Source: Azolla caroliniana (lineage: Eukaryota > Plantae > Polypodiophyta). Taken from it: 64,000 bases of DNA. Under the pieces are notes generated by a model. It saw only the letters and a list, made by a program, of their open reading frames with translations, did no database searches and had not been told where the DNA came from. The DNA is taken from the NCBI GenBank assembly GCA_043228905.1, contig JBHGNT010000018.1, forward strand, positions 15,686,001 through 15,750,000, written 5' to 3'. This document shows, one piece after another, positions 1 through 64,000 of the stretch; position 1 is the first letter of the stretch; every line of letters begins with the position of its first letter. The position numbers were made by a program, and so were the translations under genes.

Positions 1-2284
1 CTTCGGTGGCTTTCTCCCGTTCTTTTTGACACGCGGCCTGGACTTGTTCCTGTTCGACGATTCTCTCTTCTTGTAGGGAGAAGTAGGAATCCGATAATTC
101 GTCTTTTTGCTCCGAAAGTAGCTTGCATTTGATGAAAAACTTGTCAGCCATTTCTTTAAGGGTCGTACGCTGACTCTGCAGCTCGACATTCTCCGTGATC
201 ATTCTCTCCTCCCGTTGGCGATTTCTTTCCTCCTGCCGGTGGTTCTAGTCTTTCGCATTGTCGAGCGCGGCCTGTAGGTCTAGGACCTCCTTCTCTTTCT
301 TTGCCACTGTGGCTGCGTATTCCTCCAACTTGCTTTTGAGTTCGGCTTCTTTGCCCGCGGCTTGCGCTTGTACCCGACCCAGTGCTTCGTTCTGCTCGTG
401 TATCCTTTGGTCGGCCTGGGCTCTAATCTCGGCCATCTGCTTGGAAGCTTCTTCTTTTAGGCGAGCCATCGCCTCCTGATGCCGTTGTTCGTGTCTCTCG
501 GTTCGCCGTTGTTCTTCTTTAAGCTCCGCGCAGTAATCCCGAAGCGGGGGTTCTGTCTGGGTTGCCACCTCCTTGGGTGCACGAGGGGGTGGTATCTCGG
601 TCTTCTCCATGGGCGTGGCCGCCTCGGTTGTTGTGCAGGCATCGACCATTTGCAACGATTCCGTTTGTGTACTGGCCTGCATCGTCAGGATTGAATCTGT
701 GACGGTGCTTTCATCCATCATTGTTATGCGTGGAGGGGCTGGGAGGGCCTCGGTGGTCGTGGCCGGAAGGCTCAAGAGTTGTTGTTCCGGCCAGTTTTGC
801 TCCCAGGCTGCCAGCTTCTGTTTCGCAGCGTGCCATAATTTTGTAGCCATCTTAGCCTGTTTTTGGGCTATTTTTATCTTTCGGGCCATGTCTTTGGCTG
901 CCCGCGTAGTGCGATCCAGGTCCCTATATGCCTTGATAAGGGTCGTGTTCAACTCGGGGACCTCCATGAGGAGAGCGGCCTGTTTTGCCTGCTTCTTTCT
1001 CCCGATTTTTTGTAAAGCCCTGTCGTCCTGGGGTTCAATTTCACCTAATAGCGCGCGTTGAATCATTTTTGTTTCGGCATGCTCTTCCGCCATTCGAGCG
1101 GCTGCCGCGACTTGGGCTCTGGCGAGGAAGTCGACCAGCTCGAATGTCGTACCAAGGCGTAGGAGCGCACTAAATTCGTAAGCCTCTGCGGGGAGGTCCT
1201 TATATCCGAGGACTTCATCCTCCGAGATCTGCGTTGTCTACCCATGCTCGATCTTTCCCTGGTTCAGCGATGCCTCCTCAGGGATGATGGCCAGGTTGCT
1301 CTGTCTGACAACTAAGGCTTGCTCCTATTGTGACTCTTTCTGTTCTGCTGAGGACTCGCGGTTGAGTCGTCTTCTCTTGCTCGGCTGTGTTTGGGGTTCC
1401 GGGGTCGGTAGTGTCGTTTCCTCCGCCTGCTTCCTTTTCTGGGGTCATGGTGGTGCTGCCTGCTGTGTGTTGGGGCGTGGGCTAGGCCCTGGGGAAGTTA
1501 CCGAGGGGTGCGACGTTGGCTGTCGAATGGTGACATCATCTGCCATGTTGTCCTCCGCGGCTACCGCCTCCTCCCATTCTTGGCAGGTCTCAGAAACTGC
1601 CCTTTTTTCTTGGGATTGGGTGGGTGGTGGTGCAGATGCAGGGTTTTGGTCGGCGGCAGGAGGTGAAGGCGATGTGGGCTCCTCCCATGCTTCGTGGCTG
1701 ATGGCAACGAATTTCTCTTTCTGCCTTCATGGTGGTGGTGGGGACGTGAGTGTGCGAGGGGAAGGAAGAGAAGAGGGTGGGTATAGAACCATCAAAAAGT
1801 GGGTAAGAACAGACAACATCTTCTTACCGGACTGAAATGAAGCTAAGGCGGCGCGGAGTCCTTCGCCTGTGATGACTCCCCAATCGATTTTGTTTCCTTC
1901 ATATGCGTTGATGATGATGGCTGCCTTGTTCTGCGGCATGCTCGTTGGGTTCGTATGCACGAACGCATACTCCATTAATATACGAGCAATCTCCCCGAAA
2001 GCTCTGTTGGGACCGCCATACGTGCGATATGCCTTCCCTGAGGCTGAGTACTCACCAAAGTACGGTTTCATCTTCGATGCAGGGGGTATGTCGACCTCAT
2101 GGTCCCCTCCTCGTTGCAGGTCCAAAACAGCCCGAAGCACGTTGTTCGTGATGGCTTCGGGACCTATACGTTTAGCCACACCTTGGGCATCTGGGTGTGT
2201 GGGGGCATCGATGATCTTTAGGTAACCGCCCATTCCTCGTTCCTGGAGCCAGGCGCGGGTTTATGTTGAAGCGGTAAGAGGCAT
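1..2284 (-). pseudogene. Extra ORF downstream of gypsy pol: globular N-terminal domain, disordered linker, long coiled coil; broken by stops/frameshifts
   Basis: ORF pieces 1727-2233 (KPYFGEYSASGKAY, AYEGNKIDWG) and 245-1093 (EQ/EK-rich coiled coil). Homologous to 46646-47218 and 39368-40372. Confidence 0.75.
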
Positions 2285-2806
2285 GGTGGAGATGGAGACG
2301 GGGTTCGACTGCGTGGAAGCGTGAAGACGAGTGATGAGGCGAGGGCGAGACAGAGAAGGAACAACAGGAAGGGGAAGTTCAGTAGAGGGGTTATGAGAGT
2401 GAAAGAGGGCTTGAGAGCAAGAGCGTTTAGCGCGATGAGAGTGAGACGGGGTTTCTGAGCTTGAGAGCGATGGAGATTGGGAGCGATAATGAACTTCTGT
2501 GTCTATGCTGCGTTTTGGAAACGGTTTTAGTAACTTACTCCTAGGGTTTTGTGCTTGAAGCGAATCCTGAAGATTCTGAGTCGTGGGTGCCATAATAAGT
2601 GACTAACACCACGTGTCCTAAAGGTGAGTGGGGTGCTTCTAGTGCTTTGCATGTGCTTAAATAGGTACTAAATGAGTGGTGGCGAGGGGTGCTCCTAAAT
2701 TTGTGGGTGCCTAGGTGGGTGGTGTAGGTGTAGCTAATCGGTGGCTAAACTATGGTTAATCCTACCTACTACTACTTTTATTAATTTGAAGAAGGTGGGT
2801 GAGTCC

Positions 2807-5800
2807 TTATTCAGGGGGACACGTGGCCTCCTCCGTGGTGGTTTCCCGAAACGGGTTGGGTGGTGTAGTGCCTCGATATGGTCGAAGTCGGAAACCATTG
2901 GCCCAGCTTTTGACAGTGTCGCCGGCGAGTGTGCCGAGCTGGAACGTCCCGTTGAACTCGTCGATAATCCAGAATGGACCGGTCCACCGAAATCTTAATT
3001 TTCCCGGCATAGACCCGAGTCGTGTTTGAAAAAGAAGAACCGGTTTGCCGATGGTGAGCTCCTTTTCCAGCCCGTGTCGATGTCGATCCACGAAAGCCTT
3101 GCATTGCCGTTGGCGTTGTTCGAGCTGGGCCATACTCTCTATCCTATCTTCGTCGAGTTCGAGGAGTTGTTCCAGCCGGTATTGCTCGGATTGGGCCTCG
3201 GGGAGCCGTGCTTTGATTTGAACTCGGAGGCTCGGGACTTGGAACTCGACGGGCATTACGGCTTCTAACCCGAACGCCATTCGAAAGGGGGTTGATTGGA
3301 TGCTTGTTTTGAAAGTCGTATGATATGCCCACAGCGCGCTCTGGAGTTTGTCATCCCAATCGGTCCTATTTTCATTGACGATCTTCTTCAATATGGTTTG
3401 GAGGATTTTATTGGTCGATTCCGCCAAGCCGTTCGCCTGCGGGTAGTATGGTGTGCTTTTCTTGTGCACCACCGCGTAGTGGTGTGTAAGTTCACGTATT
3501 ATATGATTGATGAAGTGCCCACCTTGATCACTAACGAGATCGATTGGGCATCCGTAACGGCACCAGAGGTGCTCGTACACGAATTTAGCCGTGGATGCCG
3601 CCGTGTTGTCTCGGAGTGCCTTAGCCTCGACCCATTTGGTGCAGTAATCCGTGGCAACAATAATATACCTATTCCCTGTATGGGCCGCGGGTGGTTTGAA
3701 AGGGCTTACAAAATCCAAATCCCATTTTTGAAATGGGTCCAATGGAAGAATCGGCTGGTGTGGCATCCGTGACTATTCCATTGGTTGCCCTAGTCGTTGG
3801 CACAAATCGCACTGCTGGCAAAACTCGTGAGCGTCTTTCTTCGTTGTCGGCCACCACAATCCACTTTGCCAAACTTTCCTTGTCGTGGAATCCCCGGCGT
3901 AGTGCCCCCCAACTACTCCCTGGTGGGCTTCCTGAAGAACGGCGTTCTTCTCGAATTGCCGAATCACTCGGCGCCATATGCTGTCCGAGCCTTTGTGGTA
4001 GAGAATGTCCGAGATGAGGCAAAAATTCCGGCTACGCACTGCTAGGCGTTTTCTCATGTCAAGGGGCATGTGCTCGGGAGGTACACCAGTAGTGAGAAAA
4101 TGGGTCATCTCCGTGATCCATTCATCTCCGTTATCGTCTAGTATCGTGGTCAGGTTAAATAGGTTGGCGTCCGGTAGCTCATCGTACGTTGTTTTCGCCA
4201 GTTCCCCTGACTCAAGATGGCTCAAGTAGTCGGCGACGACATGTTGTACCCCGGGTCAATGCTGAATCTGGAAATCAAACTCTTGTAGTAGGAGCATCCA
4301 CCGAGCTAACCGTCCGGTGAGGGCTTGTTTATTGACCAAATAAAGAAGGGCCGAGTGATCCACGTGAAAGGTAAATTTTCAGCCCAAGAGGTAATGCCGA
4401 AATTTATTGATGCTATAAATCATACCGAGGGCCTCCCGCTCGGTGGTGGAGTAATTCTTTTCCGCGATCGAGAGCCGTCGGCTGGCGTAGTACACGGGCC
4501 TATACCAATTCGGGGGTGTGCATTGCATCAGGGCACTTCCGATGGCGATGTCTGAAGCATCTACGAAGACATGAAAAAGTTCGAACCAAACCAGAGACTA
4601 GACCACCGGGGCATGTGACAACATTCTATTCAGGGTCTGATAGGCCGTGTCCTCGATTGACGTCCATTGGAAAGGAAGGCGATGGACTGCCGCATGTAAA
4701 GGTGTCGCGAAATCGGCCAAGTGTCGTATCATTCAGCTATGCCACCGGATCTGTCCCAAAAAACGGCTTAGTGCCTTAGCATTCAAGGGTGCGGTGGCGG
4801 TCAGGATTGCCTTTACTTTATCCGGGTCCATAGCGATGCCTTCTTGACTGACAATGTGGCCGAGAAGGTTGTCGCTGGTGACTAAGAACGCGCATTTCGT
4901 CGGGTTTAAACTCAATCGAGCTTGGCGACATCGGTCCAGGCAGAGTCGTAACTGGGTCATGTGTTCCCGTCGATGGCCATACACGGCGAAATCGTCGAGA
5001 AAGACTTGCATGAACGCCGGGATGTAGTCATGAAAGATTTCGGTGATGATGCGCTGGAACGTAGCCGGCGCCGTTTTTAGACCGAACATCATTACTTCTG
5101 CTACAAAAACCCATCGAGGAAATTGTAGCATTCGTGGCCGGCTACCGTGTCGAGGACGCTGTCCATGAATGGGAGAGGGAAACCGTCGGTGACTGTTGCC
5201 GTGTTAAGCTTCCGATAGTCGACGCAGACGCGGATTTTTCCGTTCTTCTTTGGGACCACTACGATCGGGCTCAACCACGTGGCCCGTTTAACAGGGCAAA
5301 TGAAGCCCACTCGGAGTAGTTTGTCGATTTCCTCTTTGACTTTAGCAGCATAGTTGGGGTTCATCCTATAGCGCCTCTGCTGAACCGGCCGAGTGTCGGG
5401 TAAGATGTGAATTTGATGTTGGTAGTATTGAGGATCCAGCCCCTTCATATCGGTGTAAGACCAAGCGAAAACATCCTGGTAGTCGGTGAGCAATCTTACG
5501 AGGCATGCCCGTTCTCCGAGGTTTATTGTTTCCAGGGTTGATGCGTTCACTCGTTGTGAAATGGCGAGTTCGCGTTCGAAAGACTCCCGAGCATGACGTA
5601 GCTCGGCAATTGTGGTTGGATCTGGTTCATCTTGGGGTGGTGACTCCTCCGTGACTTCCTCGTCTTTAGGTGGCTCGATGGTTGGTAAGGCATTGATTTC
5701 GAAGAGAGGGATGATCGTGGGATGATCATCTAGGAAGTCATCGACCTCCTCATCGGCCAAACTGTCAAGCATATGGACCCCTTCTGCGTATAACGGCAAA

Positions 5801-7878
5801 GTGTTGAGGGTGACGGGGACTTGTTCTTCAGTGATGATCCGGACTTTTGTCTTGCCTCTTCGGAACGAGATCATGTTGCGTTGCCAATGTTGCTTGATAT
5901 TCGTTGTACGCAACCATGGTCGACCTAGTAACATTGGGTAGGCGCCTTGTGTCTCCAGTCTTAGCACGAAGGCCGAGATCGTGAACATGTGGCCTCCGAG
6001 TGTGAAGTCGAGATGGCGGATTAAACCAATGGGGCGAACGGAGCGGGTGTCGGCCATCCGAAGCCAAAAGGGGCATGGTTCCCATTGATTTAGGCCGAGG
6101 TTGAGACACGTTGACTTGCTAATAACGTTTACGCCGGATCTGCCGTCGATGATGCATCCGTGCAGGTCTTGTCCCTTAATGATGATTCGCACGGCTGGGT
6201 TCTGAGAATCCATGAGTGGTGGACCGGTTCCTACTTCGGTGAGGTGTACCGGTGGCGTCACAAGCTTAGTATTGGCCTGGAGTGCCGCCAGGGTGTCCCG
6301 AAATCTCGGCATGAGTGGTAACAGTTTATGTAGGGGAAGCGAGATGCGGGAGTTGGTAAGAACATCCCATAGCTGGTCGTCCTCCGATGACGTGGATGGT
6401 GCCGAGGTTTGTGGTGCTTCACTGGGCCCGTCTCTCATGTCAGTTTGCATGTGTATGGCATTATTTTTATTGGTCGTGTTGATCCATTCTTTTGCTGCCT
6501 GACGGACTTCATCCTGGATTTGCCACTGAGTAGTCTGCGCTTTACTCCGGGTAGTGACCGTTTGAACATCGGCCATGATACTGTTCACCGCAGGTGCCTT
6601 GCCACGGTTGATTGTTGGACATTGCGTGGCGTAGTGGCCTGGTTGGTTACATTTAAAACATGTCACGTTGGTCGAGTTGTTGGTGTCCGCTCGGTCTGTG
6701 TGTGGAAGCTGTTGTTGTTGATTCTTAGTCTCGTTTGGTGGTGGGTTGTTCCGAGGTGCGTTGGAGTTGCGCTGGTCATTTTGAGGAGCATCCCGTCGGC
6801 GGTTGTCGTTTCGCCGATCAATGCGTGAGTTCCGTCGGTCATACTGGTCATCGCGATCATCATCATATCGAGCATAATCGTCGTGCCGGTCATCGCGATA
6901 ATGATCACGTCAGTAGTCGTCGTCTCGGCGTCGTCGATCCGGGGATCGAGGTTGGTCGTTATCCTGGTCTCGGTAGACATATCGCTCGTCCTGCCGAGAG
7001 TATGTATTTCGTGGCTCGATCTAGCGGACCGGTGCCGCCGTTGTGCGGTTCAGCATATTATATTCGCACTGCTCGACCATGTGAGCTCGAGACTGACAGA
7101 TCGGACATTGTGGTCGGTGGGGACATTCGAGGGCCAGGTGCCATGATCCTGAACACGCCGTGCATTGGAGGCCTTGGCGAAAGCGATTGTCCTCTTGGGG
7201 AAGAGCGTTTTCCAAGGATGTCATTAAGAAGGCCGCATTGTGCTGGGTCCGATCGAGGGCGAGAACCCGCGCTATGACTTGTTCGATAGTATGGTTGGCG
7301 AAATTTGTAAGTGCGAGAGTCGTTCGGAGAGGCTCTCATAAACTGGATAGGAAAGTGTCTGGTATATGTTGTGCCGAGACATCATCGGCCACTTGTTTGT
7401 AGAGATCCTGGAACCGGATCGTGAACTGCGCGACCGTTTCGTGCGGTTCCTGGCATATAGAGAAGAATTGTCGGAGCAGTTCCCGTTTAGCCACCTCGCG
7501 ATGAAAAAGTTCAAGGAACTTTGTGCGCATGATTTGGAAAGTGGTGGCCTCTCCTATTTCAAGGCGAGAGTACCAACGGGCGGCCGGTCCATTGAGGGAG
7601 AGTGTGAACTTGGCAATCTTTGAGGCATCGATTTCGGCCGGCGTGAGGCGGTGCGTTGAGTGGTTGGCCTGCCACGTGGATATGAAGGCACGGATGTGTG
7701 ACTCCGCGTCTGGTCCGTCGGTGTATCGTGGGTATGGGCACGGCATGATGTCGTACTGTGGGTCTTCTGGTAGCACCGGAAAAGGGTTTAGTTCCGGTTG
7801 ATTGACCTCCGAAGGGCTCGACGGGGGTTTTGGTGGTGAATCAACTCGCGATCGAGTGTCCGGTGGCGAGGATTGCAC
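2807..7878 (-). pseudogene. gypsy gag-pol (fragmented)
   Basis: Gag pieces with CCHC knuckles; protease IIDGRSGVN; RT WLSPIVVVPKK, RVCVDYRKLN, VFLDD; RNaseH; integrase HHCC (EAHQG..GH..CQQCDLCQ), SDQGGHF, PQANGLAE and WTGPFWI. Multiple frameshifts and an RT deletion near 5110. Confidence 0.92.
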
Positions 7879-8051
7879 TGGGGAAGCCTCCGATTGCTTG
7901 GGAAAGGATTGGTCAATGACCGCCGAGTCGGAAGTTCCTTCGACTGGCTCAAGGCGTCGGGCGAGAGGCCGAGACCTCGTGGTGCGAGAGGGCGTCGTAA
8001 CGGCGGCTGGTGGTTACCTTCAACGAAGTTCGCTGTGCACTCACAGTTGTA

Positions 8052-8064
8052 ACCGGGCATGCCA
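8052..8064 (-). promoter_or_regulatory. Primer-binding site, tRNA-Arg-like (TGGCATGCCCGGT)
   Basis: Lies 3-5 nt after the LTR end on the minus strand and begins with TGG. Resembles the complement of plant tRNA-Arg(UCU) 3' ends (recalled, not searched). Confidence 0.7.
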
Positions 8065-8069
8065 AATTG

Positions 8070-8528
8070 TGTTACCCGTTCCTTTGGGTGAACACCTTCG
8101 ATTAATCTGCGGCTATCGGTATTCAAGGGCGTGGTACGTGAAGGCTCCTAACAGAGGCGTCGAGAGGGAGACAGGGCTCAGAGAGAAAACACTAGCAAGG
8201 TCTTGATAGGCGTGGGCGACGTTGAAATCATAGGTATGAATCAAAGCATAGACACATGGAACAAACTGGGCACAATTCAGATATATTACTGCGATAGAAA
8301 AAAGATTACAGAACACAGCCTACGGTCGGTGACCTTACAAGATTCTCTAATTACGAGGGACTCAGCTAGTGCTTCCGCCTATATTTTTCTTCTCTCTCTC
8401 CTCTGAGGTACTGGTCCTCGTTTAAATAACTTTTCCCCTAATACACAGCCGAGCCGTCGGTGGCCCGTGATACTCGAACTCGGCGTTTGCTAATTTCCTA
8501 ATTTTACATTTCTGTCCTCTGGATAACA
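8070..8528 (-). repeat. 5' LTR of gypsy element 1 (~459 bp)
   Basis: TGTTA...TAACA termini, TATTTAAA box, followed by PBS. Confidence 0.75.
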
Positions 8529-9613
8529 GCTGAGAGTAACCACCAGGTTCTCCCAACTTTTTGACAATGTACACATCAATAGGATGCCCTGCATTGCATC
8601 ATCTAGGGGAAACTTGGTCGCAACAAGTTGATTTACATACCCCATAAATGTGTTGATGTGTTTGATGATGCTCTCACCATCTCTGTATTTCAGCCGTACA
8701 ATTTTTCTCATTAGCAAGGTTCTGTTTAGCGCGTTCTTCCTCTTGTACAAACCCGACAGCTTTTGCCACATCTCGTGGGCATTAGTGTCGTTCGCCACAT
8801 GCTGAAGGACACTTACATCGACACATTGTCGAATTGTGGCCACCGCCTTCCTATTCAGAAGCTTCCAGTCCGACTCCAATACCCCCCTGGGTATTTCTGC
8901 TCTATCGACTAGCTCGTACAGGTCTTTATCTATGAGAAGGTCTTCCATCTTTATCTTCCAGTCTACATAGTTCTGTGAGTTCAGAACTATCATACCTGGG
9001 AAACCGCTAACACCTCCTTCCATGCTTGCACCTCAAGCTCTGATACTAGTTTGTTGAGAAATCAATGCAAAATAGATCACAATAAACGAACTACGCGCTG
9101 AAATACGATTTACAGAAATGCCAGAAAGAAAAGATAAACAGAAGTATACACAGAGTTTTACGTGGAAACCCTAAAACGGGGAAAAACCACGGGAATAGAA
9201 TCTTCACTATACAAATAGTAGATATACAATAGCGAGAAGATTACAACAATCTCTCACAAGTGCATCAGCCGCACAGGGCTCTTCGCGTCTGTTGTTACAC
9301 ACATAGCTATGGCATGACTCTTCCTTCTCTCACACTCTCTGTCTCTCTCACACACGTTCTACAACTTCTGGTTTTACACTCTGTTCCACTACACACTAAA
9401 AGTTTGCCCTAGTTGCATATATACTTACGCAACTTTTTGGTTATTTACATACGTAGCCCTCATGGGGGGCACACTTAGACTATTTACAATTATAGTCTCC
9501 CGAGTTGGCTATATACACGATTCCGGTTTTGGCCTCGACCTATCGGCCTCAACTGAGTCCCTCATCAACTCGGCTCTTCTCTCTCCCCATCTGGAGAGAC
9601 CTGTTTCCTAACA
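8529..9613 (-). mobile_element. Ty1/copia (Tnt1/Tork-like) 5' part: LTR 9052-9613, mutated Met PBS, gag interrupted by the gypsy element
   Basis: ORF 8490-9023 is a close homologue of the gag starting at 41415. PBS TAGTATCAGAGC. LTR start TGTTAGGAAACAGGTCTCTCCAGATGGG resembles those at 40784 and 55032. Confidence 0.88.
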
Positions 9614-9788
9614 TCATCATCATTATTATTACTATAATAATAATAGTCGAATCTTCAAACAGTCGACTCACTGTTTTCAACTGTCGGCTTTCCGAATAGT
9701 CGGATCTTCCCAGTCATCGACTAGTCATCGACTGTCGGCTTTCCAAACAGTCGGTTCTTCCTCCCACTGGAGGGACATATTCCCAACA
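9614..9788 (-). repeat. 5' fragment of another LTR (TGTTGGGAATATGTCCCTCC family)
   Basis: LTR-type start at 9788, same family as 53158-53453, with GTCGA/CTGTCGG sub-repeats. Confidence 0.6.
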
Positions 9789-12311
9789 CAACACATCCGA
9801 ATCATTGTCGTTGAGGTGATCAACTTCATATTCGGGCATCCAAGGTCGTACTTGGCCACGACTTGCTTGGTATGCTTGAAGGCTCAGGTGGGCTTGGATT
9901 GTCCTTTGGTAGAGGACTTGTCCGAATATCGTCCTCCGAGTTGACGTTCAACTCTTCCTCGGTCGGCTCGGGTGGATCCAAATCGGGCTTATACCATGAT
10001 GCCGATTCGTCGAAGACTACGTCCTGACTCACCTGAACCGCTCAGGTCGAAGGGTTATAGCACTTGTATGCCTTTGTCTCAGACGATTATCCTACGAGGA
10101 TACATGTCTCCGACTTCATGTTGGGCTTCTGTCGGTTGTCATTCGGGATGCGTACATTTGCAATGCTTCCGAACACCTTGAGGTGAGACACGATTGACTT
10201 CCTTTTGACAAGGAGCTTGTATGGAGTTAGCTCATGGACTCCATTGGTGGTGCATCGATTCATGAGATAGACGGTCGTGGATGTCACCTTGGCCCAATAG
10301 AAGTTTGGCGTGTGCTTCTCACGCATCATGGCACGTGCTACCTCGCGAATTTGCCGATTCTTCCTTTCGGCGACTCCATTTTGTTGGGGTGTGTGTCGGC
10401 ACGAGAATTCTCTCCGAATGCCTTCACCTTGGAGGTAGGAGATGAATTCGTCGGAGAAGTACTCCTTGCCTCCATCCGATCGTAGTCATCGAATGTGCTG
10501 ACCAGTTTCTTTTTCGACTTGGCTCTTGAGCTTTCGGAAGTGGGAGAGCACTTCACTCTTCTTCTTCATCGGGAAGATCCACGTGTAGCGCGAGTAGTCA
10601 TCGATGAAGGTGACGTGTATTGGCATCCGCCAATCTTCGACGTTTGAGCCGGTCCCCATACATCCTGTATGATGTCGAGGAGGCCTTTGCTTGCATGGCT
10701 CTCCTTTGGGAATGGGAGTCGATGTTGTTTGCAGAGTTGACACGCTTCACACACTCAGTCGACTTGTTTCAACTCGAAGGTCGGAAGTCCGATGACGACT
10801 CCCTTTGTTTGCATAGGTCAGAGTCATTGGAGGTTGATGTGGCTGATTCTTTTATGCCGCAACTCGATGCTTGTCTCAGTTTTGCGACCTTTGGCATACA
10901 TGGCTGATTTCACCTCGTTCGAATCGAGAATGAACATTCGACCATCTCTCTGTCCCTTAGCGATGAGTTGGCCATCTTTCTCAATGAAGCATCCTTCGTT
11001 GTTGAAACGAACTTGCATGCCTTGCTCCACGATTTGGCTGACCGAGACCAAATTCTTTGTTATTGTGGGCACGTGCAAGACATTCTTGATGCAATTTTGT
11101 TGGTCTTCTTTCCCGAATGGGACATTGCCATTGTGCCGAATGGGATGTGTGGTGTCGTCTCCCGTCTCTATGAAGTCGGGTCAATCCGGCGTTTGTTAGT
11201 AACAAAACCACTCTTGGTGTGATGTCATATGATGTGAGGCACCGGAGTCGACGAACCACACGTCTTCCGAGTTGGAGGTGCATGTGGAGTTGGAGACCGA
11301 CATAGAGTTCACTCTATGTCTCATTACGAATAGACCACCGTAATCATCGTATTCGGAGTTGTTGGCGTAGTTTGTGAGTTGTTGGCTTGTTGAAGCAGAC
11401 TCACTTCTCTTTTTCTGACACTACTCTTCGCAGTCACCGATTTTGCCGCAATAGTTGCAAGCAATGGGCCACGTTTGTTGAACTTGTTCGGCATGGAAGC
11501 TCCCCCTTCTTCCGAAGGTTCCTCGATAGCTTCTGTCTTGTTGTCGAAGGTTTGGATCGAATCAACCTCTTCTACCTCTTTGTCCTCGTCCTCGGCCACC
11601 ATCCGAATTCGAGAAGAATATTTGTCCTTCTGATGTCTTGGTTATGGTTTGGACGTCATTCTCTTCAACCAATAGCATTGATTGAAGGTCAAAGAACGAA
11701 GGAGGGTTTTCTCTCGCTAAGATTGCCATCCTTAACGAGTCGAATCATTGTGCGAGGTCGCCTAAGCATACTTGAACCATCTCATCTTCGTCAACATTTA
11801 TGTTGATGGAGCCAAGCGAGTCACAAATGCTCTTTATCTTGGCGGTGTAGTTTGAACAAACATATCTTCTTACTGAATGTTGTTCAACTCTTGTCAGAGT
11901 TAAAGCTTTCGGGCAGTCGTGTTGGTGGCGAACATTTTCTTTAAGTTCGCCCACACTTCTTTAGGTGTCTTGGCGTCTCGAATGTGGCTAAGCATGTGGT
12001 CGTGAACACATATTGCCAAGCAATACATGACTCGACTCACCGCTTGCTCCCATGTTGAGTAATCAGCGTTCTTTGGGTCGGGTCAATTTTCTTATGGGCC
12101 GTTGATGTAGCTCCAATACTCTTGGCTGACAAGGTATTGGTTCATCTTGTACTCCGACGATGAATAATTGCTCCGGTCTAGCTTTTCAGTAGGGAGTGAG
12201 CTACCCATTTGTGTGTTCATGTTGATTAGTGTCTTCTCTTCTTTTGCTTTTCTTCCTTTGATCATGTACACGTGCTACGTAGCAACACTATAGTAGCGGA
12301 TAGCCGGATTT
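9789..12311 (-). mobile_element. Degenerate Ty1/copia element, gag through integrase
   Basis: Gag start ~12220 (EKLDRSNY), protease WFVDSGAS, integrase CEACQLCK, TFIDDYSRYTWIFPMK, SQDVVFDE. Same family as 59000-64000. Confidence 0.85.
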
Positions 12312-12744
12312 TGTTAAGAATTAGGTAATTAAGTGCACGTTAATTAGTACCTAATAATGTGATTAAGCTAAGCGAAAGATTAAGTAATATGTGTGTGTAT
12401 GTGTGTGAGAGGAAGAGAGAGAGGAAGTTAACACTTATGAACAATGACAAGATGGGGGATGAGTAATGCTATTAAAAAGCATCATCAAGTTACAAAAATA
12501 CCTACAATGAGGTATTTATAGATTTCATGTGCAAGGGTGCACATGTGTGAAAAGAATATAGGTACAAAGGTGTAAGTCCTATATTAAATGTACTTAGCAG
12601 TGGAGGATCTAGAATATACCACTTAAGTACAAGGTCCTATTTAAGGCGTCATAGTCAACACTTCTAACTAGATTATATCTAGGTAACTACTAAGTTACCT
12701 GGTTGACTAACTAACTAACTCTTGTTGAGCTTGATCTCTCAACA
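12312..12744 (-). repeat. LTR copy (433 bp), same family as solo LTR 18287-18709
   Basis: TGTTAA...CTCTCAACA, collinear with 18287-18709. Flanks (GATTT/ATTAT) do not match. Confidence 0.8.
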
Positions 12745-12749
12745 ATTAT

Positions 12750-14440
12750 GAATCCCCTTTTTCATAAGAAGAGAAGTTCTCGCAATTGACAAGCACCAAC
12801 ACATCAAATCAATATCGAGCTCCCTTCCTCTATTGTTAGGTAGGTCACAACTGGTATGAAAACATATCCTAAGAATATTTGCCAATTACTTTCCCACATC
12901 GTTGTTAAGCACTTGGATCACACCATGATCGGCTGTGAAGAAGGGCGCATCAACAAGGACATTGTACAGCTAAAAGACCCATGAAGAGGAAATAGTAAGA
13001 ACCAATCAAGGGAAACGGAAGTTAATAGAGGGCCAAGTGTGAAAGGGCCACACTCCAAATGTAAAACCTATATAAACCACACGGTGGTGTCTTTGTAAGG
13101 GTTCTTCCATTTGTAAAGATCTCAAGCATCCTCTCCTTTTCTTGTAACCTTTAAGCATAAGAGAGGTTAGTGATTGTGTTTAGTGGAGAAACACTAATCT
13201 CTCTTCCTTGTTGGTGCTAGACCTCTTAGCAAGAGGGTTAATAAAGATATTCTTTATTCCTATTGTCTATGAGAATGAGTGTGAGAGAGTTAGAGATATA
13301 TTGTTCTAAGTCATTGTTAATCGTTAAGTGAGTGTGAGGCTCGAAGGTGTTCGACAACCATCTTTGCTCGATTCGCCATCAAAAGAGTATACGTCGGTCC
13401 GAGCTCCTCAAATGATATTGAGAAGGAATTAACTTCGTCGATACATAGATATTGCACAATCATTATTTACATAGGGCATGGTGGTTCGGATATTACTTGT
13501 TCGCTCTATTTTTCTTTATGATGCTAAGCCTAAGGACCATTACATACTACATTTGGAATAATTTTGGTTTTAGCCCTAATTCCAAAATAGTTCTTGTCCT
13601 TCCTTTAGTGTCCAAGCAACCATTATGGGAATTACTAAGTAGTACCCATTATATACGACATGTGGAAGGCTCATTTCTCTCCTATTTTCCATCATGTTAG
13701 AGCCTCACCAGTTGAAATGGTACGTAACATTTGGCTACACAAGGATAGTATGATAGTCTTGTTGGAGATTAAGAACCAAAAGTTGCTTAGTGTCTCCAAT
13801 CTCTTAGTCAGTGGAAAGATATAATAAACATTTGGTTAAGTGCTTGTCCACTTAAATGTGCCACTTATATATTTATGAAGGCCAAAATCCAGATAAAAAG
13901 TTACATTTTTTCATGTCAAAATTACATCAAACCAAATTGAAACTATGAATTAAACTTCGAAAACAACAATATCATAAATAAAAATCAGATTTCTAAGTCT
14001 TTCTCTATTTCATGCCAAAATCATGTAAGGTCCTTTGCCTATTATTTGAAAAGAAACCCAAGTTTGTTCAATTTACAATTGTAATGTTTGGTAACTATAA
14101 GTACATTTTGAAATTTTTGTTACAATTATATATTGAAAAAAAATGCTTTACAATATGTAAAAACCTTCACACCTAGAGATATAATATGGAAGTGATTCAC
14201 CAATAGAATTGGTAAGTAATATTTGATTGGATATGGTTCATACTTTAAAGGGCCAATGGGATTGTATTATTGGAGACTCTAACAATAAAGTTGGTCCTTT
14301 CATCAGTTTCTTACTCTATGGAAAGCTACTCCACTTATGTCCTCGAAGAATGACACTCCTTTTTGGCACTTTCAACCACCAAGCTGGATGTTCCTTCAGC
14401 CAGTCCTTAAGAATCAAAACTATATAAATCAACAAGATTA
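12750..14440 (+). mobile_element. L1-type LINE 3' remnants (two partial copies)
   Basis: Segments match the reverse complement of 14450-15100 (LRIFANYFP; DMVHTLKGQW). Confidence 0.65.
12903..13458 (+). repeat. Solo LTR (556 bp) inserted in a LINE remnant
   Basis: TG...CA termini, TSD ATCGT/ATCAT, TATA box CCTATATAAA and AATAAA. LINE sequence rejoins across it. Confidence 0.75.
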
Positions 14441-15111
14441 ACCTTGAACTTAACAAGGAACTTCAGACCAATACCTTGTATGCATGTTTCTTTTAAAAAG
14501 ATATCCTTTCATTAGTGTAAACAATTTATAAGATTTTGGACTATATGTTATTGGCGGAGGAGACAACCATTTTGGTGGCCGAAAGTACCAAAAAGGAGTG
14601 TCATTCTTGGAGGTGATAAGTAGAGTAGTTTCCCACAAGGTAAGAAACTCATGATGTTGAGTAGCTTTATTGTCAAAATTTCCAACAATATAAACCCATT
14701 GACCTTTCAAAGTATGAACCATGTCCAACCAAATACTTTTAACTAAATCAGTTGGTGAGGCTTTAACATGATGAAAAATGAGAGAGCACCGAGCCCTCTA
14801 GATGCAATATGCAGTAGTACTACTCAATATCTCCCATAATGGTTGGATTTCCTTCCTTATCCCTAAAAACTGCAAAGACAATAATGGAAATGCATGGACA
14901 CTTCCAGATTTGGTCTAAACCCCATGGTTCATAGATTTGATGTCGTAATGGAAAGCAGAGCGGACAAGTGATCTCTAAACCACCATGCCCCATGTGAAAA
15001 GCGATGGGGGAAAGTAGTTAGCAAATATTCTAAGGGGGCGTTGCCATACCATTTTAGACTCAATGTAGTCCCATAAATCATGTTTTTGAGTTTCAGGTTG
15101 TAAATGACAAT

Positions 15112-15457
15112 GAGCACAACTAGAGGATTTGTCCATATTACACAACCATGTGCCAACAGGCAAGGCTAGATGTACAAGTAGCCATTGTACATGTAATATT
15201 TGTTGTGGTTGTTTTCTTGCCCATAGATTAACCCAGAACTTAGCAAGGAACTTCGGAGTAATACCTTGCTGACTCGAATATTGAGAGCACAACTAGAGGA
15301 TTTGTCCATATTACACAACCATGTGCCAACAGGCAAGGCTAGATGTACAAGTAGCCATTGTACATGTAATATTTGTTGTGGTTGTTTTCTTGCCCATAGA
15401 TTAACCCAGAACTTAGCAAGGAACTTCGGAGTAATACCTTGCTGACTCGAATATTGA
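15112..15457. repeat. Tandem duplication, 2 x 173 bp
   Basis: GAGCACAACTAGAGG...GACTCGAATATTGA occurs at 15112 and 15285, apparently identical. Confidence 0.9.
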
Positions 15458-15458
15458 A

Positions 15459-15907
15459 TGTTTATCTTGGGCCGGACTAGCCACAAATACAGGGTATCCT
15501 TCCGGATCACTTCACCAAAGGGGTGGTTACAGGTAGGATGTTAACTAGCATAGATATGATTCTAATCCGACTATTTCTGGATCGGTTCCGAAATGGCAAT
15601 ACACACCAATTGATTAACACACATAAGATAGTAAAGCATAGACAGTCGTAGACAAGATACACAATACTGAATTCCAGAAACAAACTTGCATTACTTCCGT
15701 GTTCATTACATTGCTTTCTGGATCCTTTTATAGGCATCCGGTTCTGATTACAAAACGTGCCATACCGACAACCGGCTATGAATCGGTCCGAATCCGGATC
15801 AGTGCAACTATTCTAGATCCATCTGTTCCTATTATAATTATTACTAAATAATACTAATATTTCTTTCCGACTTGTCCCCCACTTTGTCCTTCATACTCTT
15901 GCCAACA
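15459..15907. repeat. Solo LTR (449 bp)
   Basis: TGTT...AACA termini with 5-bp TSD TTGAA (15454-15458, 15908-15912). Confidence 0.85.
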
Positions 15908-18286
15908 TTGAAATGCAGTTGGAAACACATCCCATCTATCCAAAAGCATGTATTCCCAACTGTATAGAATATTGGAAAAAATTAAAGTTGTTACTCAGTA
16001 AATAAATGAGTCCCAATCTAATTTGAACAAAGGTTGTTTGGCCAACGTCCACAACTTCTAATTTATATCCTCTATCGGTGGATCAATATACCATTTACAA
16101 TCATCGTATCCAATTACCCTTATCTTGTGTTCAATAGCATAAGGATAATCGATTACCATTTCCTCTGAATGAGACAATATCCACCTTAAAAATTTGAAGG
16201 TCTTATCCTCTACATACCCCTTTACAGTCAAGACTACTTCCAATCTTGAAAAAACACTAACCCATCTATAAAATGTGGAAGCATACAACCATCTCGACGA
16301 ATTTGTTGGAAGGTTGTACATAAATTGGCCTTGAACAAGTCTCAATATTTAATGAAGAACATCGGTGTTAAACCATCCATGCCTGGGTAACTATTTTTGG
16401 GCAAAGCATGAAGTGCTTCACTCATTTCATCATAAGTAAAGACTTCCTTATGTTGAACATTCATGTTTGGTGTTATTCTTCATTCCAACTTAATCCATAC
16501 ACCAAAACCAACATGTTAAATCCTCGTTGGAAAAGGACTCTGCTGATAATAGGCTGGAATAGCACCATGCGGCTATCTGCTCATCACATGAGGGTCTAAT
16601 GAGGTGGTCTCATTCTCATGTTGTAACTGTTTGATCAAAACAACATTATGATGGGGTCTCATTGCATGAAAATGTGCATTTATCACCCATTTGGGTCCAC
16701 TTAGATCCCTATGATGATACTGAAATTTTGCACATTTTTCTAGCAACACGAGTTCATGTTTTGCTGACCCAAGTTGCGCAACAATTAATCTACAGTGTGA
16801 ATGGCGTTCCCGTAACCGATGTAAAGAAACTAGAGAAGTACGATACCGTTTCTCCTATTATTGAAGCATACAAAACCTTTCCTTAAATTTACATCCGAAA
16901 AATTATGAGATTTCTAGGAAGTCATTAGCTACCCTCATGCTCACTGATTCCCATAAAACATCTTTTTGAGATCATAATTCAGCCACTTGCAATGAAAAGC
17001 TATTGTCTATCAAAAAAAATTCCGGAATCTCAAAATTTTCGATTCGATACGGAAAGAACGACTGGAGCATGATCTGAAAAGCTAGTTCTTGGCAATATAT
17101 GTATTGTGGTAGTAAATGAAAGGAATTTGTTGGATACGTAGAATCTATCTAAGCGAGATAAATTGATACCATTTAAATGCCTATCTGGTCGTGAAGATTT
17201 TGTATGAACCAACAAAGGAGCATGCCAAACATCTAACACTTGCAAGGAAAACATTAATTGTTCCCAAATTGCCAATTCATGTCCATGTATTGTAGTTGAG
17301 CTACCTCCCATTCTATCAATGGGTTCCTCAAGCATGTTGAAATCACTAGCAATACACCAATGGTCAAGAGGAGGCAAAGTATTTTGTAAAATCTTGCCAA
17401 AATTGTTTTTGAGCAGAGGCAATGTTAGGAGCATATACATTCAAGAGTCCCCATATGTTTTGTCCTACTTGATTATAACAAACGGAACTACCAAGGAAAA
17501 CCACTTGCTTTTGGATAATGAATGGAACCCACCTTTGGGCGACAGCCATACAGACACCACCACGAACTTCCATGTCGCGTATTGCGGTGGGACCAAAACA
17601 TGTCCCAATTCCCAGAAAGAAGAGAGCCATAACAAGAAATTCTAAAAGCATTTAAGTGATGTTCTTGTACTAAAAAGAAAGTCTAGAGAACCACCCACTA
17701 AACACATACGTACGTACATACCATACTTATACATATACATTACATACCATACATCCAAGCATGCATACACATACACACCCGACGTGTCTATTATGACACA
17801 AATCATAAAGAGGGTTGGTGAGGGAATCGCGGCCATAGACAGAGAAGGTTGCTCAGAGAAGGTGTGTGCGATCTGCACCGTCGAATTTCGATAAGGAAGA
17901 AGGTGCGAAAAATAAAGTTGTGCAGAGGTCACCCAACCCTATTCAGAGGTTGCCCAACCGAAATATATTTTTAAAAGGGTCGCCCAACCAACTCAATAAA
18001 AGATGCAGGTCGCCCAACCGTTTATTTTTAAAGCGGTTGGGTGACCAGTTTAAGCAGGTTGCCCAACTACTTTAGGGTTTATATTGAGTTGGTCACCCAA
18101 CCAACTCAATAAAAGATGCAGGTTGCCCAACTGATGACTATAAAAGCCTGAAACCTGTCATTATCTCTCATTTTTTCAAACGAGATTGATAGGTTTCTTT
18201 TGCCGGGAAAGAGTTGGGCGTAAGGCGGCCTACAATCGACATACACAACAATCAATCTCCTCCATCACTATTCCTAGGTATGTATT

Positions 18287-18709
18287 TGTTAAGGATTAGG
18301 TAATTAATTAAGGAATAATTATTACCTAATTATGTGATTAAGTTAATAAGAGAAAGATTATGTGATATGTGTGTGAGAGGAAGAGAGAGAGACTTATGAA
18401 TAACACAAGATGGGGGATGAGTAAACTAGAGTGTATATTATAAAACATCATCAAATACAAAAATACCTTCAATGAGGTATATATAGGTTTCATGTGCAAG
18501 GGTGCACATGTGCTAGGAGAATATAGGTACAACGTGTAAGTCCTATATTAAATGAGCATGGAGTGGTGGATCTACAATGTATCCCACTCAAGTACAAAAT
18601 CCTATTTAAGGCTTTATGGTCAACACACTAACTAGATTCTATCTAGGTAACTACTAAGTTACATGTGTTGACTAACTAACTAAACTAAGTTGAGCTTGAT
18701 CTCTCAACA
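18287..18709 (-). repeat. Solo LTR (423 bp) inside the MULE
   Basis: TGTTAA...TCAACA with perfect TSD GTATT on both sides. Confidence 0.9.
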
Positions 18710-19440
18710 GTATTAAACCCTATCACATCACTTTTTCTATTTTTTTTACATGTGGTAGGAATAGTTGAGGGATTAGGGTTTAGAGTAGTTGAGGAATTTT
18801 GTTTCTTGTTGAGGGATTACAATGATAAGTAGGTTGAGTTGGTCACCCAACCAACTCAATAAAAGATGCAACTCAATAAAAGTTTATTCAATCATCTGTC
18901 TTTTTCATGTTTGTTTTTACAATAATCTCTCTCTTCTTAGTGGAAATGTCTCTCTTTTTTTCATGTACTTCTGCAGCAAATTTTGTATTCATAAATCTCT
19001 AATGTATTTCTTTATAAATCTCTAATTTGTTTTTATTTATCTATTACTTTGTACACAATCTCAAGCATTCTGTATAAGAATATTGAGAGGATTCCAGGAA
19101 AAACAAGGATATTAACAATCTCTCCGTTCTTCACATTATTTTTGTAATAATATTTCTCGTCTTTCCATAATAATCTTTCTTTTCCATGTATGCATTTTAT
19201 GCACAATTCAATGGTTTTTCATCACGTCGGGGTACAATATCCATCATCCCTAATGTGGGTTATGATGATGATTTTTGCTTGTTTTTTGGGATTCAGTTTA
19301 CATTGCTAGAAACTTAGGTTATAGCTGAAATTATAGAAAAATACTAGCCATTTTGGGGGGGATTTTGGGTTTCATTCAACATTGTTACAGCTTAGACAAA
19401 TGTTGAAATTCAAATTAATGTAAAATTATTCATCTTTAGG

Positions 19441-20546
19441 GACTAGGTGGGGATATCCACCCAACCGCAGGGTGTGTCCACAAATGTGGATGAGGCTCTA
19501 AACCCATTTGAGGGTGGTGTGTCCTCTCCACCGAGACAGAGACGACAGAAGATGCTAGTCAGACGGAAGGAGGTCGAGTCAAACACTGATGTTTATTCCC
19601 TAACATCATATTCAGATGACGTTGCACCAAATGTGGCCATAGTTCAAATTCAACATGGCAAGGGCATAAGGTTATGGATCCAAACACCAAATAAAGACTT
19701 TTCCAGGTAGGGTTTATGTGAAATATAAAGTAGTATCCTACTAATTGACATGTGGTGTGATGTACCTACTCAAACTACATATTTCTATGCATTCAGGTAC
19801 TAGCTAACCTGCCAACGTCTCGATTTGGCCCTTGACGTTATCGAGTCAAATCTTGAGACCATGTGCAAGTGTCATGAAATGGCATCGACGTGAACTATGA
19901 CCTTATTCACGTTGTGGATGGAGTACTCATTGCCACTCAAGGTGACAGAACGCTTCACCGTCGTCGACCCACTGTGGGTGCCGCTACACCAGCAGACGAT
20001 GAAGGGGCAAGTCATCCTTAGGAAGGTGGCTGAATGTGATTTTATGTTCATTCAGATCATGCTTGACAGGCATTGGGTGTTGTGGACAAAGATGCGACAT
20101 AAAGTTTCTAAGCTAACTAGCAAAGTAGTCTTCTACTATCCATTGAACAATGCAGCGACTGACAACATGCGAAGAATGGCAGAGTTGGTGATTCGGAAAA
20201 TTTCATCTGAACCATCAGACCACACCATTGTGCCCAAGGGTCGACATCACGTATTGCACATCCCAACTCAGCCAAATTGTTGGGATTGTGGCTTTTACGT
20301 GATGAAGATTATCCAAATGCTGGTGGGGGAGTTCTTACAAGGATGGATATCTCCGACTTTTGTAAGTGTAATTGCAATGCCTTATTCATGTGGATTGTGT
20401 ATAGATGTGTTCTTATACATATTTGGTGACAGGGCATAGAGATGTGGTTCACCAAACGTGAAGTGGATTCATTTCGGATTCATGTGGACGAGTGGGCACA
20501 AAGGGTACTAGGATTTGCTCCTGTGACCGGTGGCTCCATATTGTAA
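19441..20546 (+). pseudogene. Ulp1/peptidase C48-like (SUMO protease) gene carried by the MULE, probably spliced and degenerate
   Basis: ORF 19897-20439 has RHWVLW, VFYYPL (catalytic D lost) and QPNCWDCGFYVMK. Candidate introns 19708-19796 and 20362-20431. Confidence 0.72.
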
Positions 20547-20689
20547 ATTTTGTGAATGTTGTTTTCAACACAGATTTTGCTTTAGAGCTAATGTTGTAAC
20601 TATATTTTGGAATCCACACAAATTTTGTATAGCGAGAATCGACTCATTGTATATTGCGATTACTTATTAATGGAAATGTTGTTTACAAC

Positions 20690-20900
20690 AAGTGTTTATC
20701 TCAAGTTGATTTGTTGTTTTAAACCAATCACAAGTTGTGATCTAAAGTTGATTTGCTGTTTTAAACCAATCTAAGTTGTGATCTAAAGTTGATTTGTTGT
20801 TTTAAAAGTTTCTCAAGTTGTGATCTCCAATAGATTTGATGTTTTAACCAATCTCAAGTTGTTTATCTCAAGTTGGTTTGTTGTTTTAAACCAATCTCAA
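20690..20900. repeat. ~41-bp tandem repeats (AAGTTGTGATCTAAAGTTGATTTGTTGTTTTAAACCAAT)
   Basis: About five degenerate units visible. Confidence 0.75.
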
Positions 20901-21294
20901 ATGTAAACCAATTGATTCGCGAAAAATCTAATCTCTTCGAAAGAGCTGATTTGAAAAAGTTGTTTTAAACCAATCTATCTCCCAACCCTTGTAAAAAACA
21001 TCAATGGTAATAAACCAAGTTGCCCAAACCTCTTAAAATTAATTCTCTTTTGATATGGTCACCCAACCAAGTTGCCCAAACCTCTTAAAATTAATTCTCT
21101 TTTAATATGGTCACCCAACCAGGTTGCCCAAACCTCATAATCTAGGTCATATTAACATGTAAATTACCTAAACGGCCAAAAAAATGGTCATATTAACATG
21201 TAAATTAATCACATTTTAAGTCACATTAAACCCTTCACCGTCATTTTAATCAGAGTTGATTCCATCTCCAGTTAATTACCTTTTAACATCAAAT

Positions 21295-21520
21295 TCAATT
21301 AATCACATTCTCTATCTTAATCTGAAGCAATTAATCACATTCTCTGTCTTAATCACGTTCTTATAATCACATTCTCTATCTTAATCAGGTTCAATTAATC
21401 AGATTCTCTATCTTAATTAAGTTCAATTAATTACATTCTCTAGCTTAATCAGATTCTTATAATCACCATCTCTATCTTAATCATAATCTCTGTCTTAATC
21501 ACATTCTCTAGCTTAAATTA
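21295..21520. repeat. Degenerate tandem array of AATCACATTCTCTATCTT upstream of the transposase
   Basis: Repeated motif visible about 8 times. Confidence 0.7.
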
Positions 21521-21558
21521 CCTCTGATTAATCACTACAAGAAAACCAAGTTGTCGAG

Positions 21559-24500
21559 ATGAATCCAAATGAAATAGATTTCATCACGTCCTTGTATGAT
21601 TCTGAGGATGGTTATGCATCACCCTACTCCGCAACCATCGATGAAGACTTGGATTCATCTACATCCGAAGACTATGAGTCGGCTTCATTCGAAGAAGAGG
21701 CAAAGGAGGTTGATCCCTTCATGTATTGTTCGGCGGGGTATTTTGCGTTCACTAGAGGTATGTACGATTTAATGCTTAAAGATTTATTAGGTCAAGTTAA
21801 GGTAACATTTGAAATATTAAGCACACTCGCGGGGTATTTTGCGTTCACTAGAGGTACGTACGATTTAATGCTTAAAGATTTATTGGGTCAAGTTAAGGTA
21901 ACATTTGAAATATTAAGCACACTCGCAAGGGGTGCACCTCTTAATTTACATGAATGGAGGCACATGAAGAGTCGTCTCACGCTTAGAAATGAGAATGCAA
22001 TACACCTTAAGGCATCGCCTCATCTTCAGATTGCGCACGTAGAGAAATGGAGGGAGATAGTATTGGCGTCGCATTGTGGCGCATTGCACCGTTCTTTGAC
22101 AGGTACTCTGACAGAGTTAAAGAGACTTTGGTCCAATGACCTTCGTGACCATGGGATCCCTAGTGCGTATGTGAAAGCAGTGATTGAATGTGGTTGTCAA
22201 GTTGTGTCGAGGTTAACTCCATCTGACATGGAGGGGACAAGTGTCGTGAAATATAAAAAGTCTAGACCCATAGAAGTGATCAAGATAGAGGCACATAGGG
22301 TTGATGATACGCTCATAGATGTTCAATTGAGGTATCACACACACTTCCGTACAGGGGTCACAAGGGGTGCACATGTGACTAGGTATAATTGTCACCGATG
22401 CGGTGGGGCCAACAAGCAATATCCATTCACTCAACGTAGAAAGCATTCATCTCGATGTGGGTGTACTTTTCATATCAATGCTTGAATGAATGGAGGGGTT
22501 GACCATGGGACAATGACCCTTTCAATATATGGACCTCATACGGGTCATGTATCGGGAAGTAGACTAGATGCGTACTATTTGCCAGTGGCCCCAAATGTTA
22601 TAAGTTGTTGTAGAGATGACCTTTTTGATGTTGGTTGCGCATGACATGTGGCACGGATGAGCATGCATAAGGAAGCATATCATAAGTCCAAGGCTAGTCC
22701 ATTAGACCTTGTGAGTTATAGGTTCTTTATGATACCAAAGGAGGTCAATAACATGGCCAACAAGTTAAAATTTGGGAGTGCCATGTCAGGGGTTGATTGG
22801 TCTTTGATGATGCAAGATGCTTATGCCCTCCGAGATTTTGGGAAGGTGGCTCATGTCCAACCCTACTTACTTGGTGAATATGGATCTCCCACAAGGCAAC
22901 CGTTCATCTTGGTGCTCCAAGATGAATGGATGTTAGAGATGTGTGAGCGATTGTCAATAAACAACTCTTGGGCAATCGACTCCACGTTTAAAATAAACCA
23001 ATTTGGCTTGCCATTATATGCAGTTGTGGCCCCAAATGCCATGGGAGTTGGTATCCCATTATGGTACATGATATGTAGTTCTGATAAGGGGTCTAACCAT
23101 GAGCAAGTAACTTTAGAAACTTGCTTGAGAGTCCTATTCGCACAGATGCCCAATGTGAGGCCAAATGCCATAGTCATCGATAAAAGTTGGACATCATATA
23201 ATGCCATAAGTAATATGGTTGCAACAGACCAATTATCTTGGATAGTTACAAATGGGCAAAGGTCGTAAACACATTGTCGACTTTTGTTGTGTCACTTCCA
23301 CACAAACAAAGCATGGTTGGACAACTTGTTGCTAAAGGTAAGTGCAACTGAGAGAAACCATCTTTATAATCAGATGCGCCAACTCATGCAATGCATTACG
23401 GAATCCACATTCAATGCCCAATGTGAGGAGTTAAAGGTAGAATATGCAAACAAGCTAGGTGTTTGGCAATATATAGAAGGAGGATGGTGTGGCTTGACAT
23501 GTGTGTGGAGGAAACTATGGCCCAAATTTGGTAGAATGTTCAACTACGGACATGTTGACACTACCAATCTTGTGGAGAGACATTGGCAGTTTATCAAATA
23601 TACTGCCTTAAGAGGGAGGATAAACCGATCAATTACCGATCTTGTGCATGTTTTAATCGGGGACAATCAAACTGGCACTTGCATCGGGAGTACTATTATT
23701 GAATGGTACAAGCAACAACAAGAAATATGTGAGAGTGGTAGATTTGCACCACGTGCAAATTGTAGGGATCAAACAACAAGACTTAAAGAGGCCGAAAGGC
23801 TACTAGAGAGGTATGAAACTAATGATGCGACAATGCATATTGTGGACAAGCCCTGATATTGGTTTAAAATATTGAGCTTGACAAAACCAAATGTATGGTA
23901 TAATGTATCACTCCAATGTTCATATTGTGATTGCCAAGACCCTATGAGTAAATGTAAGCATATACTCGGCGTCAGGATGATTATTGAGAGGCACGTGCCA
24001 CATCTATGTGGGTCATTGCCTTTTATAGATCATGCAACCCATATGCGCAATGACCATTTCACAAAGACGGAAGTGGAGGCAAGGGTAGAACCAGTCGAGG
24101 AGACAAACCCTACAACATCACAAATGGAGGAATGGGAGTTGAAAATACAAACGGTTGAGGGGGCTATTCACTGTCTTAGGCAAGGGTTACGATCCCTCGA
24201 CCGTGCAACAATTTTGGCATGTATGGAGTCCATTGAAGAAATAGGTCAGACGTTGGTGTATCACCTAGGTGCACCAAAACCAACCAATGCAGAAGACCGT
24301 GGATCCATAGGGCGTAAGCAAGCAATTGGTGCAAAAAGGGGAGCATCAATCAACATTTCACAAGATCTTATTGGCAGCTCCCCAAACACTTCCAAGGCAC
24401 ACACAGCAAAAATGCAAAGAGGCGCAAGTCAAGCTAGGAGGCGGTTGCCAATATGTGCGATAGAGAAGATGCAATGCCTTGACCTTTAGATCAAGGGACT

Positions 24501-24560
24501 CAAATGTTGATTGTTGCAAGAATTGTGGTCGCATCTTGCCATCATCTCCGGATGAGCCAT
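21559..24560 (+). pseudogene. MULE transposase (MuDR-type DDE + SWIM), interrupted by in-frame stops
   Basis: WAIDSTFKINQFGLPLY, IVIDKS, LCHFH, TTNLVERHW, SWIM CDCQD..CKH. Stops at ~22485, 22642, 23268 and 23856. Confidence 0.88.
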
Positions 24561-25221
24561 AAACATAGCTTGAGTGGTTTTGCGGACCGGTGCATTTGGG
24601 TTTACAATGTTTCAAGTGGATTTATGTTGATTTATGAGTGCATTTGGGAGTATGTCATATGTTGATTTATGTTTTAAGTTTCCTGTTTCAAGTATATCAT
24701 CCTTTGATTTGGGTTTACGGTGTTTAAAGTGGATTTACGTTCTCTGTTTTAAGTTTTAAGTTTTTTAACTTTTAACTTTTATGTTTTAATATGATTATTT
24801 GTTTTAACATAAGTATGGTAAAGATCGTCGATTTTGAATAATTTAAGGTTGGATTTTGTGACTGTTTGATATGTTATTGTAAGTTTTAAGGGTAATGAAC
24901 AAGCTTATTTGAAGATTTTGGTCGAAATGATACATATGGTTGGGCGACCTGCAACGGTTGGGCAACTTGCAAATGTCAGGGTTGGGTGACCTAAAACGGT
25001 TGGGTGACTTGCAACAGTCAGAGCTAGGCGACCAATTGTGGTTGGGTGACCAACGACTTAGAGTTGGGCAACCTCTGACAACTTTTTTTTTCGCGTGTTC
25101 TTCCTTATCGAAATCTGACGGTGCAGATCGCACGCACCTTCCTCTAAGCGACCTGCACCATTTGTGGCCGCAATTCCCTCGCCAACCCCTCTTTATGATT
25201 TGATGCAAAATAGACACAAGC

Positions 25222-25392
25222 ATACACACCCACACATACATACATACATTACTTTACATACATACATTATACATACATACATATCTATATACAAACATTA
25301 TACATACATATCTATATACATACATTATACATACATATCTATATACATACATTATTACATACATACATAGCTATATACATACATACACTACA
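25222..25392. repeat. (TACA)n-type microsatellite; its other half is at 17702-17780
   Basis: TACA/CATA array split by the MULE insertion. Confidence 0.8.
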
Positions 25393-25443
25393 GTATTTCT
25401 CTGTTTCTCCTTCTGCAGCCAAAAAGACTGAGAAGAAGAAGAT

Positions 25444-28400
25444 ATGGTGGCCATGGCGTCCTTCACATCCCTGCGCCTCCCCTCTCTCCTCCTCTCCTCT
25501 ACCTCTGCTCCTTTGAATCTCTCTCTTCCACCTCCTTCTTCATCTTCTTCCTTCCTTCCTTATTCTCTTTCTTCTTCCTCTTCTTCTTCGTCCATTGTCG
25601 CTGGAGCAGCCCAGTACTCGCGGATCTCAGCTGCCCCTTCCCCGCTCTCTCGAGAATCCATCGATGCCCTTCAAGAAGTATTGCAATCTGCCGCGAAGCG
25701 TGGAGCAGAGGCATGCTTTTCATCCCTCCCCTCTCTTTTGGAAATTTCATGGTAGAAAAATGCATGCAATAGAGAAAATTTCATGGTAGAAAATTTTATT
25801 CTGTAATCTGTAAAGCTGCCGAATTCTTCTGGATTCACGGTAGAACTGAAAGAAATGCAGGGATTCATACATTGAAAACACACTCTTCAGGCCCGCGCAT
25901 CCTAAAGGACATGAAAACCTTCTCAAATTTATGGTAGAACTGGAAGGAAAGCACGAACTCACACCCTACCTTGTCTTAGGTTTATGACATGGAAAGCTTC
26001 CAGAATTCATCATAGAATTGAAAGAAATGCATCGAAAATTGTTGCAATACAAACATGCACTTCTTTTGCATTCTGAGAATGCTTTCTTCCTCCAAAAGCT
26101 ATTATAGCCTGTGACACCATTGCTTATTGTGTGTATTTTGGAAATCCTCTTTTAGGTGGTCATGGAAGCTGTTGATAAACCCCGGAACATCGACTATAAG
26201 GGGAAAGCTGATCTTGTGACCGAGTAAGAGAACACAAACTGAATATCATCCTAAAATGAATTGCAATTTTCCTTCATCATTCTAAAGACAATAGAAAAAG
26301 TTTAAAGTTCAGATGGAAGAAATGACATCTTGCATTCCACCTTTGCCAATTTAGCCTAAGCTATCTGAAAACACCCTCAAGAGAGTCTGATTTGATTATT
26401 TCATTTAACTTGCAGCACAGACAAACGTTGTGAGCTGGCAATATTGGAAGTTGTCAATGCAAAATGTCCAGATCACCTGATACTCGGAGAAGAGGGTGGT
26501 ATTAGTGGCGATATATCATCACCATTTTTATGGTGCATAGACCCTCTTGGTAACTATATGATTGTAATAATCACGAACAGAGCTTTTATAATGGCTATCG
26601 TTTTATTATATGTCTTCTAAGAAACTCATTGAGAAAGGAACAATGTACATTATATTCGAAAGAGTTCAGCGAATGAATCCTACAAATTAGCTAGATGAAT
26701 TGTGACTAAATGTTTTAGCTTTTTGAAAAATACTGTACATGTTTTAATATTGGCATATCCTAATACTATTAATTAGAAACTAAGTTTTTCTGGGATAAAG
26801 TAGATCATACTTGGGCAAAAAGGAATCCGCTTGCTCCCAAAAGTTTTGATATATTGGTAAAGTTCTTCATTATCAACAGGATGTAACAGGGTGACATCAG
26901 CACGTCTTTTCTAGTTTTTGTAATGCTGGGATATCATAATAAATTCATTTAGAAATAATGCAACATAGTATTTTCTGTTCAAATGAAATACAATATGGAC
27001 TAAACATTGCTTCTAGTGCTATGGCATGTCATAGCAACATTGATGTAAAACGAACGTATTTTAAAAGTATGCACTCGTTGAAGAAGGAAAATATTCATTG
27101 ATCTGTATTATTTTTACAGATGGAACAACAAATTTCGCACATGGCTATCCGTCATTTGGAATTTCAATTGGAATCCTTTACAAAGGAAAGCCCATTGCAG
27201 CAACCGTGGTACGTTCATGATAGATATATCAGTGTAACAGGGTGATTGGATTACTTTCTAGTTGGCTGTATATGGAATTTTAAATCATAGTATTTGTTGG
27301 GCAGGTTGAATTTTCAGGAGGACCTTTCTGTTGGGTGACAAGAACCTTTAATGCATCTGCAGGCAACATCACTACTGCCCATTTTTGGTGCTGAATGATC
27401 GCATGCAACTTATGTCGCTGTGAAGTAGGAGAACTTGTTTTATTCTGAGGGGTGCTTGTTTTTCACAGGGGGTGGTGCTTTCTGCAATGGAAACAGAATA
27501 AGTGTCAGCTCTGCTCATGAGGTTGGTATTTACAAAGAATTATCTTAGCTGCAAATTTTCTGCTAATAAGCTGGGCCTTTACAAAGCATTATTCTTAACT
27601 ACAATGTTTTCCATTTTTAATGCTACTCTATGCTTTCCTCTCTATGTAGGTGGAGAAGTCATTATTTGTAACAGGTTTTGGTTATGAACATGATGAACCA
27701 TGGCTCACAAATCTTTCCTTATTTAAGGAGTTCACTGACATAAGCCGAGTATGAGTCTTTACAACAAACTTCAATAACTCTAGGGTTTCTGAATTGTTGG
27801 ATTGTTTTTTCTGAATTAAGTTATAACTGAATTGCTAGGGTGTCAGGCGATTGGGTGCTGCCTCAGTTGATATGTGCCATGTTGCCCTTGGCATTGTAGA
27901 AGCATATTGGGAGTATCGTCTCAAGCCATGGGACATGGCTGCTGGTGTACTAGTATGTCTCCTCTTGACATTTCTGTAATATTAGTCTATAATAAATATA
28001 TGCTTCCTTTCTAGAGATGTCATGCTGTCATTAATAAAATAGAACAATATTCTGATGTATAGTGACTTGTAAAATCATCTGAGTTCCATCATATGCATCT
28101 TTTCTGGGATGTCAACGTGCATGTGGTGTGTTTACATAGTTATCATTTTTGGCCTTAGACAGTAAGTATAGCATCTCTCGAGGATGATTCCAGCATTGTA
28201 AAAGCTCTTGTAGCTTCTTAATAGGGGATTTGGTTTCATAAAAGCTCTTCTAGTTGTTATATGGTTTTTGTACTTGAGCTTTTGATTTTGCATGCAGATG
28301 GTGGAGGAGGCAGGAGGTGTAGTGACACGCATGGATGGTGGAGACTTCACTGTCTTTGATAGATCAGTTCTGGTGACAAATGGGCATCTCCATGAGAAGG

Positions 28401-29044
28401 TAAGATCGTTTAAATTTTCTGCATTTGTGATCTTAGGAATGTGTAAGCTTGGGAGGATATCTATGAAGGTATCTGAGTAAACAATGTGTAAGCTAGTAAA
28501 CAATGCTATCTATGCATTGTTATCTGAGTTTCTCATTGTTCCCCCGAATGCCCTCTCCTCTGTCAACACCCTGTTGAGCACTTATGTGTGTGATCCCTTT
28601 CTTGCTCAATTTTATGTCCTATTTGAGTAATTATATTGTAAATTCATCCCCTTTTTCCTCTTCTATGGTGGGTTGACCAAGGGATTTAGGGTAGTGATGA
28701 AAAGTTAGGAACATTTGTGAGGAATAAAGAAAAATACAGAGGTGTTACGGAATGTTTCCTTGAAAATAAAAGGATGGATAGACTGTATTCAGAACGAGAT
28801 ATCAATGGTTCTGTGTTTCAAGGTTATATCTTAGCCTTTATTTTAAAGATGTCATATTAATCATGATATCAGGCAAAGTTGATTTAGACTAATGCTCGGA
28901 ACTTCCTCCATTGAAGGGGCTAAAGTTGAAATTGTTTCTTTTCAGGTTCTGGAAAGAATTGCACCTCCTAGCAAGAAGTTGGTAAAGGATGGATTTGATT
29001 TTTCTCCGTGGTTTAAGCCTGAGGGCTATGCTACAGATTTTTAG
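25444..29044 (+). CDS. IMPL1: Chloroplast inositol monophosphatase-like protein (IMPL1), 360 aa; exons 25444-25710, 26156-26223, 26416-26549, 27120-27208, 27305-27362, 27469-27521, 27650-27748, 27839-27952, 28298-28399, 28946-29044
   Basis: Ser-rich transit peptide; DLVTDTD, ILGEE, WCIDPLDGTTNFAHG, GVRRLGAA, KPWDMAAG and C-terminal WFKPEGY. Exon lengths sum to 1083 nt in frame. Confidence 0.93.
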
Positions 29045-29302
29045 AAGTTTAAGCCTATTGATAGTAATGTTTATTTATGCAAATAAATCCTTTTTGAATA
29101 GCCCTGTAAATTCAATGACATTCTTGGATTGGCCGCAATTTAATAAATAAGATAAAATTTGAGGGACTCTGACAGTTTTGGTTCTTAAGACAACTTTGTG
29201 TATTGGCTTACCTATTTGAATTCTTATCTATTTCTTATTGGAATTGTAATGAAAACCTCACTTGTTGCGGTCATGCATAGCTTGCTGTATTATTCTTCGT
29301 AC

Positions 29303-29848
29303 CATAACCCAACATGAATCTTGCGTTTCTTTTCTGAACTTGGTGTCCAGATATAAGGGACATTTTGCTCTACTTTGAGATTGTGCAGTAAGCACAATGG
29401 ATCAAAAAATTAGGAATGGCTCCTTTGAGATTCTAGCATACAATTATTCAAAAGTTGTAAACAACATTCAATTGGGTCACACCCTATACAGTTTCAAAGA
29501 ATCTTCCCATCTTGGAAAATTTACACTCGGGCAAAGTGAAAACCATGTACTCATACTAGGTATTTAATTGAAGGACATAACCCAACATGAGTCTTGCATT
29601 TCTTTTCTGAACTTGGGTGTCCAGCTATAAGGGTCATTTTGCTCTACTTTGAGATTGTGCAGTAAGCACAATGGATCAAAAAATTAGGAATAGCTCCTTT
29701 GAGATTCTAGCATACGATTATTCAAAAGTTGTAAACATTCAATTGGGTCACACCCTATACAGTTTCAAAGAATCTTCCCAACTTGGAAAATTTACACTCA
29801 GGCAAAGTGAAAACTACGTACTCATACTAGGTATTTAATCGAAGGACA
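29303..29848. repeat. Tandem duplication, 2 x ~273 bp, downstream of IMPL1
   Basis: CATAACCCAACATGA...GAAGGACA starts at 29303 and 29576, with a few differences. Confidence 0.88.
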
Positions 29849-30887
29849 TTTCGTGCATGTAAATTTTTTTGGATGTTGAAGCTTTATATGTACTTTAACA
29901 AATCTATATTGTTTGTCCCCGAAAAAATAAACTGATTAACACAATGGTGAACTCAGTTCCTTGATAATATATGTAGTTACTCTTGTAGTTGAGTTTTATG
30001 TCATAAGATATAAGATGGGATTGTGTTATAAAACAAAAGCTAGCAATGGTTCTGGTGGAATTATTGCAAACTAGTTTGCCCATCACAGAATGAATTGTCT
30101 AGTTAATTTTAAAATCTACACAATTAACATAGGGCCATGGCATCCTGAAACGCTCAAAAACTCACAAGGCAGTCTTTGATTGGTCATGTTTACATTACCT
30201 ATCAATTAAACATGGATTTTTTTGCATATATAGTACCCATCACTGACAATGAAGAGAGTTTTTCTAACAGGTCTAAAAAACAACATAGCACCTTGAAATT
30301 GTCACAAATTCATAAGATACTTTTGATTGGCATCTTCTCACTATCAATCAACCCAAACTTTGAAATTTGTTGCATATATAACTATAGATTTCCTGATCAC
30401 ATTCTGAACTCATGATTTAGAGAACGGTCTGTTAAATAGGATATTGTACAAAGCCTCGAGATGATTCAGCAACACAGGTGAATACAGAACTTCCAGGATA
30501 TAAAACCAACATAATTTATGATTTGGGGTTTTTGAGTTGCAGAAGAGGGAAAAAGGTTATATGTCAAGGACCTGCTTAATGAAAATATTCAAGGAAGATT
30601 AACAAAAGGGAATGGGAAACCAACATTATAGCCCCATCTCAGAGTCTCAAACTGTAAATAGCCATGGAAAGCTCCCAAGGCAAAGAATGTATACATATCA
30701 TACCCTAAGACACCTCTTTCCACTGTTATAATGAGAATTCTCTTTAGGATTCCCAATCGTAGAAGAATATGCATAAGAGGTTCAGTCTCTGGCATTGTGC
30801 ATAGTTGTATGTCAGGTTAGTAATAGCTTTGCAGCTGAACGTCCACCTATAGTAGACCACATGAAAGTTTGTTATCCTATTCAACGA

Positions 30888-33800
30888 TCATTTCCCTGAT
30901 CTTTTTTGCGAATTGGGTTTCTTTGTAGTCTTTCTTGTACTGCCAGTCTACACAAAACATTAAAAAAACATTAGTGGTTAAACGAGGAACACACATCTAC
31001 ACTCGACACTAGAAAGAAGAAACTGCTACCTTGCCAGCAGCTTTTGTTGCTTTTGTTTTTGACTTCCCAATCTTCTTTATTGGACCTTTTGGAGTTTTCT
31101 GATATCAATTCAATACACAAGTTACTGCAAATATTTTTTTCATGTCTTCCTATATTAAATATCAACGTCACCTCATAATATTAATGACTGAAGGTGGGTT
31201 AATGATACATCTGGGAAATTTTCTACAAAGAGGAAATGATAGAATAGGCACAATGTAGAGAGGTAGGCAAAGCAAGCTGTGAATAAATGGCATTGTGCGT
31301 TTTCTTGACCTTCTAATGGTGTGAAAAAACCAAAAGGACAGGAAAAGTTGCTCCAATGCTCAAGCATACCATATGTTTATGATGCAATTTAGAAGTCTGT
31401 AATACATACCAAAGGTTTTTGTTTAGGTTGCTTCTTCTCATCTTTAGAATCAACTCCAGGTTTTGCAACATCATCAGCTACTGGTATATACTCTTTGTCA
31501 TCATCAGACTCAAATCCAAAACCTTCAAGAGTCCCTATACCACAAATAATGTCAATAATAACACTTCAGAGAATAAATTCTTATGGAAAACTCTTAAGCA
31601 AAACTCTTATCAAACATATGTACTGATTCTCATTAGGTACAACAGTTCTCTTAGGACTCGAGGATATATAGTGCTTATCACAAACCCATCAATTATTTAT
31701 AAAGATGGGACATATAATACTTTTAGACTCCAGCATCCATATTATAGGGAAAACTATAGCGTTGCTAAATTTGTATGTTGACCTACATAAACTGCACCTT
31801 CAATCATTGTTTCGCTCTCAAAAACATTTGAACTTGGCTGCAACTGAACAAAGTCATTCATGATAGCCTCCACCTGGGAAAAAGTAGTTCCACACACATA
31901 CCACATCATCAATAGAAAAATATGAATCCCCTTTCATTGCAAAAGCATAAGAATTAGCCTTTCTCATGTACCTTTTTATATTCCTGCTAATAAGTAACCC
32001 TACTAATCCCCAGCTTTCTCATACAGCTATTTAATGATCACTAAGTTTTTGGTATGAAAGAAAATCACCCTCTAAATTGGAAAGAGTTCACATCTCTTTA
32101 AAACCATTAAGAAGTTAACAAATAAATCACTTTCTGAAAGCCCTGTCTTTATACAAGAGAGAATGCGTCCACACCACCTCAATCTAACAAATGATTCAAG
32201 GCCTTCCTTACTAAGATCTTGAATTCAAATATGTCAACATGATGCTTAGCGATAAAGCTTCTGCTTTGCAAACTAATATTGGGGGGTGCAATGCAACTGA
32301 CATTGCATTCATATGTTTAGTTTTTTGACCGCATATACAACAGATTATTACTCAGCATCAGCTTTACAAGTTTAAACTGCACAGCTCAAGGATTTATGTC
32401 AACAACGTCAATGGCAGTGAATGCTAACAACAACAGCACTTCACGAAATTACTACTGATTTTGATGTTTAGAAAGTGATTAGGTGCAATTCTTCGACATA
32501 TGAAAGAAAACACTCAATCTGTCTTACTGTCATTCATTCAATCAAGATCTCTGATTTGGTTATCTCGAAACAGCTAGAATCTATCAGTCAATCCATTACT
32601 TCAATCATATTCAATTAATCTCCACTAAAATTTTCTTAATTGATGCTATTCCAGTTCAATATCAAAGGTAATTCATATTTACATTTTGACAAACAGAGAA
32701 CATCTCAGAAGATCAATGACGGAGAAATAAGCTGCAAGTCATCAAGCGTTACCTTGGCTTCTGTCTGCCCAATATTCACCTGAAAAAAAATAAAAATATG
32801 CAGCACTTAGTAAGTTTGAATAATGCATAGAACAATAAATGAAATATTTAATGTGTTTGAAAGCAAAAAATACCACAAAAAACGTATTGGAAGGTACAAT
32901 TGTTGCCTTGTAAATAATACCTGCAGATATTTTAAGAGGGCGAAATCAATCTCAAAACATGATCCACTGACAAAGTGTTGGCTTACCAAAATATCAAAAT
33001 TCCCATAACGTTTGAATATATATTATATATATTCTCTAACAAACCATATAATGAAATCAAAAGATTTGCACTCAATCAACTAGACCATAATTAACCTGGA
33101 TACCAATAAGTTATCTGCAGTTCCTTTGAACCTTAGAAGAACAACAACATATGCTTCACAATGATAAATAGATATACGGGTATATTTGTGTGTGTGTGAA
33201 TGTGCATGCATAGTTAGTAATTACATGAATAAATATATTCTTTTGACAATGGATAATATAAAAAGTGATTACCTGTGAAGGCATGAATGCTTGTGTGCAA
33301 AAACAGAGATGTACCTTTCAAGTCTAGTAAAAAGTCATCGTTAGAGTTTCCGGATACACAAACCCGACCAACTGCTCCAACATCACCACTTAAATCTAAG
33401 GCATCACCTTCACACTCAAGAAGGATCTGCAAAGAATTAAATTAAAATATCATTTCCAAATATTCAAGGAAAGAAGTGGTTCTGAAACAGGCTAGACTTG
33501 TATTTACCTTAGACCTGTGAACCTTATCTCCCAACACCAAAGGAAGACTAGACAAAACCTAATAAGGGCAAGAGGATATAAGATTAAGTCATAATACAGC
33601 CATCAGATATTATAAATAAAGAAAGGAAGAGATACTCACACGTTTCGACCGTCTTTCTTGCACTTCTGCTGTATCTTCTTCTGGTGCTGCTTCATCAACC
33701 TGGACAAGAAAATCACATCCTTATTCATGAATGTTTGATATATCAATCTTCAATTCTATACAAATGGATTTATTGTAATCTTACTTTCTCCTCTATCTTG

Positions 33801-35321
33801 GGCATTTCTCCAATGGGTGATTGAAAAATCTCAGTATTATCCATTTCCGTTTTAGGAAACCCTCCAATGGGTGATTGGAAAAAATCCTGCGTTTCCACAT
33901 CTTCTTCTGCCTTAGCTGATGATTTCTGATGTGATTCTCTGTTCCCTAAGCTATGATTGCGTGCGCGTTTTGATTTAGGCATTATAGAGAGGGCTCTTTC
34001 ATCTTCTCCACTCTTATCAGCATCAGAGTCTACATCCAAAACTCTTGCTCTATTTCTTTGGAGAGGCTCAGCTGAAACAACCTCCTCATTTGAATCATCA
34101 TCTTCAAGATTTCTTTTGCGTTTTTGTTGGAGCATTGAAGATGAGGGAGAGGAAGAAGACAACGTTGCAAACTCCTTCAGGGGTGTCTGTCAATGAATGA
34201 CAGCAATGAAACAGTCAACATTCTCAATGAACATAACACCATGGCAGATAACAATTTGTAGACAGCTGAAAATTACAATACTATCTTAATCTACAAATTC
34301 TCTATAATTTTAATTATCTGGGAGATTTTACAGACAGAAATCCTTCAAGTCATATACTATGTTCATACGATAGGTTTACAACATTGGAAAAGCGATTTTC
34401 ATTGAGATGAAGTTACTTTTAAGCCATCAATGATAAATAAAATCTACCAGCAGTTTTGTTGTTAAATTTAAACCAGTTCTTCTCAGTGAATAACTAGTAG
34501 TGTGTTTTTTGACATACAGAAACCCTTGGCTTCTCATAATAAACCATTCGTTCATGTTTCATGATTTCTGATCTCCATCCAATGATTTTAAGCAGTTAGT
34601 GATCCTATAGCACAGAAGTTGCATTGTTTCCCCTGTACTGCTCTACAAGTTTGCAATCTTTGAATTCTGAATCCAAATAGATAGTTTCCCAAAAAGGTGT
34701 GCTTATATTTCAGACTTCTATTATTGATGTAAAACAACAAAAATACTTTTACACTCCAAATCCAAATGCCTTACGAGAATTGTCCAAAGATCGCAATAGA
34801 AATTGGAAGAATGATATTTTACTTCCCTAAATTCTAATCAGTTCTTCCTAAAGAATTCGCAACTCTTATCTCGTAGACAATCACTCTAGCATCACGAATC
34901 TTGATTTCCAAATAAAAAATGACTAACTTATGGGTTGTAGTTATGATTGAATGTGCAAGCCATTGCCAGATTTCATATACCTCTGAAGAAAACTTCTAAA
35001 GATACAAAGGAAAAATCTGTTATTAAGAAAGAATGTGTTTTCACATCCCTAAAAGCTTGTTCACCAAGTGTTAGCTACAATTTTCTTTGCATTCTAAATG
35101 TAGCAGCTAGACGAACCATAGCTCCACAAGATCACGATGCACAGTCATTTATTATCTATGTGCAAAACAAAATGCAAAGGAAAGGGACGAAATTTCCCGC
35201 GTTTTTTCCTGTCAAAACACTTTTGTAGATAAGGTTAAGTGTAGTAGTATAAACAAAAAAAAGGAACCTGGAAAGAACGAAGCCAGTCTGGTGACGTTTC
35301 TCTGTCAGGAGGAATCTCCAT
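30888..35321 (-). CDS. BIN4: DNA-binding protein BIN4 (topoisomerase VI complex component), 360 aa; exons 35321-35268, 34186-33785, 33699-33640, 33558-33508, 33426-33315, 32920-32874, 32779-32753, 31873-31798, 31534-31410, 31098-31030, 30947-30888
   Basis: N-terminal SPDWLRSF; LPLVLGDKVHRSK, LLECEGDALDLSGDVGAVGR, DLKGIIYKATIVPS, GQTEAKVEAIMNDF, ETMIEGTLEGF; Lys-rich tail. All introns GT-AG and in frame. Confidence 0.9.
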
Positions 35322-35389
35322 AGCCAGAGAAAGAGATCAAGGAGCCGGAGTCTGCAGGATCGATCGCGTAAGTACAGGAAAACGAGAGT

Positions 35390-35398
35390 TCTTCTTCC

Positions 35399-35430
<32 letters not shown>

Positions 35431-35433
35431 TTC
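35390..35433. repeat. (CTT)n microsatellite upstream of BIN4
   Basis: Direct reading. Confidence 0.85.
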
Positions 35434-35449
35434 GTCGAGTATTTGGTTT

Positions 35450-35770
35450 TGGGAAATTTTAGAAATACCCCTGAACCATCTATGTATTCTGATTTTATCA
35501 AAATACCCCTAGATCATATTTTTCAATTTACGTGTATACCCCTCCTTTGTATTTTCCAATTTATCAGAATACCTGGCCCTTGTATTTTCCAAATTACCAA
35601 AATACCCCTCCCTTGTATTTTCCAAATTACCAAATTACCGTCCTTTGTATTTTCCAAACTACCAGTATTTTACCATTTCCTAGATTTACCTACCCCTCAT
35701 GCGTATATTTCTAATTACCTCTATACCCCTATCACGTATCTTGCAAACTTACCGAAATACCCTTGTTGTT
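35450..35770. repeat. Array of TTACCAAAATACCC-like motifs in the BIN4 upstream region
   Basis: About ten same-orientation AAATACCC / TGTATTTTCCAAATTACC units. Confidence 0.6.
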
Positions 35771-37368
35771 TTGTTCCACACTCTATATGCATCTTTTGTA
35801 TTTGATCAGCTACCACAAGGCCTTGATATGCTCGTCCAAACTCTATTCATATGTCTTCCTTTTTTTTTAGTAACACTTTTATTACTAGTGGGAAACCTCA
35901 AAGTGAGGTGAAAACCCACAAAGATTTTAAGAAAAATATATAAGTGTCGATTAGACACTAAAGAGCTTAAAAGCACTCAATTTAAAGATTGTAAATTTGC
36001 AGTGTGATGTCTCTAAGTTGTAGACAATCAAATAGAGATTGCTTGAGGGCTTGCTTAAAGAAGCTAACTTCATGCAGTTGGTTTCGATCAAAGACCTTAT
36101 TATTGTAGGCTATCCAAATGGTCCAGAGTGCCCAAAATTGTGTCCATTGGAGAAAATAGGAATTGTTGGATAGAGCGCACGGAATTTGTCCAAATAGCCA
36201 AAAGTGTTTCCCAAACCTTCAGCTAGGAAATCTGTGATAAAGAGATGCACTTAGTCTTTGTACAAATGATGTAGTGAATGAGCAAGTCCATAATAAGCGT
36301 CGGACCGTTTCCAATTGTCACACAAGCATTGTTATGCCCTACTTCCATATATATATATATCTTCAAGTTACCAACATATCTTGAATGTTCCTCCATACAT
36401 TAAATGCTTCCATGTATTTGGCGGATTACCAAAATAACCCATCTTCCCAAACACCCCATGTTCCATAATATAATACACTTGTATGTTTGAAATTACTAGG
36501 ATAAGCCTAATTTGATCCACAATATGTCTCTATGTATTTGAATATTACCAAATTAACGTTAAATTTTTTCCATACTATGTGCGTACATGGAAGCACAAGG
36601 GATCAATAAAAAACTTGTCCATTTATACACACTAAAAAAGCAAGTTGTTTGTTGTCCCAATTGATCTTTAACTACCAAGATTTACCCAACACATGTATGA
36701 AACATTTACGATATTGCGCTTTTTATCAAGGATATTTTATCAACGTAATCATCAAATTGTCTATGAACTTAGCAAATTAGGCATCTAATTCTTTCAATTA
36801 CAACATTTTCCCACTTTCAAACCACAATTAAACAAACTAAGCTTTTGATATAGGGTGAAAACCAGTGTTGGGCAAAGGCTCTAGCCCCTAACTAGAATTA
36901 AAAATGTTTAACCAGCCACTTTCCTATAAGCGATAATGTCAACCGGAACATGTTGATTTCTTTACCTTTTGTACATACCAAATCAAACAAAATAAATTAG
37001 CGCATACCAAATTAAATAAATCAACCAGAACAACTACGTCAATCACTCTAGTAAACCGCATATCAAGTTTAAGGAATTAAACAATGAACGAGAAGTTGTT
37101 TGGCTCGTGTCAATGATTATATTTGGAATTCTATATGTAGCATCCAAACTCATGACTTCATGGTCAGACGAAAGGATATAAACCCACTTTCATTGGAACT
37201 AACCATAATGAAATATAGTATGGGAGCATAATTTTTGGGATCTCTATATGCCATGAAAATTATTCTCTTCCATAAACCACTTGACTAAGTTTGTTGATTA
37301 ACAAGATTCATAACATTTAGCTAATTGAATGCGGATATGGATATACAAATGCTTGTTAACAATCTTCC

Positions 37369-37902
37369 ATGTCCACCAATTTTATTTTTTTAACTCTAGG
37401 GTTAACCCTAACCCAGATTTTCGTTCTCGGTCTCTTGTGCAACATTATGATAGGGAAGGACGTTGTGGTATTTGCCAAGAATGCCATGACCATTACTGAT
37501 GATAATTTAAATAATAATGGTGGAGAGTTATTAGTAATGCCACAACAACAACAACGTACTATTAATCCCCTCCCCTCCTCCTCCTCTTCATGGTCATCAT
37601 CATCATCATGGTAAGCAATGGCATATTCATGACCCATTTTCATTACCTTTGAAGGATTGGGTCGAAGATCAAGGAGCATCAATCATCATGTAATAATGTC
37701 ATGGCCAAGGTCATCTTCATTTCTATCCATTGATTCATTTACTACCCACTACAAATTATGTGTTCATTCCAGTCATTGCAAGTCAAATGTTGCTACTTCC
37801 AATACCACCACCACCACCACCAATATTAATCCTAATATTGACCCTCGCTACGGAGTCGATAAACAATTGGTTCCAATAGGTCCCAACCCTCTCCATAACT
37901 AA
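37369..37902 (+). CDS. CLE: CLE (CLV3/ESR-related) peptide precursor, probable exons 37369-37610 and 37773-37902 (123 aa)
   Basis: Hydrophobic signal peptide; C-terminal IDPRYGVDKQLVPIGPNPLHN-stop. GTAAGC donor and TTCATTCCAG acceptor remove two in-frame stops while keeping frame. Confidence 0.8.
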
Positions 37903-38773
37903 TTATCATATATCTAACCCAACCTCATCCTTATACAACCTCCTCCCTAAAATGCATCAATCATATCCTCTCTTAACGCCTATCATCATTGATGGCAGAT
38001 TATTATTTTGACATTGGCTACCATGACCACAAGGCTCTATCTCTCTCTTTCTCAGTTCGGAGTTTGAAGATGATATGCATGTTATTGATCAAAATGCCAC
38101 AACATCGTGTCAAGATGACCACCATTGGTTTTTTAATGTCTTGGTGTTGAAGCATATATGATGGGGATCGGATCTATAAATATATATCATCGCTCTCTAA
38201 CCCAGATTAAAAGAAAGAAGACTCATGTCAATGTCACGCCAAAGTCTGCCCTTGGAGAGTTTTCCCCTTTCCCTTTGTTTAAGATAAAAAGAGAGATAAC
38301 TTCTTATGAATGATGAAAATGATGATCACTAAACAAAACAACAGTTTTTGCCAAAAAAGAACATATGATCTAGTTTTCTTTTTATCCTTCTTTTTTGTTT
38401 GTTGGCATAGGTTCTTCATCTTCTTCTTTGGAGAACCAAATTTTCATTCATTGTCTATAGGTAGGTATACTGCATATAATTTACTAGAACATGCAGTCTT
38501 TTTCTTCTATTCATATTGAGCTCAAATCCAACCATATCCATTGAAGTGGTTCACCTTTTCACATTTATGGGCAATACTCAAGTCAAAATGTGCTTTGTTC
38601 TATCTATCAGCAAATAACATTAGCATCATCATGATTTTTACAATTTTTAACATATAGTATTACAATTTTTACATACCTTAGAAGGGAGCAGCAGGGAGAA
38701 ACGATCAGAGCGAAAGCACTGAGGAAAAAAGGGGGAAAGAGCTAACGAGAATGTTTTTTTAAACTTTTTTTTT

Positions 38774-39223
38774 TGTTGTTCAGTCGACAATTGCTATTTT
38801 GCTGACATAGTATAAGACGAACGTTCTATCAAGAAGTTGTGGTTAAACGAATAGACACGAATGATCTATAAACTTATTGGTGATAACAGACACCAAGATC
38901 GTGACTTATGTAATATAGTTTAGATAGAAAGAACTAGATGGCAAGAAGCAATCCGTACAGAGAGATTTCCTAACCAAACTTCATATTACTAAATACAACG
39001 ATAGATTTTTACAATGCCTTCGGTTCCTTTTATAGGTAACCCGAAGGTCTTTTCTCATCAAGAAATCCTACTGCCTATAATTAACAAGAATTACAAAACT
39101 TCGTATCTAACTATGTCCTATTCGGCTATCTGCCGAGTCATCGATCCGAACTGCTGATCCGACTCCGATTCTGACTCCGAACATCTTTCCGATTCCGACG
39201 CATCCATACTTGTCCGAGTAACA
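38774..39223 (-). repeat. 3' LTR of gypsy element 2 (~450 bp)
   Basis: Minus strand reads TGTTAC, TCGG-rich U3, CCTATAAAAGG, TTGTA, T-rich U5, and ends in CAACA. The left boundary could be 38777. Confidence 0.72.
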
Positions 39224-39225
39224 CT

Positions 39226-39266
39226 TGGCACGCCCGTGGGCCAGGACGTTGTCCGGCGAACCCACG
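39226..39266 (-). other. tRNA-3'-half-like structure ending in CCA at the PPT position
   Basis: Minus strand CGTGGG-TTCG-CCGGACAACGTCCTGG-CCCACG-GGCGTGCCA, then AG and the LTR TG. Confidence 0.6.
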
Positions 39267-40783
39267 AGAACCCTTTAATCTTGCTGCTTTGAGGAAAGAT
39301 CCTCCTCCATCTCCAAATCCTCGTTTGCATCGTCCTGCAAAATGTCGAATAATGAGGGTTTTGCTTTCTATGTTGCCACGCCTTCCTCGTCTTCGTCTTC
39401 ATCTTCGGTATCCTCCCCGTCGTTGTTTTCCTGTCGGGTTCCTTTGGTCGATGGTCTTGGCTCCGCTTCTGTTTCTGCTTCTGTATTTGCTTTCGGTGCC
39501 CCGAGTCCAGGTGTTTTGGTGACTCTTTCAGCTTCGATATTGTCCAACTCGACGGATGTCTCAACATCATGCTTGTTGAATTCCTGCATGATTCGGTTAA
39601 TTTCTTCTTTAAAATAAGCCACCATGTCGTATAGGTCCTTAGCAATATCTTCCTGAACTGTGGTCATTGCTTCCTTCAACATCTTGAGGAAGCCTTTGCC
39701 CTGAACTTTCCTATTTTCTCTGTCGGCTCTTAATAGTTGAAGCTCCGCGGCTTGTGCCGACCATGTTTGCCAACCCTTCTCCAGTGATTCATTGACCAAA
39801 TTTAGGGTGTTAATTCGGTGACGTCTAATGATCGCTTGAACCCTGTCATGAGTCATTCTAGCCTCAAACTGTGTTGTTGCCAATGTTTTCCATAAATCAA
39901 TGATTACCGCATTGGTATGTCCTTCTACCTGCATCAGTTTAGCTTGTGCCTCTAAGAGGTCAAGTCGCCGAGAAACGACGACTGTTTGAATTTCTGCACA
40001 TTGGTTTTCCAGCTTCGCTTTCTCTTCATTCCAGTTGTTCTGCTGCTGAATTATTTTTCCGTTGATTTCGTTTATCAGTTTGTCTTTACTAGCCAATTGT
40101 GTTGTAAAACAAGTCTCTTGGCTCTTGACATACTCTTCCAGTTCCTCGACTTGTTGCCTTGTAGTCTCTTGCTGTTGGGCTAACTGTTGGCGTAAATCTT
40201 GCATTACATTATCCTTTTCCCCCAAACATCTGTCGGTCGTCGTTTTTGCCAACTGTAATCGAGCCTCCATTTCCCTGAACCTATCCTCAGTCTTTTCCGC
40301 CTTAATTTCTGCCTCTCTTCGTGCTTGTTCAGCTTGGTCCAACCTCTTTTGTAATTCTGAATCCGTCTCCAAAGGTTGTCTTTGTCACTCTGGCTGGAAT
40401 ATCTATTCTCTAGCTTTTTCTAGAGCCACTTCTTCTTCTTGCAGTTTATTTTTCAACAACTGATTTTTTGCCTGCATCCATTTATACTGTGCATTAAGCA
40501 CATCTGCAGCTGATGTAGCCTGTTTGTATAATTTGGCCATATCCCTGGCCGCTCTACTAGCCTTTTCATATTCTCAGTGTACTTCCACCAGTGCCTAATG
40601 TAATGGTGGTATTTGAATGGCTTCACCTCTATTTTTAGCATGTCGCTGTCGACCAATTCTATCCACTTCCGCTTGCTCATTTGGTTTGATAGCTCCACAT
40701 AATGACTTTTGGATCATTATTTGATCTCTGTGCTCTTGCACCATTCTTTCCGACACTTCTTGCAGTCTTTTAGCTAACCATTC

Positions 40784-43700
40784 TGTTGGGATTACGGTCC
40801 CTTCGGATGGGATGGTCGGATATCGGAGATGAATGCCGACAAGCCCGGTTTCGGTTTCGGAACCGGATGATGAAGACCCCGGCTTCGGAGCCGGATGACG
40901 AATGTACCCGGAACGAGATCCGGATGCGGGGACATATCTGTGAATATGTTTGCCAAGGGCCCTTGAGGCTATAGTTGTAAATAGCCCCAAAGTCATATGT
41001 GTATAAATATGACTTAGGGCAAACAGTTTTGACGTTGCTACTCATTTTTCTGTTTTTCCACTCAAGAGGAGTGAAGAGAGAGCAGCCGTGAGAGAGATAG
41101 AGCGTGAGAGAGGAGGAGGTCGACGCCTCTGTGTATTTCCGCCGCCTGTGGCGAGGACAACGAGCTCAAGGTCGTCGCCTTGCAGCTCGCCATTGTATAT
41201 TTCTCTGTGCATAGTTTTGGTTTGGAGTCTTGTACTCCCGTGGTTTTTCCCGTCTAGGGTTTTCCACGTTAATCCCTGTGTATTCGTGTTCTTTCTCTGT
41301 GGTTCCTATTTTCTGCTGCATTGATTTGTGCTTACTCGGTTGTGGCCGACTGGTGAAGGTTAATCGGAGTGTCGATTGCTCTACAAACTGGTATCAGAGC
41401 GACTGCTGCAGAAAATGGAAGGCGGCGGCAGCGGGCAGCCGGGGATGATGGTGCTGAATGCACAGAATTACGCCGACTGGAAGATCAAGATGGAGGATCT
41501 TCTGATTGTTCGGGACCTGTACGAACCGATCGACAGGTCGGAAATACCGAAGGGGGTACTTGAGTCGGAATGGAGGCTTTTGAACCGGAAAGCCGTAGCA
41601 ACCATTCGGCAATACGTAGACGTGAGCGTTCTACAACATGTGGCGAACGACACCAACGCATATGAGATGTGGCGGAAGCTGTCGGGCCTCTACGAGAGGA
41701 AGAATGCGTTGAACCGGACCTCCCTGATGAGGAAGATAGTGAACCTCAAGTACCGGGACGGCGAGAGTATGGTGGAACACGTAAGCACGTTCATGGGATT
41801 CGTGAACCAGCTTGCGGCGATCAAGTTCCCGTTGGAGGATGCAATGCAAGCCATCATCCTGATGTGTACATTGCCGGAAAGCTGGGAGAACTTGGTGGTG
41901 ACTCTCAGCACCTCCTGCACCGAAGATAACTTGTCCCTACAAACGGTAAAGACAAGTATTTTGAACGAAGAAGCGCGTCGGAGAGATAAAGAACCGGCCT
42001 CCGATCCGAAGATGTTGTTTACCGAATCGGATCGGGGAAGACAATGGAACCGGAGTCCGCAAAGACGGGAGAAGTCGGGGACCCGGTCGCAGTCAAGAGG
42101 AAGACCCACATGCTTCCACTGTGGGAAGCCGGGGCACTTCCGAAAGAATTGTCGGCATTACCGAAAAGACAACGGAGCCGACGACACCGATTCGAAGAAG
42201 TCTTCGGAACGGAACGGTGCTTACCGGGGAGCCACGGACCGGAATGGTTCGGATCGGCGAGGGCAGGACAAGAAAGGAACGACGGCACTCGCGGCAAGTG
42301 AGGAAGAAATCATGCTCATCACCGAAGAAGGTGAGCTAAACATTGCCGGCGATGAGACGACCTGGGTGGTCGATTCCGGAGCGTCGTTCCACCTGACCCC
42401 GGAAAGAAGATACTTCTCATCCTACACAGCCGGTGAGCATGGCTGTGTTCGGATGGGAAATGAAGGTACGTGCCGGATCACCGGCATAGGAGACGTGTGG
42501 TTGACAACCTCGACCGGATGTAAAATGCTGCTGAAGGATGTCCGACACGTTCCGGAGGTTCGATTGAACCTGATTTCGGCCGGGAGGCTAGACGATGAAG
42601 GCTACACAGGTAGCATCCGGAACGGCGTAATGAAGTTCAGCAAGGGGAGCCTGATAGTGGCTCGGGCCTGGAAGATCAACACACTGTACCTGATGAATGC
42701 CCGGTTATGTCCGGAAGAGCTGAATGTGGCAGTCGACACTGCCGGTGAGCTGTGGCACAAAAGACTGTGCCACATGAGTGAGAAGGGGATGAAGAGGCTT
42801 GCAGAAGACAACCTTATTCCAGTGAAGCATGTGCACCTGGAGAAGTGCACCGATTGCCTGGCCGGTAAGCAGAACCGAACCTCCTTCCACTCAAGGCCAC
42901 CGACGAGACGTAGCGCACCATTGGAGTTGGTGCACACCGGTGTGTGTCAGGTAGAAACGAAGTCACATGGCGGAGCCCAGTACTTCGTAACATTCATAGA
43001 TGATCATAGCCGAAGACTATGGACGGCACCGATGAAGACAAAGGACCAAGTGTTGTCCGTCTTCAAAGAACTCCACGCGAGAGTGGAAAGAGAATCCGGC
43101 AAGAAGCTCAAAGCGATACGAGCGGATAACGGAGGGGAATACCGGGGACAGTTCCAGGAGTACTGTCGCACGAAGGGAATCCGGCTCGAGTTTACTGTGC
43201 CGAAGACGCCGGAACTGAACGGGCTGGCCGAGAGGATGAACCGGACCATAATGGAGAGGGTCCGGAGTATGCTGGCGCATGCGAAATTACCCAAGGGGTT
43301 TTGGGCTGAGGCAATGTCGACGGCGACATATGTGATAAACCGATCACCCTCAGTACCTTTGGACGGAGACACGCCGCAGAGAGTGTGGACCGGTAGGGAA
43401 GTATCTTACCGGCATCTGAAGGTGTTCGGGTGTCTCGCATACGTGCATGTGGCAAAGGACCGTAGAGGAAAGCTAGATCCAAAGACCCGGCCATGCATAT
43501 TCCTCGGTTACGGCGACGACGAGTTCGGCTACCGAGTATGGGACCCGGTCGACAAGAAGATATTCAGGAGTCGAGATATCATCTTCATGGAGAACAAGAC
43601 ACTCGCCGACTGGGAGTCGGAGAAGAAGATGAAGAGCTCCAAGTCGACCGGTGAGGATCAACTCTACGAGGAGCAGTCCCGACCGGCAAGGGACCGGTTA

Positions 43701-46100
43701 GCACTCGAGGATCCGACCGAAGACGGTGAAGAAACAGAACCGGCCGAAGAAGATGAAAATGATACCGGAACCGGCCCCGATCCCGAAATGGATTCGGATG
43801 AAGAAGAATCGGAAGAACCGGTTACCGAAGCTCCGGAACGGAGATATCCTCTAAGAGAGAGAAGGGCCCCCCGGAGATTTCCGGAACCAGAGCACGTGCT
43901 GCTAACCGACGAGGGGGAGCCGGAGAGCTTTGAAGAAGCAAAGCATGACACCCAGAGCCGCAGGTGGTTGAGTGCCATGCAGGACGAGATGGATTCCCTG
44001 CATGAGAACCACACATATGAACTTGTGGAGTTGCCGAAAGGAAAGCGGGCACTTCGAAACAAGTGGGTGTTCAAGCTGAAACCGGGAGATGCCGGAAACC
44101 CCCCGAGATACAAAGCCAGGATCGTGGTGAAGGGGTTTCAGCAGAAGAAGGGCGTCGACTTCGACGAGATATTTGCCCCGGTAGTGAAGATGACCTCCAT
44201 CCGGACGGTGCTGAGCATAGCGGCAAGCATGGACCTCGAGGTAGAACAGATGGACGTGAAGACGGCATTCCTTCACGGTGACCTCGAAGAAGAAATCTAC
44301 ATGCAGCAACCGGAAGGATTCGAGAAGAAAGGAAAGGAGCACCTGGTATGCCGGTTGAAGAAGAGCCTTTACGGACTGAAGCAGGCTCCCCGGCAATGGT
44401 ACCGGAAGTTCGACTCCTTCATGACCGACGAAGGGCACCTCAAAACGCAGTCCGACCATTGCATGTTTGTGAAGAAGTTCGAAGGAGGAGACTTTCTAAT
44501 ACTCCTCCTGTACGTGGACGACATGTTGATCGTCGGACGAGACCAGGTCAAGATACGGATGCTGAAGAAGGCTCTTCACCGAACCTTCTCAATGAAGGAC
44601 CTGGGTCTGGCGAGACAAATACTAGGGATGCACATCATCCGGGACCGGAGCAAGAAGCAGTTGTGGCTGTCACAGGAAAAGTACGTGACAAAGGTGCTTA
44701 AACGGTTCAACATGTCGAAAGCAAGACCGGTCGGATCGACCCTCCCGGCAAACTGCAAGCTGTCCAACAAGCAAAGTCCCAAGACAAAGGCTGAAAAGGA
44801 GGATATGATGAAAGTGCCGTATGCCTCAGCCGTCGGGAGGTTGATGTACGCCATGGTGTGTACGAGACCGGACATAGGATATGCAGTCGGAGTGGTGAGC
44901 CGGTACATGAGCAATCCCGGCAAAGAGCATTGGAACGCGGCCAAGTAGATACTCCGATACCTGAAGGGCACGGCAAACGTGTGCCTCCGATTCGGCTTCG
45001 GTAAGCCCGAACTCGATGGCTTCACCGATTCGGATATGTCGGCTGATGTAGATACCAGCCGGTCCACATCAGGGTATGTGATGACGTATGCAGGGGGAGC
45101 TGTTTCATGGCAGTCGAGGCTGCAGAAGACGGTTGCGTTGTCGACCACGGAGGCGGAGTACATGGCGGCTGTTGAAGCCGGCAAGGAAATAATATGGATG
45201 AAGGACTTCATTAGAGAGCTCGGTATCCGGCAGGAGGAGTACCGACTCTACTGCGACAGTCAGAGTGCAATCCACCTTGCAAAGAACGCGGCCTATCACT
45301 CCCGGACGAAGCACATCCAGCGAAGATATCACTGGATCCGGGAAAGGATAGAAGACAAGGAGTTCGTGCTGACGAAGGTCCACACGGACGAGAACGGGTC
45401 GGATATGCTGACCAAGGTGCTCACGCTCGACAAGCTGGAAGCATGCCGGAAGAGGATCGGATTGGAGAGACATCCCATGCCGAAGTGAAGGGGGAGTTTG
45501 TTGGGATTACGGTCCCTTCGGATGGGATGGTCGGATATCGGAGATGAATGCCGACAAGCCCGGTTTCGGTTTCGGAACCGGATGATGAAGACCCCGGCTT
45601 CGGAGCCGGATGACGAATGTACCCGGAACGAGATCCGGATGCGGGGACATATCTGTGAATATGTTTGCCAAGGGCCCTTGAGGCTATAGTTGTAAATAGC
45701 CCCAAAGTCATATGTGTATAAATATGACTTAGGGCAAACAGTTTTGACGTTGCTACTCATTTTTCTGTTTTTCCACTCAAGAGGAGTGAAGAGAGAGCAG
45801 CCGTGAGAGAGATAGAGCGTGAGAGAGGAGGAGGTCGACGCCTCTGTGTATTTCCGCCGCCTGTGGCGAGGACAACGAGCTCAAGGTCGTCGCCTTGCAG
45901 CTCGCCATTGTATATTTCTTTGTGCATAGTTTTGGTTTGGAGTCTTGTACTCCCGTGGTTTTTCCCGTCTAGGGTTTTCCACGTTAATCCCTGTGTATTC
46001 GTGTTCTTTCTCTGTGGTTCCTATTTTCTGCTGCATTGATTTGTGCTTACTCGGTTGTGGCCGAGTGGTGAAGGTTAATCGGAGCGTCGATTGCTCTACA
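40784..46100 (+). mobile_element. Full-length young Ty1/copia (Tnt1/Tork-like) element
   Basis: 602-bp LTRs 40784-41385 and 45499-46100 with about 3 differences seen; TSD CATTC; PBS TGGTATCAGAGC 41389-41400; PPT GAAGGGGGAG before 45499. Confidence 0.97.
41415..45488 (+). pseudogene. copia gag-pol polyprotein with one premature stop
   Basis: CFHCGKPGHFRKNC, WVVDSGAS, RADNGGEY, NGLAER, LYVDD and RNaseH. TAG at 44946-44948 (W to stop); integrase VHTGVC instead of VHTDVC. Confidence 0.93.
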
Positions 46101-47596
46101 CATTCTACCAGTTCATATGATGTTCCGAACTACAGAATGGTAGCTAGCTCATGTGCTGCTGTCGGGATGTCAGAAAAAGCGAGTGCCTCTTGCACCGTTG
46201 CCGTTGATGCTTGCCCTTTTTGAACTCGTGACGTGTCATCTGGATTCACACAAGGTATTTGTGTGGTTTGGGCGGCTTGATCGTTAGTTTTCTTTTTCTT
46301 CTGCGCAGGTTGTTCTTGCTTTGGTCTAGAGTATCTTTGGGACTGTTGTTTCACCCTTCGTTGCTTCGGCGGTTGCTGGTCAATGTCGACTCGTCTCGAT
46401 TCCTGTTGCTGTGATGGTTGCTCGTATGTCATCCCTCATTGTTGCATCCTTTGTGGTTGAGACTCCGGTGGTTGAGTTGGCGATTGCTAGGTAGGTTCGG
46501 GTTGCGGTATCGACTGTTGAGACTGCATCGACTGTTGTTGTTCCGATTCTTGTTGGTGCCTTGGTTCCGGTTGGTCAAATTCGGTCTGAGTGGTATCGTC
46601 TTGTGTTGATTCTTCTTCCGACCACTCTTCCCGTTGGACTTGTCGTCAGGTTCGGGATGATTGTACCTGAGGCGGCCGATGCACCTCTGATCGGTTTTCC
46701 GGCTCTGAAGTCAGAAATAATACCGATAACCAACGAGCAAAAATCGGCTTCATTGGTTTTCTTTTTTGAACTCTGTTCAGTTGCTCTCTCAAAGCATCTG
46801 CCGATAGTAGCCCCCAATTGAAAGCTTCGCCTTCATAAGCGACGATAATAGATCCAACCCTCTTTTTGGGCATACAGTAGAATCTGGGACTAACAAACCC
46901 TACTTCCAATAAAAATTTTGCAACTTCATGAAAAAACACGTCCCTACCTCCTTGTGTCTAATACGCTTTGGTAGAGGGTGAATACTCACCGAAATAGGAC
47001 CACAAAACATCCTCTGTGACCTTGTTGACAGCGTCGAACCCACCTCTTGGCATCTCCAACACGACCCTTACCTTCTTATTTGTGATCGTCGAGACATTGA
47101 TTTCTACCAACAAAGCTTCCGTGTTCGGGTGCGGCTCTGTTTTTGCGACTTTCGAAAATCCCTGTAACTTATTGCGAACAAGCCAGCGGCGCAAGTTGTT
47201 AGATACGACAATCAGCATGTTGTCGTCGTCAATTAACAGATCGTCACTCAGTGATGGCTGTGAGAAACGCTGTGGGCTATGGCGACAAAAATTAGAAAAC
47301 CTATGAGCTCGAATGCGTTTCTACTTATGTGGTGAAACAATCATTACAGAAATAGGTTTTAAGAGATTAATTTTTTGCATGATGCCTAGGGAATAAAAGT
47401 ACTATTAATGTTGTAATGACTAGGCGTACTAGTGGAATGATGGCTAGAAATAGTAATAATGACTAATAGAATATGCCTCCACTACTTTTACTTATAGCCT
47501 TTTGAAATTACTCCAAGAATCTCTTCGTGAGAGTTAGTTATGATTTGGCAAGAAAATATTCTATAGTTAGTTTTATTTATTTATTTATTTATTATT

Positions 47597-50500
47597 TTAC
47601 TTTTCTTCCGATTCATCCTTGAATGGATTTTTCGGCATGTGTCCACGATATGGTTTAAGCCAGAAACCATTGACCCATTTCGGTAAAATTTCACCTGATA
47701 GGGTTCCTAGTTGATACGTACCATTTTTACTGTTCACGATCCAAACTGGTCTCGTCCATCTATACCGAAGTTTTCTTGGCATCGCCCCCATCTCGGTATG
47801 GAAAACCAGTACTGGTTTCCCGATTTTGAATTGAGATTCGGTTTTCCATCGGTGTCGATTTACAAATGCCTTGGTTTGCCTTTGCTTGTGCTCTAAAGCT
47901 GTCATAGCTTGTGGTCGATCTTCTTTTAATAGCAATAAAGATTCTTTCCGAATTTGCTCCGACTATAGTTCATTTAATTTTTCGGTTGCTTGTATTCGGA
48001 GTGTCGGGATCTGGAATTCGATTGGCATCACTGCCTCCAATCCAAAAGCCATTCAGAAAGGTGTTGATTTAATAGATGTTTTGTACGATGTGCGATATGC
48101 CCATAACGCACTATGCAACTTTTGATCCCAGTCCGTACGATTCTCATTTACTATCTTTTTGAGTATCGTCTAGAGGGTTTTGTTTGTCGACTCCGCCAAT
48201 CCATTCGCTTGTTGATAGTAAGGAGCGCTTTTCTTATGAACCACTACATAGTAGGTAGACAATTCATGAACAAGTTTGTTAATGAAATGCGTACCTTGAT
48301 TGCTCACTAATTCTATTGGGCAGCCGAATCGACACCATATACTTTCGTACAAATTTTTTGCTGTTGAAGCTACCGTATTATCCTTAAGAGCTTTAGCTTC
48401 TACCCACTTCGTACAGTAGTTAGTAGCCACTATAATATATCTATTGCCTGTTCTTACTACTGCCGGTTTGAAAGGACCTACAAAATCCAACCCCCATTTC
48501 TGGAAAGGTTCAAGAGGTAACACCGGTTGAAACGACATTCAGTCCCTTTTTGTCGGTTGTCCCATACGTTGGCATAAATCACATTTCCGACAATATTTGA
48601 CCGCATCCTTCATCACTGTCGGCCACCATAACCCACTGTTCCATATTTTTCTTGCTGTGGTTTCCCCAGCATAGTGTCCTCCTACAATTCCACAGTGCGA
48701 TTCCTGAAGAATGACCGATTTTTCGAATTGTCGTACTGTTCTTCTCCAAATACCATCTGCTCCTTTATGATACAGAGTGTCATTCAAAAGACAAAAATTA
48801 CGACTCCGTACCGCCAACCTTTTCCTTTTGTCTGCTGATAGATGTTCGGGTGGTAACCCTGTTGTAAGAAAGATTGTCATTTCTGAGATCCAACCATCCT
48901 CACTTTCTTCATTTACACCCTGTGCATTTATTGCTTCCACTCGAAAAAGCTGACCATTCGGAAAATCATCCTTGACACCCGTGCCTTCTTCTCCTGACTC
49001 CAGTCGACTGAGATAATCGGCCACTACATGCTGTACTCTTGGCCGATGTAAAATGTCGAATTCGAATTCTTGGAGTAGAAGAGTCCATCTTGCTAACTTG
49101 CCGGTTAACTCTTGTTTCGAGACCAAATAAAGAAGAGCCGAATGATCAACATGAAATGTAAAGTTTTTCCCCAAAAGATAGTGTCGAAACTTATTGACAC
49201 TATAGATCATTCCTATAGCTTCCCTCTCAGTGGTAGAGTAATTTCTTTCTGCTTTTGAGAGTTTCCGACTAGCATAGTAAACTGGCATGTACAAGTCGGT
49301 TCGGTTAACTACATTAATGCACTTCCGATTGCGATGTCTGATGCGTCGACAAAAACATGGAATGGCTTATTCCAATCAGGTGGTTGAACGACTGGAACTT
49401 TGGACAACATTTTCTTCAGACAATCATATGCATCCTGTTCCACACTTGTCCACTGAAAAGGAACTGTATGTAAGGGAATGGCGATATCCGCAAGATATCT
49501 TATCATTTGGTTGTGCCATCTTATCTGCCCCAAAAACTGATTGAGAGCTTTAGCATTTGTGGGTGCCGGTGCTTCCAGTATGGCTTTAACCTTGTCAAAG
49601 TCCATTGCAATTCCTTCTTGACTGACAATATGGCCTAATAATGTGCCACTAGTGACCCCGAATGCACATTTAGCCGGATTTAAACTAAGGCGTCCTTCCT
49701 GATATTTCTCCAAACATAGTCGTAAATGCTCAAAATGTTCGGTTTTCCGACTATAAACAGCAAAATCATCCAAAAATACTTGCATAAAGGCAGGAATGTA
49801 ATTCCCAAATATTTCCTATATCACTCTTTGAAATGTCGCCGGAGCGGTCTTCAAGCCAAACATCATTACTATTGCTACAAACATTCCCCATTCTGTAACA
49901 AAAGCTATCTTTTCTTGATCTTCCGGATTCATCTGAACCTGATTATAACCACTAAAATCATCGAGGAAACTATATACTTCATGGCCAGCTACGACATCCA
50001 ATATACCATCCGTAAATGGTGATGTAAACGCATTCATAACGGTAGCCGCATTTAGTTTCTAGTAGTCGACACATACCCGAATTTTGTTATTCTTTTTCGA
50101 AACTACGACGATTGGACTTAACCATGTCGATTTTTTCACCGGACGAATAAACCCTACTTTCAAAAGTTTATCTATTTCTTCTTTAACTTTAATAGCATAA
50201 TTAGGATTTAATCGGTACCTGCATTGTTGAACTGGTTTTGCATCCTTATGCAGGTTGATTTGATGTTGACAAAAAGCTGGATCTAGTCCCTTCATATCTT
50301 CAAAAGACTAGGTAAAGACATCCTTATATTGCTTTAATAATGTTGTTAACCTTTGTTTGTCCGCTTCTATCATATCCTTAGCAATGAGTACTGTTTTCAA
50401 CTCATTGTCCCCATCTTCTTCTACCAAATTTATTTCCTCCAATGCTGAAGCTTGAACTCGTTGGGACACATTCATCTCTCTATCGGTAGCTTCTTGCTGG

Positions 50501-52500
50501 AGTCGTATTTCCTTCATTGCTTGCTCATCTATTGGCAATTCCATCTGGGAATCCACATATGGCATCAAAGCTTGTAAAATATCTACTTCGAACAAAGGAA
50601 TGATTTTCGGATTATCATCAAAATACTGATTTTCTTTGACCTCGTCTAATCCTTCCATCATATTGACAAACTTAGCATATACAAGCAAACACTGTTTGCT
50701 TGTCGCAACCTTGTTCTATGTCGAAACCCTGATTTTCGTTTTGCCTTTTCTGAATGTTAGTTGATTTTGATTCCAATTTTGCTTGATGTTAGCCGTCTTT
50801 AACCACGGTCACCCTAATAACAAAGGATATGCACCCGGAGCTTCCAAATGAAGAATTACTGCTGATATCAAAAAACTATGACCACCCAATGCCACCTCTA
50901 ATTGGCGGAGTAAACTAATTGGTCGTACCGTAGTGGTATTCGCCATTCTGAGCCAAAATGGGCAACCTTCCCATTTAGTAATTCCCAACCTATCACAGGT
51001 GGTTTTATTAATGACATTCACTCCTGGGCCCCCATCGATAATTGTATTTTCGATTTCTTGACCTTGAATTATTACCTTAATTGATGGATTTTGCTCATCC
51101 ATGATTGAAGGGCTGGTGCTCGACTGACTATAGTTTACCGATACTTGTTTTGACCCCTTTTGGGCAATCAATGTTGCCACTTTTTCGGTAAATCTAGGGA
51201 CCAACTTAAGTAATCCGGTCAGTGGTAATGACACTTGGCAATCTGCTAAGAGCTTCTAGGCTTCCTCTTGTTCTAGTACAACAATCACTCATGGTAATTC
51301 AGTAGCATGGTTAATTTCATTGTCTTGGAGCATTCGGTTTACATTATTTCTGTTTGCTTCCTCTACCCATTCCTTGGCTGCTTTCCACACTGCTTCCTGA
51401 ATCTCCCACTCGGATTGTTTACTTTTGCTTCTAGTGGTTACTTGCTCTATTTCCGATATAACCATATTAACCGTCGATCCTTTCCCTTTAGTAGGGCACT
51501 GATTAGCATAATGACTAGTTTGACGGCAAATATAGCAAGTAGGAACAAACGTTCCACTTCCCTCGCCTTGCTCAAACTGACTAGTCCCATCATTTTGCAT
51601 AAACTGTTGACCATCATTCAGCGATTGCTGAAACTGTCGTGAGGTTTTCGGCTTGTAGAATTTTTTATTTTTATACCGGTTCTGCTTAAACTGTCCTCCA
51701 TTTTGCTGTTGTTGATGCATATTCGGTGGTACTGAGAATTCTTGATTTTGTTGAAAATTATTTTGTTAAAAATTATTTTGTTGAAAATCTTGATTGTGCT
51801 GAAAATTACTTTTTTGGAAAGACTGATTATTTTGTTGAAAAGCTGGATTCTGCTAGAATTTATTTTGCTGAAAGGTTTTATTTTTTTTGAAAATTATTTT
51901 GTTGAGCTTGTGGAAAACTATTTTGTTGGTATCCATTATTGAATGAATTCTGGTTATTGTGGTACCCATTTTCCGGAAAAATTTGTCTTACCGGAGCCGT
52001 CGTCTTATTAAGCAAGTTATACTCACATTGCTCGACCGAATAAAGTTTAGAATGACATATTGTGCAATGTGTTCGCAAACTACACTCGATCGTTGAATGA
52101 CCGGTATTTAAACAAGTAGTACACTGAACTGCTTGTCGAAATTGTAACTCCTCCATCGTTGGCAGTGTACGATTTAGTGCTGACATATCCATACTCCGTA
52201 CATTTATCGGCTGTCGGCCCATAGCGATTGCCTTATCAATCACTTGCTCGATATTTTGATTCCAAAAATCGAACACCTTCAGTGTTGTTCGTAATGGTTC
52301 CCGAATTGCTTCAAGGAATACATCCTTCAATTCATCATCCGGAATAGGCCTAGAAATTTGCAGTTGCAAATTCTGAAAACAAATCACGAATTGAGACACC
52401 GTTTCCTGTTGCTCCTAATACAACGCATAAAATTGCGCTATCAGATCTTTTTGAGGTATTTGACGATGAAATAACTGCAAAAATTTGTTGTTCAATTGTT
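47597..52500 (-). pseudogene. gypsy gag-pol of element 2 (fragmented)
   Basis: IIDGGPGVN, RVCVDY, VFLDD, FVDAS, YSTTEREA, FQKWGLDFVGP, ANGLAE. Confidence 0.9.
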
Positions 52501-53157
52501 CAAATGTAGAGTCACACCATATAATCTAGGGTCAGTACTTCCTGATTTAACTGATAGCCAATCTTCCGACGAAAATCAGCCAGAAGCGGTATCATTTTAC
52601 GATATCTGGAGTGAGGACAATATGTCTTATCCGTACTCAAAGTTTCACGAGGGAGCTGATGCTGAAGCGCATGTGAGGGATTTCATCGTCAAATCTAGAG
52701 TCACACCATTTGGTTTATGATGAAGATAATGCATTGATTGGTACATCTGAGGATGACGAGGAGGAATCTTCATTGTATATTAGTTATAATAGTGATTCTC
52801 TGTAAAGTAGTGATCATGAATGTATTTTTGGCTATTAAGTGTAACTACCTTTCGCATGTAACAAATCGAGTAATATAAAAGCATGTGTTTTGAATTCTTT
52901 TGATTCCTATGAATATCGTTTCTTATAAAAAAACATTGGTTGTAAAGTTTGTGATATAAATTAAACCCTAAACCTTTTGAAATTCCTCTTTTTTTATTTA
53001 TTTTAAAATCACGAAAATGGTGGATTTTCAACCTTTTTCATAGTATATTTGAGAATGTATGATACTAGTATCAATGTGTTTTGTAATATCACTAAAAAAG
53101 TACTAAAATCAAACAAAATAATCCTTGTCGTTCCATTTATGCGCGATCCTTCCACTT

Positions 53158-53453
53158 GTGAACACGAACGTGTTTAACAATTAATCAGCCGACGAGTCAA
53201 CTAGTCAACTCTTGGTTCGACTGTCTAGTCGGCGTTGTCATCGACCATTTGGTCGGCTCGACTAGTCGGTCGTGTCTTCAACTTGGATCGCATATATAAT
53301 GTTGTCGACTCCCCATGTTGACTCTCTCTCAGTCGACTCTCTGTGACATCGACTATCGACTCTCAATCCAACGGTCAACTACTCCATGTCTTTGATTGTC
53401 GGCTCTCGGCCCGACCAATCGGCTCCTCCCATAGGAGGGACATATTCCTAACA
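53158..53453 (-). repeat. LTR fragment of the TGTTRGGAATATGTCCCTCC family
   Basis: Terminus matches 9614-9788; rich in GTCGAC repeats; left boundary uncertain. Confidence 0.55.
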
Positions 53454-53462
53454 AATTCCCAT

Positions 53463-56400
53463 TGTTGAGAACACGACTGTCTAGGTGCGGAACAATCTCA
53501 ACACTCTTCTATGTGGAGATCATTAATAGATGACCTGAAGAAGATTGATGGCAACTAGAAACAGAATCAACAAGGAAGATCAACAAGAACGCAAGAGAGA
53601 GAGAGACGTTAGGCACAAGATGAACTATATTTGCAACAACCAAAAAGCTAGGTTCCAAAATCAATTTATATATGTACTTACTAGCTTAGGGCAACAACCC
53701 TTCTCACTATTTACATAAATAGCCTAAACCTAGTGTGTACAAAAGGAGACAATGTGATTACGTTCATTAGAGGCCCACATTCAACACTCCCCCGTAATGG
53801 ACATATACATCAAAAATCTGTAAATCGAAATAAATGTACAATACAAATTGATACAAGGTTTTTTTAACAGATCGAAAATTTCGTTCGAGTCGGTGAACTT
53901 CATAGTTTCACGACCATCGCGTACATCAGGCAGCCGACTGCCGATGCATACGATACTAACTTCATAGTTTCCCCCTCCGAACTGGATGTCGGGCAATCTC
54001 TCTAAGATAGCCGAAGGCTAATGGGAAGTGAAGTCGAAGTAGATTTTGCTAATTGCATGTTGAAGCGTTCGAGGACATGTCTAATATAGTCGGATTAGGA
54101 CAAACACAATTTTCTTCAATTTTGATTCTGACTAATCTTCATGCGAAGAATGTGTCTTGTCGAACCAAGGTCTTTCATGGCAAACCTCAATTGCAGTTGC
54201 CGAACGAGTTCGGCAAGCTCTTCGGCTTGCCAAAAGGAGATTAGCATGTCGTCCATGTAGATGATGAGGAACATGGGTGACCTATCTCGAGATATTTTCA
54301 TGAAGAGACGATGGTCCTCATCACTCTTCGAGAAGCCGACTGACTTAATGAAGTAATCAAACTTCTTATACCACTATCGTAGTGCCTGTTTTAGGCCGTA
54401 TAGACTCTTCATGAGTCGGCAAACTAGATGTTCCTTGCTGGGTGCCACAAAGCCTTTCAGTTGCTCCATATAAATTTCCTCCTCTAGATCACCATGGAGG
54501 AATGCCATTTTGACATCTAGTTGAATCAACTCCAAGTCCTCGGCTGCCACAACGTCGAGCATGAATCTAAGGGTTGACATTTTCACCACTGGTGAAAAGA
54601 TTTCATTACTAGATGCCGATGCTTCTCCATATGACGTCGGTTCTCTGGCGTTTGTAAAGAAGATTCCAGGAGAGTATCTCTCCGGGGGTTGCGATAGTCT
54701 CTCGAATCTTCAAGGTATGATTGCACTAGTCACATCGGGTGTTGAAGTCGGATGATCTAGAGCCCAAGTATTCGCATGTTCCGAGTCGAGCGTTGTCGAG
54801 TCAGGAGGGAGGATTCAGCTACCCGTGAAGCCGATCTCGTGTTATGGGTTGGGCCTTCATGAAGGGTCGACACTTCGGAAAAAGTTACCCTTCGAACTTC
54901 AATAGACCTTTCGGCCATTGTATGCATAGCCGATTCATCGAACACTATGTCAAAACTTTGAACGTTTTGTTTGTGCTCAGGGTTCTAGAGTCTATATCCG
55001 ATTTTTCCATCTGGTCCATAACCAAGGAAAATGTTGGGAAGTCGGTCCCTCTGGATGGGATCCAGTTATGAATGAAGGGGACCCGGTGAGAATCGGAAGA
55101 GATCCGAAAACCGGATCGGATGGACCCGGGGAGAACCGGAAGAAAAGTCATATTTGTAAATATGTTTTAAGTAAGCCTATTGAGGCTATATTTGTAAATA
55201 GCTCTAAGTACATATGAGTATAAATATGACCTAGGGCAATCACAGAAGAGTGTGGTTGTCATATTGTTGTATGTCCATAACTCTTGTATAGAGAGAGATA
55301 GATACAGGGCGATACTTTGTTGTAACCGCCACTTGGCGAAGATATAGAGCTCGAGGTTGTTGCCTCCGAGGCTCCGGTACCACCACAACTCCAGTATGGC
55401 GGGGCGGAGCACATGAATGCCTTCAAGGGTCTAATACACCAAGCAACCTCGTTGGAAGTACCTATTCCTAATGAGGTACTCGCATTGCTCCTGCTCGGTT
55501 CCCTCCCGGATAGTTGGGAGACGTTTGTTGTCACGGTGGGCAATGCCGGGCCGGAAGGAAAAACAGTTGTCCCTAGCAAGGGTAAAATCAAGCTTGTTAG
55601 ATGAAGAAGCTTGTTGGAAGGACCAGGAGTCTGAAACCGATCCGAAGGCCTTGGTCACGGAAGATGACCACAACCGGGGAAGAGGCGGGTATTGGAGTCC
55701 CCAAAACCGGGACAAATCGGGGACGAGGTCGAAGTCAAGGGGGAGGCCTACTTGCTTCTACTATAGGAAGCCAAGGCACTTCCAGAAGAATTGTCGGCAT
55801 TTCCGGAAAGAGAAAGAAATCGACACTACCGATTCGAAGAAGAGTTCGGACCGAAACGATTCGGACCGGAGAGGCCCGGATCGGAAAGGAACGTAGGCAA
55901 TCGCGACAAGTGAAGAAGAACTGATGCTCATTACCGAGGAGAATGAGTTAAACCTTGTCAGCGACGAGGCAACATAGGTTGTCGATTCCGAGGCATTGTT
56001 CCATCTGACACCAGACTGGAGGTGCTTCTCATCCTACACAACCGGAGATCATGGTTGTGTCCGGATGGGGAATGAAGGTACATGCCGAATTGTCGTCATA
56101 GGAGATGTGTTGTTGATGACATAAACTGGGTGCAAGTTGTTGTTGAAGTATGTCCGACACGTTCTGGAGGTTCGACTGAACCTGATATTAGCTGGTCGGC
56201 TAGATAATGAAGGCTACACGGGGAGCATCCGCAAAGGAGTCATGAAGTTTAGCAAGGGAAGCTTGATCATGGCTCGAGCCTAGAAGATCAACACGCCGTA
56301 CCTGATGCATGCCCGGATATGCCAGGAAGAAGTGAACGCAACATTCGACACTACAAGTGAGCTGTGGCACAAGAGACTATGTCATATGAGCTAGAAGGGG

Positions 56401-58990
56401 ATGAGAAGACTTGCCGTAGACAACCTCATTCCAGAGGTGAAAGACGTGCATCTTGAGAAGTGCACCAATTGCTTAGCCGACAAGCAAAACCGAACCTCCT
56501 TCCGGTCAAGACCGATGATGAGACGGAATGCACCACTTGAGCTGGTGTATACTGATGTGTGTCAAGTGGACATGAAGTCACATGCCAGATCACAGTCCTT
56601 CGTGATGTTCATAGATGACCACAGTCAGAAGCTATGGGTCTCACCACTGAAGAGGAAGGATCAAGTGTTATCCGTCTTCAAGGAGCTCCACGCGAGAGTG
56701 GAAAGAGAAACCGATCGGAAGTTGAAGGCGGTTCGAGCAGATAACGAAGGAGAATACCTAGGGTAGTTCGAGGAGTACTACCGGTCAAAGGAAATCCGAC
56801 TTGAATTTACCGTATCGAAGATGCTAAAACTAAATGGGCTAGTCGAAAGGATGAACCAGACCATAATGGAGAGAGTCTGGAGCATGCTGGCAGATGCAAA
56901 GTTACCCAAGAAGTTTTGGGCTGAGGTGTTGATGACGACAACCTATGTGATAAACAGATCACCCTCAGCACCCTTGGAAGGAGACTCACCATAGAAAGTA
57001 TGGATCGGTAAAGATGTATCTTACCGGCATCTGAAGGTGTTCAGGTGTCTCGTCTATGTGCATGTGGCAAAGGAAAAGAGAGCAAAGTTGGATCTGAAGT
57101 CCTGGCCATGCATATTCCTTGGATACGGCTATGATGAGTTCGATTACCGGGTGTGGGATCTGGTCGACAAGAAGGTTTCTGGAGTCGGGACATAGTCTTC
57201 ATGGAAGAGAAGACTATTGCCGATTGGGAGTCGGAGAAGAAGATGATGAACTCCGGATCATCCAATGAAAACCGGCTTAAGGACACAAGTATTTACCCTT
57301 TGAAAACTGAATGTTAGCTGGTAATCGGATGACACTCGACGAACCGGCCGTATTCGAACAAGAAACTGAACCGACCGAAGAAGAAGAAGAAGAAGAAGAA
57401 GAAGAAGACACCGAAAACAGACAAGATCTCGAGGTAGAGCAACTAGACGTAAAGACGACGTTCTTCCATGGTGACCTCGAAGAGGAGATCTACATGCAAC
57501 ATCCAGAAGGATTTGTGAACAAAGGGAAGGAGCATTTGGTGTGCCGGTTGAAGAAGAGCTTATACGGTGTTGACAACTGACAAGCTGGACGCGTGCCAAA
57601 AGCAGATCGGGCTGACGAGACATCCCATGCTGGAGTGAAGGGGGAGATTGTTGGGAAGTTGGTCCCTCCGGATGGGATCCGATTATGAATGAAGAGGACC
57701 CGGTGAGAACCGGAAGAGATCCGGAAACCGGATCGGATGGACCGGGTGAGAACCGAAAGAAAAGACATATTTGTAAATATGTTTTGAGTAAGCCTATTGA
57801 GGCTATATTTGTAAATAGCCCTAAGTTCATATGAGTATAAATATGACCTAGGGCAATCACAGAAGAGTGTGGTTGTCATATTGTTATATGTGCATAATTG
57901 TTGTATAGAGAGAGAGAGAGATACAGAGTGATACTCTGTTGTAACCACCGCTTGGAGAAGATACAGAGCTCGAGGTCGTTGCCTCAAAGTTTCTAATTGT
58001 ACCCTTTTCTTCATAGTGATAGTTGGAGTCTATAGGCTCCCATGGTTTTTCCCATTCAGGGTTTTCCACGTAAACATCTTGTGTACTCTCTATCGTTCTG
58101 TGTGTACTCCCTAAACCCTAAACCCTATTTCCCATTTCTGTGTTTCATTCTCATTGAAGTGACTCATTACTCGATTGTGTCTGAGCAATATTTCAGGTTA
58201 TTTCTCTTCAGAAAATACATTTCCTGGACCTTGGTGCAAGTTTATGGCAATCATCTTTCGGTATGAGGGCGTATGCCTCAAAACCGAAGATCCTCAGCTT
58301 GTCGTAATTCGGTTTACTACCGGTCCATAATTCCTGAGGTATCTTAAGTCCTAGAGGCCTACTCGACGATATATTGATAATGTGTACTATCGTAAGTAGG
58401 GCCTCCGCCCAGAAGCCATCCTACAATCCAAAGTGTTAGAGCATGGAAATTATCCTTTCTTGAATTGTTTGATTCATCATCTCGGCAATTCCATTCTGCT
58501 CTGGACTATAGGGTGTCGTATATTCATGTTGAATTCTGCGTTGTTGAAAATTTTTGACAAATTCTTCAGATTTGAACGCTCCTCCATTATCGGTTTGAAG
58601 GCATTTGAGTTTTCGACCGGACTGATTTTCGACCATAGCGAGCCAATCCAAGAAAATCGAGAACACTCAATCTTTGGTCTTCCTTCTGTGTCGATTTGTC
58701 AATAAATCTGACGAAATACAAGGCATTACCGAGAGACTTATGTTGCATAGGGCCACAGACGTCCGAGTGGACTCAATTCTCTCGGTGTTGACGTCGGGTG
58801 TGATGTGGCTATGTGTTTGTCGTACTGAAAATGCTCGTCGAATTGATGATTGGAGAAGGAGAGTTAGGGAATGTATCCGACTCTAGATAGATGCATGATG
58901 CCGACCTCTTGAGGTGTTTGAGTCGGCCGTGCCATACGGATGACACGGGAATGTCGACCAAAAACAAGTCACCCTCTGTAACGGAATGAG
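53463..58990 (-). mobile_element. Degenerate Ty1/copia element with 3' LTR 53463-53786, host of the 55032-58210 insertion
   Basis: PPT GGGGGAG next to TGTTGAATG; RT QLDVKMAFLHG, YMDDM; integrase TDNGG, PEQNGIAE. SRKCIFLGYG is rebuilt across the insertion. Confidence 0.8.
55032..58210 (+). mobile_element. Internally deleted Tork-like copia related to 40784-46100
   Basis: 5' LTR from 55032 (truncated ~55380), 3' LTR 57649-58210, TSD GAAAA, PPT GAAGGGGGAG, gag/integrase/RT remnants. Confidence 0.9.
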
Positions 58991-58999
58991 GAGCTGGAG

Positions 59000-59044
59000 T
59001 GGTTAGGATGCAGCGGAAGGATTGTGTGTGTGTGCACGTAAAGC

Positions 59045-59090
<46 letters not shown>

Positions 59091-62000
59091 TTAAGACAGA
59101 GTTAAAAGATTGTATATTACATTAACCAAAAATACTTCCAACAGTAACTAAGTTACAAGGGGTTGGTTTAAATACCAACTAAGCTAGGCTAAGTGCCCTT
59201 TCTACTATTTACAAAACTAGCCTGGTATGCCCATGAGCTAGTGTGAAACCTATTACTATGGGAAGTTTAGTTCGACTCTCAACACGCCCCTTCGAACACA
59301 ACTTCCATCTCTCAAAAAGTTGTTTTGGTTTGGTCTTCAAATTTTGGCTTCTAGAGTTCGTAATCCAATTTCTGGCGTTCGTAATCCTCAAACTAGATTG
59401 TTTGGCTTTTCGGCTTCGTGCTGGGTTCAATTAACTACGTGAGACGTACTCATGTATCGTTCTATGTTACGTCCATGTCGCCTGTAGTACTCCCCCTCAA
59501 GCTCGGCAACGTGGATGTCATGAGACCAAGGTCCGATGCGAATTGCCCGAGTTTGGCGACTCCTAAGGCCTTCGTAAAATAATCACCCATCGGGAGGTGT
59601 GTATTGATATGTTGTACATCAATTTCTTCGGCCTGTACGTGCTCGCAGATGAAGTGGTAGTGCACTTCGATATGCTTAGTATGCGAGTGAAATACGGGGT
59701 TCCACGCCAAGTAGATGCTACTCATGTTGTCACAGTATAGGCGAATCAGATCTTTGATAGGTACGCTGAGATTCTTCAGTATGCGCTTGAGCCATATGGT
59801 TTCGCATGTGACGACTACCGCACGCCTATATTCAGCTTCCGTGCTCGACAGTGCGACTGTCGGTTGCTTCTTACTGCTCTAGGAGGTTGCTCCACTACCA
59901 AGGGAGAAGACGAATCTGGATGTCGATCGTCTATCCACTTTGTATCCTACCCAGTCCGCGTTTGTGTATCCTTCAAGTCGAATGGTCGTATTTGATTGAT
60001 ACATAATGTCGTAATCCATCATTGTACTAATATACCAGAGTATCCTCTTAGCGCAATCGAGATGAAAGTTTCACGGATTTTGCATGAATTGACTAACTAG
60101 GCCGACCGAATAACTTAGGTTTGGTCGCGTAATGGTGAGATAGATTAACTTGTTGATTAGTTGACGATACTGAGTTGACTCGCACTCCGCTGTGTCGGAA
60201 TCGGCATCCATCATGAGATTATGATCGAGAGGGGTAGACACAGGTTTGCACTCGGTCATTCCAAACTTGTACAGAAGGTTGAGAATGTAGTGCCGTTGAG
60301 AAATCATTATTCCGACTAGTTTTCGAATTACTTCAATGCCAACGAAGTAATGGAGCTCGTGCATGTCTTTCATTTCGAATCTGTTGGAAAGAAGTGATTT
60401 GACCTTGTCAATCTCGGTGAGATCCTTTCCTCTCATGACAAATCATCCACATAAAGGATGATGACAATCGGGTTATCCGACTCATTTTGGATGTACAGGG
60501 AAGTATTGTATTTTGACATTCGAAATCCGATCTGATGAAGATATTGCGTGATCTTTGAGTGTCACACATGTGGTGCTTGTTTAAGGCCGTAGAGAGGCTT
60601 CTTGAGTCGGCACACGACGTTCAGATGATTGTGCGATTCAAAACCAGGTGGTTGGATCATATACACCTCCTCTTCCAATTTGCCTTGAAGAAAGGCGTTC
60701 TTGACGTCCACCTGGTGGAGGTGCCACACAGTTGTCATCTTTGCCACTGGGGCAAAGGTCTCTTCGTAGTCTATGCCGTGCGTTTGCGCGTATCCTTTCA
60801 CAATGAGCTGTGCTTTAAAGCAATTTACGGAGCCGTCGACATTGTGTGTAAATCCACTTGTAGCCAATTTCTTTCTTGTTCGTCGTGTGAGGAACGAGAT
60901 CCCATGTCTCATTTTTGCATATGGCTTGCATTTCTTCATTCATCGCATCGACCTATTGCGGCTCCTTTATGGCTTCGGAAAGCGTCTCCAGCTCTCGTAT
61001 TGACACTACCTTCATCATGAAGGCGTAATGGTACACCATATAATGGTTGTAGTTGAATCGACTTACGTGGTTCTTTTCACGGGTGGATCAGCAGACTTTC
61101 TCGTTTGCGGATGTTAAGCCTTTCTTCTCTCCATTTGTCCGGATGATTGGGATGTCCGGATGCTAAGCCGTGTCGTAATCGGGCTTTCTTCGTACATGTG
61201 CGTTGTCGTGCCTTTCGGCTCCGGATCGTTGCGTGAGTCGGGTGGGAACCGCTGGGGTTTTGGACTAGGAAGAGGAGAGTTTTAAGGCTAATAAGAATAT
61301 AAATATGTTGTAAGAAAGAGTTATAGCAAACTCGTGAATCCCACGAGTGTATTGTATTAGATTAATCAATATGAATATAAGAATATAAATTTGGGTTGAA
61401 AGAGAATGATATAGAATCCTCGTGAATCCCACGAGTATAGTTTATTAATTGGTGTTTTTTAGAAACATATCCAGTTTCCAAATATTTTTCACCCAATTAC
61501 ATTGTGCTTCCCATCCTTATGTAGTGATGAGGAAGTCTTAGTAATCCATGCTTTTTCTCTAACTATAGACCCCATGCTTTTCCTATAGATAGACTATATG
61601 CTTTATCTAAAGTGATCATGCTTTTTTCTAACTTGTGCGTTTTTTATCATGCACGCTAGATGTGTATGTGTAGCTTTTTCTTTTGTTATGCGTTTTTCTA
61701 ATGTTTATCCTAGCGTGAATTTACCTTTCTATGTGGGACATCTATGCTTTAACACTAATGAAATGCTAGTGTAATGGTAAGACATTACATTATTAACATG
61801 GAGGTGCAAGGTTTGAATCTTGCCCTATGCATGTTCCATTTATTTTGCTATTTTCTTCTATTTCTTCATTTTTTATTGAATCTAATACTATATACGTTTT
61901 TCACGTAGTGTACAAAATACACTACAACAGCGTGAGCCCATCTTTGTCTTCTATCTCCATTTCGGCGGATTTTGGGTCGAGCGGAGTTTGAGTCGAAGTT

Positions 62001-64000
62001 GTTTTTGGTGCGTACCAGAATGTGGACTCGTCAAAAATGACATCTCGACTTACACGAGCTTCTCGGGTAGATGGGTTGTAGCATTTGTACCCCTTCTGTT
62101 CGAGTGAGTATCCTACGAGGATGCATTTCTCCGACTTCGGGTCGAGCTTTTGTCGTGTGTCGTCGGGAATATGTACGTCAGAGATTGCGCCAAAAATGCC
62201 GACATGTGATAAGTCCGGCTTCTTTCCCGAGAACTTCCCATGAGGAGTTATGTCGTGTACTCCTAAGAGTGTGCACCTATTCATGAGGTATACCGTCGTG
62301 TTCGCCGCTTTTGCCCAGTACGATTTTGGCAGGTTCTTCTCATTCATCATAGCTCGAGCGGCTTCTACTATGAGTCAATTTTTACGCTCAACTACGTCGT
62401 TCTACTGAGGTGTGTGACGACATGAGAATTCTCGTCGTATTCCTTCCTTTCGGAGATACGTTGTAAACTCATCCAAAAAGTATTCTTTGCCTCCATCTGA
62501 TCGAAGTTAGCGTACATGCTGACCCGTAGTTTTTTTCGACTTCGGCCTTGAACCTCTGGAAGTGTCCGAACACTTCGCTCTTTTGTCTCATCAGGTAGAC
62601 TCAGTTGTGCCTGGAGAAGTCGTCGATGAACGTGACGTAATATCAGCATCCGCCGAGTGTGCTTGTCTGGGCCGATTCCCATACATCTGAAAGTACAACA
62701 TCCAGGATCCCTTTACTCACATTTTGCTCTTTCGGAAATGGATTTCGGCATTCTTTCCAAACTGGCACGCTTCGGATACGCCCGTAATCTCCTTCGCAGT
62801 AAAATTCGGGAGTCTGATTACGATTCTCTTGTGCCACAGATTTTTGGAGATTGATGTGGCCGATTCTCTTGTGCCATAGATTTATATCGGTTTCGACTTT
62901 AAGGCCCTTTGTGAACATTGTTGACTTTACCTCATTCGATTCAAGGATAAACATATGGCCTTCTCGTCGACCGTGGGCTATGACTTGTCCGCCCCTTTCA
63001 ATGAAGCACCCGTCGTTGCTGAATCATACCTGCATTCCTTGTTCAACAATCTGGCCGACCGAAACCAGGTTTTCGGTGATGGTAGGGACATGCAGTACGT
63101 TCTTGAGATAGGTTTGTTTGTCGTTGTTTCCGAATGGGACGTTCTCGATATGCTTTATTGGATGAGTCGTCTATCTCGACATATCTGGGTTGTTTAGGTT
63201 TTCGTAATTCCCGAAACCAATCTTCATGAGACGTCATGTAGTTAAATGCTCCCAAGTCAACAAACCATATGTTATTTGAGGTGGAGGCGCTAGTTGAGGC
63301 CTGTTCTGACATCGAGTGTGCTTCGTGCCTCATTACGAATATTTCACCACGGTCGCCAGTGTCGTAGTGTAGGTTGCACACTATGTGGAAATTATATTTT
63401 TGTCCCTCCGGATAGAGAATGGAGTGCTCGGTGAGAACCGGAAGAAAACGGCATACCGGCAAGGAGGAAAACGGCATACCGTGGTTGAGATTCGTGTTGT
63501 AATTTGTAAACATTCTGCTACGATCGTCGTAGTTGGAATTCGATGCATAATTCGTGAGCTGTTAGCTAGTTGACGTCGAGTCTCGTACCTTTTTCCAACA
63601 CTCCTCTTCATAGTGGCCATGTTTTCCATAGTACCAGCATTCGATTGGGTTGTTACAATTGCTTGATCCGAAGTGATGACTCCCCTTTCTGTGAAACTCT
63701 CTAGGACCATTCCTGTCTACTTGCCATTGGTGGGAGTTACGCTCTTGAGTCTGCCAACCATTACGACCTTGTTCGAATCGACCTCCATTTCCACGACCGA
63801 AATTTCTTCTATCATCTAACTGGGAGTAGAGCATATGACCCTTTGGTGCGTTGTTCCTTTTTCCTCAATCAACAATATTGATTGGAGATCGAAAAATGGA
63901 GGGTTCTCCCTTGCAAGGATGGCCGATCTAATCGAGCCAAATCGGGGTGCTAAGCCGTCGGGGCATATTTGCACCATCTCGTCATCGTCGATTACAAAAT
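59000..64000 (-). mobile_element. Degenerate Ty1/copia element (same family as 9789-12311); 3' LTR ~59000-59284 with (GA)n
   Basis: RNaseH HTKHIEVHYHF; [13 protein letters not shown]; integrase KCILVGY; gag CCHC; PPT GAAGGGGCG before TGTTGAGAG. Confidence 0.85.
61275..61920. mobile_element. AT-rich non-coding insertion in the copia, possibly a CACTA-derived end fragment
   Basis: Interrupts copia pol; ends TTTTTCACGTAGTG; contains CTCGTGAATCCCACGAG twice and a tRNA-like A/B-box remnant. Confidence 0.45.

Follow-up and report, generated by a model that had tools for sequence, protein, structure and literature searches.

The 3' LTR of a broken Ty3/gypsy element is directly preceded, at the place where a polypurine tract (PPT) would be expected, by a sequence that copies the 3' end of tRNA-Arg and ends in an encoded CCA. 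In the window (the whole stretch of 64,000 nucleotides that was analysed) and in related elements we observe the cassette, its position and conservation, an ordinary 5' primer-binding site (PBS) and no purine tract; the cassette is real, conserved and under selection. Judged from sequence comparisons, it is likely an LTR retrotransposon replication signal of a new variety, one that serves PPT-free, tRNA-type priming of the second strand. We think it probable that the elements carrying it form an autonomous lineage lacking a PPT, in which both strands start from tRNA or tRNA-shaped primers at two mirror-image split tRNA sites of a single design.

The element is read from the minus strand. Its 3' LTR (38774..39223, minus strand; about 450 bp, TG...CA) is delimited by contig depth, which climbs from about 38774, and by loose ends flanking both limits, those behind 39223 and before 38774 showing low agreement among the contigs placed on the window. 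(The loose-end consensus at 38774, from 6 contigs of run X1, holds a PBS-like 13-mer whose orientation misfits the expected junction.) A broken gag-pol encoding gag, RT, RNase H and integrase (47600..52510, minus strand) was recognized with Pfam and tblastn, and the order RT-RNase H-integrase, on one strand and between LTRs, is that of Ty3/gypsy; the closest named relatives in pol, at 40-53% identity, come from a conifer, liverworts and a fern. No 5' LTR of the cassette-bearing element was found within the window. Pfam detected no chromodomain in the window ORFs, in L009-type relatives or in P0001/P0002, and no extra archaeal-type RNase H was found in full-length P0002, P0004 or L003 pol.

In the direction of gag-pol there follows an extra 3' ORF (39275..47218, minus strand), located by tblastn with P0121-P0125 and the ORFs of L009 and L026. 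The frame is broken by stops and split by a young Ty1/copia insertion (40784..46100, plus strand) with a 1,194-aa open frame, LTRs that are 99.5% identical and a 5-bp target duplication; the tblastn matches fall on both flanks of this insertion. The extra ORF stops 10 bases short of the cassette and has a conserved acidic C-terminal motif just upstream of it. Its length in relatives is about 1,000-1,170 aa, with intact frames (936-1,170 aa) at L009 1381-4893 and L026 916-3726. It matched no Pfam family at the cut-off, a protein search returned only 5 homologues, and among the fetched loci its matches were confined to members of the clade; atlas leads of 0.85 and 0.82 to Transposase_32 and ATHILA clusters lay below the counting level. 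(Elsewhere the window holds tandem arrays of 42, 32 and 96 nt at 20690-20939, 21256-21511 and 21733-21924, an exact 173-nt duplication at 15112-15457, and a MULE transposase fragment at 22645-23268.)

Reading the window from 39266 to 39224 on the minus strand gives the letters that had been described for this junction, with the LTR then beginning at 39223. The cassette itself (39226..39265, minus strand; T arm, acceptor 3' strand and CCA) is a copy of the last 28 nt of tRNA-Arg that is 1 base short and has 13 nt added. In tRNA numbering it spans positions 49-76, with the 13-base insert between 58 and 59 and the missing base at 65/66, which is the junction of T-stem and acceptor in the proxy used here. 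Along the minus strand the T-stem 5' strand (39265-39261) is followed by a loop remnant (39260-39257), an inner hairpin of 6 pairs with one bulge and a 3-nt loop (39241..39256) within which the inserted 13 bases lie (39255-39243), the T-stem 3' strand (39240-39236), the acceptor 3' strand with the discriminator (39235-39229), the encoded CCA (39226..39228), which would be the primer 3' end, and a two-base spacer (39224..39225) ahead of the LTR. The opposite strand of the cassette reads as an extended tRNA-binding site. Thus, the likeness to the 3' half of tRNA-Arg and the placing of the CCA 2 nt from the TG of the LTR, both claimed in the preliminary description, are upheld, and the small hairpin said to be grafted into the T-loop is indeed present, now redrawn as six bulged pairs.

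The tRNA used for comparison is a proxy, the bacterial tRNA-Arg(UCU) gene L087, which matches the cassette over its last 28 nt and may differ from the host tRNA. L087 was found via the tRNA-Arg motif given in the preliminary description, and all 14 loci that matched this motif were tRNA-Arg (13 UCG, 1 UCU). The terminal 11-mer of the tRNA type occurs once in the window, at the cassette; for a 10-mer, the chance of a match at one fixed position is about 4e-7, and 0.05 matches are expected over both strands of the window. ARAGORN found no tRNA gene in the window, and Rfam returned 2 chance-level matches over 39000-39500, neither of them a tRNA.

The absence of a purine tract was likewise confirmed. 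The last 15 nt before the window LTR contain 9 purines, in runs of at most 3, whereas five distant relatives whose 3' LTR was identified (L007, L008, L037, L073 and L077) have 11-13 purines in their final 15 bases, the tract of L077 being weak, and none of the five carries the cassette. This distribution suggests that the cassette is a derived trait among non-chromovirus elements, judged on a tree that is unrooted and built without reference lineages. (Another LTR in the window, at 12903-13458, is 76% identical to that of L007, whose family is Athila-type and has an ordinary PPT; gypsy families with and without a PPT thus coexist in the host lineage.)

Relatives were sought in a metagenome scan, from which we took the best 80 of 528 confirmed stretches, drawn from 8 of 64 parts. 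Among these 80, 31 were at least 57% identical to the query, and 3 of the 31 (L003, L009 and L026) reach an LTR. In each of the three, read on the pol strand, the end of the extra ORF is followed by the cassette, two bases, the LTR and then an ordinary PBS. The pol sequences of the four families are 64-77% identical, and blastn found no match of the LTRs of L003, L009 and L026 to the window LTR or to one another; a CCA-type end, 2 nt and TG are nevertheless common to all four, the spacer being constant in length and variable in its first letter. A quick integrase tree with 100 rows (fetched rows only, unrooted) places the window element, L009, L026 and a related element at the start of the window, element 1, in one 23-row clade with an SH-aLRT of 99; L003 was left out because its integrase is cut short. 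(In another contig, L035, a gypsy pol within positions 1-18746 is flanked by nearly identical direct repeats of 6.2 kb, which may represent a very long LTR or else a tandem copy.) Viral contigs gave no match to two patterns and no confirmed relative among 13 candidate stretches, and bacterial genomes gave no match to the cassette pattern.

These layouts bear out that the LTR is co-oriented with gag-pol, that the locus is a 3' junction, and that the tRNA-like sequence is not an ordinary PBS, since the relatives have theirs after the LTR on the pol strand. Another reading, in which the LTR is the 5' LTR of a plus-strand element whose ORF is antisense, is rejected by the arrangement in L003, L009 and L026. 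Two findings had been named beforehand as telling against the proposal, namely a normal PPT in other copies, and homologues of the LTR serving as plus-orientation 5' LTRs with this sequence as an extended PBS. Neither was encountered, because all three contigs have the same cassette in place of a PPT and an ordinary primer site after the LTR. That the locus is a rearrangement of two elements, or a functionless assembly artefact, is accordingly largely refuted and highly improbable: each of the contigs L003, L009 and L026 is collapsed, with one LTR between internal ends, and none is a two-LTR copy with a target duplication, but in independent runs there are contigs that extend across the LTR, the cassette and the extra ORF, four divergent families agree, and the insert covaries.

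The ordinary PBS resembles the cassette in design. Element 1 (integrase about 71% identical to shared relatives) has a 5' LTR at 8070..8528 (minus strand) that matches the L009 LTR in three segments. This LTR is followed on the minus strand by a 13-nt tRNA-Arg-type PBS (8064-8052), after which come a hairpin (8046-8033) and 5 nt that match the T-loop of the tRNA (8032-8028). The same design, in which a hairpin of variable loop separates a short match of about 13 nt from a 5-nt T-loop match, is seen at window 8064-8028, L009 5517-5553, L026 4203-4240 and L003 925-960, with a wobble in L026; L007, L008 and L037 differ in having a full-length PBS. By comparison with L087, the PBS is of the tRNA-Arg type in element 1, L009 and L026. 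L003 differs, its PBS at 925-935 resembling that of the distant L077, and its tRNA-Arg cassette is still present.

Covariation of the stems, which it had been proposed to examine, was scored on an alignment of four sequences, that is, few related sequences with a structure drawn from the same four and with the outer stem of L003 partly misaligned. In the inner hairpin all 24 cells are paired and 3 of the 6 pairs are altered on both sides, whereas the outer, tRNA-derived stem barely changes, with no double change in 5 pairs. The covariation score was matched by 1 of 500 shuffles, and slid controls paired in 31-45% of cells. Folding energy provides no evidence for structure, because the cassette folds no more stably than shuffled sequences (z +0.47; 137 of 200 shuffles fold equally well); the evidence is the covariation. 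The window family differs at tRNA positions 58 and 60, a double change that preserves a hairpin pair and not the tRNA pairing. All four families lack the 1 base relative to tRNA, and L003 has a one-base change in the CCA, at the second-last primer position.

Contigs cover the cassette in three of four runs, from three organisms (267, 550 and 326 contigs; none in run X13, which does not prove absence); note that matching at an 80% cut-off favours conserved copies and that depth does not equal copy number. No RNA sample was listed as containing the region, a result without bearing on its expression. In run X1 the summed depth is about 54,000-68,000 over 39220-39251, 22,000 just within the LTR and 1,500 just upstream, and many loose ends lie at 39264-39267, which together argue that subfamilies with other flanks share the cassette. 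In the three runs no variant of at least 2% was seen at 39224-39230, 39237-39241 or 39259-39264. The partner positions 39246 and 39252 change at matched depth (2366/2024, 962/890 and 1189/1208), consistent with a compensatory swap whose linkage is read from these depths. A variant at 39233 makes up 15%, 3% and 31% of depth, and the common acceptor-strand changes (at 39233 and in L026) turn a G-C pair with the tRNA into a G-T wobble; G-to-A is the commonest decay type among the variants, too. At 39255 a variant makes up 47%, 12% and 6% of depth; it gives U-G in the sense RNA and a mismatch in the minus-DNA hairpin, and so leans towards a fold at the RNA level.

Of the two mechanisms first proposed, priming by host tRNA appears to fit best, and we give about an even chance to a scheme in which a second host tRNA anneals to the tRNA-Arg mirror site on the minus-strand DNA and primes the plus strand. 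The minus strand would be primed by tRNA at the 5' PBS, as usual, and RNase H would clear the RNA over the cassette. The exposed DNA could then form 11 pairs with the tRNA at positions 66-76, which make up all of its acceptor 3' strand plus the CCA; pairing could continue along the T arm, leaving the inserted hairpin as a loop at the non-pairing m1A58. RT would extend the natural 3' hydroxyl of the tRNA across the 2-nt spacer into U3, which would yield the usual two-base overhang for integrase; a two-base overhang before TG is the usual integrase substrate. RNase H would finally remove the second tRNA in a sequence context identical to that of the first. The m1A58 modification is described as blocking base-pairing and halting RT (PMC13191261). 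Duplexes computed with RNA parameters between the minus strand and the bacterial proxy involve almost the entire 28 nt, at -43 to -50 kcal/mol, and are unbroken over positions 66-76.

An outer stem devoid of double changes around an insert with double changes in 3 of 6 pairs is what an outside pairing partner predicts. In favour of the host tRNA there would also count that families with non-alignable LTRs and diverged pol share cassette and spacing, that the 5' PBS is split in a like manner, that the acceptor changes stay wobble-compatible with the tRNA, and that the five distant relatives have a purine-rich tract and no cassette. Against it count the L003 mismatch at the second-last primer position (no such variant reaching 2% in the three runs), the need of L003 for two different tRNAs, the base missing from all four families, the change at 58/60 that keeps a hairpin pair, the suitability of the 39255 change to a sense-RNA fold, and the fact that the wobble changes are also of the commonest decay type.

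These same observations bear on a primer made in cis, an option absent from the preliminary description, which we regard as the main alternative, possible but doubtful. A segment of the genomic RNA would refold into a T-arm-like hairpin, stay paired to the minus DNA over about 10 bases, resist RNase H, be cut at or near the CCA and prime the plus strand as a tRNA mimic, much as a PPT does. It is on account of the missing base, the changed end of L003, the 58/60 double change and the 39255 change that it keeps this standing: all four cassettes form the nested hairpin as sense RNA, or nearly so, the last two changes favour an RNA fold, and the L003 end change and altered PBS are compatible with it. 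However, because an RNA-DNA hybrid is self-complementary whatever its sequence, the fixed outer stem and CCA would require the added assumption that RT reads the sequence specifically; a precise cut would be needed after the CCA, yet the next base varies; and the 5' PBS, which is obliged to bind tRNA, has the same split design.

The other mechanism first put forward, an element-encoded primer that pairs with the 5' PBS, is disfavoured. We consider it unlikely that the tail pairs with the PBS of its own element, whether as a self-made minus-strand primer or in RNA circularisation or dimerisation, with the plus strand primed otherwise. Such pairing is computed at 11 pairs and -25 kcal/mol in L009 and is partial, at -20 kcal/mol, in L026, but L003 has changed its PBS and kept its cassette, with a duplex of only -8 kcal/mol, and the tail and PBS of L026 are altered at different positions. 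In addition, a cut at the CCA would detach U3-R from that RNA, and the missing PPT and constant two-base spacing would be left unexplained.

More improbable still is that a purine-rich stretch further upstream is the real primer, or that the mirror site serves as an ordinary PBS from which an antisense transcript is reverse-transcribed. In other subfamilies the sense strand is rich in purines at loose ends immediately upstream of the cassette (with an agreement of only 0.48-0.59), but the four families that were read directly share no such tract, this stretch is either the acidic end of the extra ORF or sequence just beyond it, and a primer some 45 nt distant would not define the LTR end. An antisense genome is at odds with the ordinary PBS and gag that come after the LTR on the pol strand.

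For LTR retrotransposons and retroviruses alike, the second strand is regarded as generally primed from the PPT, which is also a landmark for annotation tools. If priming by tRNA or a tRNA mimic holds for this clade, a diversified and successful PPT-free lineage would show that plus-strand priming can be rewired, and would offer a natural system for testing the way in which RT and RNase H select primers and take them off. Pipelines based on the PPT would be predicted to miss or flip such elements, and the tRNA-complementary site on the cDNA could be a target of 3' tRNA fragments.

In literature that covered subscription papers incompletely, we found no element in which a mirror tRNA site replaces the PPT. 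Canonical priming uses a tRNA at the PBS and an RNase H-resistant PPT, as described for HIV-1 (PMC13191261) and for Tf1-type elements of fission yeast (bioRxiv 10.1101/2022.12.06.519325). The clade shares with canonical elements a tRNA-type PBS after the 5' LTR, TG...CA LTRs and a fixed primer end just before the 3' LTR, and differs in having a tRNA 3'-end copy ending in CCA where the purine tract would be. The three primer types set out by Neumann et al. 2019 are all for the minus strand, and most elements in that account have a PPT (PMC6317226).

Among named lineages, Athila, a non-chromovirus OTA lineage (PMC6317226; ATHILAfinder, bioRxiv 10.64898/2026.03.20.713144), is described with features that the clade shares: the order RT-RH-INT, the lack of a chromodomain and of an extra RNase H, and a 4-7 nt spacer between LTR and PBS. 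The long extra ORF between pol and the 3' LTR of the clade may correspond to the one described for Athila. The Asp/Asn-type PBS by which Athila is recognized in ATHILAfinder occurs in the neighbouring loci L007, L008 and L037, whereas the PBS of the clade is 13-nt, split and of the tRNA-Arg type; moreover, the 3' junction of Brassicaceae Athila is reported to have a conserved PPT (bioRxiv 10.64898/2026.03.20.713144), which the clade lacks. A tRNA-Arg PBS is given as dominant in Ogre (89%) and TatIII (64%), and an extra RNase H domain as present in 92-98% of the Tat clade (Ogre, Retand, TatIII) (PMC6317226). Element 1, L009 and L026, not L003, share the tRNA-Arg PBS with Ogre/Retand/TatIII, but the clade has no extra RNase H, which separates it from Ogre/Retand/TatI-III. 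Phygy/Selgy, with a tRNA-Trp or tRNA-Ala PBS and no extra ORF, and Chromovirus, with its chromodomain, do not accommodate it either.

Helenus TRIMs, as outlined by Kojima 2024 (PMC10886601), are LTR elements that also contain tRNA-derived sequence. There it lies within the LTR and is interpreted as a promoter for Pol III, the elements have a PBS as well as a PPT, and in the account given of this sequence the author found no priming role (PMC10886601); in the clade, unlike in the non-autonomous Helenus/TRIMp3, the cassette is outside the LTR, there is no PPT and gag-pol is present. Self-priming in Tf1, Tcn1 and TAR, as described, concerns the minus strand and a primer from the 5' LTR, and the fission yeast elements retain a PPT; it does provide a precedent for an RNA primer encoded by the element itself.
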